A DNA stretch of 64,000 nt, from assembly GCA_001938485.1 (NCBI GenBank), contig MQRK01177746.1:1-64000 (forward strand). The letters are read 5' to 3'. Both the position numbers and the translations under genes were made by a program. The notes under the pieces were generated by a model. That model saw only the letters and a list, made by a program, of their open reading frames with translations. It was not told where the DNA came from and made no database searches. Positions 1 through 64,000 of the stretch are shown here, one piece after another. The stretch comes from Girardia tigrina (lineage: Eukaryota). Numbering within the stretch: position 1 is the first letter of the stretch; each line of letters begins with the position of its first letter.

Positions 1-2
1 TA

Positions 3-157
3 AGTGAGGGAGAATGCCCATTTTTACACTACTAACACAGGGAAAGAAAACAATTGGAAAAACAGTGGAGAATAAAAGAAGAACACCAAAACCACGGAAC
101 GAAGAAGTGAAAAGAGAAGATACAAGTCGGAATTATAAAGTGTGAGTTCTCTTAACA
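3..157 (+). mobile_element. Possible short solo LTR or LTR remnant of the TGTGAG...TGTGAGTTCTC-TAACA Gypsy family
   Basis: Ends in tgtgagttctcttaaca, nearly identical to the LTR terminus at 55963-55978 (reverse complement tgtgagttctcataaca). Begins gtgaggg-agaat, like other family LTR starts. Confidence 0.4.
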
Positions 158-329
158 CATTTATTTTCCTTTTTGGATTTTCGAATTATTTATTTTTTAG
201 TGTTTTTTAAATATATTTTTTAATTTTTATACTTTTATGTCAATTTTCATATTAAATGTACGTTTGTTTTTTTGTGATTTTTAATCACCCTTTTTATTTT
301 TAATTTTGCTTTTCGTATCTAGATTAATG

Positions 330-1671
330 TCACAGTGAAACCCTTCCTTATGAACGCCATTTTTAATTGGCATAGCATATTCATCACAACATGAGTTAAA
401 AGGAACCACAATAGCTTGAAATGGAATGAATCAAAACGGCCATTTTCCACCATAGTTTTCCGTTATCATACATTCTACGGATCCAAGAATAGCTCGATGT
501 ATAATAACAGGTCTTGCAAGATGGTCATTGTTATCTCCTTCTACGGTATTCGAATCCGTCATATACTCCAATGAAAATCTTATAGACAACTGAAAGTACA
601 ATTGAATTGTCACACATTGATGATGACGTTTCAAGGCATCAGTGATGGTAATATCGATCTTCGGTTCATAAATCGCTCAATCCCCAGGATTTATTTCCTA
701 TTTTTGTTGAAATTGTCGAGAGCATTTTTTAGTTGATTTTCTGCCTTCTCCCACATTGCTACTTCACCTAAAACTTTTTTCCGGCCGTGTTGAGAGTTTA
801 AGTTGATATTTAAATCCAAAATTTTGTAAACATAGTCTAGAAAACCAAGACATGATTCTATTTCACTTGTGATCTGATCTTCTCGACAGAAAATGTGAGC
901 ATCATCTCCTTGGAATCTTCTTACTCCATTTAAACCGGTTAGTGCACCGGATGCCTCATTACGATGAAGTATTCCGAAATACGCGAATCTAATCGGTAAA
1001 TCCTTGTAAGATCTAAGTGTATGTGTATTTATACGTGTATACATACATATGTGTATTAAGTTTTCTGCAAACAAGAGTGGTGCATCTAGAAGTAGCAAGC
1101 AACTTAGAAACAGATGCGTTTCAACAAGTCTTCACTCGAAGGATCGGCAGGAGAGGGAGACCGAGGTTGATCATTTCCGATAATGGAACGAACTTCGTCG
1201 GAGCCTTAAGAGCCATGAAAGACGCAGTAGAGGGAAAATACAGTGTTGATGTTTCGAAAGACAACACTGGAATAACCTGGATTTTTAATCCACCTGGGAC
1301 ACCACATTTCAATGGTGTTTGTGAAATTATGGTAAAGTTGACGAAGAAGGTGCTGTATCACATTTTGAAGAGTGCAGAAATAGCAGAAGAAGAACTTAAC
1401 ACAGCGGTGGTGCAAGCAGCGGGAATATTAAATTCTAGGCCTATTTGTCAAAATAGTAATGACCCAAAGGACGAGAGTGCGCTGACACAAAAATCCTTTC
1501 TGCGAGTCGGAGACGAGCATGTGGAGTTAAATGGAGACGACCCGAACATCAAACAGTGTCCTGGACAATTAATCGGTTTTAGTGCAAATTTGGATTCCTC
1601 GATTTCAATTTGGAACATATTCTCGCTGTAGTGTTCCCAATTCCCACTGATTTCCCATAACTTAGAGTTAT
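330..1671 (-). pseudogene. TARS1: Intronless cytosolic threonyl-tRNA synthetase pseudogene (catalytic core), interrupted at about 1024-1539 and 5'-truncated by a pogo element
   Basis: Motifs [89 protein letters not shown] and ENYGGKWPF. Contains frameshifts and stops; no introns seen. Confidence 0.92.
1040..1539 (+). mobile_element. Bel/Pao LTR-retrotransposon integrase fragment inserted in the ThrRS pseudogene
   Basis: TRVVHLEV...F..RRGRPRLIISDNGTNFVGA...WIFNPPGTPHFNGVCE...LNSRP is the typical Bel/Pao integrase core. No LTRs present. Confidence 0.88.
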
Positions 1672-1672
1672 A

Positions 1673-2730
1673 CAGTTGTCCCCGCTTAATCCGCACCCCG
1701 CCTATTCTGCAATCACTGCCCAATTTGCGTTAAGATCATTAAATTATAAATTTTTGGCGGTTTAGACCCATATTTTAATGAAAATTTCTCAATCTGCCAA
1801 TCCCCGCCTAATCCGCGTTTAAAAAAACAATTTTAAATTTTTTTATTATTATTTTTATCAAGTTTATAAAGAGTTTCGATGAATTCANNNNNNNNNNNNN
1901 NNNNNNNNNNNNNNNNNNNNNNNNNNNNNNNNNNNNNAGTTTATAAAGAGTTTCGATGAATTCATCACTTTCGTAATTAATTTCGTCATTTTAAAGTTGT
2001 TTACTAAGTTTTTAATAAATTTGTTTTAATATTATCCTTTAAATGGGAATTCATTTAAGTTTTGATCAAAAAGAAGAAATAATTCAATATAAGAAGAAAT
2101 TTAAGAAGACAACACACGCTCAATTGAAGTGTTATTTTGATGAGAAGTTTAAAAAGAATATAGGCCTTCGAACAATTGGTGATATTTTGAAGAATGAAGA
2201 GTCTATATTGGCTGCAGCGGCCAATACGAGGGCCGGAACAAAGAAAATTGTACAACCAGCATATCCAGATTTAGAAAAAGTCTTAGAATTATGGTGTGAT
2301 AATCAAGAAGCAATTAACAATCCCATAACTGAAGCAATAATTATCTCTCAGGCAGAATTGTTCGCAGCGGAGCTTAATATAGAGAATTACAGTATGTCAA
2401 ACGGTACTCTGTCGCGTTTTAAGAGGAGAATAGGAATGAAAGCAAGAAATGTGCAAGGCGAGATGGCTAATGTTAAAATTAATGATTTTTCTCAAGAAAT
2501 AGAATCGATTAAAATTTTAATGTCTAATTAAGATTCAAGTGATATTTTAAATATGGATGAAACTGGGCTTTACTATCGCTCTGTTCCCATCCAATCTAAT
2601 TCAAAGGCTCCTATTAAAGAATAACCTTGGTATTTTGTGTTTCTTTAACAGGTGAAAAACTTCCACCTTTTATGATTGGTACAGCAATAAAGTCGCGTTC
2701 TTTTAATTCTTTCAATTTTCGAGATTACAT
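1673..2730 (+). mobile_element. pogo/Tigger-type DNA transposon, 5' part (transposase 2043 to about 2730, degenerate)
   Basis: TA followed by TIR cagttgtcccccgcttaatccgc. The ORF has psq and CENP-B-like HTH domains (YPDLEKVLELW...SNGTLSRFKRR), then a stop followed by DIFNMDETGLYYR. Confidence 0.85.
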
Positions 2731-3420
2731 TTAATTTCTTCATTCATCCAACCTTTTCGTGATACTGTGACTACAATACCTTTTGGAAAATTTCCTTTTG
2801 GCATTGTTTTCCGTTTGAATATTACCATTAGCTCACATTTAGCTCCATCAGCAGTACAACATAAAACTACTGTAAAANNNNNNNNNNNNNNNNNNNNNNN
2901 NNNNNNNNNNNNNNNNNNNNNNNNNNNNNNNNNNNNNNNNNNNNNNNNNNNNNNNNNNNNNNNNNNNNNNNNNNNNNNNNNNNNNNNNNNNNNNNNNNNN
3001 NNNNNNNNNNNNNNNNNNNNNNNNNNNNNNNNNNNNNNNNNNNNNNNNNNNNNNNNNNNNNNNNNNNNNNNNNNNNNNNNNNNNNNNNNNNNNNNNNNNN
3101 NNNNNNNNNNNNNNNNNNNNNNNNNNNNNNNNNNNNNNNNNNNNNNNNNNTGGTATAAGACTTACGTTTCGGTGGCATTTTTGTTTGGTTTCAAATCCAT
3201 AATATTTATAATATTAAAACAACATTTTCAAAACTATTAGATTTTATTTAAATTATTATTACAATGTAAAAGTACATTAATAGTACATTAATAGGTAGAA
3301 ATTAAACTGACTTTATTTAAGTGCGGGTTATACGTAAAAAATTATACTTTTCATAGAAATTTTTGATATTTTTAATGTGCGGGTTATAAATTGGTGCGGG
3401 TTATATGCAAGAAATTAGGG
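2731..3420 (-). mobile_element. Second pogo-family transposon (opposite strand, truncated, partly in an N gap)
   Basis: MPPKRKSYT start; FTVVLCCTADG..MVIFKRKTMPKGNFPKGIVVTVSRKGWM DDE-domain motif; TIR-like end ccctaatttcttgcatataacccgcac next to TA, with repeated gtgcgggtta motifs. Confidence 0.75.
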
Positions 3421-4040
3421 TAGTTTGTTTTTAAATTGTTGAAAAAATAATATTAAATTTGAATTTTCTAAATAAATTATTTGGTGAGATGAAATTTTGA
3501 CAAACTCCTCATAGAAATAAATTATATTTACGTACATTAACCAACATGAAAAAAAAGTTTTAAAGGTTTAATATGTAATTTTTCTAATGTTCACTTTCTG
3601 GTTTAATCCGAGTATTTCTTTAACGCACTACTTTGCAACTGTAAGGTTATGATGACTTGAAAATTGAATTTACTGAGTGATGCGATTTGAGTCTATTTTA
3701 CTTTGAAACTCCAGAACCACGGTATCTAGGCCTTTGTCAAGACAAATTGTTTTGCAAAATATACATTGGTTCTTCAAATATTTTTTCGAAAACTGTGATA
3801 ACAATTCACAAATAAAAAGTAGGCTTTTGTATACTGCATCAAATCTGATAGAAACCAGCTTAATCATCATAAAAAATTAAAAGTATAATCACAAAAATAC
3901 GTTTTAACGTTTAAATTTCCAAAATATTTTTGAGTTTAGTTAAATGAGATGATTCTATCGCAATTTTAAAATATGTTATGTTAATTTATAATTTTCAATT
4001 ATGATTAAATAAATATTATTAGTATTTATAATTATTATAC

Positions 4041-5291
4041 TTGGCAAGTTCTCTTCAAATCACTACAGTAGATCATGTCAATAGGTATATGGCGCAAGTA
4101 CAGACCCGTCTCTTTAGCCTGGGAGAGTCCCAGTTCTGATAGACTTGTCTCCATGTGTCCTGAAGTCGTCTCAAATAACTTTTTTTCCCAAAAACTTTTT
4201 CAACAAACCTTGAATGATTTTATTTTTATTTTCTTCTGTTTCTCCGCTGAAAATTCATTTAATCATTACTAATATAGTTTTTGTTATTTTTTAGTTAAAA
4301 TATCTATAGTTAGATATTTATTTAAATGTTCTTTTACATTATCCAAAATTTAGAAAAAAATTCAAGTAAATTTCAAAAATGAAATCGGTAATTTTAAAGT
4401 ATTGTTTAAAATATTTAACTTTCATTCTAATATTAAATAATATTTAATAATTTAAATCTCGATCAACCAAAAGGAAAATTAAGTAATTCTCATAGCCAAA
4501 AAATTATATTTATACTTTCTTTTTTTGTGAGGAATATTTGATGTGTTAATGTTTTGTGTAGAGTTTGAATGTTGTGTGTTCATCTGGGATCGTGTCTCTC
4601 CTAATCAGACGGATGATTATTATTTTAATTCTTAATCTGAAACTAATTTATTCAAATTTTTAATTTTTATTATTGTAAATTTTAAATAATTTTATTTTTG
4701 TAAGAAAATAATTAAAATCAAATTAATATTTAAAAATTATTTAAAAAAGTAATTTTATTTTAGATAATAAAATTTAAATAAAATAATTTTCTTCAAGTTA
4801 GTTCAGATTTTGGAAGAGAAGTATTAAAACACTGAGTGATGGATTTAAGTGCGAGCGATACTACTGATTGTCATAGAGATGATCAAAATTGTCAGTGTAA
4901 TAAATGCTCTGTCGAATGTGTGAGTTCTCTTCAAAATTTATTGATAATTTTATGATTAATAATATTTTGAATGATAATAATTGATAAGTAATTGTAAATA
5001 AAATAATCAGTTATAATAAATAAAAATTAATTATTTACAATAATTAATAATTACAATTAAGTTTATTATTAATTAAATAATATTTTCAATAAATTAATAA
5101 TATAAATCAATAAAAATAAACAATAAAATAATAGCTATTACAAATACAAAAAAAATATTTTTATTATTACAATTTATTAATAATTACATAATTTAATTAT
5201 AATTTCTTTAGATATTATTAAAAAATAATGTAAAAATAAAATAATTTTACTGTCGCACAATAGTCAGGTGAAAGTATTTCAACGCGCACAT
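4041..5291 (-). CDS. TIGAR: TIGAR-like fructose-2,6-bisphosphatase / histidine phosphatase, exons 1-3 (5291-5251, 4246-4209, 4159-4041); later exons not confidently found in the window
   Basis: Spliced with GT-AG introns this reads MCALKYFHLTIVRH-GETEENKNKIIQG-HMETSLSELGLSQAKETGLYLRHIPIDMIYCSDLKRTCQ. It contains the RHG catalytic motif and the SDLxR motif. The 38-nt exon 2 and the intron phases resemble vertebrate TIGAR as I recall it. Confidence 0.85.
4526..4933 (+). mobile_element. Solo LTR (same family as the Gypsy element at 55963-60867) in TIGAR intron 1
   Basis: Starts tgtgaggaatatttg, shares tgggat.gtgtctctcctaa.caga.ggat with the 60867 LTR, and ends tgtgagttctcttca. Confidence 0.8.
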
Positions 5292-7332
5292 TTTTCTCAA
5301 TCGCAATTTTAATCGTTGAGAAAAAATTTACAAAGTTTTATGTCTAACGTATATTCCAATTTCTTTCATACAATTTTTCATAAAAACAAATTCAAATCGA
5401 CGCTAATTTATTGAGACAATTTAAACAAAAAACATTTTCGTTCATCCGAAATCTCCCGTTAAATTTAATATATCTATTTTAGATGAAAATTCGTTGGTAT
5501 TTTTTTTTGGTTTTTCAAGAAATCTAAATCAAAATTTGCGGTAAGAAAAATTTAATGAGCAGTCGATTTTTGAAACTCGGTTCTGGAACATTTTATTTAG
5601 AAATGTTAACATAGGATACGAATTTTTTATTTGATTTAGTTTTTTTTAATGCTTCGGATATGTGAATTCGTAATTATAATATATAAATCATACACAAAAA
5701 AGTTGTATATGAATTAATCCTTTAATGTTTTAAGACTTTATGAATTCATTTTTGCAATGAATTTCTAAAACAAGTAATTAATATAATATACTCAAGATCA
5801 AATATATTAATTGAAGGTGCTAATTAATTTCTGTAAATAATTAATTGTAGTAAATAACTAATTTTTAAAATTATTTTTGCAAAAGAAATAATGTAGAAAA
5901 ATATTTATACTGAAGAAATTATTTGAATTAGTCTTTAATTTATTACTTTAAGAAGATAATTTGGACGAGTAAGAACTCTGACGGAATCCATAACAAAGGT
6001 ATTCGATATGCCATCTGCAGTACAAATATTTTTTTCACATTAAAAAATTAAGTAATTCAACAATATTTGTTATCTAATTATTTACTATGAAATGTAAAAG
6101 ACGATTACAATATATATTCTTCATTAAAAACTGAACGCGATTTTTAAAAATTATTGTAATTAATTTTTGCGGATTACTCGCCATCTTCAGACTAATTTAA
6201 CATTAGTTTTTTACTTTTTAGCAGCTTATATATGAAAATGGTGAATATGCTATCAAATATGGTATAAAGGCCTTTTTTAAAAAATTTTTACTGGGGGTAC
6301 ACCAGTAATCTGGCATGGTCACCTGCAGAAATACGGTAAGTTTTTATCTCGGATGAAAATAATTTTTACCTGGTTTTTTATAATGACTTTTGTTGAGTGT
6401 TGGTTGTGTTTTATTAAAAATAAAGGAACTCTTATTTTATTTTATAAAATATATTTATTATCTACAAGATAATTACAACTCAAGCGAAAGGATAGTGTTT
6501 TGTTTGGCCCCTGGCCGATTTTATATTAAACTCCGAGAGTCTTTAGCGACAACTCGAGTAGTTATATATTAGAAGACTTGGGCCACACTTTACAGCGTGT
6601 TCCCTATATATATATAAGATTATATAATAAACTTAAAGTTGCATTAACCTTTTAAAATAATTTTCACACTATTCAGTGCTATTGATAGTCGATTCAAATT
6701 GTTAAGCTTACACTCTTTCGGTGTGATTTAGGTGTGATTACTTTCGACTTTTTGAGCCGTTTAAATATAACGAATAATTAGATGCGGTATTTAAACCTTA
6801 TCGTCTTTCAACCAAATTCTTTTCTTAATATAAATTCTTGAACTTCTAAATTCTTCTAATTAACTTTAATTAACAACGACCTTTTATATTAGGTCTTTCT
6901 TTTAAAATCAACTTTATTTTTTAATTTAAATTTATTATTTATTATTTCTTTTTAAATATCTGTCTTTCTTTTTACTAGAACCTTCTTAAATATTTTATTT
7001 ATTTATATAAAAAATATGATTTTATATTTATTTATCATAAATATTCCATCTATGAAAAAATATAAATATTTGTCAATATTTATTAATTTAAACAACAAAT
7101 ACATGTAAATTATAAAATTTGAGATATTCCCTCAACACTTTTCCTCTTTCAAAAAGTTTTTTTATCGAGTGTTCTTAGATTTGAAAGAAGAAATTACGCA
7201 AACTCAAAACATTTTAAAAAAATGGACTGTAAATTTCACTCTTAAAAAATAGAAGCATAAATGGCACTTTTCAAAAAACTGGACCAACAATTTACATTAT
7301 GAAAAAAATTGACCCAATATTTAGAATTAGAA

Positions 7333-7692
7333 TTATTAAGAACATTTGGACAAGTCTCGTTTGAATTTTTATTACAATCACCTTTAGAGTCATTATGACT
7401 CTCAGAAGTCATTCATCGTTTGTAATCGTTCTAATTGGCTTTCTTATTTCTATGTGAGTAGGAATAGTTAGGTAATAAATATTTTTCTTACCTACAGAAA
7501 TAACTAAGAATAATTGCATAATATTTATGGTGTGATTGTTGATGAAACTGCTTGTGTAAAGACAGTTGTGATGATACAATAAAATGGGTTACTTGTCTAA
7601 TGTTGAATGTATGCTGAATGTATGTTGATAGTATGTGTGTTTTTGAGAGTGTAAACCAATGAAAAGGCTTTGAAAATGTGAGTCATTTGTCA
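7333..7692. mobile_element. Inverted 3' LTR fragment (7333-7450, homologous to 44860-44959) abutting a probable short LTR (7453-7692)
   Basis: 7333-7410 is the reverse complement of 44885-44960 (ctgagtcataatgactctaaa...aaacgagacttgt..aaatgttcttaata). 7453-7692 runs tgtgagt...tgtgagtcatttgtca. Confidence 0.6.
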
Positions 7693-9077
7693 AGTTACCC
7701 TCTTTAAACATTTTCATGGACTCAGAGTCCCCATCCGTTTTTAGAGTTCAACGGCAACTCAGTCATAGACTTCGCATATCTCAATTTCAACATTTATTCG
7801 TATATAGGGGACCGACGCGCCTCCTTCACGTACATCAAAAAGTTGTGTGTTCTTCGGAGCGCCTTAGGGTTCTAACCAGTAACGGGTATGGCCCGACTGG
7901 TAGCCTCAGTTTCCGAGGGGTTGATGTCATTTTTCATGATCATTTGAAAGAATTTAACTTTGATTACATCGAACGAAGAGAGCATCAAGGAAATAAGCGA
8001 CGATCGGACCACGTGCCCCTATATATACTGCGGTTGACCTGCGCCGCCTCCAAAAGGTTCTTCACCTTAGGCCGAGATTCAACCGTTGTTCATAATTTAT
8101 TTTTATTTCGTGTCTATGCTCGATTATATTTAGGTTTGGTTATATTTTGACGAATTATTTGATATTTGATATTATTATATTACGCTTAATTACGTTGATG
8201 TTCGACTAGATTCGATGGTATTTTATATCTATACCTGATTCATTTATATTAATTCCTTGCTCTGTTTACTCTACTTTTTATCAATTGTTTTAGTCATAAG
8301 ATTCACCATTTGATTAATTAGACATACATTCGAGAATCATAAATTAGTATACGAAATTGGGTTAGTATAAAAATCAGTTTGAGGATTATCCAGTTATTAA
8401 ATTAGTTCAACGTAGTCAGAATTTTATCATCGAAAATATAATCTTTCTTTAATATTTCTTGATGTCGAGCTTAGTTAACATGGTTTTCTTTAATAGATAA
8501 AGTTTAACAATTTTTAGTATGTACCTGTGGGATCTTGATAAATTTTCCGATTCTTAATGCAGCATATTAATTTTTCCCACCTATAATCATTTCGTTAAAT
8601 TTCTCGTCTCGAGTTCATATGCTCTTTCAACATTATTGAAAATAAGCTTTTCCCCGCCTCAACTTCATAATTACCAATTATAGTCCGAAAGAGGACCCTT
8701 TCTCGTTCTCTTGCAACTCTTTTACACAACATTGCTTTGCTCTAGATCAGTTAATTTCATTTAATAGTTCTTGCAGAGATAAATATAGTCTTTTGAGAAT
8801 TAATGCGTAATTTTCAATTGTTCCTCTGACTTTTGAATGCGAACTCGAAAATTATGTAGTAATATAAATTTAAGAGTTTGAAATCAAACCCATCATCACA
8901 GATAAACTCAAAATTTACCAAATTAATTAATCTCAAATATTGGATCAAGGTAATTTATCGATGCATTTGAGAACTTTTATACAATCAAATCAATCATAAA
9001 GAAAAATCACGAAATAGGATTTTTTATCCTTAACCAAAATTATTAACAATGGAATTAAATTAACTAATGAAGTTAGT

Positions 9078-9335
9078 CCGTAAAATTATTAATTCTTAAA
9101 TCAAATTTTTAATCTTTAAGTCAATTAGATGGAATATAAACAATTAAGTTAAAAATAACTACAAAATTATTACTTCTTAAATTAAAATTTTAATCATTAA
9201 ATCGATCAGATAGGATAGAAACAATTAAATTAAATTAACCACAAAATTACAACTTCTTAAATTAAATTTTTTAATCTTTAAATCAATTATTTAAGATATA
9301 AATCATTAAATTAAATCAGCCATAAAATTATTATT
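9078..9335. repeat. Tandem repeat of about 81 bp, 3 or more copies
   Basis: aaaatta.(t/a)a.ttcttaaat.aaa.ttttaatc.ttaa recurs at about 9082, 9163, 9243 and, partially, 9324. Confidence 0.7.
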
Positions 9336-9760
9336 GTTTAAATTAATTACGATCATATACATAAATCATCAGTACGCCCTATTTACACGACTAAGAACAT
9401 GACTCGGCTACGCATCAGAGTCCAATGACCATCTCTCTCGATCCCTTGGACGCGGAGACCAACCACAAGCATATTTCCGACCAGTGGGATCTCCAACCTC
9501 TACGGGGTCATCCTTGGATTCTGGAGTTGACCTCGACTCGGACAGGTAACTCAATTTCAAATACTCCATTATCATATTAAAACGCTCGGGACGAAGATAT
9601 CGACAGCAAAATAAATTATTTAAATAATCAAAGGTATCGACAACAAGATAAAATATAAAATTATTTAAATAAAAATAAAATGACATTATGTAAATAAATT
9701 TATTAAGAAGAATTAGAATAATACATAAACCATAGATAAACCATACCTCCAATTAATATA

Positions 9761-11230
9761 TGTTACGACACGGCTCGAATAAATAACCTGAAGGAAACCC
9801 TCCTTCTCATCCGACGCCCAGTACGCATGAAACCGTTAGCGAAAATTTGTGGGGATAGTCTAACTCGACTATCCCCGTTATTTTTAAATTTGTTTCAAGC
9901 ATACCGAACGCCAGACGTGAAAGAAGGTCCCTGTGTTTCCACCGGTGGGGCAATACTCGCTACCGGTTTGAACCCGAAGGCGCTCCGATGCACACACAAC
10001 TTGTTGATGTGCACGGAGGAGACGCGTCTGTTCCCATAAGCAATAAGAAGACAGAGAGCAATCACCGAGGGGAGTAGGAAAAGGTGTAAGATAAGCGTGA
10101 GTTGCCGTTTAACTCAGGAAAGCGGATGGTGTTCTGGGCCAACGAAGATGTCTTGAAACGGAGGGAACATGACATATATGTATATATTTCTTTAGAACGA
10201 TTGAAATGACGTCTCCGGTTATTTATCGGTTGCAAAATTAAAATTGTGTTTCTAATATTCTGGCAAATATCGTGTGTTCAAAAGTAGCTTTAAAATTTTG
10301 TTGTAGCTTTTTTGTGTCTCGCGTCTGTTCATACAAAGATGCACCGGGTATTTATACCCGATTGGTTGCAGGTATAACCCGATGCGCTCGGGTATTCTGT
10401 GTGCGCACATCAGGCCTAATTTAAACCTCCGATGTTTATCCAGCGATATCCTTTTTACATGAAAGGAAGGAGGAAAAGGGGTGAAAACATGATTGCGCTG
10501 CATGTTGGTTTATTCGGTTAATCGTCACAACATCCACGATGCACGGATATGGCAGCAGTTAGCTCTAGTTAGTACATAACCATTTCGGAGAGGTTTACTT
10601 TGTTTATGCTAACTATCCGGATATCGTTCTCTGTTTAGGCTATTATTCAATCCGATCGTCGTTGGTGGTCCGCTGTTACTGCCATTAATTGTCGTTCTTG
10701 ATTCTGCAAAAACCGTTGTCTCAAAATGTCCTCTCCAACCCTGTGACCATCTGTTATCTGTTTATACGGTTGATAGATTGTCTTCGTTTGTTACAGACCA
10801 ACAGATACCGTCTGGAAAATCATGCGACTGCATGATTCGCACTGATTCATCGCGGATAATTTTTAATTAATTAGGGTTTGTTAATTAATTTTCTTTATTC
10901 TCTAAGGGTTTCAAGAGGGTCTTCTAGCGATCGGCTCATTTGAGAAGGAAACAGGGCAGAATTCATGGAATTCTTCTCTTGCTCTTCGTATCTGCACGTA
11001 CGGAGCCTACTAACAACTAACGGGGATAGTCGAGTTTGATTATCCCTACAAACTCTCGATAGGGTTTCGTGCGTGCGGGACGTAGAGTGTGGAGAAAGGT
11101 TTTCTGCAAATTATATGATCATGTTCAATAGTCCAAAACTCTTTCAGAACTGAAACTAAACTCCCTGAAATTGACTAAATGACTTTAAAGTGGATTTTTT
11201 TCAGTAATTAAATAACGGCGAGTTGTAACA
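9761..11230 (-). mobile_element. 3' LTR (1470 bp) of a Gypsy-like element
   Basis: TGTTAC...GTAACA termini. Preceded on the minus strand by the PPT gaggagggatgaa (11231-11243) and the palindromic aaatctcgagacgagattt motif often seen upstream of Gypsy PPTs. Confidence 0.8.
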
Positions 11231-11466
11231 TTCATCCCTCCTCAGGTGAAATCTCGTCTCGAGATTTAGGCAAATATATAGACTGAATGAAAGATATAGA
11301 AGAAAAAGGTAAGTATAAACTACATGCGGCTGATAAGAATAAATGTTTATATAGTGTCGCATAGTATTGTTCAATCAATTGCTACATAACATACACATTG
11401 ATCCATTCAATAAAGTAGTTAATTTTTTGTTCGTTATTTACAATTGTTCCATTCAATTATGATCGA

Positions 11467-13740
11467 TTACACAAATGTCCCGATCGTGTTCGGTCGATGT
11501 CCAAACCGCGGGATTATCGTCTCGTCATTGATCGCCCACATCGGTCGTTGAAACTCAAGATGATGGAGGGTTCTCAGTCGAGTCGACATTCTCGGCAGGT
11601 TTATCAATTCGATAAGCATCCCATCTTGCGTGGTTATATCTCCTAACTCGTGGTCGATTCTGGCTTGTGCATTCTCTTCGATTTCTCTCACTATTTTGGT
11701 TTGTATTAGATTTTGAGGACCTTCCGATGGGGTCTAGGTTTTACCTCCAGTCAGTCTCTTCTTTCGGTAATCTCGGTTTCTGCGTTGATATCGTCGATAG
11801 TAGAGATGTAAGTTGATGCCTACCAAGGCGACTAGAGCACCAATAGGTCCTGCAATATTTATTACAATTATAAGGTTACTCGTTTTATTCTTTATCCGTT
11901 GAATCTTCGTGATTTTTCAAGTTGTCCGTTGAGTTGGTCGATTCGTAGTATTGGTCTTTGAAATCGTTGCAGGTACTATTACCCTATCTCCCTCTATACT
12001 CATATTTGTATATCGATACTATAGTGAGCTTAGTAACTCTTTATTTTGTTCGTATACTTTATCACCGTACTGTGGGAATACTATGCGTGTTTGATTCCCT
12101 TGGACTAAATATTCTTAGTGGTATATCGCAAAATTCGCTTCTTTTTTATCTGGCCATGAAAGTAACTGTTAATCTTATTGGTGTATTCACATCAGCGCGT
12201 ATATAGCTTCGGCTTTGCTTAATTAAGGACACTGGTCTTACGATATCTTAACTCCCGTTTCTGCTCGAAGGTTTGGCAATTCAATATTAATGGTTCGTGC
12301 AATCGGTTGGCTTGTCCGTTGTTGATGCTCTGAAATTTGTTGATTCCGTTTATTCGTTCTCGAAGCGGTTGATGGTATTTACGGTAATAGACCCGATACG
12401 CTGTTGCTTTAAATTGGTTTACTATCAGATAAAATATTGTTTCGCTATAAATAAGGACCTCTCTATAATCTCTGATAACCGATTTTTTTTCGACTTGAAC
12501 TTCTAACAATCCAATTCGTTTGTAAATACCTTTCTGTTGGCATATGGCTCCTTCTTGGTGATCTGTGGCCAAGCTCGTACCTGTTTCCGTACCACAGATT
12601 ACGATAATCACTTAATTGGTTTTCATGAGGTGTCGCAAAATTTGAAAACTTTTCAAGGTTACGGTTATCTCGTAATCCTCTACGAAACCAAAGTGTAGAT
12701 ATGGTTCGTAACTTGATCCCATTGTCTCGGCTACTTTGTGATTCTCGCCCACATTTATTTTATCAACCTCGGTCATTCATCGAAGTAGTTCATAAGGGGA
12801 CAACTTTAAACGGTGTACCTCCCATAACATTCTCAACATTTGTATTTTTCATTCGGCTGTAACCTGTGATCCGTTTATGCTATATTCTTGATAGTTTATG
12901 GGGAATCTTTTTCCGTCCATGTTTCAAACTTTTAACACTGCCAACCAGGCTTTCGTGTTATTATGGTTTCTTGATAGCAACATGCATTCTCCTTTTGATG
13001 ACGATCGTCCGTGATACCCCTCTTTCAATATTGACTTGTCATTGTCATCTTTATTCATTAGTAAACTTTCCACTCGTACTTGTCCTTGCTCCTTTCGTAT
13101 GGCGTTCTTTGTTCTCTCTGATAGATATAGAAATTTGGTTGTTGGGTACAATAGTGGTAATAACCATCGAGCGTTCTGATACCATGGGGTCATTGCCCAC
13201 TCCACTCCATTTTGAGTTACTTTTATACTAGTGTACCACTCGATAGTGCATATTTCTCGTTCTGATGTAGGCCTGGAGGAAGATGTTGTCCGTAGAATCA
13301 CTAAATCGGCAGGAATAGCTGCTCTCCATTTCGTAGACGGTTTCTCGCACTTAGGTTGTTCTGCTATTACACATATCCATTCAGGTATGGTTGTCGCTGA
13401 TTGCGTGTTCATATATACCTAGTTATACCTGGCTATTAAATTTCCCTACACGAATCGGTACACCGAGGCTTCGCTGATACTTATCATCATTACTGCCATT
13501 ATCATACTTGTCAACATCATCGAAGGTCGGTAAATCAGATTGGCGTGTGGAACCATTCGTGTTGAACCATCAATATATAGTATAATCGTGACTGTGATTA
13601 CTGTGGATGCGATTACTAAGATGCTTGCTACTGCGAGTATTGTCATCAAGGTGCCGTGGTCCTCTGGCTTTTTTGGTCGCGGCTTTGAAGTTGTCTTAAC
13701 TGTCTTCAATCTGTTCTTGGACTTCCGTTGTACCCATTGT
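11467..13740 (-). pseudogene. Degenerate env-like type I membrane protein ORF (about 750 codons) of an LTR element
   Basis: Collinear minus-strand ORF pieces (13709-13446, 13412-12924, 12611-12219, about 11880-11467). N-terminal hydrophobic segments, a Cys/Trp-containing ectodomain, a C-terminal TM (LIIVINIAGPIGALVALVGINLHL) followed by RRYQRRNRDYRKKR. Lies directly upstream of the PPT and 3' LTR. Confidence 0.6.
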
Positions 13741-13929
13741 CTGATCAGAAAATCGATTGGGTCAATTGTTCAGACAATTGTTCACCCACGGATAGCGGAA
13801 TGAAATGAGCTATATTCATTGTAACTAAACATTTTTTTAAAACTAGAAATTTTTAAGAACTAGATTTTTATTTTGACTTCAAATTTTAATTTATATATAT
13901 ATATATATATATATAGTAGGACTTCAGTT

Positions 13930-15115
13930 TTGGGACAAAATCCGATGAGGGGCAATCCCCTTTTTGGGTCAAAATTAAAAACTTTATTTTTGGACAAATT
14001 TTTTAACTAGATTTTTCAATAACTAAATCTGTTTTATTTCTTTTATGAATTATATCATTCTCAAAAAGTGAAAGAGATGAAATAACATCTTCGTAATTCA
14101 ACTCGAATTCAAAAAAAAATTAAACACGGTGCCAATGTAATCACTGATATAGTAGAAAAAATGCCTTTCTCCATGTTGATGTTTCTCAAGATTACGGACA
14201 ATCAGAAAAAAAAATACTAAATAAATTCCACATAAATCAGAAATTTATAACGAAATTAATGAAAAGTTTTTTTAAGATTTATAGAAAATTGAGGGAATCT
14301 AAAAATATAAAGGAATATATTAGATCATTCGCCGCTTTAGCCTTTGTTCCTTCAAATTAGAGAAATCAAAGAATCGAATGAATTTATTAATAATTTTGAA
14401 AGAACTTATATAAAAGGAAGAAGACTCCATAGGGATAATATAGCTTTTACTCAGCCCTTGTTTCAAATAAATACTTGGAATCAATTTTTAGCCGGAAGTA
14501 GCTGAATAGCAAGAATTCCAAATGTAGTAATCATTACAACTGGCATTATGTTTTACAATCTTTATTTTCATTACACCATCCTATTTTATGGAAGTTTTTT
14601 TAAGGGATTCAAAAGATATGCTTCAAAAAGCATATATTTTACAAGGTGCTATCAGTGTGATTCAAATTCCTCAAATGAAGCATCGAATGCTTAATACAAG
14701 ATTATTAGAAGCTTTCACAAATTTTGGATGAATTGACATTCTTATATTTAAAAAAAAATTTTCATTTGTCTTATAAATAAATTTGGTTGATTAAATGTAT
14801 TTATTCTTGTTTTATTTTTTGATTACTGTTGTACTTAAATCCCATAGAAAGGAACATTTTTCCTTAAAGAGGAGGGGAACCATATCACCTTGTATAAAGT
14901 AATTTTTATTTTATTGTAATACGTTTTATTTTTTTATTTCAACATTTAACTATCATGTGATTATGTAAAGCGATTAAATAAACACGCGATTAAGTAAACA
15001 TACGATTAAGTGAAGTCGAATTAAAAAAGATGTGTCGAATTAAAGAATTTGTGTCAAATAGTCTGTGTTGAATTGTTGTATTTCGAATTGTCTTCAGTCG
15101 AATTGTCCGGTTACC
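13930..15115 (+). mobile_element. Mutator (MULE) transposon remnant
   Basis: Degenerate C-terminal motifs ALAFVP, FERTYI, PLF..NTWN and HPILW. TIR with about 15-bp subrepeats (tcgaattgtc) ending ccggttacc. Confidence 0.7.
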
Positions 15116-15272
15116 GGAAAAATAAATGTAGTTTTAAAAATTTTATTAATAAAAAGGTTTATATTCACGAAAGAATTCTTAATTAAATAAATTATAAAAA
15201 GAATAAATTTAATGTTTTTTTTCTTGTTTAAAATGTTAAATATAAACAGGTATGTTTAAATTTCCACAAAAT

Positions 15273-16319
15273 CAAGGCTTCAATTTTTTCTATTCCCTTT
15301 CCCGTTTTCGTTCACGGGAATGCAATTTTAAAAATTTATGATAACTATTTAAATAGGTAGTCAAAAATAATAAATTATTAAGCTAAAATAGTTGAAATAT
15401 ATTTTATCATTTTTTGTTTGCATTATATAAATAACTTTCATTTTTTACTTCATATTAATTTTGTTAGGGTTTCGAAAAATACATATGAACATTTTTGACA
15501 AAATTTTATATAGAAAAATTTAAAATAATTCTTTTGGTAAAAGTATTAATTTTAAATAAAATAATATTTAGTTTAACAAAAGTTGGAATTGAAAATTAAA
15601 AATATTTTAGTCTTTGTTTTACTTCACCAATTTTCAAGGATGATGAAAACTACTATGTAAACAACAGCAAATCTAGTTTTAGTTTGCCCAAAAAATTATC
15701 TCATCAAAAACAAAAGGAAGCAAGTAAACTCATAGAATTTTTGTTATTTATTATTCTTTTTAAAATATTATTCTTTTTAAACCATAAATAACCCGTATGG
15801 GAGAAAAAGATTTAATTTAAATTTAAACATTCGTTCGTTTTGGAGATTCACAGTTTTTGCTGTAATCTGTTAACTCGTACGAAATATTGTTTTGTGTTCT
15901 GTCATCAAGAATTGAATTATTATTATTATTTTTGATTTGTTTATTTTTGTTATTTGAAATAAAGTTTCATAAAAGAATTTGTGTTCATTGTCTACATATT
16001 TATGTTGGAAGTCCTTTCTGATTAATTGGAGTCAGATTAAAGATTTCAGATTAAAGATTTCAGATTAAAGATTTCAGATTAAAGATTACAGATTAAAGAT
16101 TAAAGTTTAAATAATAAATATTTACAATTAAACATTTAAGATTTGTGTTATAAAAAGTAAATAATTATTATTAATACCCAACAATTTTGTTAACTCATAT
16201 GTCCGGGATATCCGTTCCCGAGAAATATGAAAATGGGAACGGAATTTTCGAAAATCCATTTCCCCGGATTTGGAAATGAAAATCCTAAAAATTAATTTCT
16301 TGGGAAATTTGAAGCCCTG
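15273..16319. mobile_element. Non-autonomous hAT-like element
   Basis: TIRs caaggcttcaattt / aaatttgaagccctg; subterminal ttccc/gggaa repeats; weak 8-bp TSD (5/8 match). Confidence 0.6.
16033..16104. repeat. 14-bp tandem repeat (cagattaaagattt), 5 copies
   Basis: Read directly from the sequence. Confidence 0.9.
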
Positions 16320-16867
16320 ATAAAAATATCGAATACATTTTTTTAATCATGGAAATGTTAAATTATTTGGTGTATTTAAAAATAAAAAAATTAGAACTAA
16401 GAGCTTTTAACCCAGCTTCAACTTTTTCATGGTTTAAATATTCTTAGAGGACGTTTAAGGAACAACATTTAAACAAGTAGATAATAATGTTGTGTCATAA
16501 AAATACAAAGATTTATTTAATGCACACATAAATCACAATATACTTCCAAAATCTCCATCTTGCAATCCATACCTAATTTATTATTTAATCCAGTCTTTCT
16601 CAGAGTGAGTAATAATGCTATTTTGTGAGCAAGGGAGACTTAGAGGGGAGTGTTAACGGGCCCAGAAAAAAATTGGGACATTGGCGTGATTTAGGGGGAG
16701 ATGGTTGATTTGCAATTTTATTTAATTTATATTTTAAATTTTACTAAAATTAAACCTACCTACTACTCAACATTGATTAATTAGTTTATATTTTTACCCT
16801 GCATGATGGTATAAAAATTTAAAAATACTTAACATAAGTTTATTTCTCAATAAAAATTTGACTAGTG

Positions 16868-18706
16868 CAGTGGTTGCCAACCTTTCCAACCTCACGTACC
16901 ATTTACCAAAAGTTCAGGTCGTAGGTGATCGTTTTTTTACGTTTTATCGTTTTTTTCCATCAAATAAAAATAATCATGCTTTTAATCAAATTACATTATG
17001 AAACAGAGTGCAGCAAAAGTACACGACGGGTATTACATAGTCCTCATAGTGATAGACGACATCGAATAGAATCAATAGAATAGATGTAGAGTGGAGTTTT
17101 AGACTGTCATAAAGTTTCATGGAGACATAGACATCGTGTGTCATATTCAGTGTGATGATTGTTCTTGCTTCTGCACCACAAGCTTCGATACGTAGCACGG
17201 TTTTAAACAACGTGCACCTGAGATCGTTCTCCACGACCAGGCGATTTCTCTGCTTCGTCTTCAAAAGCAAGTGGTGGGAAAACCGCTTTCGCACAGGTAA
17301 GTCGATGGGAAGGGAATGAGAATTTTCAACGCCATCCGAGAAACTCTGGGATACAACGTCGCCATTGCGCACCAGAATTTTGGGAGGCTCATTTGGAGAA
17401 AGAGCTCTTCTGCACTGATGTCGTTAACCATCTCAATGAATTCTTCTTGCTCTTCGTTCATGGTATCTGAGATGCAATCTGCACTCTGTGGAAAGGGATT
17501 GCGCACAATTTGGAAGTCGGCAGTGTTGACGTCTTCCAAATACTTGGACATTTCTCAATGCAACGTCATCAAATGCTCCTGAATGGCAGACTTTATGCAG
17601 TCTTCCAGGGTCTCTTCTTTCGACCTCAATCAATTGCTCAGGGTGTTGAACATATCCACCTTGCTCTCCGAAACTTTCCTGTGCCACAACTCCAGCTTCA
17701 TTAGAAAGGCCTTGCCTTTTTCAACGAAATTAAGGATCACCTGTATTGCAAAGAGCCACATTGGCGAATTCTTAATCTGCGAGATGACCTGAGACTTGAT
17801 GCCGTGCGACATTTCATCGATTCGGCGTTGCATAGTGTTGTTAGAGAGGGAAAGCGGCAGGAGCTTCTTGGCACTTTCTTCGCCTAACATAATGCGAACG
17901 ATATCAGCCACACATGGCCAAATCTCCGCGATAGTGTGAGGTTTCTTTTGCTGGGCAATGCGGTACGCGACTGCATAAGACGCTTCTACTGCTGCGGTCG
18001 TTTGTTGCCGAAAGGCTCCTGTCTCATCCAGTCGTGAGCGCTTGACAGCAGCCTCATTTCTCTGGAAGAAGGTTGCGTCCTTGTCTTTTAGCTCCGAATG
18101 ACAGCCTTCCAGATGCCTCTTCAGTAAGCTGGGTTTCATGGATTCTGCAGAGAGCGCTTTATAGCAAATGACGCACTGAGGCCGCACGATGCCAGCAACA
18201 CTGAGAACCGTGAATCCGTATTTGATGTAGTCTTCATTGTAAAGCCGTTTCTTTGCATATGAAGCTAACATCCTGCAAGAGATATCACCATATTCGCATA
18301 TTAAGACAGAAGTAAATAAACCGACTATTAATTAACTTCTTACTTGCTTTCTGCAGAGCTGAATCAAGTAATTTTTGCTCAGTGAACGTTCCTGGGAGTG
18401 GAGCAAACAGTATGTCGGCTGCAATTTACAGAGTGAGCTATATATAGCGGCTGCCAAGGAGCTTACGCTGCAGGCTGCACCCAATAACGTTGTTTAACTA
18501 GCTGCAATCAGCATTTACTATTGCATGCGTGGTGTGTGTGTATCACAGAGTGAGAGAGAGACACTCCCCATGTAAATGCTTAAATACAATATACAAGCGC
18601 GTAAAGATCGCATCACTTGCTTCAAAACGTTATACCCGCCGCGTACCCCCTGACTTTAACGTTTTGTACCCCTGGGAGTGAGCGTACCACAGGTTGGGAA
18701 CCACTG
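16868..18706 (-). mobile_element. hAT Buster/Charlie-type transposon, internally deleted (transposase remnants 18271-17190)
   Basis: TIRs cagtggtt(g/c)ccaacct; perfect 8-bp TSD GACTAGTG with central TA. BED-type finger (RPQCVIC...MKPSLLKRHL), LSNNTMQRRIDEM, FAIQ fused directly to the C-terminal half, and FPSTYLCESGF. Confidence 0.95.
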
Positions 18707-19489
18707 GACTAGTGACTAGTGTATGTACGGGCAAGTCTGCGCATTGCTCAAAACCGCGTTCCCTATAGACCATGTACATGTTCAAGTGTAGCGAGCGTTC
18801 CAAATAAAATTTGACATGTAAAACACGAATATAAAAAAAACACGAACACTCGTTATAGAGTTTTCTCACTTTGACATGCACTGCTAGTTTGGTTAGCTAT
18901 GTCATCCGAACTAATACAAAATCTTATTTATTAGCTAGATTCGACAACGTGATGGTTTTAATAATATTACTGTTTTTCATTAGGAAATTCTTCTGAAATT
19001 ATTATTTCACATAATTAAAGCAATTGTATTTTATTGCTTTCAAAAATCTATCACTAAAAATAGCACTTTCATAATTATTTTTTGTATATAGTGTCAAATA
19101 TTTTCTGTTATTTAGTTGAAAATTTTAAAAAAATAAATATAACCAAACATATGTGTTTGTGAAATGATTTTTTCAAGTTTATTAACAGCGTTATATTTTA
19201 TTTTCCCTTTATAAACGGCAAAGATTTTTAAAAACAAATTATTGAAATTTGATTTTAATATTTTATAACTACTATGTCGGAAACTAAAAATTTGAAAATA
19301 TAATTTTTACTATGCCAATAAACAATTTATATTGATAATATGAAAATTATTTTATGTATTTTCGAAATGCCCATTTTAATCAATTATAGATACCTGGCAA
19401 TTATTTGTTGTTTATATCGTTATTCCACGCGCTATCGTTAAAAGAGCATTTAAGTTCAACAATTTATTTACATATTTGTCAAAACAAGG

Positions 19490-19935
19490 TCATGTCAGAA
19501 GCAAAAAAAGAAGAAACGGCAATACAGTGTAGAATATATTAAATATGGATTCATAGAAAATTCGACAAATCCATCTCTGCCTTTGTGCATACTCTGTTAA
19601 AAACCTTTTCAAATAAAGTGTTGAAGCCTTCAATACTTCAAAATTATTTGAATAAAAGGATTTCAGATAAAAAGAAGAAAAATGTAACCTATTTAAAGAT
19701 CTGGAAAAGAAGCATAATGCTCATCCTAATGTATTGAAACTTTTTTCGGTAGCTGCTAAGCAAGACGATTACAAACTTCGAGCTTCATACAATATCTCTT
19801 TGTTAATTTCTCAAACAGATAAACCACAAACAGTCGGAGAAACGTTAATTTTTACGGCAGTAAAATAAGTTGTAACTACTGTACTCCATAATCCGGTGGC
19901 AGATATTATTAAAAAAATTCCTTTGAGCAAGAGTT
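19490..19935 (+). mobile_element. Degenerate hAT (ZBED5/Charlie-like) transposase N-terminal fragment
   Basis: QYSVEYIKYGF..PLCILC..LKPS; RASYNISLLI..KPQTVGETLI..KIPLS, with frameshifts. Confidence 0.7.
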
Positions 19936-19940
19936 CTGGG

Positions 19941-20430
19941 CTAAGACAAATTGATGTTCCTGCACTCACACTGTTGCCAGTACACACAAAGCATTTTAAA
20001 AACAGAAGGTGACTCATCAGGCAGTGTAAATCTTTGCCTAAAATTCTTCCAATTTTTTGTGATGAAAAGCAAGAAAATTCTTTGCAAGTGGATAACGGTA
20101 GTCCATGGCCTTGAAGATGGCATACAGATCATCAAGGTAAATCTGGTAGAGAGTACCCAAAGAGCCTCTTCACCCAGGCAAGTACATAGTATACCTGATA
20201 TTCGTGTATGAGCAAATTTTTGAGTACCAGAGGCCACCAAAAAGGTTTTGAAGTCTCGCAACCATTCCGACCATTTTTGTCGTTGACATCCAGACGAATT
20301 CAAAAATACATCTAATTGATTGATGTACATTTCCGTGGTCGCCAAATGTTGAGTCACAAAAATGCAACGATTTATTTAATGAAAACATAAATGAAAATAC
20401 GCTTCAAAAATCTCCATATTGTAATCCATG
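19941..20430 (-). mobile_element. Gypsy 5' fragment: LTR end, PBS and gag N-terminus
   Basis: On the minus strand ...gactcaaca-tt-TGGCGACCACGG, a PBS probably for tRNA-Arg. Followed by gag-like WSEWLRDFKTFLVASG..LCTCLGEEAL. Confidence 0.7.
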
Positions 20431-20439
20431 TCTCATTTA

Positions 20440-21205
20440 TTAGGTTGTCCGGAAAGTTCGTAGCGTTTTTCATATTTGATTTCAAGACTGTAATTTTTTA
20501 CTGTTCCCTTTATTTTTCCATGCTTTTTTAATGGTTTCATCAATATTCATATATTATCTTTAAAATCAATTAATTTTCAATTTTTTATTTTCCTAATTAT
20601 GGCCGAAAATAAAATTCATTTAAGAAATGTAATGCTATTTTTTATAATAAGAAGAAAAACACTGCCGAAACGCAGAAAAAAATTTGCGACCTTTATGGTT
20701 CTAGTGCATTTAGGGAAAATATAGTGCGTAAGTGGTTTGCTAACTTCAAGAAAGGTGATTTCAACCTGCAAGATGCAGAAAAATCTGGTCACCCGTCCAC
20801 TATAGATGACGATGAACTGAAAATGAAAATCGCCAAAAATCCGAAAATAAACGTTCAAGACTTGGCATAATTATTGCAGATATCAAAAAGTGCAGTACAT
20901 GAACATTTACAGAAGCTTGATTTTGTTTCAAGACTTTATGCTTGGGTGCCACCTAAATTAACAGAAAAAGTGCTTTCTGATAGAGTTTTTGTCTGCATTT
21001 CGCTCCTCAAAAGAAATAAAGAGAGTCCGGTTCTAAAGCGGCTAATTACCGGCGATTAAAAATGGATAATGTACGATAACGTACAACGCAAAAGATCATG
21101 AGGTAAGCTGGAAAATAAGGCTCTCACATCAGCTAAACCGGATTAGCACCAAAAAAGTTTTATTGAGCGTTGGGTGGGATTGGAAGGGCGTGATTTATTA
21201 CGAGC
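20440..21205 (+). mobile_element. mariner transposon 5' fragment (degenerate transposase)
   Basis: TIR ttaggttgtccggaaagttcg; motifs RKWFANFKKGDFNLQD..SGHP, WVPPKL, LITGD*KWIMYDN and WDWKGVIYYE. Confidence 0.85.
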
Positions 21206-22105
21206 ATACATGTTTGTGTTGAGTGTGTATAAATGAAATTGAATTAGTTATAATTTATAAAATGTAAAGGCGCCATGTACTGTAGCCCGTAGCCCGTAGC
21301 CCATAATTTGAAGGCCGTAGCCCGTAAATTCACGCCCGGCCTGTACGGGCTCCACCCCAGGTTATAAACGTAAGTATATGTGTGAATGTGAAAGTTTTTG
21401 ATTTGATTTGACAGTTGAGTGTGTGTAAGTTATGTGTGTAAAGGCTTTTTTTGATGAAATTTAATCACAATTTCAATCAAATAAAAAAAATCAATTTCAA
21501 ATGGGTGAAAGAAAACAAAATCGATATTATAAATCAGAAATCGAATGCGTTATGTGTATCCTGGAGTCTGAAGGGATTTGTCATTAATCAGTACGACAAT
21601 TTGATTAATGAAAAGCGCTCGAGTGCGATCAAAGACATTTTTGACTCCCTCAGAGCATCTCCATAGGCCCGCATGCTCCCTTCTTCCTTTCAATTCGGAA
21701 AAAGATATATATAACAAGATTTATTAACACAACAATACAACTTGCATCAACAATTAAAAACAACGAATTTCTGTCAATTTCCAGATTGGATAATTTTTAC
21801 CACGGTTAAGTTCAATAAAGGTTTTAAACTTCCACTTCATTTCAGCAGGAGCAACTTGATTTGTCACACGGATTTTGAAATAATGACAAAATGTTTGGAT
21901 GTTGCGATATCTTATAACGTTTATTATATTTATTTTATTTGATACATTAAAACAAAACATATTATAATAATATTATTTATATATTACTTTTAATATAATA
22001 AAACAAACACTTGTTATTAATTTGTTTTAATGAATCACTTTTAATAAATAGATACAAGGCGGGAATTTGAATTATGATGGATACAGTGACATTCATTTTT
22101 AACAA

Positions 22106-22543
22106 ATGCTGTGTAAAATCAATTAGAAAGGATTTACTCAAGATTGTCTAAAAGACCTCCATTTTGGTACTAAACCGTATCAATGTGTTTTACACTTTCC
22201 GGAGTACACCATTATATTCTTCCGCAATGGAAAATGCCGAATAATGGACTATAAACAACCAATTGATCCATTCACTTTACCATTCAATATCACCAATGTT
22301 AGTTTACAATCTATTACAGTGACGTGTGATTATGGTGAGCCCATAAATATCAATGCTTTGAAAAAGACTACTCCGAATCATTATGAACCTGAAATGTTTC
22401 CTTCTTTGAGATTAACTTGTTTTAATCCAATATGTGTAAATGTTTTTGGTTTTGGGAAAATTATAATCACCAGTTTGAGAGATTTGAACTATAAGGATTT
22501 TGTTACACGTGTTTGTGACTATATTTTGTTTAAAACTATGTAA
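22106..22543 (+). pseudogene. Miniature intronless TATA-binding-protein (TBP)-like gene, 145 codons, premature TAG at codon 7
   Basis: MLCKIN*KG...YTIIFFRNGKCRIMDYK (first TBP repeat, like LIFxSGK). Then SLQSITVTCDYGEPININAL...HYEPEMFPSLRL..NPICVNVFGFGKIIITSLR (second repeat, like NIVGSCDVKFPIRLEGL..YEPELFPGL..LLIFVSGKVVLTG). Confidence 0.85.
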
Positions 22544-23468
22544 GTTGTGTTTCAAATATATTTTTTGGTATCTTCATTCCAAATCTTGTGTATATTTTAC
22601 ATTGTACATATTTGTTGCAGCTTTAAAAGCTATGTAAATAAATGTTTGTTGAAATTACTCGTTTTATACATGTCTTTATTCATAAACTTGTAAACAACAA
22701 CTTTTATTATATATAATATTGATATATACTATAAAATGTTAACTGTGCAATTCGTTGACATGATGGTTGATAATAATCACTTAGCTGATTATGTAGATGT
22801 TATGTATAATGTCGATGCATGCTTTAAGTATTATAGGAGTTTTATACATTTAGTTTTTACATCTAAAATAAAAGGTTATATATCTTGGTTATGGTAACCA
22901 TGGTGCTAGAGATTGTTAAGAAGGTACATTAGGCAATTAATGAGTTATGGTTTGATGGTAAATACATGCATATATCATAGGGGTTTCAGATATATACGAA
23001 AAAATGATTTTTGAGCACTTTTTTGAGAATTTCAGAAATGTTCGAAAAATCAATTTATCAGCCCTTTTACAAAAATGTTAATATGGAATCTGAATGTACG
23101 TTATGGGTTACTATTCAAGTGCATTAGCACTTTTTTGATATTCTGCTTCCTTGAACCTCGAAAATCGATGTGCATTTTGTGTAAATTTGCACATTGTGTT
23201 AATTATAGAGAAAAGTAATCAATATATAAAATTTCTAATTGCACATTTAGATAGAGAATCATAATGTGCATCAAACTCATGATATTGATTTTTGACACTT
23301 AAAAAATTTTATGTATTGATTTTTGCACTTTTGCACATGTGCAGCTTGAAAAGCACTGTGTTATCATATTAGAAATGTGTGGCACAATGGGCACTATCGA
23401 TCAGCACTTAAAATATCGATTAGCACATCTTGGCACTGTACAGCAATCGATTAGAACTTTTTTCTACA

Positions 23469-23711
23469 CTTGCTAAGGAAAGGGTCACAGTTGCTATGGA
23501 TACGGTAACCGTTACCATGGTTACAACCGCCTTGAATCACTGTATCGTTGCTAATGAAAAACATCCCTTGGTTACCGTTGATATGGTAACTAAGACCTTG
23601 GTTACCGTTACCAAGTGAACCGGTAACAGGGACCGTTGCCATAGTAACCTAGACCGTTGCTATGGTAACCGCGACCGTTTCTATGGTAATTGAACCTGTG
23701 TCCATGGTAAC
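23469..23711. promoter_or_regulatory. Array of 7 or more RFX X-box-like palindromes
   Basis: GTTGCTATGGATAC (23490), GTTACCATGGTTAC (23511), GTTGATATGGTAAC (23577), GTTGCCATAGTAAC (23635), GTTGCTATGGTAAC (23656), GTTTCTATGGTAAT (23677), GTGTCCATGGTAAC (23698). These match the X-box consensus GTNRCY-N2-RGYAAC, some with mismatches. Confidence 0.7.
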
Positions 23712-23789
23712 CTTTGTCGAATGCTCATTTTCCCCCTACTAATTGTTCAATTTAGCCGATATATTTGCCTGAATGCTAATGCTCACCAA

Positions 23790-24833
23790 GACGAGAAAAC
23801 GCTACGGAAAATATTGCTGAATAGATGGATATATAAATATGGACTACCTAAATAAATCGATGTGGATAGAGGCAAAACATTTGATTCAGAACTATTTAAA
23901 GAAACACTGAAGAAGTTTAAGGAGTATTTTATTCAGCTATGTATCACCACAATGCCAATGGAATTATTGAACGACAATTTAGAACAATTAAATATGCTCT
24001 TAATATCAGAATAAAGGATAGAACGCATAGAGATTGGACGGAAGTATTGTCAGAAATAGAATTTATGATGAATAGTACCATTTAAGCCACGACAGGTATA
24101 TATATATCACCAGCAGAAATAATATATGGAAGGAAATTAAGACATTGGTGGAAAAATAAAGAAGATAAAAGAAACCAAATAGGAACATAAGAAAAAGCTC
24201 CAGAAACGAGAAGAATTTTTAAAGTTGGAGACCAGGTATTAATAAAGAGAGAAAATGCATCAAAAGAAGACGACCGATATATTGGCCCTGCAATGATAAT
24301 AAGACGGAGACATGAAAGAAGTTACGAATTGCTACTCGACAATGGTAAAATACTAATATGAAATATAGAATGGCTAAAGCCATTTAAATCGAGGGGGATG
24401 TGAGGGATAATTTGGAATGTTGTAAGTTTGTTGTTTGTATGATGTTTAGATTTGTGACTCTCTTACTCAGATGGGATTGATATGTTTATTGATTGATTAT
24501 TTGAATTTAATGATATTAATTTTAAGTACTAATTAATTAAAGTTTTATAATTATGAATTTTAATTATATTTTTAGTAAACGATTTTAACTTATTAAATTT
24601 AATATATTTTAAAAATTAATGTTTATTTAAAAAATTACTAATGCATTTTATCCAATAAAATTATGAAAAATTAAAAGTTAATATTAAAAGAATTTCTCAT
24701 TCATTGTTTTTTTTAGATTTGAATATATAAAAAAACTATATTAATCAAAGAAAGATGCTTACTGAGAATTGTTGTGAAGAATCTGTTTGTGTTGTCAATA
24801 AATGTTTACATTCAAATTGTGATGTTTCTAATA
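23790..24833 (+). mobile_element. Gypsy 3' fragment: integrase C-terminus, PPT and 3' LTR (24399-24833)
   Basis: Homologous to 56160-56770 (WIYKYGLP..DVDRGK..HHNANGIIERQFRTI..SPAEIIYGRKLRHWWK). PPT gaggggga, then tgtgaggga. Confidence 0.85.
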
Positions 24834-25546
24834 ATGGCTATATGCGAATCGACTTTCTCCGCGTCAACAGGCCTCAAAGACGGTCGATGACAAACGCCCG
24901 CCAGTCCGATTCAGTATTTCTAGCTTTTGAATTAAATCAAGCCAAATATATCAACACGGAAAATTCCTCAAATGATTTAATTCAAACAAAAACAGGATAT
25001 TACAATTATACTGATCATATTTTGTGTGATGTTGTCATAAAAACTGAATAAATAAAATAGCAAATTTTGATTCAATCATTCCTAATCAGTAATGTATTCA
25101 AAAACTTTTTAAAAAGAGAAGCGTTTTAATAAATGATGACAACATGCACAACTTTAAAAATCTGACGGCCCCTCTATTCATTACTTCTGGCTACAAGGTA
25201 TTTTATAACTGATCATAACGAAACTTACTGTGCCATTATGATTGTTAAAAATTTAAATAACGTGTTAAAGCTTTGTACAAGCATCATTAATTGTTAATAC
25301 AATTTTATTGACGAAATAATGTGTACTCATATTTGCGTTGGATGTACTTTTTTTATGGGATTCGGATATTAGAATTAAATGTAAAAAGTTGAAGTTAATT
25401 TAAATACCCAACAAACTTAAAAATATAATTATAATCGAAAATATAAATTAAGAAACTTAAAATTTTGAAATATAAAGACAATATTTTTTATTAAAATTTT
25501 ATTAAATGACAAGGAACGTCTAGTGAAATAAGAGTTAACACTAACG

Positions 25547-27108
25547 TTATTCTTCTTCACTCAGGAAACATTTAATAACAATTTCGTTGTTCAAAAATAA
25601 GTCTCGCGAAATATCAATTTTCGAGCACTTTAATTCTTTACCAAAAGTAATCCTACGATTTCTTTCATCCTTTGGTTTATCATGAAGTTTTTCTGTCAAT
25701 CTTGTTGCTCCATATTTATATGTAATGTTTACAATTATCTCTTCGGTGTCTTTGTTTATGATAGAAATATTAATATTATTTGTCATCGGCCAAGAAAGTT
25801 GTTCATCGAATTCTCCTTTCAAAATTGTCAACCCTAACATTACTAAATTTCCAGTCGAATACAAAGAAAGAGACATTTTATATCCTTCTTTGTGAGAATA
25901 AAATGGTTCACTTTCTAATTCAATTCCACGTTTTTTATTAAAACTTATATTTTTACCAATTTTCCATTCAAATACTTCATAGGTCTTTCGGCAAAAGACC
26001 TTTAATTTCTGAATTTTCTTTCTAAATCGGAAGAAAACTTCCTCGTCACTCTTTTGGTTTTTATCGATATCATCTGGTAGTTTCTTTAATTCATTTTCGA
26101 TATGGGTCTGAAAATAAGTTTCAATAAACATTTTATATTCAAAAGACTATAATCAAACTATAATAGATCAATAATGATAAAATTATTTGTATTCATCGAA
26201 GGATTGTTTACGCAATTATTTCGTAATAACTAAAATCTCAGAATATTTTAAACGAAGTAGAAGAACATGTTGATTTTTGGAGCAAGAGTATTAATCATCA
26301 GGTATTAACCAATCACCGTCTCCAAATAATTATCAAATTGTGAACAAAAAATTTTAAAATTACTTAGATTATGTAGATTTAAGTAATTTAAAAGTGATTG
26401 GGTACAGAATCCTTCGATATATAAATTTTAGTTTATCAATATTGATATATTATCCTTTTTCAAATATTTATATGAAAAATATATTTATGTACCTCATTAA
26501 TCAAGCGTCGATTCTCAAATTCAGAAATATATTCTATTAATTTTCCGATTTGATTTTGGAGCAACTGAATCATTTCCTGTTTAATATATAATAATTTAAT
26601 ATATTATTCTTATTAAATATCTTACGTCTCTCTCTTTTATACTTGTCTTTAGGTTAGCTATTTCTTTGCCGAAAAATTCTTTGGTATCATTAATACTTTT
26701 CGTGATGTTTTTTGTTATGAGTAAATGTGAGGAAATTTCATTTAAAGATTCAATTTCGTTTGAATTTATTTTACCTTTAAAAAACTGAGAATAACCATTC
26801 TTTTGAGCCACGCCTATTTCGTTTAGAGAACTGTTTTGTTCTTTGGTAGACGAAAGGGAGAACTGAGGGAATAATTTTGCAATTTCCTTCATTATCACTT
26901 TACTTTTCTTTATGTTTTTCACGGGGTTTAATATAAAATCTTTACAGTCTTCCTTTTGACCGGGACAAGGTTTTTCAGTTCCATTTAAATAATTTGTAAT
27001 GCAAGTTAAACAAAAAATACATCCACAAGGAGAATGATGAGCGTTCATCAAGATATTTTTACAAATGATACATTTGTACTTGTCTTCTACGTCCATAACT
27101 TCATTCAT
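25547..27108 (-). CDS. TRAF-family protein (RING, coiled coil, MATH), about 388 aa; exons 27108-26626, 26576-26493, 26146-25547
   Basis: RING CIICKNIL..PCGCIFCLTC..CP; GT-AG phase-0 introns; MATH domain FEWKI..SEPFYSHKEGYKMSLSLY..ILKGEFDEQLSWP..IVIKC. Reading frame is open throughout. Confidence 0.9.
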
Positions 27109-27987
27109 TATTCCTGCATCAATATTAATTAATTAAATATTTATTAAACAATCTTTTTATTTATAAAAATAGGAAAAAAATATTAACCTTACGAAAATGA
27201 TACAAATTTGATACAATATAATTTTTTTAAAACAAATTTTAATTTAAATATTAATTTTGATTTTCTCTGAATATTTGCAAAAAAAACATTTAATTTTCAA
27301 TATAAAAAATTTTAAAGAAATAATTATTTTTAGTTGTGAAACAAAATTTAATAGAAAAAAATAAAGATTGGCGGTGTTGTCTAAATCGAAGTTAGGATCT
27401 CGGTCGGTCGTCCACTATAGAGACCAAGAAAAGAATGTACATCAAATAGTTGTCGAAAGTCCATAATACAAATAAAAAAATCGTTATTTTATTATATTTA
27501 TATTTTTTTCAAAACTAAATCCGTCTAAATACAAAGCTTTTAAATTTTAATTTCGACCGCAAATGATTAAAAAGTTTAATAGAATTAATAAAAATAAAAT
27601 GTCCGGAATTAATTTTAAAAGCTTATAAATAAAATCGTGCTTTCTGTCTTTTTCAACCAAGATGACTTCTATAAAAACGAATATAAATATTTTTTAACAA
27701 AAAGTGACAACATCTTAAAACAGCAAATCATACTTTATTTTCGAGATATTAATAAAAAAGGTATTTTTTTTAAAATTTTAAACTTTAAATATTTGACATG
27801 AAAGATGTATATTATTTTTACAATTACATCATATATATGAAAAAAATTATTACATCCTATAAAATCAATTTTTTATCTCTCTTTTTTAAAAAAATGAAAA
27901 TGTTATTAAATTATATTAATTCGTATAATTTTTTATTCACCAAAATCCACAACGTGTTTTGGTCCTGAAATAATTATTGTCAGTAAC

Positions 27988-28577
27988 CAGGCGCGTTCGC
28001 ATGAGGGGAATTAGGGGGATAACTCCCTTCGAAAAAAATTGGAATTACGATCTTTATTAGCCATCAGTTTTTAACAGATGAGAATAATTTTAAATTATTA
28101 AGTTTAAAATGAGAACTCTCCGAATTTTTAAGAAATTTTTTTAAAAATTTCAGAAAACCCCTCCCCTTTGAAAAATTTAAATGTAAATCTTAATTACTTC
28201 TAAGTTTTTTAAATGACTATTAATAAGAATAAATTAAAATGTTTGAGTTATAATTTGTGAACCATCCAAAACAATTATTTTTTGAAAATTTTAATTGTGG
28301 TCTTAATTACCCATAAGTTTTTCAGAGCATAGAAATTTTTCTTCCGCAAAACATAAAACATGCTGCACATAACGAAATCATTCTATTTTTAGAAGCCAGT
28401 AATGAACAATGGTCGAGTGATATTAGTTGCATTAGTGGTATTTCGGTGGTACTATAAATTTTATTATTTGAATAATAATTAATTGATTTTTTTAACTTTA
28501 AAAATAAAAACTCGAAAGAGAAAACAAATATTGCGTAAAAGTATATCCCCTGAAATATTTTTCTGTGCACGCGCTTG
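27988..28577. mobile_element. hAT-like MITE
   Basis: TIRs caggcgcgt / acgcgcttg; 8-bp TSD tcagtaac / tcagtgat. Confidence 0.7.
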
Positions 28578-29029
28578 TCAGTGATTCATATATGGTTAAT
28601 CTATAAAACTACAAACTCAAAGTCTTTTGCATCAGAGATTTTCACAATTCTCACTGGTAATAAATAAAAAAATCAGAATTAAGTGGACATTTTTTGTACA
28701 TAGAAAATATTTAATATTACAAAAATATTTTTAAAATAAGTTGTTTTATTGTTTAATTTTTTTACAAATAAAATTTACTGCAATAATAACACAAATTTCT
28801 CAATTAACATTATCTTATCATTCTTTTTGATTAACTTATTTCATAAATGAAATTATTATATTATTAAAATATTATTTTTATTAGACTATGAATCATAATT
28901 TATTTTAAAAAATGTAATATTGGTTTACTTTCTATACATAAAATTTTTGTAACCGAAAGAGGCCAGAAAAAAGCGTCTAATGAAAAAAGAAACCAGGATA
29001 AGAGAATTGATAAAATATACCTAGAAAGG

Positions 29030-29250
29030 ATGGTAGCGAGTAATATTTTTGAATTAAATGTATTTTGTGTATGAAATTGTATATATTCTTTACTCAGATG
29101 GCTAATGATATCCTTTTATTATTTTATTTTTAAACTTTCAAATACGAATAACCTTAAAAAATTAATAATAAATTTTAGTGCATTTATTGAATACTTTTTT
29201 TAAAAGTCGAGTAATAATTTAAAGCTCTAAATTTTAATATTTTTCTTTAT
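29030..29250 (+). mobile_element. Degenerate LTR fragment of the TGTGAG family
   Basis: gagtaatattttt...attctttactcagatgg resembles the LTR starts at 24399 and 44486. Confidence 0.4.
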
Positions 29251-29892
29251 TTTGATATTTGTGCAACATTTCAATGCAAAACAGAACATTTAAAAATATT
29301 CTTAACTCTTATCTTTTTATGCAGACTCTTTTTAGTGATAATAAATCAATGGAGTCCTTTAAGCTTGCCTCTTTGCTTGATGTATTTTTATTGTATCTTT
29401 GTTTATGTTCTTATTTTTCCAGGAATCGAAAATTTACAACATTGAAAAAATCTTTTAAAAATCTCAATATTATAAAATTATTATTTTTAAATTATAAATA
29501 ACTTAAAGATTTGGATCGAGAATTTCTAAAACTAAAATTTCTAAAACGAAACTTACTAAAATCAAAATTTATAAAACTATAATTTTGAAAAGGAGAATTT
29601 TTAAAAACGAAATATTTGAAATAAAATATATTGAAATAATATTTCTAAACCTAAATTTATCTTAGTAAAATCACATAAACGTTCCCTATAAAACACATTA
29701 TTATCTTTTCAGAAAAAAATATGAAAATAAAACTTAAAATTTGGTTAAATTTACAAAATAAAATAAATCAGATAAGCAATTTTTGAATATTGCATTATAA
29801 GTTGTTTTATTTTATATTATATTATTAATATTGCATTATGCAAAAGAAATTTCGTTTTTAATGTATTTAAAATTCATTGATTGTTTCAAATA

Positions 29893-32324
29893 CTTAGGCT
29901 GTCCCAAAAGTCCTCAGGTGGCCTTTAAAAACACACTAATATTCTACCAAATTTAACCACATTTGGACTGAATATTATTCAGACTGTCATAAACACTGTA
30001 TTAAAATTTCAAAGCATAAAATTTGAAACTTACCAAAAAAATAATATTATTAACCAATAAAAAAATAGATGCAGCGAATTTAAAAATTTATTTAAAAAAT
30101 ATTTTAAAAATTTCTTAAGCAACAACATATTCACCATTGTTGTCAATAACCAACTGGCAATAGTTAAAAAGTTTAACTAGTTGATTTTTTAATGTTTCTG
30201 TTGATAAAGAATTAAAAAGGAATTTAAAAGCTTCTTCAATTTCTACATGTGATTTGAAACATGATTTGGTGGTGCGAGAGTGGGCGCAGCTTGGTGGCCG
30301 CGGCGTCCTAGCGCTGGGGGGTGGACTGCGGGACGCAGGGGGCTTAAATTCACAATCTCACCCAACCGGTCAAGAATCCGCCCGATATCGATTTTATTCT
30401 CTACAGTCAATTTTTAGATCTCCGATGAATTTATCTTCAGTCATTATGGCTTTAACATCATGTGGAACGTTTTTTGACAGGTTTTTGTAATTGAAAATAT
30501 ATGGTTGAAATATTTCTTCCCGAAGTTCAAGTGTCATTTTCGCCGGAGTCAGTTTCTCATCTCTAATAAATTGTTTTACGCCAGACACTTCAAATTTAAC
30601 GATCATAGTGATTAAAATGAAAAGACTTTCGATTAACAAATTTATTTTTCTTTCTACACTTTTACAGACAATGGCGACTTCAACTCCTTACAATTTTTAA
30701 CTTTTTCGCGCTGACTTTAAAAAAAACTGATCGATTTAAACAAATCGAAATAATTCACTTTTTTTCAAATAATTATAATAATATTTTTTTCTGTCTTTAC
30801 ATGATTTTGGCAACATTGCCCCCCTCTTTTTTTATTTATTTATATTTTTTAACATGTAAATAAAATAACTTTGGATGAAAAATAGTCATAATAATAAACA
30901 AAAAGTCGATAAATAATCTGTTATTCGGCTTTCGAAATTTTGCTGATTATAGAAATTATTATAATTGGATTTTATTTATCCAACTGATTTAAGGATTTTT
31001 TAAGTCTTCTTTCAAAACAGTTTTACTGGAGCCTTGATGAATCTTCCGCAATACCCAAAAATTGTCATAATGAATCATTTGCAAACTTTTCAACATTGAA
31101 TTGAGAGTTTGTAATTTTCCTGATTACTCTATGTCTCTCACAGAAGTCGCAGAAAGCCCGCAGAAACCAATCCTGGGCAGGCAACCACAGTCCGACTCCA
31201 CGTTTCGATCTTCGTATCACCGCGAATCCGACACCAGAACCCTGATCACTTTCTGATTTTGTTTTTCGTTTTTCACTCACCTCTAATTTCCACTTTCTCA
31301 TACTTTTTACAATCAAATATGATTTTTAAAACTTTTCTTCATTTTTGAAAACAAGAATCTCTCACAGATTAAAATCTGGACTATCGGGCGATTGATAATT
31401 TTTTTCAATTTTTCTTCTTTCAAAAAACGAGTTGTTTCTTTGCTAGAATGAGGTCTTGCATTATCATTCCACCACTTAAGTTCTTTTAGCTTGATGCTGT
31501 TAAATCTAAGTTTTCGCAATATTTCGCCGGTGTCATGAACAAAGTTCACATACGCCTCGGAATCAATCTTGGTACCATATGGCAGTGCTTTTACATTAAA
31601 ACATTTGTGATTTTCTTTCTTTCCTCTACCTTGGAAAAAGACCCATGTCTCATCATTGATCGCTATGTTGGAATATGCTTCATCACCCATCTGTAGCGTA
31701 TATGCTTTGCAGTGTTAATGCGTTGTTGTTTATTAGCAGCAGAAATGTCGTGAGGGACCCAAACAGAGCAACCTTTTTTGTAATGAAGTTTTTCACGCAA
31801 AATTTTGTGGACTGTATTTTTGCCTAAAGAAAGTTCATTTTCAATATAACACAAAGACACATTTAGAGCATCATCAATCACTTCTTTGACTGCTTTAATC
31901 TTTTCATCATCTATTAATGACGGCCTGCCATTTCTTGATGAATCGTCGAAGGATGTCCGCTTTTCTTTTTTAAAATCAGTCAACCATTATTGAATAGTTT
32001 TCAGTGCTGGGTGATTTGCGTCTTCCCATGCCTGCTGAAGAATTTCTGAAGCAGAGAATCCTCTTTTACTTTGAGTTAGAAAAAAAAACGTTGGCAACAT
32101 TTATTTGGTTCCATTGTTAAAAACCGCTTGATTTGAATTCGCTGCATTTTTAAAATTTCAATACTTTAATAAAAAAAAATTTTACTTTTTTTTAATTTTA
32201 TGCTTTGAAATTTTAACACAGTATTTATGACAGTCTGAATAATATTCAGTCCAAATTTGGTTACATTTGGTAAAATATTAGTGTGTTTTTAAAGGCCATC
32301 TGAGGACTTTTGGGACAGCCTAAG
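29893..32324 (-). mobile_element. mariner-like element with long (>130 bp) TIRs, degenerate transposase 32114-30115, interrupted by a solo LTR
   Basis: TA-flanked TIRs cttaggctgtcccaaaagtcctcag...; motifs RNGRP, WVPHDI, INDETWV, NDNARPH, SPDFNL and VIDNNGEY. Confidence 0.92.
30267..31319. mobile_element. Solo LTR (1053 bp) inserted in the mariner
   Basis: 5-bp TSD TGATT. Left end tggtggtgcgagagtgggcgcagc is homologous to the solo LTR at 61881 (tgatggtgcaagagtgggcgcagc). Confidence 0.75.
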
Positions 32325-32439
32325 TATTTAGAAAATTATTAATAAATAGATTCATACTTAAATTTACTTTACTCTATATTTTGATACCACCTATGACATT
32401 ATTGTTGTTAATTTAAGGTGTATTTATTTTATTTTAGAA

Positions 32440-33570
32440 ATGTTAGAAAAGAAGGAAATGAGAACAATTTTATTCTACAATTTTAAACTAGGTCAAAAAG
32501 CGACAGAAACGGCTCAAAATATTAACAATGTATTTGGACAACATACCTGTAGTCATTCTGTTGTTCGGTAAGACAGATTCGGTTAGTTTTCAAAAATCCC
32601 GATAAAACAATCTTGATAAATAATAACGATTAAGTCTGTTTTTAATCTTTATTTCATATATGGCGAAAGTTTTTGCATGCAAATAAATATAAGTGATACG
32701 ACAAAACAAAACACTTTAATGAATAAGATTGACGATTGGAAAATTTGATTTAAATACAAATAAAAATAGTTTTTAGGATTTTTCTGAATCTTGGAAATTG
32801 AGAATTTGATTTAGATGAATGGGAATTTCTGATTATTGAAATATTACCACTTTTAAATTAATTTTTTAAAGAATTTACAGTTTTTTGTTTTTATTTTCAC
32901 ACCAAATCTAAAATTACTTCAATCCACAAAAACAGGACAGGAAACGACACTCACACACAACGAAACACATAAAAAAATGAACACAAACACGACGCAAACA
33001 CAACTACAAGATTTCCAAATTCTCCTGAACAACAAGCAATATAAAACAACGAAATGTGGTGGCACACAACAATACCAATAATTTACGAACCGTACAATGT
33101 TGGTTTTCTAAGTTTTGTTGTTGCAACTACAGCCTTAAAGATGAAGAACACGGTAGTCGACCATCACAAGTTGACGACGACACTTTGAAGAAGTTAATCA
33201 ATGCCGACCCGCATAAAAATTCACGGGTAATCCCTCAAGAACTCAAAGTTCACTATTTAACAATTGTTTGCTATTGAAGAAAATCAGGAAAGTGAAAAAG
33301 CTGGACAAGTGAGTGCCACACGAATTAAACGTGTGTTCTTCTCTGCTTTTGTGTAATCAAAGCGACATGTTTCTGGATCTAATTGTAAAATGCGATGAAA
33401 ATGGATCCTATACGACAACCGGCGATGTTCAGATCAGTGGTTGGATTTCAATGAGGCTCCAAAGCCTTTCCCGAAGCTAAAATTACACCAAAAAAGTCAT
33501 GATAACTGTTTGGTTTTCCGCACATAGTTTAACCCATTACAGCTTCCTAAAACAAGCGAAACAATTTTTT
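32440..33570 (+). mobile_element. mariner transposase remnant
   Basis: MRTILFYNFKLGQKATETAQNINNVFG | RTVQCWF..DEEHGSRP..VPHEL..CDE.WILYDN..FPKLKLHQKK. Confidence 0.85.
32548..33071. mobile_element. Solo LTR (524 bp) inserted in the mariner
   Basis: TGTAG...CAACA termini with perfect 5-bp TSD ATACC; removing it rejoins the mariner coding sequence. Confidence 0.85.
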
Positions 33571-35489
33571 GCGATCGAAAATCAATTATAATACACTGAC
33601 ATGCAATTTACAAAACATAACATTCAGCAAAGACGAAAAAGAAAAAAGACGTTTAACAATATAATACATATATTTGAAATTTGAAAAACGGTGTTTTGAA
33701 CATCCCGACAAACATGATCAGTGTCATCTGATGCACGTCTGACTTTTTTGTAATTTCCTCAAGGAGCATTTGGAGCACCACATAAAAGCTGAAACATTAC
33801 ATGAATGAAAATATACAAAGTTATATCACCACTCACCCGATGAAAGAAACTGGACATCCGACCCTCTCCCGATAGTACTTCACCAAAAGCATCAGTGACG
33901 ATAACCCGTCAGAAGGTTGTATTGACCTGAGGAAAGTTATAAAGCCTGAAGAAGTTAAAGTTAATTAGTAATAAGTCCAAAAACAACAAAGCCCCTTACC
34001 GAACTTCACAGTAAGCGTAGACGGTAGTCCGACCCTCTCCTGAAAGATCTCCGCAATTAAAATCAAGGAGCAAAATCCGCAAATGAATTGCACCTTCTCA
34101 AGCAAAGATATACACCTAGCAAAATTGAAAGAATTAATTAAAATATAAAAAATTAATTAAGAACTTACGTGATTCATCCCAACAAAGCAAATATAACATC
34201 ACGCGATGATTAATCCAGAATCAGTGTTGAAAATGAGCATCATGACAAAGCAGTCACTATCTATATTTAGACATACTACATGGCAACAGGCAATCCTAGC
34301 AAGTTAAAATCAAAAATCATCAGTGACGGCCAATCAGAAGCGGCCACGATGCAGTTATACACACAATTATTAAAAATTGTTGTTATAAATATAACAGTTT
34401 TTTCGAGACAGAGTTAGAACAAAAATAAATATTTTGAGAGCAAGAACAATTTTTGAGAGAACCATTTGAAAATTTTGAGAACATTTTAAGAAAACTAACT
34501 GAGAACCTTTTAAGAAGACTAACCGAGATCCCGAAGAAGTATCACAAGAGTTAAATGGGTACAACAAGACAGTGAACCAGAACTGTCCTCCGTAACCAAA
34601 GAATTAGAATGTAATTAGAGAAGTTTAATGTTCAATTTTATGAGTTTAATGCATGTATAATTATATAACTTTGTTTTTTTTATATATTTAACAAATTAAG
34701 CAACTTTAATTTTCTCGTCGAGTGTTTAGAAAACTTTAGAGTGGTCGTCGTCGTAGCCGTTACCTCCACCCATAAATGAAAAACACCAAGCAGAGAATTA
34801 AAATGACTATTATGTCGTCGCAGGATAGGATACGAAAAGTTGTCGGAATGAGGTTGCTCGGATCCCGCATTGAGAGCGCACATGTCGTGCCTCTGACAAA
34901 TTGGTCTGAGACCTCACCGGTTATTCATGGAATAATCGTCGGTCATTAATCTGAAAACGATTCGCCTAAATGGTGTCCGTGATGATTGTACCAACTTTTG
35001 AGATTGCTTTATAAATAATGATATAAATGATGATTGTTGAGAGTATACCGATATGATAGAATTTCATATGCTTATAAATTTCAGGATTAAATTTCTGTTG
35101 ATATATGAGAGATAGCTAGTAAATTACGAGTAATAGAATAACGAGTCCATAAAGATTAAATACAATGATGATTTCGTAAATAAAATGTTTGATAGATTTA
35201 TTTAGAAAAAAACACGAAAGGGGCAAACAGATAGCAGTATGCCGACAAACAATGCATGAGTGACACATCAACAGAGAATACATATAACAAACCCGACAAT
35301 GATTAGATAAGTATCGACAGTAATATACATAACATGAAATCAAAATTCGGTTTCAAAATTAAATATGATATCAAATGATTTTCCCGAAAAATTATCGGAT
35401 TTCATAAGTGTTTGTTTTCAAAAAAATTGACTGTTCTTTCATAATATTAACTAGTTGAGAATGGTTTTGATTTTTTTTGAGATATTAAC

Positions 35490-37453
35490 CCAAAATACAA
35501 AGAAAAAAACGTACTGCACCCATAAGGAAGTACAATGCGGAATATCTTGCGCATGAATTTACGTATATTGGGTTAGAAAATGCACCTCCCCCCAGTGTTT
35601 GATTTGCTACAAGAAACTTTCAAACCATTCCATTAAACCTTCCCTGCTATTACGACATTTACAAACCAAGCATGGTAATGTAAAAGACAAATCATTGGAT
35701 TATTTTCAGCGAAAACTATCAGATTTTACATCAAATAAACAACAAATAAACCAATTCATCGGAGTTTATATGAAAGCGACCGAAGCATCATATAAAGTTA
35801 GTTTAAGAATTGCCAAAGCACGTAAATCTCATACAATTCGGCAGTCTTTGATATTACCAGCAGCTACGGATATGGTACATTCAATTCTAGGAGAAAATCA
35901 GCAATACAATTGAAAGTTATCCCTTTATCAAACAATATCGTATCTCGACGCATTTCAGACATGGCTTCAAATATTAAGGAACAGTTAATCGAAAAGGTAA
36001 AGGCTAGCACATATTATTCGTTGCAATTGGATGAAAGTACTGATGTGAGCAACCTGGCTCAGCTTTTTACATTTATAAGATTTGAAGACGAAGGATCTGT
36101 CAAAGAAGAATTTTTATTTTGCGAAGCCTTGCTGGACCGACCTACTTCGAATGATATTTTTTCCAAAGCTTGATTGTTTTATAAAATACCATAATATTGA
36201 TTGGACTAAATGTGTTGGTGTTTTCTCGGATGGTGCACGTACAATGACAGGAAAATACAACGGAGTTGTTATCAAAATTAAAAAAGTAGCCCCTAAGGCA
36301 AGATTTGCACATTGCTGCATTCATCGTGAGGCTCTTGCCACAAAAAAATGCCAGTGGATTTATCGTCAGTATTAAATGAAGCAGTGAAGGGGGTGAATTA
36401 TTTAAAATCAAGACTATTTTCGCTTGTATGTGATTAAATGAAAAGCGAGCATCGTCAACTTTTGCATCCTACTGAAATAAGATGGCTGTCTCGAGGGAAT
36501 GTACTAAAACGCCTTTTGAGCTACGTTCAGAAGTTAAAATTTTTCTCTCGAATTGCAATCACGAATTAAGTAATCGCTTCACAGATGAAGTATGGCTTTC
36601 TAGTTTAGCTTACTTGGCAGCCATATTTAGCCGTCTCAATGACATCAACATAAGTTTACAGGGTGCACATACTACGATATTCCTTGTTCATGACAAAGTA
36701 AAGAGTTTTATAAAAAAACTTGCATTCTTCATCAATTTATTGAAAGAGAGCAAAATTTCTCTGTATTTCCTACTTTGGAAACATTTTTGGTTGAAAATGA
36801 AATACCATTTAATATAGCGCTGATGGAAAATATAAAGGAACATTGCAGGTAGTTAATTCTAGAATTTAAAAAATATTTTTCCTTAGATCTTTCGACAGAA
36901 TTTTCGATTAGGGATCCATTTGCTGTCAAAGCCGAACTTTTACCAGATTCACTTACTCTGCGAGAAAAGGAAGAACTGATCGAGCTCTCATGTGATAGCA
37001 GTCTCTCCCAAGAACTGGAAAAATGGTTTGGGCTGAATTTTGGATGGCAAGGCGAACTGAATATCCACTCATTGCTGACAAAGCTGTAAAATTTATATTA
37101 TCATTCAGTACGACTTATTTATGCGAATCAGGATTTTCGTCAATGGTGTATATAAAAAATAAGTTTAGAAATAAATTGAATATTGAGCCGGATTTACGGT
37201 TAAAGTTGAGTCAAATCAAACCTGAAATTGAAAAACTGTGTATGTATGGACAAGTTCATTCTTCACACTAATAAATTTTTCAATAAATTTCTAATCGCAT
37301 TCTTCATATTAATAAAGATAAGTATTTCTCTATTGTTTCTTACGAGTTTTATTATTATTTTTTATTAGCATCCAAAGATTAAAACACAATTGTGTACATC
37401 CATTGAGCTTAGAAGTCATAAGGGATACGCAAAAAAAAGTTTGGGAACCCCTG
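35490..37453 (+). mobile_element. hAT (ZBED5/Charlie-like) transposon with frameshifted transposase
   Basis: IKPSLLLRHL, LSNNIVSRRISDM, YSLQLDESTDV, SDGARTMTG, HCCIHREAL, EIRWLSRG and FSTTYLCESGFS. 3' TIR tttgggaacccctg. Confidence 0.92.
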
Positions 37454-37599
37454 ATTTAGAGTAAAAAGTTATTTTATTTAATTTTAATTACATTTATTCA
37501 TCAAATCTATTGAGGTCATAATTAATTACACTTAATCGTAATTTCATTTCCAGTACAGAGTAAAATTTAAAATTTTTAAATTTTTAAAAGCCTTAAAAT

Positions 37600-40124
37600 G
37601 TCTAACATTAAAAATATTTGCAGATTCCTACATTAAAGGGTATAAAGAAAAAAATCAATCTGTCTATATTTTTTACGAGAAGAATAGGGTAAGTCTGGTA
37701 AATGCAAGAAATGTGGAAAAGAAATTTCGACCACTGTTGATTCAACTAGTGGTCTTCATACACATTTAAGAACAGTGCTTAATATTAATATATTGAAAAG
37801 AAGCCAACAACAATCCATTTGCTTGTCATTTACTAGTAAATCTTATCAGCCCTAAAATATGGAAAAATCAAAAATAAAACGTTACTATTGCAATCAAGAT
37901 GATGAATCGTTTCGGCAGTTTTATGAAAATTAACAGAAGTTGATGGAATAGCATTTAGAACTTTCACAACATCGGTAGAGTTGAGAAAATCACTATCAGC
38001 TAGAGGTTTTCAAGTTCCGAAATCTTCAACAACGATTTCTAATATAGTTTTATGATATGGCAAATCTGTCCAGAAAAAAATTGCAAAAGAGTTGTCCAAA
38101 ATAAGGTCGCAAGGAACTTGTTTTACCGTTACATTCGATGAATGGACATCTTTAAAGAATCAAAGATATATATGTTTAAATTAACATATACAAAAGAAAT
38201 TTTGGAACTTAGGATTAATTCGAGTTGTCGGATCCTTACCTGCTGAAAATTGTATTGAATTAATCAACAAACGATTATTGCAATATGTTCTAAATTTAGA
38301 TCAAGATATTGTTTGCAATTTGCCGGATGGCGCTTCGGTTATGAAAAAAGTTGGGAAATTAATAAAGAGCCTCCAACAATTTTGCTTTGCTCATGCAATT
38401 CAATTTGGATTAATTGATGTTTTATATAAAAAGAAATAATATAAAGAGATTTTAACAAATACTACGACTATGATCGAAACCGATAAAGATAGTGATGATG
38501 ATGTTGAAGAAAATAGCAAGGGTTTTGAAATTATTCAGAATAATGATGTTTTAAATTAATTAATAAACGATATCTGCCCTATTATTAAAAAAGTACGAAT
38601 CATTGCAAACTTATTTAGATGTTCCCCAGCTAAAAAATATTCTTCAAAAATATGCTGGAAATAATTTGGAATGGAATTGTCTTTAATTTTAGACAACAGA
38701 ACTAGGTGGAATAGCCTATTATTTATGTTGGAAAGTTTTTACAAACTCAAAGATTGTATCAGAAAAACATTAATAGACTTAAAATCTTCGATTGCTTTCA
38801 ATGAATCCTAACTGAATTTAATATATAGTACCATTTCTGTAATTTCGCCAAGAAAATAAGCCATAGAAGCTTTATGTAGACGAGATGCTACACTATTATC
38901 TGCTGATGTAACCTTAATATTTATGATGGCTAATCTTGGGAATGATACTGTGGCGCTTCGATTTTCCTTGAATAATGAAATCATTTAAATTTTACAAATT
39001 TCAATAATGTAAATAATGTTCAATTTTTTTACTATTTTACTAAAAAAATATTAATCAACTAATTTTTTCGAAGCACATTTTCTTATAAAAAAATAATGAA
39101 AAAATCATAAATTAGTTGGATAAAAAAAAATTCTATCAGAAAAATTAAATCAACATGTAACTAAAATTCAAATAAAAAATGTTTTTTTGTTTGAATAATC
39201 ATAATACGGTAAATGTGGAAGAGAAAAGCTGAAGGAATTAAAATTGTACGGAATTTTATTATTTCAATAAATTTTGTAGTAGGCTTGTTATCATTTTTGG
39301 TTTTCTGATCACGAGAAGCATAATCGAGCCCACTACAGATTTTTTAAGCAATCGGCTAAGAGAGTCCTTAACATAAATGGTAAATGAACGGAGAACAAAA
39401 TTTTCTAGTCTTGCAATATTTTCACAAAAGACATCAAAATCTGGAATCAAAATTCGGTATGTATTTTGAACAATTAACTAAAAGAAATATTATCAATGTG
39501 ATTATGAGTTTAATACACCGGCTTGATGATGAGCTTGAAAATAATTCTCAATCAGATACTGAGATAAATTTGGATTATTTGTTATATCTTCAATTTCCAA
39601 TGTGTCTTCATTAAAGGAGAAGTAAGATTTGGCAATAAATAAAGGAGTAGAATAGAATATAATGCCTAATTATCGGTATCCAAACAACTTAGAAAAAAAT
39701 CATTGAGAAGTAGATAGCAATTTTCCAAAAAAATGGATCTCGAGGTTCTAAATTAAAAATGGTTTATGAATATTTAAAAACTATTCCACAGACTAGTGTA
39801 GGGGCTGAGCGAATATTTTCTACATCCGGGAGAATAAATACAAAAATAAGATCTTTAAAAAATTACAGCTTGGATACCTCTCGCCTCTTGAGGACATTTT
39901 ATATCAGAAATAATTAAAAGCTTCAAATATTTTCGTATGCTTGTTATAATTTTTCAAATATATTAATATTCTTATTTTCTTTAACGCTGAAATATATTTT
40001 ATTTTTTTTATTATAACAATTTTTTTATTATTTTTATACCGGTATCAATCCCGGTATACCGGGATCATGCAACATTAATACCGAAATCCCGGTTTTCAAT
40101 TTTGGTCCGGTATTGGATGCCCTA
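37600..40124 (+). mobile_element. hAT (Ac/hobo-like) transposon, degenerate, with an insertion at about 38969-39375
   Basis: BED finger KCKKC..STSGLHTHL; FDEWTS, DGASVMKKVG, CFAHAIQ, DNRTRWNS and TSVGAERIFS. Subterminal ataccgg repeats and a TIR ending gatgcccta. Confidence 0.85.
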
Positions 40125-41510
40125 GATCGAAATCGGTTGTTGAAAATGATGGAAAAAGTACAGAAAGAAGAGATATTCAAGCCGAATTGAAAGCGATTAA
40201 AAGTCGACAGAAAGCGAGCGAAGAATTTCTCAAAGACGAGAATAAACTCAATTAAAGCCGACAACTGCTATGCCAGCAACGGGTAAAACCAATCAAAACG
40301 ATTCCGAATTTCTGGATCAATGCGCTGAGTAATCATCTCCAAATGATGTCACGCATCACCGAACACAACAAAGATCCACTTCAGTCTCAACGATTATTTC
40401 TCGAACTTGACCATTGTGAAACCGAGTGTTCAAAGCCGTCACTTTCGAAACCGTTGTCGAAACCGTCGAAGCGATATTTGAGTGAGCCATTATTACGTCT
40501 ATACCCCTCCCGTACTGCAGTCAACCCCCTAACGCCGACGCACCGTAGCCACGAGTCAACTGCGCCCGTTTTGTTGCCAACAAATAGTTTTAAAACAAAT
40601 TTTGGTTTTCTTATGTTTATTATTCAACAAAAATGAGCATTTTGATGTTTTATGCAATGTACAAAACCAATATTTTTATAAAGTTGCGTTTAAAAAATTT
40701 TTTATTCTATAAAAAGTTTATTTTCCGTAAAAAATATATCTACTATATTTATTAGTATTTTATATTATCCGGAATTCTGATAAAAAAAATTCTGTGTGAT
40801 ACAGAAGATTAAATTGGTTTTTAAAGTTTCATATTTGTTCTATCAATACTCGATCCACCTGGTAATTTTCTGTGAAGAAAGAAATATGTTGTGAATTTTA
40901 ATGAAATAAATTGTTATTTGTGTTATTTTATTGTTTCAAGTTAGGCATTTCGATATTGTTCTTTCTACCTTTATCATTAATAGATTGTTTTAAATGTTCG
41001 TGCTTCTGAATCTGTCAGACAAATGAAAATCTTTCCATTCTCACCATATAATCATACTTATGCAATTTTCTTTTAAGTTTGTCACATAAAATATAGACAT
41101 GTATGTGGAGCTTATATTCCAGAAAGGATATATTCTGTGATTCAGGTACCTGAAAGACACGTTTTACTATTTGTTTGTTTTCAATGATTGTTTGATTCTC
41201 GAAATACTGTTTAAATGATTTTTTAGAGAAAATATCCATAGTTTTAAAGAATGAATTGATAACTCAATCGGAGTAAGCAGGTTTAACAGATTATTCTGGT
41301 TTGATTTCTGGTTAACTGTTTGTTAAAATGATCGGCGCAAATATTAATTCAGCCTAATAAACAATCTCAGGTGATTTTCTATCAAAATCCCCAGAATCAT
41401 CACTGAATTGATTTATATTAATTTATTGAATGGTTAAATCGAAGGCGAATGATAACTTAATTCTCATCCATACAATTTCCACGTAGACAGTCTATAGGTA
41501 ATCGCGTTGC

Positions 41511-41908
41511 GGCTGGGGTTTCTTTTGCACCCCCACTTAGTTCATTTAAACAAGACAAATTATTATTTTATTATTAAAATATATATTAGTTTTTCATATA
41601 ATATATTTTTTATATAATATAACACTGATTTTAGGATTTCTACATAGATTTTAGTGAAAATTTTTATGAAATTATCAACAAAATACTATTTTATTTGATA
41701 AATGATGACTTTTATCATTTATTCACTAATAATTTTGCTAAAAAGATTATATATTAAATAAAATAAAAATACATAATTTTAAGTCATTTTTAAACCTATT
41801 TTTCTAAGCTCGGGAAGGTTTTTTTCGAAGATATTCCGTAATCATAACGTAAGTGTCATATTTTTCAAAAATGATAAATTGAAGTGGGGTGCAAAAGAAA
41901 CCCTAGCC
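41511..41908. repeat. About 28-bp inverted repeat around an AT-rich core (MITE-like)
   Basis: ggctggggtttcttttgcacccccactt / aagtggggtgcaaaagaaaccctagcc. Confidence 0.65.
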
Positions 41909-42989
41909 AATTTTTTGACCGTTGTTATGTCTGTCAATATACAAATGGAAAACTTGACGTTTTCCACAATAAATCCAATCGAATCCGAATGATTATTATC
42001 GTTATCAAATTCTTGATTCAAAATTCCAATACAATTATCGAAGAAATTATTAAATTCCGATTGATTTAAATCAATAGAATTAAATTTAGTAAATTTCTTC
42101 CTCGTCAACTCAATTAAGACGGAGGCAGCAGAATTCTTGAAGTTTTGCTGGGCCTATTGTTAATTTACCGTTTGGCTCGTTTTCTGATAAGCACCAATTA
42201 AAATGTAGCATTTGCTCATTTCGCTACATCCAAACTTAAAAAATAAACAATTCGTTTTTTACTTAATGAGAAAGTCTTTATTTTTTTTATTAAGTTCATA
42301 ACAAAATCTGCATAGAAAATTCTATCAAAATCCACAGAATCATCATAGAACTAATTTCTATTAATTTGTTGAATAGTTAAATCGAAGACAAATGATAACC
42401 GAATTCTCATTCATCATTGACAATAAAATATGAGTATTTTGTGTTGATTTCGATTGGATCGATGCAAAATATAAACAGATCGGTTCTCTGATCACTCGCA
42501 AATCGGCTCCGTGTCGATCGTGATCGGTCGCGTTCATAACCGGACTTGTGATCACCGAATAACACAGAAGCCGTACATGATCGATGACTTAAGATTTAAC
42601 AGAACAGTGGTCGATGCAAATGCCATTCGCGTAGATCCAACGCGAAATTGTCACAATTATTATTAGTCATTTTTTAAATAATAAGCGCTGCAATTTTCCT
42701 TTGCAATTTGCGCTTCTTTATATTTAATATCAGCGATTCAAAACTCCAGATCTTTTTATGCTCAATCAATTTAATTTTGTCCTTTGACCGATTACTTTTT
42801 CTAAAATCGCACTCATTCGTTCTGACGATTATTCACTTTTGACTAAAATTTTGAGTCATATTAATTATCTCATCATAATCAATCGGTTTTAGTTTCGATA
42901 ACTTAATTTCTGGATCCATCGAAATTCGAAAATCAATCCACTCACATTGAACGATTTACGATCGTTAAAATCAAACACTCAATTCCAAT

Positions 42990-43033
<44 letters not shown>

Positions 43034-44485
43034 TATTTTACTGCCTTAATAAATGCTCAAAAAACTAAAACAGTTAAACAAACGATTTTCAGTCAAGGTC
43101 GAATATTTAAACAATCATTTTTAATTAATTTTTACAAAGTTATTTTATACAAATAATTTTGATCTTTTCAACTATTTTATATACATTTTTTACATATCTT
43201 TATATTTTTTATCGAGCAAACAAAAAAACATTAAAATTGTCATAGATCGTCATTCAATTTTCGTTAAATTTTGGAACAAATTCGAGGTAAAGAACGATGA
43301 AGAATCTGATTGATATAAATAATTATATAATTTAATAAAAACTATAATAATAATAATAATTGAATCCCGAACAGTTAGTTTTTACCACGTTTTTATTAGC
43401 TTGCTTTCTTGTCTGTTTGTAGGAACAAATCTTGCGATTGATTTTTCGACAACTTTCAGTCATCCAATTGAGCTGAATTTTTTATACAGGCTTGGTTCCG
43501 ATGACAATACAATATTATAAAAAAAATTTTGAAAAAAAATAATTTTTTTTGCAAAAAACCACTTACGATTATCTACAAATTTATACACTGTATTAAATAG
43601 CAATCTTTTCGTTTNNNNNNNNNNNNNNNNNNNNNNNNNNNNNNNNNNNNNNNNNNNNNNNNNNNNNNNNNNNNNNNNNNNNNNNNNNNNNNNNNNNNNN
43701 NNNNNNNNNNNNNNNNNNNNNNNNNNNNNNNNNNNNNNNNNNNNNNNNNNNNNNNNNNNNNNNNNNNNNNNNNNNNNNNNNNNNNNNNNNNNNNNNNNNN
43801 NNNNNNNNNNNNNTGGTTAGGTATAAAATTTCTCACATGTCTAGAAAAAAATTATTTTTCTCTTTTTAGTGCATTGGTAATGCTTGAAAAACGTGGTTGT
43901 TTTTATAAAAAAATTTTTTTATTAATAATTTAATATTATTTTTTTATTTTAAAATTTTCTTATCTTTATTTTATTATTAATTATTAAAATTTTTTAATTT
44001 ATTTAATATTTTACCTTTAAGTAATTATAAAATGTGGTCAAAAAAGCGACAAAAGAGGTCACCACTATTGAATAACCAATTTGATACATCAAATCTTTTT
44101 AAAACCTTAATTAGTCAACCCTTGAAGCTAAAACAGTGGCAATTTATTAATCAAAGTGTAAGATGAGAAAGCAATCCAAATCTTTAATGTGTTAATCAAA
44201 CCAAAAAAATAAACTATCAGAGGATAAGGACAACAATTTATGAATTTTCTAATGGAGTAATTGTTTAATGATTACAAAATATCATTGAGAATTGAAAAGG
44301 ATAAAATGTGGTTTGTGGTTTTACTTAGTGAGGTCTTGAGAGGTATTGGAGACTTCATTTTTGTAATACTTACTTCTTTTAAATAACTATATATAATTTA
44401 ATTATTAATTTGTACTTTTTTTAAAAAAACCTTCCAATTTAACAAAATTTTCTTCGATTATTTTCTTTAATATGAGCTTCATAAG

Positions 44486-44959
44486 TGTGAGGAATATTTT
44501 AATTTGTTTGAATGTGTAAATGTATGGATACGGTATGTTGATTTAAGTATGTTGAATTTAGAATGGTGATTCTCCTACCCAGATGGAAATTGGTATTTTT
44601 TATTTAAAATTAAAGTGATTGACTATTCGAACACAATTAAAATTAAGTTTAATATTTTTTAGTAAAATTTAAATTAAATGCATTTTTATTATTTTAAGAT
44701 TTATTGAAAAATGGTAAAAATTATTATTTTTTTAATTAATATTATTTATAATATTAATAATATTATTATTATTTTAATTAATATTATATTATATTTTAAA
44801 AAATAATTTAGAAAAATTGTTCGAATAATCATGATTAAAAACAGAAATATGAAAACCATTTAGAAGGATGACAAACGATGAAAGACTTTCTGAGTCATAA
44901 TGACTCTAAATGTGATTGCAATAAACATTCAAACGAGACTTGTTTAAATGTTCTTAATA
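44486..44959 (+). mobile_element. Solo LTR (474 bp), TGTGAG family
   Basis: tgtgaggaatattt...gttcttaata with perfect 5-bp TSD ATAAG. Confidence 0.85.
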
Positions 44960-46483
44960 ATAAGCTTTTCATTTCTTTTTTTCATTTAGTTATTTCAGAC
45001 TTTGATCATACATAATGTTTTAACCAAAATTGATATATTTGATAATATTTTGGAGATCCAATCATCAATTTTTTACTTGTTCAGTATAATTGAGGCAAAT
45101 ATTGTGTTAGATTTTCTGATTACTGAACCATCCATATTCCGCTCTTCGACTCTTCAATGGTCTATAATCAAGCTCAACAGAACTTCTCAAAGCCAAAGTT
45201 ATACCAAAAATAGATTTAAATAATTATTAGGTGGATAAACGCTGGTCTCAATTACTTCAGCTTCCTGAATTCTTGGAAGTGATTATGACAGAAAAAAGTC
45301 AAAAAAATTTTGAAATGCACCAGTTGTTTCAACATTTGTTGTTGACGAGGGTAAAAAGAAAATGACCACTTCTTCTTCGTGTAAAAACTCAGTAACATGT
45401 CAAACAACATATTATACAGAAGTTGAAAATTTTGAGATGTGACACTGTTTCCCCACATTGGCCGAACCTAGTACAAATAAAGTATATAATACTTCAAATT
45501 AGGGATTGGCACGTTAAACTGTTAAACACCAGTTTAAGCGCTTATTGTCATAATTTCTAGTAAACGTTTAGCATTCATTAAACGCGTTTAACTGTATTAT
45601 TCAATGTTTATTCTTCTTCGATTAGACATAAAAATAATTAGTTTTTTCCGAAATAATTTTTTTCAAAACGTTTGTATATTTTTTTAAAATTTTTATTATA
45701 TATATTTATTTTGATTATATTAAATGAATCTAAATTTTAGTTGGGTGATATTTTTGTCAGCGATAATTTGTCCACTATATTTTATATTAACTATATATAT
45801 ATATATATATATATAATTTTAATGAGTAGAGATTCGCTCTTCTTGGAGAGTTATTATTGTTATATCTCCAGACATTAGGAATTTTCAGTTTTGATGCATA
45901 TTATTTCTAGGTATGTCGAATTAATTTTTCTGTGTCATGTATTTATTTATTTGTTTTATCTTATTTATCTGTTAAATATAAAAATTATAAGCAACGCTTA
46001 ATAAGAAGTGCTTTTAAAGAATAGAAAGAAAGTCCCATCAGAAACAGGCCCCCACCTTTATTTATCCCATTATAATTATTTAAAATTTGAAGATAATATA
46101 AAAATCCATGGAATTAATTAATAATTCCATTAAAAATTCAAATTTATATGTGTTGTAGGATTCGAAATATATTGCAAGGTTAAATGTAAAGTAGATCAGT
46201 TATGTAAATGTAGAATGAACACTTTTGGTGTGTGAATATGGGATAGAATATGTAGACAGCATGGGTGAGTTAAAATGGACAGTACAATGTGAAATATTTG
46301 AGCAATAAGAGACCCTGCAGGAAACATCAATATCTGAGAATCAGAGATACGGTGTGTATGGTAAATGTGTGATTATGGAAAAGTAATTTTTTCTTTATAT
46401 AATGTTTATGTAATATGCTTTTTGAAATGTGGTCTACCAGTAGGGAGTTATTTCAAAAACCAAAAAATAATTAATATTTTTTG

Positions 46484-46485
<2 letters not shown>

Positions 46486-46531
<46 letters not shown>

Positions 46532-46581
46532 NNNNNNNNNNNNNNNNNNNNNNNNNNNNNNNNNNNNNNNNNNNNNNNNNN

Positions 46582-46628
<47 letters not shown>
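46486..46628. repeat. (TA)n microsatellite (others at about 13892, 42992, 45792 and 48326)
   Basis: Read directly from the sequence. Confidence 0.95.
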
Positions 46629-46631
<3 letters not shown>

Positions 46632-46659
46632 TAAGAAATTTAAAAAAAGTAATGGCAAA

Positions 46660-47185
46660 TTTTTATTAAAATCAAGTACGACATTAAAATCAAATTTTAT
46701 TGAAGCAATATATTTCGGTGGATTTTCAATCACCTTCAGGCTGAATTAACAACAATTATATAGCAAATCGATGATTATGTAAACATCTTGCGCAATAACA
46801 AATTAAATATTTTCAACAAATTGAAAGAGAGATTTGTTTGGACTACAATGGCTGTATTAAGAGATTTAATCAATAATGCTTCACAAGAAACTCTTTCCCA
46901 ATAATTTTTAAAATTACTGCACAATATTTTAAAATTAGTTGTTTTCACCTCCGATTTACAACCCTTCATATGTCCAGCAATATTACTCCCATTACCCAAT
47001 CGTCCATGAATCCGTTTACAGAGATGACGAGACGTCTCTCCAATGTATGTAGAATCAACAAAAAAATGAACAAAGTACAGAAAATATAAGAAATAACAAA
47101 TAAAATAAACGTTGAATAATATAATCAAACAAAATAGCTAATTCAGAACGGAAATAATTATTTAGCCGCAATTATTCATTAGAGA
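46660..47185 (-). mobile_element. Penelope-like element fragment (GIY-YIG endonuclease plus pseudo-LTR)
   Basis: YIGETSRHL.KRI..H...FKIL..ERVSCEALLIKSLN; hammerhead-like motif in the 3' region. Confidence 0.8.
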
Positions 47186-48131
47186 ATATGACACATTTTG
47201 TAACTATTTTTATGAGAATAAAACGGTTGACTTTCAAGATTAATGGAATTATTAAGGAAATTCTTCTTCTCAATTCTACATTCGAATTCTTGGTTGATTG
47301 CAGCTTCAAGTTTCTGGATATTTTTTTTGAGTTCCATCAAATTTTCTACATCTTTTTTTCTTTGTTTGTTAAATTGAATTGAAATTTTTTGAGATTCTTT
47401 TTCTATTTTTGTCTAAAATTGAATCGATAAGATACATTCGTAAAACATCGAATTATATTTACCTCATTAAGTGATTCTTCTTTTTCAAGCTGAGAAACTT
47501 TGATGGCAAGGATTGCGAGTTGATCTTGAAGGGTTTGTATAAACTCCTAAACAAAAACACATTTTTAGATTAGTAACTTAACATTTATTAAACATTTTAC
47601 GTTTTTATCTTTAATAGTTTCCTTTAGATCCTCGTATTCTTTTGTAAAAGATTTTTTTTCTTTTTCAAACTCACTGAGATATTTTTTAAGCAAACTTGAA
47701 TGAGAAAGGCTTTCAGAAGAAAGATGTGTTTGAACATCTTTTATTTCCACAAAATCTGATTGACATCCAATATCACTATAAGGACATTTTGAACGGGCAT
47801 CATTACACTTATATGAGTGAGGAATTATATGCTTTAATTTGCCTTCTTTTTCACAAGAAGAGCATTTTACAACAATATTCGTAATCAAAGTAGCAAGAGT
47901 TAAACTGTAACGTATACTTCCATCGTTTAATGATACCTTGCCACATTTATTAGTTGATCCAGGACACAAATTTTCAGAGTTATTTAGATAATTTGCTATA
48001 CAATCCTTGCAGTAGGTGCAGCCACAAGGTCCAAAGTAAGGATTTATCAAAAGATCATGACAAATGATACACTTGTATTTGTTTTTAATGTTTGTTATTA
48101 AAAGAAAACGATTTCGATCTTCGGTATTCAT
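47179..48131 (-). CDS. TRAF-family paralogue (RING, zinc fingers, coiled coil, MATH start only), about 282 aa; exons 48131-47601, 47546-47463, 47412-47179
   Basis: RING CIICHDLL..PCGCTYCKDC..CP; TRAF zinc finger CPYSDIGC..H; the same 84-nt exon 2 as the 27-kb paralogue. Exon 3 reads ...FECRIEKK..ESQPFYSHKNSYKMCHIL* at the Penelope junction. Confidence 0.85.
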
Positions 48132-48322
48132 TGTTTCTAAATAAAAATAATTATTATTATTTTCTGTTATTTAATTAAAATATCATCTTTATATTTATTC
48201 ATAAAAGATTTGAGATATTTTACCGTTCTCGTGGGAGAACGAATTATGAAAAAAATATAATATAAAATAAAATTTAAAAAACTGAAATAAGTTAGGAAAA
48301 TTAAAGAAAAATGATCTGAAGC

Positions 48323-48388
<66 letters not shown>

Positions 48389-48566
48389 AAAAAATAAATA
48401 AAACTTACAAAAAATAATAAATATTTAATAAATAAATATTTTAAACAAATTATGAAAGAAATATTGTTTTATATTATTGCAATTTTATTAATGAAATTTT
48501 TTTGTAATATTTCTAAATAATTAAGTTGTATTAAAACTTAATAACATTCTTAAAAAAATATATGTA

Positions 48567-48892
48567 CAATGGGTTCCCAAAATATAATGGACACTTATGT
48601 TTTGAAATTATAAGTTTAAATTAATTTTTAATCAAAATATTTTTTTCATTTTATAAAAAGTTTATTTCGAAATATAATTTTTTTAAATTCAAATTTTCGA
48701 TATCGGTCTTTTCTCGAATTATGGCTTCTAAGCGTTGTGCTATGCTTCCAATGCGGATTTGTCCAGTACCCTCATCAATAGAGTCGTCGAAGAAAGAAAT
48801 CTATCGAATACATATTTATTTTCTCAACAAATTAATTTTAAGTTTAAAATGCTTTTAAAAGTAAGTGTCCATAATAATTCGGTGTCCCGCTG
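48567..48892 (-). mobile_element. Tc1-like deleted element / MITE
   Basis: TA-flanked imperfect TIRs (caatgggttcccaaaatataatggacactta / taagtgtccataataattcggtgtcccgctg); transposase C-terminal remnant SIAQRLEAI. Confidence 0.65.
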
Positions 48893-49859
48893 TAAAATAA
48901 AAACTTAATTTATTTTTACATATTTCGTTGCGCATGTATTATGAATTGTTGTAATCCTCAACATCTTTTGCTTTTTTTGAGGATTGATAACTTTAATGTT
49001 TTTAATTTTTAATTCAGATATTATTTTAAATTTGTAAAGTCATTTATTAGTCACAAATTTATTATTAAAAATATCTCATTTACAAATTTCAAGCCTTTGT
49101 GATTCAGTCAAATGTATGACTTCGCCTTTCCAGCTTCAAATTGGCACTAATTACACCTTGAATTCCCAAAATACGTTTTATTATTTTTAAACATTTCGAT
49201 CATTTTTGGATGAATATTTTACTTTTATTTAATTTTCTAATTTCGTCGTAAATGAGGTGTTTACCTTTTATATAATAAAAATATAAATTTTGTATCAAAG
49301 TGCGACGCCAAATTTCCTAAGTGAACATAGTAATTTTATAAAAATTTCTTGTCAAGAAAAAATATGAATTTCAATTAAAATATAAAAATATTATTAGAAA
49401 TTTATTTAGTATACCAAAATTATAAAAGTATTTTAATGATAATTAAAAAATGATATTTTAAAAAAATCAAGTATAATAAATATTTCGAAAATAATTCAAA
49501 ATTTTAAAAATAAAAATTAATTGAAAAATGTGTATTTTAAAAGTCAAAAATGACCAAAAAATTGTAAAATAGATTTTAAAACACAAAGTTTTAGTTATGC
49601 CGGTCTGACTAAAGGAAAATTGGTGGTATTCGCAAATTATTCTTTCCTTACTTCCTGAAAAATCTGATTCTTCTTCAAAGGAAACAACATTTAACTACTA
49701 AAGGCTTTTAAAAAAAGTTTATCAAAAAAAATTTTGTATTCATTAATTATGCTGGCCATTAGATTTTTTTATCTTTTGTAGCAAATCGGTGATTATGCAA
49801 ACCTCTTGTGTAATAACTAAATTAATATTTTCTACAAATAGAAAGAGAGAATTTTTTGG

Positions 49860-52800
49860 ACATTAATGGTAATTTTTAAAATTACTGCACAATATTTTAA
49901 AATTAGTTATTTTCACCTCCGATTTAAAACCCTCCGACCCTGGTCACATCATTTACATTCAAATTTTAACTATCAATTGATGTTTAAATAGAAGATTTAA
50001 ATTTTTGTAACCTTCTGAATAAGGAACGATTAGCGTATAATTTGTTGAAAATATTTAATTATTTATTAGGCAAGATGTTTGCATAATCATCGATTTGCTA
50101 TATACAGGTATCCCTCCTATAACACGGTCGATAGGTTCCAAAAATATGACGTGTTATGTGAAACCGTGCTATAGGAGACCAGATGCTGGTACAAAATGTG
50201 GGGTTAAGTTCCAAAAAAANNATTTAAATGCCACGGAATGAACATTAATTCTATTAAAGATAAAAAATAAATAAAAATTCAATTAATTATTCAAAAAAAC
50301 AAATATAAACCCACGTAAATGCATAAAAAACAAACAAAAATAGGCTGAAATATCCGTGGAAAAATTCCATGAATTTTTATTTTTATTGTTTTTCATTATC
50401 GCTGCTCAATTCCATTAATTGCGAATGTTTTTTCAGCCGAGTACTATCATCTGTACCTTCTGAACTTACATTGCTATTTTTTTCGCCCGTTGATACCTTA
50501 AAAAAATCCGTAATTTTGCCTTGTTTCCTTGTCCGTTCAAGGTTGTTGTAAATTTCTTGATACNNNNNNNNNNNNNNNNNNNNNNNNNNNNNNNNNNNNN
50601 NNNNNNNNNNNNNNNNNNNNNNNNNNNNNNNNNNNNNNNNNNNNNNNNNNNNNNNNNNNNNNNNNNNNNNNNNNNNNTTTTTTAGTGTCAAAATATTAAC
50701 TTCATTATATTCATCAGAGCTAGAATCGATTTCATTTATTTGGGGTTCGGATGCCATTTCCACCAAATCTGCTTCTCCAATTTCTTGTTCTACTAATAAG
50801 TCTTGTATGTCTTTGATGGCCATATCCACAAAACCCTCTCCTCCGACCAACCTAGCGCATTCTAAAATGGCACCAATTTCTTTTTCCCCTGATTCGTGCG
50901 CGCTTCCTAGTACAACTGCTGCTGGCCATATCTNNNNNNNNNNNNNNNNNNNNNNNNNNNNNNNNNNNNNNNNNNNNNNNNNNGCTGCTGGCCATATCTT
51001 TTTCCAACATCGATTTAATGTTGTAATTTTCAGTTCTTTCAGCGATAAAGATATGATGTCGATGCAATCTTTAATTGAAAATTGCTTCCAGGCTAACTTT
51101 ACCTCAATAGATTTGGAATCAGTTACATCTAAAATCCATTGTAATGATCTTCTTATGTAATATGTCTTAAAGGTATAAATAATACCTTGATCTAAAGGCT
51201 GTAGCAATGAAGTGGTGTTAGGAGGAAGAAANNNNNNNNNNNNNNNNNNNNNNNNNNNNNNNNNNNNNNNNNNNNNNNNNNNNNNNNNNNNNNNNNNNNN
51301 NNNNNNNTAAAAGCGCCTTGAAATTTAAATTATTGCGCTTTAAATAAGATTCTACTTCCGGAACAAAACAATTTAAAAACCAATTTCGAAATAAATCAGC
51401 AGTTACCCAAGCCTTTGAATTTGCTTTCCAAAGCGTTTTTATTTATGCCTTTAAGTGCACGGGGATTCAAAGATCTATAAATTAACATGGGCTTTGCCAT
51501 ATAATCACCCGAGGCATTACTCCACAAAAGTAACGTTACACGATCTTTTGATACCTTGAATCCAGGTGCAGTTTTTTCATTTTTAGATATAAATGTTCTA
51601 TTGGGCATTTTTTTCAACCAAAGCCCGGTTTCATCGGCTTTGAAAACTTGTTTCGGTGTATGTCCCTGCTCTTCAATTATTTTTTTTAACTTTTCTGGAA
51701 ATGATCCTGCAGATTCATGATCTGCTGATGCAATTTCACCTTGAATTTTTATGTTGTGAAGTGCAAAACGCTTTTTAAACTTCTCAAGCCAACCTTTACT
51801 GGCTCTAAAATCTGGGTTCTTAAAAGATTCAGTGTTTTTTTTAAGGTGTTCATAAATTTTAAGAGCCTTTTGCCTAATTATATTACTGTCCAATGGAATC
51901 TTTTTCTGGCAGCTATCATCAATCCAAATGCTAAGTGCTTTCTCCATTTTTTCAATTATTGGCACACGTGGACGAGCTGAAAACTTCGCGGACTTCGAGA
52001 ATCCTGCAACAACAGCACTTCTAATTTCATTCTCGCTTTTCTTAATTGTGCGGACTGTTGCCTCATTTAAATTTAGGTTTTTTGCAATGTTGGATGCCTT
52101 TTCTCCCTTTAGCAGACGATCCAAAATTTGCATTTTTACTTCTAAGGAAATAAACCTTCTCTTCTGGACTGTTTTTATGTTTTCACCAGACATAGTTTAG
52201 GACGGAAAATTATTTTTCTAAAAATAGTCATACTTAATTTAAAAATTAGCTCCTTATTAATTACAACAAAAAGCTCAATATAATCGATTCGTTTTAAATT
52301 AAACTTCATTAATTATTTTTGGTTATTATTTCGCAATTCCACAAAATATTGCGTTTTCTATTTTACAGAATACAGTCTGCGCTCTTGTGATGGGCTCCAC
52401 AAAATGCTAAAATACATGTTATTACAAATATATATGTTACAAAAATAATTAATAAAATTCAAATATAAACACCTGCATAGAATTGTTAAATTTTTAATCC
52501 AGCTTGCATACCAAGATTTTTTTTGAAACAGCAAAGTTGAGTACATACAAAAAAAATTAAGACTTGTTTCTTGAAGTAATAAAAATATGTGCATTTTAAA
52601 TTGTATTTTATGACAATAATATAATTTTCTTAAACAAATAGTGTTGTAGAAGTCCGTTTTATAATAGGTTTCAGAAAAAAAAATCGTGTTAGAGTGAAAT
52701 CGTGTTGTAGGATACCGTGTTGTAGGAGGGATACCTGTATAAGACAGTGAAATTCTTGTTAATTCGGTCTGAAGATCGTGGAAAATCCACCAAAATATTG

Positions 52801-52993
52801 CGACAATAAAATTCGATTTTAATGGTGTTATACCCTAAAATTATCAAAGTAAGCTTAGGCAGAAACAAGAAAAAAATAAACAAATTACAGAAACTATAAG
52901 AAATAACAAATAAAATAAGCGTTAAATAATGTAATCAAACAAAAAAGCTAACTTAAAACGGACATAATTATTTAGCCTCAATTATTGATTAGA
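49860..52993. mobile_element. Second Penelope-like remnant (49860-50102 and 52740-52993), split by the Tigger insertion
   Basis: 49868-49935 matches 46900-46965; 50070-50102 plus 52740-52830 match the reverse complement of 46680-46790; 52865-52993 matches 47060-47184. Confidence 0.7.
50105..52737 (-). mobile_element. Tigger/pogo transposon, near full length (transposase 52193-50383, frameshifted, with N gaps)
   Basis: TA TSD; 23-bp TIRs caggtatccctccta(t/c)aacacgg; HTH domains, ASKGWLEKFKKR, ADETGL, KDRVTLL and PPNTTSLLQPLDQG. Confidence 0.95.
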
Positions 52994-55962
52994 AGGTTCA
53001 TGTACAATATATTTTTATGAAAGTTGCACCAGTGATTAACAAATATAAATTCCTACATAATCTTTGTTCATTTGAACCTCAATAATTTTTATTTCATCAA
53101 TTATGGAGCTAGGTTCGAGTTACGAATAATTAACACAGCCTTCGAATTAATTTTAATTTGAAATCAGTTGAATTTCATTGAATAATATTAGTGAACGAAG
53201 TAAATTTATAATTTACACCCAGCAAAAACATACAAATCACCAACAAATTGTGTGCACACATGACATTTAGTGACTGTATTGAATAAATCATACATACATT
53301 ATATGTAAATGTATATTTACATATAATATATACCATATTTATATTAATCTGAAAAAAAATAATTTAGTAAAAGTCGTTGAAGTTTTCTTAAGCTATGCTA
53401 TTGTTTTTGTTCATACATTAAAAGTAATCATTTCGTCTTTAGAAATTTCGGTTAAACAAACGGTTAAACGTTTAATTCTTTAAACGGCTTGTGTTTAAAC
53501 ATTTTACACTTGTTATTTAATTAAAAAGTTAATTCAATAAATATACAGACTTTTTAAAAATAGAAAAAAAACAACAACAGAACACTAAAAAAACTAACAA
53601 AAAATGGTCTATATTTTTATTACAGTGATAACAAACATGTATATATTTTATTGAAGAGCTATAATTCTATGAAAATAAGAAAGTTTGTCGATCTCATAAT
53701 AATATTCTGCTACTATGGCAGCTACGTTTTAGGATAAAATTGCTTATTGTTTCTGTTGTCCGGTTCCCTGTTATCGAAAAAAATTAGCCGAACCACATAA
53801 TTGTGAAACACCACGACGTTCTTCAGGATCCGCTCTGCCAGTCTCGGTCATCGTGTACCATTGTCATACCGCTGGGTCCGACGGGAACACGGGCGGACTG
53901 GGCGGGAACCGGGCTGACAGCAATCGCAGGTTTAGGACTCCGTGAGAATCTTCGTGGACTGACCGACAAGAATGTCCCGCAAGATTCGATCTAAGTTCGA
54001 AGAAGTGACTGTTCTTCTAAACAACAGTACTGAAAATGATTGAATTTCCTTTGCTAAGGCCACACTGTCACGAGCTCAAACCGTAAATCGGGATTTGAAT
54101 AGTTCTAGTTCCTGTAGGCTGATTTCTTTTCGGGATCTATCGAAATATGCTGCAGATCAACGATACAATCATTCAAAGTGAACAAAATTAAGATCGATAA
54201 AAGTAAATGTAAAAAAAAGTCGAACTGACAATTATTTAATTGAATTTTCACAAAAAAAAGTTATCCGACTGTAAAATCGTATTAATGAATTAAGAATAAA
54301 ATGTAACCACGATTAATTAAACATTTATTTAATAACGACAATTATTAAAACAAATGTATTTTTTTAGGATTTAATTAATATTTGAATTTTCATTAATTAA
54401 ATCTTTTCTCGACACTACAGCTTCTTCTTTCTTTAGGAGATGTAATCGCCTAGGTAGTTTGGTGGCTTGCGTTTTCGTTTTCCGTCTGTTCCGTTCTCCA
54501 TGATTTTTTCATAGTCCTTCCGGTGGTGTTCGGTCGTCCGATTGTCCACTTTTTCTTTCTCTGGTTCTGGCTTTTTCATGAGTCTTAGTTTTCCGGTGTT
54601 TATCGTAAATTTATTATCTGTTAGGAATGTGTGAGGTCCTATCTGCTTTTCCAATCTCCGGATAGGTCCTCCATGTGTTTGTACGATATCCCCGACTTTG
54701 AATTGGTTTGTAAATTGTGGCTTTCTCCTGTTATTTGCGTATTTTATTCGTTCTTGAATTTTCTTTTGTACAACTTTTTGAAGTTCTATTTTCTCCTCTG
54801 TCGGTTCATCTCTTCGTCTTATTTCTAAACGAGTATTAATTTTCCTTCCGAACATCAATTCTGCGGGTGTCTTTTCTGTAGTGCAATGCTTTGTTGCATG
54901 ATAGTTCAGTAAGTATTCTCGGATTCTCTTTTTAGCTTCTGAGAGGCCTTTTGGTACGCCTTCTGGTGTTAAAGCCTTCTTTACGTTTCTATTTATCCTT
55001 TCGACTGTTCCGTTAGCCTGTGGATTATAGATTGAAGATCTACGTTGTGTTATTCCACACTGCTATAGGAATCTTCTAAAATCGTCCGAGATAAATTGTG
55101 GTCCATTGTCAGTAGTCATGATCGTACAATAACCGAAACGGCTAAAGGTTTCTTCTAGGAATTCAATTATCGTTTCTGTAGATACTTCTGTTGTGATCTT
55201 GATTTCTGTAAATTTCGATTGATAATCAATTAAATTTAAAATATAATATTTTCGCTCGCTCATATCGTATTTCGGTCCTGCAATGTCCAAGGCTAAGTGA
55301 AACCAAGGTTCGATCGGCCATATTGATTCCTGTACCGGGCTTTCTCTTGGAATTGATCCGCAGCATACACACTTTGATATTGTTTCTTCTATATGCTTGT
55401 CCATCCCCGGCCACCAGTAGCTTGTTCTTAATCTGGTTTTAGTCTTTACCATTCCTTGGTGTCCTTCGTGAGCGATCTTCATTATTTTCTCTTGTAGACT
55501 TGTAGGTACAACAATTCTATCTCCTCGTAGTATGACTCCATTAGTTTTTGAAAATTCATATGGTTTCCTGAAGGCCATTCACAATTTATTGTTATCCGTT
55601 CCATCTGGATTGTCGAGGAACACTGCTAGTTTTGAGAGATCGTCATCTTTCTTCGTTTCTTCTTCTATTTCCTGAATGGTTATTGCATTCATATTAGTTA
55701 TGATAGCTACTTCGACGTTTTCTTCAAATCTCTCTTCGTACTCGTTTTTCCCAGATAACCTTGACAATCCATCTGCAACAACGTTGGTTTTTCCTTTGAT
55801 ATGTGAAACCGTGAAGTTATATGGTAAGAGCTTTGTAGCCCACCTTGAGATTCTGCATGGTGCCGTACCATCTCCATTAATGGCAGATAGTAGTTGTCGT
55901 AAGCTTTGGTGATCTGTTCTTACTTGAAATTTTCGTCCATAAAGGAATCTATGCAATCTCAT

Positions 55963-58900
55963 TGTTATGAGAACTCACAAAACATTTATTATATTCACAA
56001 TTTTTATCATCTTTATGATGATCAATATTATTGCTTTCACTAGAATCCTTCAATCAATTTTCAATATCTCCCATTATAATCTGAACTATACTTGATAAGA
56101 CTATTTTATTTAAAAATATTTAATTTAAATTTGATTTAAAAACCAAATATTCCTTATATCCTCCTCGATTTAAATGGCTTTAGCCATTCCACATTTCTGA
56201 TCAAAATTCTACCATCTTCTAGCTCCAATTCATAACTTCTTTCATATCTTCTGCTTTTTACTGTGGCAGGACCCATATATCGATCTTCTTCCTTTGCAGC
56301 ATTTTCTTTTTTTATCAACACTTTATCAACTGTATGAAATATTCGTTTGTCTCTATCGTATTTTCGCTCTTTTCTTTCTTATTACAACTCTGTTTCTTAG
56401 TATCTTTCCACCAATGTCTTAGCTTCCTACCAAATATCATTTCTGCTGGTGAGATTCCTGTGGTAGCTTGAATGGTAGCTTGAAATTCTACTTCTGCCAA
56501 TATTTCCGTCTAATCTTTGTAGGCTTGATCTTTTATCCTTATGTTCATAGCATCTCTAATAGTTCTAAATTGTCTTTCAATGATGCCATTGGTATTGTGA
56601 TGATAAGGACTGGAATAAATTATTTCTGCTTTAAATCTCTTCAGTGTGTCTTTGAAGAGTGTCGATTTGAATGCTTTACCTCTATCCACATGTATCTCTT
56701 TTGGTGGTCCGAATTTCCAAATCCATCTGTCCAGTAGTACCTTCCGAGCAGTTTTCTCATCTTGATGAATTACAGCATTTAGACTTATATACCTGCTAAA
56801 TTGATCAATTACAGCTAATATATATTGATATCCATTTAAAGTCCTTTTAAATGATCCGCAAAAATCCATATACAGCTTTTTAAATGGTTCATCAGCAAAT
56901 TGTTTAATAAAACTTTCTTTCGTTTTTTTGGTTAAAGTCTTTCTTTTTTGACAGTTTATGCAACATTTTACAATTTCCTTAATTATCTCTCTCATATTAA
57001 CCATATCAAAATCATCTTTCAAATAGTTATAAACCTTTTTACTACCAGCATGGCATTGAATCTTGTGAGCGTCTTCCACGAATTCTGTCCTTGTGGTTCT
57101 CGGAATCCAATATTTATTATCTATTGTTGTCACAATATTGTCTTTCAATATTCATTTCTTTGTTCTTCCCATTCTAATATCTTCTCTGATCTGATTTATT
57201 TCGTCATTATCTTTCTGCCATTTGAACTCTTTAGTTTCTTCGTCTAAAGCCAAGATTCGTGTTTTAATCTTTCCTTTCTTAGCTTCTTCGTGCATTGTTT
57301 GGCACTCACTACATAATTCACAAGAATTTCTCGACATTGCATCTGTATTTGAGTGTTTTTCTCCTTTTCGATATTCCATTCTCATATCCACACTACTAAG
57401 AAAATTTATCCATGTTTGAAATTGCGGTGTGATTGGGTTTTTCGTATTCAGCATGAAGGTAATAGCTTTATGATCAGTTCTTAGTAAAAATCTTTTACCG
57501 TATAAGAAGTGTTTAAAATTTTGCGTAAAATAATAAATTGCCATAACTCTTTTCTCGTAACACAATATCCAAGCTCGTGTTTGTTCATTTTATGTGATCC
57601 ATACGCGATCACTCTCTGTCTACCATACGTATCCTTCTGTGATAATACTGCCCCGATTGTATCGAAGCTTGCATCTGTATCCAGTATAAACTCCTTCTCA
57701 AAATCAGGATACCCCAGTATCGGGGTGTCAATCATTTTGTCTTTCAATTTTCGAAAAGCTTCCTCGCATTCTTCAGTCCATATTATTTTCTTGTCTTTAT
57801 TCTTACCACATAAACCCTCCAATACTTTTGAGTATTTTGCGTAATCTTTTAAAAATTTTCTGTAGTAATTTGTTAGACCCAAGAAACTTCTCAGATGTTT
57901 GATGCATGATGGGTTCTGAAATTTTTTAATGGCTTCAATCTTTGTTTGATCAGTTTCTATACCATTCTTACTGACAATATATCCTAAAAATGTTGTTCTT
58001 TCTGTTAAAAATTGACACTTTTCTGGGTTAATTCTTAAACCTGCTTCCTTTATTTTTTCCAGTACAATTTTTATTCGTTGCATATGCTCTTCTTTATTTT
58101 TTACAAAAACCAAAATATCGTCCAAATATACTACTGCCTCTTTCCAGTTTAAATCTCCTACGACTTTGACCATTAGCTCTTGGAAAGTTGCTGGGGCTGC
58201 TGCTATCCCGAACGGCATTCTTTTGAAACAATAATGTCCGTTCTTTGTTGAGAATGCTGTTTTAATCTTTGATTCTTCTTCCAACTCGACTTGGTAATAC
58301 GCGTTCCCAAGATCAATTGTACTAAAATATTGCGCACCATTCAGTGTGTTCAGCATGTCATCTACATTTGGAATAGGAAACACTGGCCTGACGGTAATTC
58401 TATTCAACTGGCGGAAGTCTACACAAACTCTTGTTTTTCCTTCTTCCATACGCATACTAACGGGAAATTCCATGGTGAGCTACACTTTTCGATTATGTCA
58501 TTTTCTTCGAAATTTTTAATAACATACTCCAATTTGTCCTCAAAGTGTTTTGGTTGCCGATAAGGTTTTACTAGTATTGGATCCCCGTGTATTTCTATTC
58601 TGTGTTTTGTCAATGATGTTTTCCCAATATCCCACTTATCAGCCATGAATACTGATTTATAATTTGCTAGAATCTTCATTAATTGCCCGTAAATTTGCTT
58701 GTCAAATATATACATTATTCTTCTTAGCCTGTCCTCATCTGATGGGTTGTCTCTAATCACCAATATTTTTCCACCTCGAGGTATCTGTCTTTTCAGTTTT
58801 ATTCTGAATTTATCCAAGAAATTTATACCTGCGATCATTTCGGGGTCTAGTTCTTTAACCACATAAAATTCTATTAACTTTTGTGTTCCCCCAATAGCCA

Positions 58901-60867
58901 CATTCAATTGAACAATTCCATAATTGATCAGTTCTGAATCATTTGCGCAATGGATACGTTTTTTCGTTTCTCTTATTTTAATATCTTTCATGCTTTTAAT
59001 TATCTCCGCTTTAATTACATTTACTCTTGCTCCACTGTCCAAAAGGCAATGAACTTTTTTATCTTTCACGTAAAAATCCACACATGGACTTCCTTTCAGT
59101 TCTTTATAATTTATCTTAAACTTTGATATCTTCAATATTTCCGTTTTACCATTTAGTTTCTTATCATCTGGAGTTGTCATACTATTACACTGTTCTCGAT
59201 TTACAATATCTTCGCATTCAAGTTCGCACATCTCTTGAGGAATATTTCCATCCGTAACATCAAACATACAATCACACACACATTCATACATACAATCAAA
59301 CATACATTTACATTGGGTTTCTAATGAATCACACTGATCACCTCTCCTTGTGATCGTGCGTCCTCGTTTCCCTGTTCGTCTCCGGATCTTCTTTTACCTC
59401 TAGAATAATTTCTTGTTGTATTCTCTTCTCTTCTATCAGACATTTCCGATCTCCTGTCCATTTCATCATCTCTGTCGTCTAACTCCGCCAAGTGTTGTTT
59501 CTTATTCATATATGCCGGACGTTCTCTATATCTCTGATTAGAATAATCTCTCCTGTCATTCCCACGATTTCTATTATTGTCCCATTTCCGTTGGTCACGT
59601 TCTTTAAACCTATTTGGGTTTTCATAACATTGTGTTCGNNNNNNNNNNNNNNNNNNNNNNNNNNNNNNNNNNNNNNNNNNNNNNNNNNNNNNNNNNNNNN
59701 NNNNNNNNNNNNNNNNNNNNNNNNNNNNNNNNNNNNNNNNNNNNNNNNNNNNNNNNNNNNNNNNNNNNNNNNNNNNNNNNNNNNNNNNNNNNNNNNNNNN
59801 NNNNNNNNNNNNNNNNNNNNNNNNNNNNNNNNNNNNNNNNNNNNNNNNNNNNNNNNNNNNNNNNNNNNNNNNNNNNNNNNNNNNNNNNNNNNNNNNNNNN
59901 NNNNNNNNNNNNNNNNNNNNNNNNNNNNNNNNNNNNNNNNNNNNNNNNNNNNNNNNNNNNNNNNNNNNNNNNNNNNNNNNNNNNNNNNNNNNNNNNNNNN
60001 NNNNNNNNNNNNNNNNNNNNNNNNNNNNNNNNNNNNNNNNNNNNNNNNNNNNNNNNNNNNNNNNNNNNNNNNNNNNNNNNNNNNNNNNNNNNNNNNNNNN
60101 NNNNNNNNNNNNNNNNNNNNNNNNNNNNNNNNNNNNNNNNNNNNNNNNNNNNNNNNNNNNNNNNNNNNNNNNNNNNNNNNNNNNNNNNNNNNNNNNNNNN
60201 NNNNNNNNNNNNNNNNNNNNNNNNNNNNNNNNNNNNNNNNNNNNNNNNNNNNNNNNNNNNNNNNNNNNNNNNNNNNNNNNNNNNNNNNNNNNNNNNNNNN
60301 NNNNNNNNNNNNNNNNNNNNNNNNNNNNNNNNNNNNNNNNNNNNNNNNNNNNNNNNNNNNNNNNNNNNNNNNNNNNNNNNNNNNNNNNNNNNNNNNNNNN
60401 NNNNNNNNNNNNNNCACACATTTGACAGAACATTTATTACATTCACAATTTTTATCATCTTTATGATGATCAATATTATTGCTTTCACTAGAATCCATCA
60501 ATCAATTTTCAATATCTCCTATTATAATCTGAATTATACTTGATAAGACTATTTTATTTAAAAATATTTAATTTAAATTTGATTGACTAAAATAAAATAT
60601 TTTTTATAGTCATTCTTAAACATTAATTTGATTTTAATTATTTAAAAATTTACAAAAATAAAATCATTAAAATTATTTAAAAGTTTCAATAATAAAAACT
60701 AAAAATTTGAAAATTAAATCTAAATTTAAATAAATTAGTTTCAGATTATAAAAAAAATAAATATTGATAATCCATCTGGTTAGGAGAGACACAATCCCAA
60801 ATCAACATACAACATTTGAACATGCAAAAACTAAACAAAAACATCCACACACCAAATATTCCTCACA
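55963..60867 (-). mobile_element. Gypsy LTR retrotransposon A, full length, nested in the RNase H region of element B
   Basis: Perfect TSD CTCAT. 5' LTR about 60400-60867; 3' LTR 55963-56158 (internally deleted). Protease LLDSGA, RT YLDD, RNase H DAS, integrase; several frameshifts. Confidence 0.95.
59335..59372 (-). other. Candidate -1 ribosomal frameshift signal at the gag-pol junction
   Basis: G_GGA_AAC heptamer in the gag frame, 5-nt spacer, then hairpin cgcac-gatcac/gtgatc-a-gtgtg. The -1 frame is open into pol. Confidence 0.75.
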
Positions 60868-61880
60868 CTCATGATGCTCCAGATGACGCTGAGTGCTTCT
60901 TTTTCTGATGCTGAGTATTTTCGTTCTGAATCATGAATAGTTCTGCTGATAAAGTAGATTGGTTTTTCAATCCCTTCTTGGATTTTGCTTAATACTGCTC
61001 CAAACCCGTTGTCTGAGGCATCTGTTGTCAGTATAGTTTCGGTTTTCATATCTGTCGAGTAGAATGCTTGTGGTACTGCCTCTGAGATTGCTTGTTTCAA
61101 CTTCTGAAATATTGCTTCCATATTTTCTGTCCACTGGAACGTTATTTCTGTTCTCGTCAAATTGTACAGTTTGTGTGATAATTCCGCGAATCCTGGAATG
61201 TTTGATCTATAGTATCCGGCCATTCCTAGAAATGATCTGAGTTGTTGTTTAGTCTTTGGAGTTTCGAAATCAATAATAGCTTTCAACGCTTCTGGCACTG
61301 GGTGTACTCCTGTTTTATTAATTAATTTTCCCAAAAAGACTATTTCTTCTTTGCAGCATAACGATTTCTCTTCATTAATTGTCACTCTATTCGATTTCAG
61401 CCGAAGTAATGTTTCATTCAGTCGTTGATCATGCTCCTCCATATTTTTCCCGTACACTAATATATCATCTAGATAACAGACAATGTCTTCACAGTGTCTG
61501 AGGATGTTCGTCATTACCCTCATGAATGCTGCTGGGGCATTTGCTAGATTAAATGGAAGTCGCTTGTATCTGAATAAACATATGTGCGTAATAAAAGCTG
61601 TTAAATCTCTGTCTTCTTTTCTGATGGGTAGTTGATGGTATGCTGAATTGAGATCCACTTTTGAGAATATTTGAGCTCCGTACAGCTTTTTGTGAATTTC
61701 TTCTTGAGTGGGTATTGGAAACTGATCGATTTTGATGTATTGGTTAATCTTCCTGTAATCGACTCACAGTCGAATTCCATTCTTCTTGTTTGCTATTACT
61801 ATTGGTGATACAAATGCTGATGACTCAATTGGCTCGATGACATCTTGTGCAATCAGTTTTCTTATCTCTTCAGCGACAGG

Positions 61881-63287
61881 TGATGGTGCAAGAGTGGGCG
61901 CAGCTATTTTGTGGCTGCAGCGCGTCGGCAACGAGGAGCAAGCATCCGGTCGGGGAAGTACATTTAAAATGTTACTCTTACAATTTACAACCCTGGAATG
62001 GCCGTCCTGAAAGGCGCTTGACTTCAATGATCGTATCCCCCGCATCGCATCTTAAAACTGTTGTTTCATTAATTCGTTCGCCGTGGCCTTTTTCAATTTC
62101 AACAGAAAATCATCAAAGCGCAGTCGCGCCTCGCATATTTCAGGATTGTCAACGCTGGCCTCGATAGAGTCTTTATTCAAAGTGAAGATCTGTTTGACGG
62201 CGTTTTGTCGCTTCGTTGTCGCCATTAACTTCCTGTTGTCTTCGATTTTCGATGGAAAATTAATGGAACTCATAGAGCCTTCAATCGATGCGACTTTCGT
62301 CTAGGTATTCTTTTTCAAATATACATGTCGATAGCACACGGAGCAGTAATATTGCCAAGACGGATTACCATAGAAACCGCAATTGTTTTTACACATTAAA
62401 TCTTTATCGTCGAATTTCAATGTCGAACGTTTGCTGGACATGATTGATAGGTATATCAGATGGATTACGTGATTTTTGGAAGTTTATTGATTTATATAAT
62501 CTATTTCGAAAATTCAAATATGCACAATTTCATTGAATAACATTTTTATTTTTAAAAAATTCTCTTCTTACAATTTACAATTTTTTCCGAATAAACAAAA
62601 ACGTATTTAGATAATTTTCAATAATAAATACAATCTAACAAAAAAATTCGATATTTTTGTACATTTCCAAAAAAACAATTTCAAATAAAAAAAACAAACT
62701 CAATTAAATTCAAAATCATTTACAAAAAAATTCTAACTCGTGGTCAAATAGATAAAAATCTCACAAAATTGTGTCAAGAAAACTCTCAATTAACAAAAAA
62801 ACCAAATTGCGATAAATTCACTTTCGAAACAAATTTAAAACAATTCGTCAAAAAAAACAAAATTCAGTCGTTCGATAACAACATTTTTCAATTTTAATCG
62901 ATCATAAGTTCGAAAATCAATCATTCAAAAAATATCAGTAAAAACGGTAAACTTAGAAAGTTTCAGCAATTAACAAAATGAATCCACAATTCAATGAATT
63001 GAAATTCAACAAAACTTGATTTTATTGGATTTTTATGACTTTCAAAACTATCCGAATTGTTTTGGAGTTTAGGATAAATTAAATGGTTTTTTGATTTCTG
63101 AATGGTGTTTGTCTGGCGTAAGAAGTGTTTTATGATTTTCTTTGGATTTTATTCCTTGAAACGTGTTTTCAGAGTCTGAATTTCCGGTTACATAAATCGA
63201 TAAAGTTTTCGCACTTCTATCTGACATATTCGATCCACAAAACTATTTCTTTTCCTTTTAATTCAAATGAAAGCCCATCGCGAAACA
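61881..63287. mobile_element. Solo LTR (1407 bp) nested in the pol gene of element B
   Basis: TG...CA termini; perfect 5-bp TSD ACAGG; removal restores RRFPFNLEAPV-AEEIRKL. Confidence 0.9.
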
Positions 63288-64000
63288 ACAGGTGCCTCCA
63301 AATTAAAAGGAAATCTTCTGACTTTTTGTATGATTGAATGGGGTGCATCTTCTTTCAGTTATATTGAGACTTCTTGGTTCGACATCGATATTAATTTATC
63401 CGTCAAGAAATTCATGTCCATTTCATCGTTATTGATTGCTGCAATTTCCGGAGCAATAGCTATTCGTAGTGCTATTATTGCGTCCATTCCTAAAATTGCA
63501 TTATTTGCCTCACTTATTAAAAAATCAATTTATGCTCTTCTTCCTTTGAATTTTATCACTAGGTTCTGTAGCCATCCTTTGATTGAAATTGGTGATGAAT
63601 CAAAATTTGAGCATCTGATGTTAGAGACCTGTTTTATTTCGTTACCGAAATATCTCTTTGCGAAGTCCTGTGGGAGAATTGAAACTTCGGAGCCCGTATC
63701 AATGAGCATCTTCATTGTGGTCGTCGATCCTGACTCTCTTTGAATCACGATATCGGTCATTGGTCTCTCCGTTCTCTGGAGTATGCTGCGTGGCATATTA
63801 TTAATGTTTGCAATAACACCAGCCACTGATTTTTGATGTTTTGCCTGTTTGTCCCATTTTGGAGCAGTTTCTGCAGGTGCTTCTTTTTGCTGGGCAGTCC
63901 GGGAAATCTGCTTTGTTTTTCTTTGAGCCGCATCGGTAGCATTCCGTGTTCTGTCTCTCCGGTCCTCTGTAATCCGGCCATTTTTTTCCAGATGTCGCCG

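What the first reader, a model, noticed from the sequence alone, without database searches (positions are those of the whole stretch)
21206..23743. Candidate undescribed mobile or virus-like cassette carrying its own TBP and a host-TF binding array
Seen: between a broken mariner and a Gypsy fragment lies a 2.5-kb block matching no standard TE I recognise. In order it has GTAGCCC repeats with a hairpin, TATAAA plus a small GT-AG intron-like segment (about 21370-21414), a decayed unknown ORF region (21451-21960), a miniature TBP-like gene, a GCAC/ATCGAT-rich field and an X-box array, ending ...TTTTCCCCCTACT(AAT), i.e. 5'-AGTAGGGGG on the other strand. Established: Polinton/Maverick termini start with AG/AGT repeats and have long TIRs, and large DNA viruses encode divergent TBPs. 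Inference: the terminal fragment of a Polinton-like or other DNA element that supplies its own basal transcription factor and recruits host RFX, possibly for activity in ciliated cells or the male germ line. No pPolB, integrase or capsid gene is present here, so the element class is unproven.
Basis: partly seen in the sequence, partly recalled or inferred. Interest (0 to 1): 0.85.

Follow-up and report, generated by a model that had tools for sequence, protein, structure and literature searches.

The report
Dead virus-like fragment with miniature TBP
The block holds a broken copy of a miniature TATA-binding-protein gene from a large, barely described family that, in at least one relative, sits in a Polinton-type virus-like element; the copy here is a dead fragment.

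Summary
The TBP-like gene is real. Pfam TBP scores E 4.6e-10 and only TBPs match the predicted fold. It is not the host TBP. It belongs to a large family of miniature TBPs of about 145-165 aa: 37 clusters at E<=1e-30 and 309 at E<=1e-10. In this family the first repeat has no helices and the second is complete.

One relative, 52% identical, lies on a 14-kb contig with an rve integrase and a faint A32-type ATPase hit. One paper lists TBP among accessory genes of such mid-size DNA viruses. The virus-like reading is therefore partly supported.

The window copy is dead. It has one in-frame stop and departs at 4 of 39 columns invariant in close relatives. No other element gene lies within 9-36 kb. 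It sits between a 3'-truncated mariner and a 5'-truncated Gypsy integrase.

The proposed terminus overlaps Gypsy-homologous sequence and has no inverted partner. The GCAC field and the 21-nt palindromic array are real, but RFX recruitment is untested. The hairpin, TATAAA and mini-intron are at chance level.

I fetched no DNA of other copies, because of the bar on fetching animal viruses.

The parts
20599..21207 (+). Neighbour: 3'-truncated mariner transposase fragment
   Evidence: HTH_48 E 5.3e-11. Partial Transposase_1 match, profile positions 25-47 of 80, ends at the junction. Translations.
21208..22105 (.). Unassigned left part of the block: GTAGCCC repeats (21282-21323), short ORFs, and an AT-rich imperfect palindrome (21927-22050) just upstream of the TBP-like gene
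   Evidence: No Pfam family reaching its cut-off and no homologue. Hairpin not significant. Self-complementary stretch at 70% identity. Whether it belongs to the element is unknown.
22106..22543 (+). Broken copy of a miniature TBP gene (family length about 145 aa): one in-frame stop, no frameshift against its closest relative
   Evidence: Pfam TBP E 4.6e-10. 89% identical and collinear with P0001. AlphaFold pLDDT 85 for the open stretch. Foldseek finds TBPs only. Departs at 4 of 39 columns invariant in the 9 close relatives.
22544..22990 (.). AT-rich non-coding spacer (GC 26%)
   Evidence: Composition. No Pfam hit for its ORFs.
22991..23468 (+). Field of strand-biased GCAC motifs with ATCGAT
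   Evidence: 12 GCAC on the + strand, the window's maximum per 480 nt, and 4 ATCGAT.
23469..23738 (.). 21-nt phased array of palindromic GGTAAC/GTTGC-type units (GC 46%)
   Evidence: TRF period 21. Register print. 14 of the window's 63 half-sites lie here.
23739..24412 (+). Neighbour: 5'-truncated Gypsy fragment (integrase core from residue 112 onward, then sequence related to the Gypsy at 56.1 kb)
   Evidence: tblastn against the window's own Gypsy IN ORF, 68% identity. Inverted repeat I1 between 24213-24412 and 56145-56344.

Best explanation
The block is a dead, truncated piece of a Polinton/Maverick-type (MELD-virus-like) DNA element that once integrated in this animal-type genome. Its one recognisable gene is a pseudogenised copy of an accessory gene typical of that lineage.

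That gene encodes a miniature TATA-binding protein of about 145 aa. It still spans the whole TBP saddle. Its first repeat is reduced to four strands without helices. Its second repeat is complete and keeps the two DNA-kinking phenylalanines and the acidic Y-E-P-E loop.

In live relatives this protein most likely binds AT-rich promoter elements of the element's own genes and nucleates host RNA polymerase II initiation there, without needing host TFIID. This step is inferred.

The 1.2 kb of non-coding DNA after the gene, with its GCAC field and 21-nt palindromic array, is most simply the structured non-coding end region of the element. This is also inferred, and weakly.

In this window nothing works any longer. 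The gene carries a stop, the rest of the element is gone, and both sides abut truncated transposons.
For: TBP identity.

Family: ten relatives at 43-92% identity. The profile search finds 2184 proteins at E<=1e-3, 309 at E<=1e-10 and 37 at E<=1e-30. About fifty of the 150 proteins listed, mostly 140-200 aa, match the whole profile in one stretch. Canonical two-repeat TBPs appear mostly from about 1e-15 (one four-stretch protein scores 1e-25). The N-terminus is conserved: most members start 7-10 residues before the window's open stretch.

Structure: the model of the intact relative P0001 has pLDDT 96.6 and pTM 0.86, with strands at 2-11, 26-30, 35-39 and 43-49 followed by a full repeat. TM-score is 0.73-0.78 to solved TBPs over about 170 columns. 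F91 and F107 are invariant in 72 sequences, and E87, P88 and E89 are conserved in at least 90%.

Context: P0008 lies on a 14,156-bp contig with 15 compact genes, including an rve integrase and a faint Pox_A32 hit.

Literature: the Fig. 5 legend of PMC8502044 lists TBP among accessory genes of MELD viruses.

Decay: one stop, and 4 of 39 invariant columns changed.
Against: The window itself holds no polymerase, integrase, ATPase, protease or capsid gene of such an element.

The link to Polinton-type elements rests on the gene table of a single 52%-identical relative, with one firm Pfam hit (rve) and one faint one. No protein-primed polymerase was seen in the 10 kb shown. I did not read any DNA of other copies.

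The function of the miniature TBP is inferred from fold and conserved residues only. The conserved asparagine of strand S1 in the second repeat is a serine in this family, so its DNA specificity may differ from that of TBP.
Confidence: 0.6

Rival explanations
1. A pseudogene of a lineage-specific cellular family of small TBP paralogues. It would be unrelated to any mobile element and would merely lie among transposon debris.
For: No element hallmark gene in the window. The closest relatives sit on short contigs, at most 1.9 kb, of unknown context. JGI names some of them plainly as TBP.
Against: A relative sits next to an rve integrase in a compact 14-kb gene array. The family is huge and fast-diverging, unlike basal transcription factors. 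Near-identical but distinct copies exist (P0001, P0003, P0006), one of them running into unrelated sequence.
Confidence: 0.15
2. A fragment of another kind of endogenised DNA virus that carries a TBP gene: a giant virus (Nucleocytoviricota), or an adenovirus-like MELD virus without integrase.
For: The viral fold library returns giant-virus TBP-like proteins. PMC8502044 reports an integrase-less MELD virus in a Hydra dataset.
Against: The viral matches are weak (best E 3.9e-4) and cover one repeat only. The relative's contig has an integrase and small compact genes.
Confidence: 0.15
3. The 21-nt array is a functional RFX (X-box) landing pad at the true terminus of the element, and it ties the element's activity to ciliated or germ-line cells.
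For: The palindromic 14-mers in 21-nt phase resemble X-boxes, and 14 of the window's 63 half-sites lie in 250 nt.
Against: A tandem repeat multiplies any motif it contains, so the enrichment is not independent evidence. The claimed end overlaps Gypsy homology. There is no inverted copy. There is no expression or binding evidence.
Confidence: 0.08

Closest known systems
Canonical TATA-binding protein and its paralogues (TBP, TRF/TLF)
   Same: Same fold across the whole saddle (TM-score 0.73-0.78). Pfam TBP match. Conserved phenylalanines and Y-E-P-E loop in the second repeat.
   Different: About 145 aa instead of a core of about 180 aa. The first repeat has no helices. The family scores 1e-30 to 1e-50 with its own profile, while canonical TBPs mostly score 1e-15 or weaker. 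One relative lies in a virus-like gene array.
TBP-like accessory genes of MELD viruses / adintovirus-like elements (Starrett et al. 2021, PMC8502044)
   Same: A TBP homologue carried by a mid-size DNA virus-like element with an integrase. That is the same kind of company as.
   Different: The paper mentions it only in figure legends. I could not see which virus carries it, or whether it is the miniature type. No sequence comparison was made, because fetching those records is barred.
Polinton/Maverick elements
   Same: rve integrase, a faint A32-type ATPase hit, and a compact array of about 14 kb in the relative's contig.
   Different: No protein-primed polymerase, capsid, protease, terminal inverted repeat or target duplication was shown, either here or in the relative.
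TBP-like proteins of giant viruses
   Same: Virus-borne TBP fold.
   Different: Those proteins are longer, 189-500 aa. The matches cover one repeat, at E no better than 3.9e-4.
RFX X-box motifs
   Same: Imperfect palindromic 14-mers with GTTGC / GGTAAC halves.
   Different: Here they are units of a 21-nt tandem repeat downstream of a pseudogene, not single sites in promoters. Binding is untested.

Membership tests
TBP superfamily (Pfam PF00352) | Significant match to the TBP repeat profile | tested here: met
   39.7 bits against a cut-off of 22.9, E 4.6e-10. All 72 aligned relatives match.
TBP superfamily (Pfam PF00352) | Two complete repeats, each S1-H1-S2-S3-S4-S5-H2 | tested here: not met
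   The model of the intact relative shows four strands and no helix in repeat 1, and a complete repeat 2. The sheet still aligns over the whole saddle.
TBP superfamily (Pfam PF00352) | DNA-kinking phenylalanine pairs (role known from the TBP-DNA structures; from my knowledge) | tested here: met
   Both phenylalanines of repeat 2 are invariant in 72 sequences. One phenylalanine of repeat 1 is invariant in 45. The fourth has no clear counterpart.
Host TBP/TRF2 orthologue | Groups with cellular two-repeat TBPs; single or low copy | tested here: not met
   Its own family is at 1e-30 to 1e-50, and two-repeat TBPs mostly start from about 1e-15. There are several near-identical copies. No tree was built.
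Polinton/Maverick | Protein-primed family B DNA polymerase | tested here: not met
   None among ORFs of at least 62 aa in 9-36 kb or the larger ORFs of the window. None is flagged in the relative's 10 kb, and the rest of that contig was not seen.
Polinton/Maverick | Retrovirus-like (rve) integrase | tested here: inconclusive
   Present in the relative's contig. In the window the only rve sequences are of Gypsy type.
Polinton/Maverick | Packaging ATPase, adenain-type protease, double and single jelly-roll capsid proteins | not testable with these tools
   There is only a faint Pox_A32 flag on a 208-aa product of the relative's contig.
Polinton/Maverick | Long terminal inverted repeats and 6-bp target duplication | tested here: not met
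   The block has no inverted copy of any part in the 64 kb. The right end abuts a truncated Gypsy integrase and the left end a truncated mariner, so no intact end is shown.
RFX-bound X-box array | Match to the X-box consensus | tested here: inconclusive
   One match to a strict pattern. Two exact and five one-mismatch matches to a looser one.
RFX-bound X-box array | Occupancy by RFX, or expression in RFX-dependent cell types | not testable with these tools
   No expression or binding data at hand.

The most novel reading that the evidence does not exclude
The miniature TBP, with a helix-less first repeat and a complete second repeat, is a hallmark accessory gene of a broad and so far uncharacterised clade of Polinton-type viruses of animals and other eukaryotes. 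It would give them their own promoter recognition. The phased palindromic and GCAC arrays next to the gene would be cognate cis-elements of the element's end.
Probability: 0.3. Interest if true: 0.7.

Novelty: new variant of a known kind. Interest (0 to 1): 0.5.

Why it matters
How Polinton-type elements and their virus relatives get their genes transcribed in the host nucleus is poorly understood. A large, conserved family of stripped-down TBPs travelling with them would point to a self-supplied basal factor. It would also offer a natural minimal version of the TBP saddle for structural study, and a convenient marker gene for finding such elements in genomes and metagenomes. The copy in this window is only a fossil; its value is as a pointer to the family.

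Tried and rejected
- ORF 21451-21663 has no homologue, and only a sub-threshold GSKIP hit.
- Six other short ORFs of the block have no Pfam hit: 21742-21939, 22736-22894 and 23430-23615 (+), and 21550-21714, 21754-21957 and 21977-22138 (-).
TRAF/MATH/RING genes point to an animal-type genome. A cnidarian is only my guess.
- The hairpin at the GTAGCCC repeats has z = -0.99 and is rejected.
- The TATAAA box and the GT-AG mini-intron are at chance frequency.
- No Rfam family or tRNA gene in the window.
- No second or inverted copy of the block in the window.
- 35 flank ORFs carry no virus-type domains.
- No supplementary files are held for PMC8502044.
- Further literature searches on Polinton/Maverick plus TBP found nothing beyond that paper.
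- An upstream peptide in another frame that looked TBP-like by eye was dropped. The family's conserved N-terminus shows that the protein starts within the main frame.

Full report
WHAT IS THERE

The window is AT-rich (GC 21-40%). It carries TRAF-type genes and many transposon remains, so it is an animal-type genome.

The block at 21206-23743 lies between two truncated transposons.
- On the left is a mariner fragment. It has a Mos1-type HTH and a partial DDE match that stops at the junction near 21207.
- On the right is a Gypsy integrase fragment. Its homology to the window's own Gypsy integrase ORF begins at 23739, at residue 112 of 211.

The block has no second copy, direct or inverted, anywhere in the 64 kb.

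THE GENE

One reading frame at 22106-22543 (+) matches the Pfam TBP repeat at E 4.6e-10, well above the curated cut-off. It matches solved archaeal and eukaryotic TBPs at about 1e-9. A model of its open stretch (pLDDT 85) finds only TBPs in the PDB. In the viral library it finds giant-virus TBP-like proteins, weakly.

THE FAMILY

The word-based search returned ten relatives of 43-92% identity, all with the TBP domain, from ENA and JGI assemblies. Three of them are near-identical to the window copy yet distinct from one another. One runs into unrelated sequence after 74 residues. The gene is therefore multi-copy somewhere close.

A profile of these sequences, scored against 1.84 billion representatives, found 2184 proteins at E<=1e-3, 309 at E<=1e-10 and 37 at E<=1e-30.
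- About fifty of the 150 proteins listed, mostly 140-200 aa, match the whole 145-position profile in one stretch.
- Ordinary two-repeat TBPs appear mostly from about 1e-15; one four-stretch protein scores 1e-25.
- Most members begin 7-10 residues before the window's open stretch, so the short length is the family's true architecture and not decay.

With 45 family members as alignment, the closest intact relative folds with pLDDT 96.6 and pTM 0.86. Four strands without any helix stand in for repeat 1. A complete S1-H1-S2-S3-S4-S5-H2 repeat follows. This model superposes on solved TBPs over about 170 columns at TM 0.73-0.78, so the whole saddle sheet is kept.

Two phenylalanines of repeat 2 are invariant in all 72 aligned sequences, and the E-P-E of the loop before them is conserved in at least 90%. 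By the tool alignments these residues align with the matching residues of solved TBPs. That they kink DNA and touch TFIIB is established knowledge that I cite from memory.

CONTEXT OF A RELATIVE, AND THE LITERATURE

Before I knew what the relatives were, I looked up where P0008 (52% identical) is encoded. No DNA came back, only a gene table. It describes a 14,156-bp contig with 15 closely packed genes.
- Almost all genes are on the strand opposite to the TBP gene.
- One is a 359-aa rve integrase.
- One is a 208-aa product with a faint Pox_A32 flag.
- Unnamed products of 687, 410 and 359 aa are also present.
- A 74-aa gene converges on the TBP gene, and it does so on a second contig too.

This is Polinton/Maverick-like company, though no polymerase is flagged in the part shown.

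Starrett et al. [quoted passage not shown] Six literature searches found nothing further.

STATE OF THE WINDOW COPY

Against its closest relative the gene has one in-frame stop and no frameshift. It departs at 4 of 39 columns that are invariant in the nine close relatives. No polymerase, integrase, ATPase, protease or capsid domain of such an element occurs in the flanks. It is a fossil.

THE NON-CODING PARTS

Downstream of the gene come three stretches:
- an AT-rich spacer;
- a field with 12 GCAC on one strand, the densest in the window, plus 4 ATCGAT;
- a GC-richer array (46% GC) of palindromic units in 21-nt phase.

These are real and non-random. But a tandem repeat multiplies whatever motif it holds, and nothing here shows binding by RFX or any other protein.

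The proposed terminus is doubtful. Its last five bases are already inside the Gypsy alignment, and no inverted partner exists.

The left 0.9 kb has no homologue and no Pfam family reaching its cut-off. Its hairpin, TATAAA and mini-intron are at chance level.

MECHANISM

- Shown: a TBP-fold gene of a distinct, large, conserved family, and one relative in an integrase-bearing compact array.
- Inferred: in live elements the miniature TBP binds promoter DNA of the element and recruits the host polymerase II machinery through the retained second-repeat surface. The loss of the first-repeat helices would remove surfaces that host partners use on that side.
- Inferred weakly: the motif arrays are cis-elements of the element's end region.

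RIVALS

- A cellular paralogue family: 0.15.
- A fragment of another TBP-carrying DNA virus: 0.15.

NOVELTY

A TBP gene in such elements has been noted before. The miniature architecture and the size of the family seem undescribed in the papers I could search. I rate it a new variant of a known kind, with interest 0.5.

STEPS LEFT OUT, AND SLIPS

After one search showed virus-like company in what is probably an animal setting, I made no further look-up, pattern scan or related-locus fetch of relatives' DNA.

One search was such a look-up, made before this was evident. It returned no DNA.

Three slips:
- In my own reasoning I recalled stretches of canonical TBP from memory.
- In my early reasoning I noted where the frame is interrupted. 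My queries, and my first two notes, carry the bounds of the open stretch.

I list no break places here. I made no spliced model, and I took no contig for human.

Noticed in passing
window 25547-27108 (-) and 47565-48131 (-): Exons of TRAF-like genes: a MATH domain, and RING plus TRAF-type zinc fingers. They mark the host as an animal-type genome with at least two TRAF-like loci in 64 kb.
   Followed up: partly
window 29888-30028 and 32189-32329: 141-nt inverted repeats, 94% complementary, enclosing 2.2 kb. This is probably a non-autonomous DNA transposon. A weak hAT dimerisation hit occurs in one unlocated ORF of 9-36 kb.
   Followed up: no
window 46757-46822 and 50039-50104; 46902-46965 and 49870-49933: 66-nt inverted repeats (92%) and a 64-nt direct repeat (97%) bracket about 3.2 kb that includes the second TRAF-like exon. 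This is a possible transposon capture or duplication.
   Followed up: no
window 54433-61658 (-): Gypsy-type retroelement sequence with two RT-RNase H ORFs, two integrase ORFs and a protease. It also holds 183-nt direct repeats at 55977 and 60425 (91%) and an N run at 59639-60414. It looks like two adjacent or nested copies.
   Followed up: no
window 2043-2531 (+) and 50383-52193 (-): pogo/Tc5-type transposase fragments with HTH_Tnp_Tc5 and DDE_1 domains. The second is interrupted by N runs.
   Followed up: no
window 9098-9315 and 16018-16129: An 81-nt tandem repeat in three copies, and a 14-nt tandem repeat in six overlapping registers.
   Followed up: no
window 21927-22050: An AT-rich, imperfectly self-complementary stretch (70% over 126 nt) immediately upstream of the TBP-like gene. 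It could be a promoter region or plain low complexity.
   Followed up: no
protein P0006 (223 aa, JGI): A relative that is 92% identical to the window copy over its first 74 residues and then continues into unrelated sequence. It is another broken copy elsewhere, showing that the gene is multi-copy.
   Followed up: partly
protein P0066 (376 aa): A family hit with four matched stretches, possibly a tandem duplication of TBP-like units.
   Followed up: no

Follow-up and report, generated by a model that had tools for sequence, protein, structure and literature searches.

Polinton/Maverick elements (polintoviruses, adintoviruses) have AG...CT ends and generate 6-bp target duplications. The element that we describe here, from the genome of Girardia tigrina, shares with them a polymerase B, an rve integrase, an ATPase, an adenain-like protease, long inverted repeats and the 6-bp duplication. 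It differs from them in that its core genes lie on two units of ~8 and 9 kb, with the integrase, the ATPase and the protease on the second unit only, rather than on a single unit of 15–25 kb, the size given in the accessible part of PMC6431247. The accessible running text on Polintons/Mavericks, figures apart, mentions no shortened TBP, promoter motif or split. In the accessible parts of the adintovirus paper and preprint, TBP appears only as a figure-legend label on MELD viruses, whose TBP genes may belong to the family described below. PMC11161782 mentions neither TBP nor segments, and the Pannagram preprint contains no TBP, bipartite or split. Planarian Polintons are silenced by piRNAs according to the accessible part of PMC8532177, where their structure is not given. 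Our literature search, with Repbase, most subscription papers and figures beyond its reach, returned no split Polinton, no shortened Polinton TBP and no TATAAAC[AG] promoter motif; one supplement of PMC8502044, the text of which is possibly incomplete, gave no match on these topics.

Viral TBP homologues are known from other systems. BcRF1 of the beta/gamma-herpesvirus type, encoded by EBV, prefers a variant TATA box, TATT, in late promoters (PMC4922670, accessible part). It has 577 residues and acts with five other viral proteins, whereas the protein described here, the mini-TBP, has 145 residues and no recognized partner gene. The fold match between the two is weak (E 1.9e-3, TM 0.38). By analogy, the mini-TBP may work like BcRF1 while standing outside the BcRF1/ORF24/UL87 family. 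The TBPs of Nucleocytoviricota are two-lobed like the mini-TBP and have a diverged N-lobe, for which an escape from Mot1/BTAF1 was proposed (PMC7221094, accessible part). According to the same part of that source, however, these viruses mostly have their own TFIIB, and the first of two TFIIB-contact glutamates is kept in ~40% of their TBPs, whereas each of the two is present in 58 of 60 aligned mini-TBP family members. Furthermore, the N-lobe helices are deleted outright in the mini-TBP. In the complete copies of both units no ORF was recognized as TFIIB, the small ORFs of the second unit being unassigned.

A segmented genome whose termini match and a protein-primed polymerase are also features of the bidnaviruses and the Drosophila Vesanto virus, which the accessible parts of PMC8502044 and PMC8363768 describe as ssDNA, parvovirus-like viruses. 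In contrast with these, the present element has retained the integrase, ATPase and protease of Polintons and duplicates its target on integration; it is read here from integrated copies, which hide strandedness.

The mini-TBP pseudogene and its element fragment

The window that we analysed is a stretch of 64,000 nucleotides (contig MQRK01177746.1, positions 1 to 64,000). It consists of AT-rich animal DNA with many transposon pieces and TRAF-like genes. The latter, with RING, zf-TRAF and MATH domains, lie on the minus strand at 25547–27132 and 47565–48170, and nested or tandem LTR retrotransposon pol genes occupy 54433–61763 of the same strand. A class II tRNA synthetase fragment and two Tc5/pogo-type transposase remnants were found at 691–1131, 2043–2531 and 50383–52196. 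The GC-richer stretch at 7674–13800, with several ORFs of 100–165 residues, of which those tested matched neither Pfam nor PHROG, is probably another decayed element.

A preliminary description had reported a miniature TBP-like protein at 22106–22543 of the plus strand. On re-reading the sequence we found the 145 codons and stop without introns or N-terminal extension, as well as the in-frame stop at codon 7, which is present in 2 of the 49 copies in which that codon can be read. The Pfam TBP profile search that had been proposed gave a match with an E value of 4.6e-10 (39.7 bits for a cut-off of 22.9); PF00352 covers residues 58–116 of the 138-residue open part, i.e. the C-lobe only. Searching the PDB with this open part yielded 35 distinct sequences, all of them TBPs or TBP-containing chains. 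The window copy is 89% identical to an unbroken protein of the family, P0001. Its C-terminal repeat contains the Phe motifs YEPEMFP and VNVFGFGK as quoted earlier. The claims on the N-terminal repeat stood in part: alignment gaps confirm its shortening and FGTKPY is present, but the aromatic residue of FGTKPY is not a family feature, being found in 9 of 51 copies at a column that is also variable among 60 relatives. The window copy further deviates from the family at two positions, 48 and 123, both of which are conserved, in 59 of the 60 relatives each. This ORF is a genuine TBP-family ORF, a dead copy of a Polinton/Maverick mini-TBP and not a host gene. The TBP identity first proposed was right; the carrier of the gene, a Polinton-type virus-like element, had been overlooked.

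The complete copy of the unit that carries the gene, unit A, matched the window by blastn in a sole stretch, 21699–23740. This stretch of ~2 kb is one decayed insertion, a right-end fragment of unit A, and the polymerase gene and left end of the unit are absent from the window. Next to the mini-TBP pseudogene, the minus strand carries the 3' remnant of ORF1, a predicted T7-type SSB gene (21699–21803, 93% match to the complete unit), and the ORF1 5' remnant followed by the AT-rich spacer that separates the divergently oriented ORF1 and TBP genes (21804–22105, delimited by blastn to the unit). A deletion at 21803/21804 has removed some 660 bases of ORF1 and brings unit positions 4650 and 5312 next to each other in the window. 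On the other side, the terminal inverted repeat common to units A and B spans 22781–23740 and ends with ...CCCCCTACT at 23740, a Polinton-type terminus. It is 82% identical to the opposite end of the complete unit A and 87% identical over 680 bases to the unit B repeat. Near the terminus, inside the repeat, lies a 21-bp tandem array (23622–23689); clusters of the same motif mark the ends of both units.

Fold and conserved residues of the mini-TBP

The structure prediction suggested earlier was run on unbroken P0001, and the AlphaFold model (pLDDT 96.6) has a TBP fold. It superimposes on human TBP with a Z score of 14.3 and an rmsd of 2.4 over 145 residues, and its two-lobed saddle is predicted to be complete. 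The stretch of the model ahead of residue 82 contains no helix of at least four residues, which indicates that the N-lobe helices are gone. Relative to seven cellular TBPs, 14 residues are missing from the N-lobe at the H1 region and 13–14 at H2, where the span is 26 residues vs 39–40 in the cellular proteins. The H2 region is longer in a few distant relatives, L095 and L254 among them.

Canonical cellular TBPs have four DNA-intercalating Phe residues, two per lobe. Across the 60 aligned members, F39 is conserved in 59 and F98 and F114 in all, and the first N-lobe position is variable and mostly non-aromatic in a loop where the alignment is inferred. Judging from this alignment, three of the four intercalating Phe residues are retained, and so the family departs from the canonical cellular pattern. 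The C-lobe glutamates E94 and E96 are the two TFIIB-contact residues kept in 58 members each. In its accessible part, PMC7221094 (Ravarani et al.) assigns the C-lobe glutamates to TFIIB binding and the basic residues of the N-lobe helix H2 to TFIIA, TAF1, Brf and Mot1/BTAF1. Since the glutamates are kept and N-lobe H2 is deleted, these assignments predict that the mini-TBP uses host TFIIB and lacks the regulatory face.

Copies, selection and relatives

The own genome (1.43 Gb in 255,254 contigs) contains at least 152 mini-TBP matches with 75–91% identity; they come from 150 scored candidates out of 1602, and the copy number is thus at least 150. In 28 of 51 distinct copies the aligned part has neither stop nor indel. 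The comparison of synonymous and non-synonymous changes among genomic copies, also proposed earlier, gave different pictures for singleton and for shared changes, the latter being those found in three or more copies. Singletons are neutral in the 51 copies (50 synonymous, 198 non-synonymous, pN/pS 1.04), and shared changes are not (47 synonymous, 33 non-synonymous, pN/pS 0.18). Since singletons are neutral and shared changes bear the mark of purifying selection, the mini-TBP gene was useful in the active lineage and decays after insertion. With fewer changes, the shared ratios were 0.14 for the ATPase (singletons 0.91), 0.14 for part of the polymerase and 0.18 for the putative capsid protein; that of ORF1, 0.43, was computed on a frame-shifted set. 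The TBP of a second subfamily, with three copies, was left out of these calculations.

A tree of 55 rows, in which the 'euk' and 'arch' labels were assigned by reading the sequences, separates mini-TBPs from host TBP-like loci, with 27 of the former and 5 of the latter on opposite sides of a 100/100 branch. This bears out the earlier view that the gene is no recent retrocopy of host TBP, an origin that is ruled out by the separate clade together with the purifying selection on shared changes. The host has intron-containing TBP loci (L245, L248 and L251), and also intron-free, multi-copy, divergent TBP paralogues with 47% and 35% identity to plant-like TBP (L246, L247, L249, L250, L252 and four contigs).

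Searches of public proteins identified 10 close proteins and 65 representatives at E values up to 1e-10, mostly of 140–175 residues, and the Atlas contains TBP clusters of 144–158 residues. Among the 28 best metagenome mini-TBP loci, 17 have a Polinton-type gene and 10 an ATPase, integrase, putative capsid or protease gene. Our IMG/VR search returned five TBPs, all distant, and no match for the ATPase or putative capsid protein of the element.

Organization of units A and B

Analyses of the flanks of 30 regions showed that unit A consists of polymerase B, ORF1 and TBP genes between inverted repeats of ~1 kb, in at least two gene orders. One copy with both ends (L215) has 7870 bases, with its left end duplicated and a perfect 6-bp target duplication; none of its ORFs of at least 70 residues is an integrase, ATPase or capsid-like frame. 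Pieces of the unit A polymerase match DNA_pol_B_2 (E 1.1e-7 and 1.7e-5), i.e. the protein-primed polymerase B. ORF1 has no Pfam, PHROG or Atlas family and was placed by fold search alone. The C-terminal domain of an unbroken copy is modelled (pLDDT 85) as an OB fold with a capping helix, and the best hits were DUF2815 (Z 8.8), the Enc34 SSB (8.6), T7 gp2.5 (7.9) and ASFV CP312R (7.5), the next one scoring 5.3. With these middling Z scores, ORF1 is predicted to be a single-stranded DNA-binding protein of the T7 gp2.5 type.

In the second gene order (L056 with L033, L065 and L047) the polymerase is inverted, and some unit A copies contain an additional paralogue of ORF1 and, ahead of the polymerase, a short palindrome. 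A location of the TBP gene inside both inverted repeats was considered and rejected: the different orders are forms produced by inversion or deletion, and a second TBP in inverted position was found in none of the regions examined. At their 5' ends, ORF1 and the polymerase ORF share a direct repeat of 87 bp (87% identity), located at positions 4463–4549 and 5378–5464 of the complete unit and at 21870–21967 of the window; it is perhaps a common early promoter or leader. In another locus (L186), a 2.5-kb mini-element composed of repeat, TBP and repeat adjoins a unit B remnant. All 30 bins of unit A are covered by contigs from three sequencing runs, two of RNA libraries and one presumed to be RNA. 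Since the repeats are covered as well, this coverage is indistinguishable from DNA carry-over.

The own genome also yielded 151 ATPase and 107 putative capsid matches, which define unit B. Its copy L216 has 9041 bases, with 50 N in the repeat and 5 of 6 bases of the target duplication. The order is repeat, two small ORFs, ATPase, pX-like protein, integrase, putative minor capsid protein, pZ-like protein, putative major capsid protein, protease, unassigned ORF and repeat, without polymerase or TBP. The pX, pZ, exo and capsid labels are presumptive and in part positional. The ATPase matches Pox_A32 (E 4.2e-7), and the integrase and protease are 56% and 38% identical to Pfam-confirmed relatives, the protease itself having no Peptidase_C5 match. 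The putative capsid ORFs, for which a Polinton would be expected to encode double and single jelly-roll proteins, are of fitting size and place and 42% identical to relatives; they have no Pfam, PHROG or PDB match, and their labels rest on size and position. A piece of 70–127 bp from the 3' end of ORF1 (21707–21772 of the window) is also found between the two small ORFs of L216, possibly a scar of the split.

Three further unit B copies are likewise flanked by repeat sequence on either side and lack a polymerase match; two of them are interrupted by runs of N (1454 and 581 bases). In all, repeat sequence was found on both sides of five unit A and four unit B copies. The units carry Polinton-type long inverted repeats, AG...CT ends and target duplications, the latter with 6/6 bases for A and 5/6 for B in one copy each, and there are 30 distinct end contexts. 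The repeats are as similar between the units as within them: 86.9% identity for A–A, 86.1% for A–B and 86.2% for B–B, on the basis of 19 TBP-centred and 24 ATPase/capsid-centred repeats. The repeat directly precedes the ATPase block in 17 of 20 loci, none of which has TBP or polymerase there; these 20 loci were picked from the 151 for their long flanks, which excluded the second subfamily. Downstream of the capsid block the repeat is present in 11 of 18 loci. The remaining loci on either side are cut short, contain gaps or, in one case, are joined to a piece of TBP. Conversely, no ATPase, capsid, protease, pX, pZ or exo gene was found in the examined flanks of 52 TBP-centred copies; the integrase was omitted from this filter because retroelements confound integrase matches. 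None of the examined loci joins a family polymerase to the capsid block, and in subfamily 1 the polymerase and integrase do not lie within one inverted-repeat pair (five A and four B copies, separate). Two loci count against a clean split: in L232 a TBP piece is joined to the protease gene, and in L223 the unrelated polymerase B of another Polinton family (28% identical) lies beyond a repeat piece. Because the polymerase, ATPase, integrase, putative capsid and mini-TBP genes lie together on one contig in two relatives (L095 and L253), the split is a derived state. The Polinton thus described lies in the genome as two complementary and likely interdependent units, A of ~7.9 kb and B of ~9 kb.

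The second subfamily has a mini-TBP that is 70% identical to that of the first and an ORF1 paralogue beside the ATPase and integrase (L235, L236 and L239). Its TBP occurs with the ATPase in 3 of 12 loci and its ORF1 with the ATPase in 9 of 12. It is young, the best copies being 97–98% alike, and was missed by the long-flank sample because its copies lie mostly on contigs of <2.5 kb. The capsid, protease and exo copies that we examined clustered in one group.

A candidate promoter motif in unit B

The motif TATAAAC[AG] was noticed post hoc, by reading upstream of unit B genes. Unit B has 11 sites, all on the coding strand, where 1.95 are expected, and none of 200 shuffles reached this number. 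The complete unit A copy has none, and 102.8 kb of A copies contain five. The distance from the motif to the first ATG is 33–42 nt for the two small ORFs, the integrase gene and both putative capsid genes. Among the B copies, the sites are kept no better than the background (144 of 194 site-copies vs 0.73).

We then turned to the 28 metagenome loci, which had not been used in the discovery of the motif. They contain 43 sites on the TBP strand vs 4 on the other (shuffle mean 6.4), and for three of these four sites the Polinton genes are also on that strand. The canonical TATAAA[AT][AG] is unbiased in the same loci, with 24 vs 24 sites. The distances to start codons are not random: 31 of 46 sites lie 20–70 nt before a first ATG, vs 8% at random, and 34 of the 56 sites that have a start codon no more than 150 nt away fall in a peak at 30–49 nt. 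The ATG-distance test picked out 6 of the 11 unit B sites, and only 3 of 12 sites in L253 and L254.

Eleven Polinton contigs filed in bacterial genome bins (L253–L263) are likely mis-binned eukaryotic viral DNA, and such mis-binning may explain the archaeal labels on Atlas mini-TBP clusters. Two of them have a mini-TBP-type gene and show 10/0 (L253) and 2/0 sites on the coding and opposite strands. A third one (L255) codes for a full-length TBP of 183 residues at 10652–11200; it has 0/0 TATAAAC[AG] sites and 10 vs 3 canonical boxes. Polintons likely acquired TBP more than once, or L255 has the unshortened form. Two longer contigs without TBP have 0/1 and 0/0 sites, and a partial one, also without TBP (L262), has 3/1. 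The motif is absent from the coding strand of L255, L260 and L261, the contrast with TBP-less or full-TBP Polintons resting on three partial contigs.

Discussion

We propose that the dead ORF of the window is a mini-TBP copy of a Polinton held as two complementary units, and that the unbroken protein is a late transcription factor, predicted to bind TATAAAC[AG] before the packaging, integrase and putative capsid genes; we give this reading a probability of about 0.62. Unit A would be transcribed early by the host machinery, and its polymerase and SSB would copy both units from their common ends. The mini-TBP would then occupy TATAAAC[AG] and draw in host TFIIB and RNA polymerase II via its C-lobe glutamates, whereas TFIIA, TAF1 and Mot1/BTAF1 would be shut out by the loss of the N-lobe helices. 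The integrase and the particles for both units would come from unit B. The model predicts that the mini-TBP prefers TATAAAC[AG] over TATAAAAG and shuffled DNA. We take the missing N-lobe Phe to be placed at the 3' end of the box, where TATAAAC[AG] departs from the canonical TATA. Altered promoter specificity, one of two roles suggested in the preliminary description, is supported as the likely one by the enrichment and position of the candidate promoter motif.

We do not favour the other suggested role, that of a decoy: conservation is highest in the DNA face and at the two TFIIB-contact glutamates, and the surface for host regulators is deleted. A host shut-off factor that titrates TFIIB or blocks host TATA boxes could profit from the same architecture, as glutamates kept on a protein stripped of its regulatory lobe might permit uncontrolled TFIIB binding. 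However, an element without its own RNA polymerase gene depends on host transcription, and a motif that accompanies the mini-TBP across relatives would be left unexplained, so that we find this role very improbable. A host factor, whether TBP, a TBP paralogue or a forkhead protein, might instead read TATAAAC[AG], with the mini-TBP boosting all genes of the element or binding its ends. The host does have several divergent TBP-like loci, L262 has sites with no TBP on its contig, ATAAACA is presumably also a forkhead-type site, and the forkhead-like [AG]TAAA[CT]A is itself enriched (106 vs 63). Yet GTAAACA alone is barely so (16 vs 11, shuffle 9.8) and the G-ending variant of the motif is common. 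Furthermore, the fixed orientation and the 30–49 nt peak suit a core promoter and not an enhancer site, and the motif is missing from the coding strand of the three contigs mentioned above. We consider a host reader unlikely. As for a neutral family of retrocopies or pseudogenes that descends from host TBP, the broken window copy and the neutral singletons are what it would produce. Against it stand the relatives in viral gene clusters and the fixed place within an element with inverted repeats and target duplication, and we count it as already refuted by the clade separate from host loci and the purifying selection on shared changes.

More serious is the possibility that units A and B are two successful deletion derivatives mobilized by an unsplit helper Polinton, in which case the late role of the TBP would still hold. 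The helper might be the second subfamily, young and with TBP, ORF1, ATPase and integrase kept together; if it carries a polymerase, A and B may be derivatives that depend on it. The relatives L095 and L253 are unsplit, and the assembly is fragmented into its 255,254 contigs. However, passive derivatives need no purifying selection, which the shared changes reveal in genes of both units (TBP, polymerase part, ATPase and putative capsid); on this basis we argue that both units were needed. The gene sets of A and B are, moreover, exactly complementary, and a link between the family polymerase and the capsid block was found in no examined locus. Mobilization by a helper is therefore a possibility that we regard as doubtful, without dismissing it.

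The reading of A and B as interdependent halves, with the mini-TBP as late factor, can be extended tentatively, at somewhat less than even odds, to a bipartite integrating dsDNA virus: a split Polinton with common ends, its units linked in trans through a TBP that is the smallest of its kind and would read a private late promoter with host TFIIB. The TBP–promoter pair would then be a general late switch in a widespread branch of animal polintoviruses. This bears on two open questions, how Polintons time their capsid genes without their own RNA polymerase and whether they still act as viruses. The defined pair of protein and motif makes the idea of a late switch testable at the bench, and the two might serve as an orthogonal promoter system. 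A TBP without the regulatory face but with the TFIIB contact is a natural experiment on the minimal needs of TBP. For annotation, the hundreds of 'TBP' matches in such genomes, and TBP matches in bacterial bins, are viral rather than host paralogues. Lastly, the Polinton lineage was the donor of the bidnavirus polymerase, and a split Polinton, if true, would represent a route from one-piece to segmented genomes.

What the first reader, a model, noticed from the sequence alone, without database searches (positions are those of the whole stretch)
23490..23711. RFX X-boxes phased at exactly 21 bp (two helical turns)
Seen: X-box starts at 23635, 23656, 23677 and 23698, and at 23490 and 23511, are each 21 bp apart. 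The 14-bp boxes vary around the X-box consensus and the spacers differ. Established: RFX factors bind GTNRCY-N(0-3)-RGYAAC and control ciliogenesis and spermiogenesis genes. Inference: a same-face binding array acting as an enhancer or replication-origin helper.
Basis: partly seen in the sequence, partly recalled or inferred. Interest (0 to 1): 0.7.

Follow-up and report, generated by a model that had tools for sequence, protein, structure and literature searches.

The report
RFX-site array in decayed mobile DNA
This is a real cluster of nine look-alike binding sites for the host transcription factor RFX, six of them 21 bases apart, at the edge of a decayed mobile or virus-like DNA insert, most likely a leftover switch that once let the element use host RFX rather than a working host enhancer.

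Summary
The boxes are real. Scored with the human RFX2 matrix, the six claimed 14-mers are the six best sites in 64 kb (one ties with a chance hit elsewhere). The true spacings are 21, 36, 30, 30, 28, 21, 21, 21, so only 4 of 8 gaps are two turns. The spacers are not free: 3 of 7 bases are kept, and TRF calls part of the array a 21-bp tandem repeat. Boxes still diverge less than spacers (7/56 vs 9/28 in the four register-defined units; 344/20000 simulations, 1108/20000 after scan correction), modest evidence against a neutral minisatellite. The array ends 27-29 bp from a sharp junction with a broken gypsy integrase. It closes a 2.5-kb island with two other motif arrays and a dead gene for a short (145 aa) TBP-like protein of a large family. 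No ciliary gene was found nearby. Best reading: a relic subterminal RFX enhancer or origin-helper of an unclassified DNA element, like RFX/EF-C sites in viral enhancers and ITRs. Binding, function and conservation across copies are untested; no second copy could be fetched. Interest 0.4.

The parts
23490..23503 (.). X-box-like unit 1 (RFX2 relative score 0.945, rank 3 in window)
23511..23524 (.). X-box-like unit 2, 21 bp after unit 1 (0.918, rank 4; exact match to the quoted consensus on the minus strand)
23635..23648 (.). unit 6 (0.946, rank 2; exact consensus match)
23656..23669 (.). unit 7 (0.969, rank 1; exact consensus match)
23677..23690 (.). unit 8 (0.908, rank 6)
23698..23711 (.). unit 9 (0.909, rank 5), last box before the junction
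23622..23689 (+). 21-bp tandem repeat as called by TRF (3.2 copies, 80% matches, no indels)
22884..22909 (-). outlying inverted copy of an array unit (81% over 26 nt to 23590-23615; RFX2 site at 22894, 0.83)
   Evidence: (1 of 300 shuffles as good)
22900..23440 (.). non-coding stretch rich in GCAC/GTGC (17 in 22900-23480 against 1.4 expected) with four ATCGAT; binder unknown
23738..23740 (.). sharp right junction of the island: 0 of 9 bases match the gypsy copy at 23731-23739, homology starts at 23740; candidate element terminus 27-29 bp beyond the last box
22106..22543 (+). TBP-like pseudogene (145 codons, in-frame stop at codon 7, 22124-22126; 88% identical to P0001); family of short TBP-fold proteins
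22736..22897 (+). short ORF (53 aa), no family match; ends inside the outlying X-box-like unit
21454..21942 (+). ORF1 (70 aa, weak GSKIP-domain hit below cut-off) and ORF2 in the same frame, broken by in-frame stops; no usable homologue found
21282..21368 (+). GCCCGTA repeats (4 of the window's 7) followed by a TATAAA at 21363; promoter-like start of the island
20441..21206 (+). left flank: 5' half of a mariner transposon, cut off; no second end found in the window
23740..24415 (+). right flank: decayed 3' part of a gypsy integrase and polypurine tract, 73% identical to 56143-56811

Best explanation
The array is a relic cis-regulatory block at the end of a mobile or virus-like DNA element that inserted among other transposon debris. 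It grew by tandem duplication of a unit of about 21 bp (with 15- and 30-bp steps in the middle) that holds one full palindromic RFX site, and selection on the active element kept the sites while the four bases after each drifted. Host RFX dimers would load side by side on the six strong boxes, roughly on one helical face, and drive the element's transcription, or help initiate its replication, in RFX-rich cells such as ciliated or male germ cells. SHOWN: the sites, their matrix rank, their spacing, the uneven divergence, the junction, the decayed neighbouring genes. INFERRED: that RFX binds, that selection acted, that the array and the TBP-like gene belong to one element, that the junction is the element's end, and any enhancer or origin role. 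This copy is probably dead now.
For: Six best RFX2 sites of the window within 222 bp (matrix from the PMC5838959 supplement). Box vs spacer departures 7/56 vs 9/28 in the four register-defined units (344/20000 simulations), 12/84 vs 17/42 in the six claimed units (10/20000). The most variable box columns are 4 and 6, the degenerate R and Y/N positions of the consensus. Observed differences cost less matrix score than random ones: 118/20000 (4 units), 26/20000 (7 units), 449/20000 with transitions weighted 4x. Sharp junction 27-29 bp beyond the last box, inside a gypsy integrase frame. The island has closely packed genes without evident introns and three motif arrays. Its TBP-like gene belongs to a family of 144-164 aa proteins (85 aligned) that did not turn up in GTDB genomes, phages or plasmids except as ordinary distant TBPs at 24-40% identity. 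Precedent: RFX1/RFX3 bind the AAV ITR D sequence and EF-C inverted repeats in HBV and polyomavirus enhancers (PMC5760533, passages); a TBP-like gene is listed among MELD-virus genes (PMC8502044, section 10); two validated X-boxes 42 bp apart occur in human MAP1A.
Against: No second copy could be compared, so selection is inferred from nine related units of one array under a simple star model. The 6-, 7- and 9-unit tests are partly circular because units were picked by box likeness, and the least biased test is borderline after scan correction (1108/20000). Only 4 of 8 gaps are 21 bp and all nine units are not phased. No replicase, integrase, transposase or capsid gene of the island's own is in the window, so the element class is unknown. 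A host RFX gene was not shown. Functional X-boxes usually lie within 500 bp of a start site (PMC5838959), and no gene start follows the array; the island's promoter-like region is over 2 kb away. The link between array and TBP-like gene rests on adjacency only.
Confidence: 0.5

Rival explanations
1. The block 22884-23740 (outlying unit, GCAC-rich stretch, array) is a separate non-autonomous DNA transposon or transposon end that landed next to the TBP-like island. The repeats are subterminal sites for RFX or for the element's own transposase or initiator, and have nothing to do with the TBP-like gene.
For: An inverted copy of a unit marks the left edge of the block, where a short ORF stops. The junction read inward can be taken as starting TAGGG or AGTAG; both resemble DNA-transposon ends (recalled, no call). 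The five YAACGG words overlapping the left box ends show that the conserved unit is longer than an X-box.
Against: No convincing terminal inverted repeat or target duplication around 22884-23740. The match to a 14-bp RFX dimer matrix is close to optimal, which is hard to get by accident from a transposase site. No similar block elsewhere in the window.
Confidence: 0.22
2. Neutral minisatellite: a seed that happened to contain a palindromic X-box-like word was duplicated by slippage or unequal exchange and is decaying without function.
For: TRF calls a 21-bp repeat; 3 of 7 spacer bases are shared; mixed 15/21/30-bp periods are typical of slippage arrays; the unbiased four-unit test is only borderline after scan correction (1108/20000); the surrounding genes are dead.
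Against: Variation piles up in four adjacent columns and in the two degenerate box columns, and it spares the matrix score. Boxes persist at 28-, 30- and 36-bp spacing where the flanks have diverged.
Confidence: 0.15
3. The functional sites are Myb-type words (YAACGG, recalled consensus) formed by the conserved three bases plus the left half of each box, alone or as Myb-RFX composites, as in cell-cycle or meiotic promoters.
For: 5 of the window's 32 YAACGG matches lie at 23509-23659, all on the minus strand over the left box ends. The three bases before the box are about as conserved as the box.
Against: 4 of 9 units lack the word. The RFX2 matrix itself favours G at the second flanking base (0.50), which explains the best-kept flank base. 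The five words are copies of one unit, not independent events.
Confidence: 0.08
4. The array is, or has been co-opted as, an active host enhancer for a nearby gene such as the TRAF gene at 25547-27132.
For: Several boxes remain near-optimal although the neighbouring gene has decayed. A TRAF gene lies about 1.8 kb away.
Against: The array lies beyond the 3' end of that gene, across a gypsy remnant. No ciliary gene was found among 119 ORFs scanned. No expression or chromatin data.
Confidence: 0.05

Closest known systems
RFX X-box (JASPAR RFX2 MA0600.1; Emery consensus as quoted in the PMC5838959 supplement)
   Same: 14-bp imperfect palindrome with a 2-bp spacer (AT in 7 of 9 units); six units score 0.91-0.97.
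   Different: Nine copies in 222 bp instead of one or two near a start site; no target gene start follows; binding untested.
RFX/EF-C sites of viral enhancers and termini (HBV enhancer, polyomavirus enhancer, AAV ITR D sequence; PMC5760533, passages)
   Same: RFX-type inverted repeat in the regulatory or terminal DNA of a parasitic element.
   Different: The passages read describe individual sites in vertebrate viruses; here a tandem array in an integrated, decayed element of unknown class in an AT-rich animal-type genome.
21-bp repeat enhancers and auxiliary origins of viruses (SV40 21-bp Sp1 repeats, HTLV-1 21-bp Tax-responsive repeats; adenovirus ITR NFI/Oct-1 sites) - recalled, no call
   Same: Two-turn repeat unit carrying a host factor site; host factor sites just inside a terminus.
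   Different: Different factor; no origin or replicase shown here; spacing only partly 21 bp.
Polinton/Maverick, adintovirus and other MELD viruses (PMC8502044; 10.1101/2023.08.22.554363)
   Same: Compact gene island, long non-coding end region (about 850 bp, within the 100-1500 bp TIR range), TBP-like gene named among MELD-virus genes.
   Different: No PolB, integrase, ATPase or capsid gene, no second TIR and no target duplication in the window; kinship of this TBP family with the MELD-virus TBP untested.
Minisatellite
   Same: 21-bp period, 80% matches by TRF.
   Different: Divergence is uneven along the unit and favours the box.

Membership tests
RFX X-box | 14-bp imperfect palindrome matching the consensus or matrix | tested here: met
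   9 of 9 units >=0.80 and 6 of 9 >=0.90 on RFX2 MA0600.1; 3 of 9 exact to the strict consensus
RFX X-box | Bound by an RFX protein | not testable with these tools
   needs EMSA or ChIP
RFX X-box | Close to the start site of a target gene (robust window +/-500 bp in PMC5838959) | tested here: not met
   a truncated gypsy integrase follows; the island's promoter-like region is over 2 kb away; a lost downstream gene cannot be excluded
RFX X-box | Conserved between species or copies | not testable with these tools
Same-face phased array | Sites at whole multiples of about 10.5 bp | tested here: inconclusive
   six strong boxes R=0.99 at 10.4 and 0.85 at 10.5; all nine R=0.37, p=0.23
Neutral minisatellite | Head-to-tail repeat unit | tested here: met
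   TRF period 21, 3.2 copies; autocorrelation peak at 21
Neutral minisatellite | Uniform divergence along the unit | tested here: inconclusive
   rejected at 344/20000 (fixed box vs spacer) but only 1108/20000 scan-corrected in the unbiased four units; 0-12/20000 in larger, partly circular sets
Polinton/adintovirus/MELD virus | Protein-primed PolB, integrase, packaging ATPase, capsid genes | tested here: not met
   none among 119 ORFs scanned against Pfam, apart from retroelement integrases; the island is only a 2.5-kb fragment
Polinton/adintovirus/MELD virus | Paired terminal inverted repeats of 100-1500 bp and 5-8 bp target duplication | tested here: inconclusive
   only one candidate end is present; the left side is cut by a mariner
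TBP family (neighbouring gene) | TBP sequence signature and fold | tested here: met
   Pfam PF00352 E 4.6e-10; model of relative P0001 pLDDT 92.5, Foldseek to TBP structures E about 4e-9, TM 0.7-0.78
TBP family (neighbouring gene) | Intact reading frame | tested here: not met
   stop at codon 7; departs at 6 of 32 highly conserved columns, against at most 4 in 85 relatives

The most novel reading that the evidence does not exclude
The island is a fragment of an undescribed, widespread family of animal DNA elements or viruses that carry their own minimal TBP (about 145 aa, first repeat lacking its helices) and place a phased array of host RFX sites, possibly RFX-Myb composites, just inside the terminus, so that transcription or replication fires in ciliated or male germ-line cells: an RFX counterpart of the SV40 21-bp repeats or of the adenovirus auxiliary origin.
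Probability: 0.2. Interest if true: 0.72.

Novelty: new variant of a known kind. Interest (0 to 1): 0.4.

Why it matters
RFX sites in viral control DNA are known from a few vertebrate viruses. A tandem array of them near the end of an integrated element in another animal lineage would show that parasitic DNA reuses RFX more widely, perhaps to reach the germ line, and each insertion would scatter ready-made RFX enhancers through the host genome. The array also points to the less studied object beside it: a large family of short TBP-like proteins whose carrier element I could not find described in the papers searched. If the array is only a decaying repeat it matters little.

Tried and rejected
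No RNA gene: Rfam 0 hits, ARAGORN 0. Hairpin or cruciform role: the array folds only slightly better than shuffles (z -2.1, diffuse ensemble), as expected for palindromic units; the left end z -0.8. Coding role for the array: the longest open frames across it are 64-65 aa; the + strand one had no Pfam match. The most degenerate Drosophila X-box consensus is uninformative here (36 matches vs 30.5 expected). The RFX5 half-site matrix discriminates poorly (216 sites >=0.80). The 14-mer at 62364 identical to unit 8 has no flanking similarity and is taken as chance. Context for the TBP-like family: the GTDB scan gave 30 of 30 loci with distant TBP matches at 24-40% identity; phages none; plasmids 25 records, the 20 listed all haloarchaeal TBP or transcription-factor genes; the cluster look-up could not be made. 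ORF1/ORF2: one spurious hit, a receptor phosphatase, no homologue, no Atlas hit, no PDB hit, model unusable at pLDDT 34. PEVE/PIVE of planarians was considered as the parent element: no helicase or Rep gene in the window, and the primary paper was not held, so this stays open. Vesanto-like segmented viruses: no TBP or TATA mention in the main text of PMC8363768. Nested insertion into the mariner: no second mariner end found. The sigma-70 scan does not apply to a eukaryote. No complex prediction was run.

Full report
SETTING. The window is AT-rich scaffold DNA (GC mostly 20-40%) with N gaps. Pfam scans of 119 reading frames found TRAF-like exons, tRNA-synthetase fragments and many transposon remnants: mariner, pogo-type and gypsy. 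I infer an animal genome. The host was not identified and a host RFX gene was not shown. No RNA family or tRNA is present.

THE OBSERVATION. The cluster is not chance. In 23480-23720 there are 3, 6 and 9 sites within 0, 1 and 2 mismatches of GTNRCY-NN-RGYAAC, against shuffle means of 0.0015, 0.09 and 0.66, with 0 of 2000 shuffles reaching any count. The three exact matches are the only ones in 64 kb. For an independent measure I took the JASPAR RFX2 matrix MA0600.1 from the supplement of PMC5838959. The T row was cut after column 9 and was completed from the column total; I used the 14 core columns. The six claimed boxes rank 1 to 6 in the window, the sixth tying with a lone 14-mer at 62364 that has no flanking similarity. 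Six sites reach 0.90 inside the array and one outside.

Three more units lie between the two groups, at 23547, 23577 and 23607 (0.81, 0.88, 0.85). The spacings are 21, 36, 30, 30, 28, 21, 21, 21, with 30- and 15-bp periodicity in the middle. The spacer is not free: the three bases before each box are about as conserved as the box (pairwise identity 0.67-0.73), and only the four after it vary (0.20-0.29). TRF, blind to RFX, calls 23622-23689 a 21-bp repeat, so the array arose by tandem duplication. On phasing, the six strong boxes fall on one face at 10.4 bp per turn (R 0.99) and less well at 10.5 (0.85). All nine together are unphased (0.37, reached by 23% of random spacings). Only two facts bear independently on phasing: the unit length and the 124-bp gap between the groups. 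That is suggestive, no more.

MOTIF ARRAY OR NEUTRAL REPEAT. In the four units defined by the 21-bp register, departures from the majority base number 7 of 56 in boxes and 9 of 28 in spacers; 344 of 20000 uniform-mutation simulations are as uneven, and 1108 of 20000 when the test may pick the best four columns. For the six claimed units it is 12 of 84 against 17 of 42 (10 of 20000). Inside the box the most variable columns are 4 and 6, the degenerate positions of the published consensus. The observed differences cost less RFX2 score than random ones: 118 of 20000 for four units, 26 of 20000 for seven, 449 of 20000 with transitions weighted fourfold. The larger sets are partly circular and the model ignores the duplication history, so this is moderate evidence for selection on the boxes at some time. 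One alternative reading of the conserved flank: it creates Myb-like YAACGG words (consensus recalled) at five box ends, 5 of the window's 32, although the RFX2 matrix itself prefers the best-kept flank base.

SURROUNDINGS. The array closes a 2.5-kb island, 21207-23740. On the left a mariner stops mid-transposase with no second end in the window. On the right a gypsy integrase remnant, 73% identical to 56143-56811, starts abruptly at 23740; the nine bases before it match the other gypsy copy at 0 of 9 positions. The last box ends 27-29 bp before this junction. Read inward, the end begins AGTAG or TAGGG depending on where the cut is placed. Both recall DNA-element termini (Polinton; hAT or Academ), but that is from memory, the source paper was not held, and the evidence is weak. 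Inside the island are GCCCGTA repeats and a TATAAA, two same-frame ORFs broken by stops with no usable homologue, a TBP-like gene, a short ORF, an inverted outlying array unit at 22884-22909 (1 of 300 shuffles as good), and a GCAC-rich stretch (17 against 1.4 expected). Nothing in the island recurs elsewhere in the window.

THE TBP-LIKE GENE. It is 88% identical to P0001 and belongs to a family with 478 profile hits. The 85 aligned members are 144-164 aa. The model of P0001 is confident (pLDDT 92.5) and matches TBP structures and, more distantly, TBPs of large DNA viruses. The window's copy is dead: a stop at codon 7 and departures at 6 of 32 highly conserved columns, against at most 4 in any of 85 relatives. 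Of the 120 listed hits, 105 come from contigs under 5 kb, which fits small or repetitive elements but is also usual for such assemblies. GTDB genomes, phages and plasmids gave only distant ordinary TBPs or nothing.

MECHANISM. Most likely (0.5) the array is the subterminal control block of a mobile or virus-like DNA element. Duplication of a unit holding one RFX site built it, selection on the active element kept the sites, and host RFX dimers loading side by side would have driven transcription or helped replication in RFX-rich cells. The sites, spacing, uneven divergence, junction and decay are shown. Binding, selection, one-element linkage with the TBP-like gene and function are inferred. 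Rivals are a separate transposon end with its own binder (0.22), a neutral minisatellite (0.15), Myb or composite sites (0.08) and a co-opted host enhancer (0.05). Against the best reading, functional X-boxes normally sit within 500 bp of a start site and none follows here, and no replicase or transposase of the island's own is in the window.

COMPARISON WITH WHAT IS KNOWN. It works like the RFX/EF-C sites in HBV and polyomavirus enhancers and the AAV ITR D sequence (PMC5760533, passages) and, by recall only, like the 21-bp repeats of SV40 and HTLV-1. Two validated X-boxes 42 bp apart occur in human MAP1A. A TBP-like gene is named in the figure legend for MELD viruses with adintovirus-like PolB (PMC8502044, section 10; its supplement gave no hit). 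Membership of Polintons or adintoviruses is not met on gene content and is inconclusive on termini (PMC3014272 and 10.1101/2023.08.22.554363, passages). Other papers seen as passages or term counts only: PMC3198968, 10.1101/2024.03.25.586562, PMC2375033, PMC8363768, PMC5838959 (passages and one supplement part), 10.1101/555375, 10.1101/2025.02.07.637071, PMC9683012, PMC11296320. Searches for RFX arrays in transposons and for small TBP-bearing elements, judged from their listings and the few papers opened, showed no description of this arrangement. The library lacks most subscription journals and Repbase, and bioRxiv supplements were closed; the genome maps of 10.1101/2024.03.25.586562 could list such TBP genes.

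VERDICT. Observation partly confirmed: real and strong boxes, but a longer and less regular array than described. Interpretation partly supported: RFX-type sites with signs of past selection, no sign of a ciliary target, function untested. New variant of a known kind; interest 0.4. The boldest reading not excluded is an undescribed family of mini-TBP elements with an RFX array at the terminus (probability 0.2, interest 0.72).

Noticed in passing
window 22106-22543: Pseudogene of a large family of short TBP-like proteins: 478 hits to a 10-sequence profile (some may be ordinary TBPs); of the 120 listed, 105 lie on contigs under 5 kb (median 1,492 bp) and none lists an NCBI or UniRef source. The model of P0001 has the TBP fold with no helices in the first repeat. 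Carrier element not identified.
   Followed up: partly
window 21282-21368: GCCCGTA repeats (7-bp tandem x3, a 21-bp-spaced pair at 21291/21312, one inverted copy) directly before a TATAAA; promoter- or iteron-like.
   Followed up: partly
window 22900-23480: 17 GCAC/GTGC words (1.4 expected), 7 ATGTGC, 4 ATCGAT; a second motif array of unknown binder.
   Followed up: partly
window 23509-23659: Five Myb-like YAACGG words (recalled consensus) overlap the left ends of five boxes, all on the minus strand.
   Followed up: partly
P0006: The closest relative over its TBP part (92% over 72 aa) runs on into about 150 residues with no family match and no counterpart in the window.
   Followed up: partly
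window 25547-27132 and 47565-48170: Two TRAF-like genes (RING, zinc finger, MATH exons), suggesting a local TRAF expansion.
   Followed up: no
window 434-1131 (minus): Class II tRNA synthetase fragments (threonyl-like by my reading), overlapped on the other strand by an integrase-like ORF at 1017-1631.
   Followed up: no
window 54433-61763 (minus): Nested gypsy elements: one sits inside another, with a 183-bp direct repeat at 55977 and 60425; related sequence at 4526-4922.
   Followed up: no
window 29884-32334: Mariner-like element with 141-bp inverted ends at 95% identity.
   Followed up: no
window 9082-9346 and 16032-16143: An 81-bp x3.3 and a 14-bp x5 AT-rich tandem repeat.
   Followed up: no
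window 40256-40636: Weak nucleosome assembly protein (NAP) fragment, E 7e-4, below cut-off.
   Followed up: no
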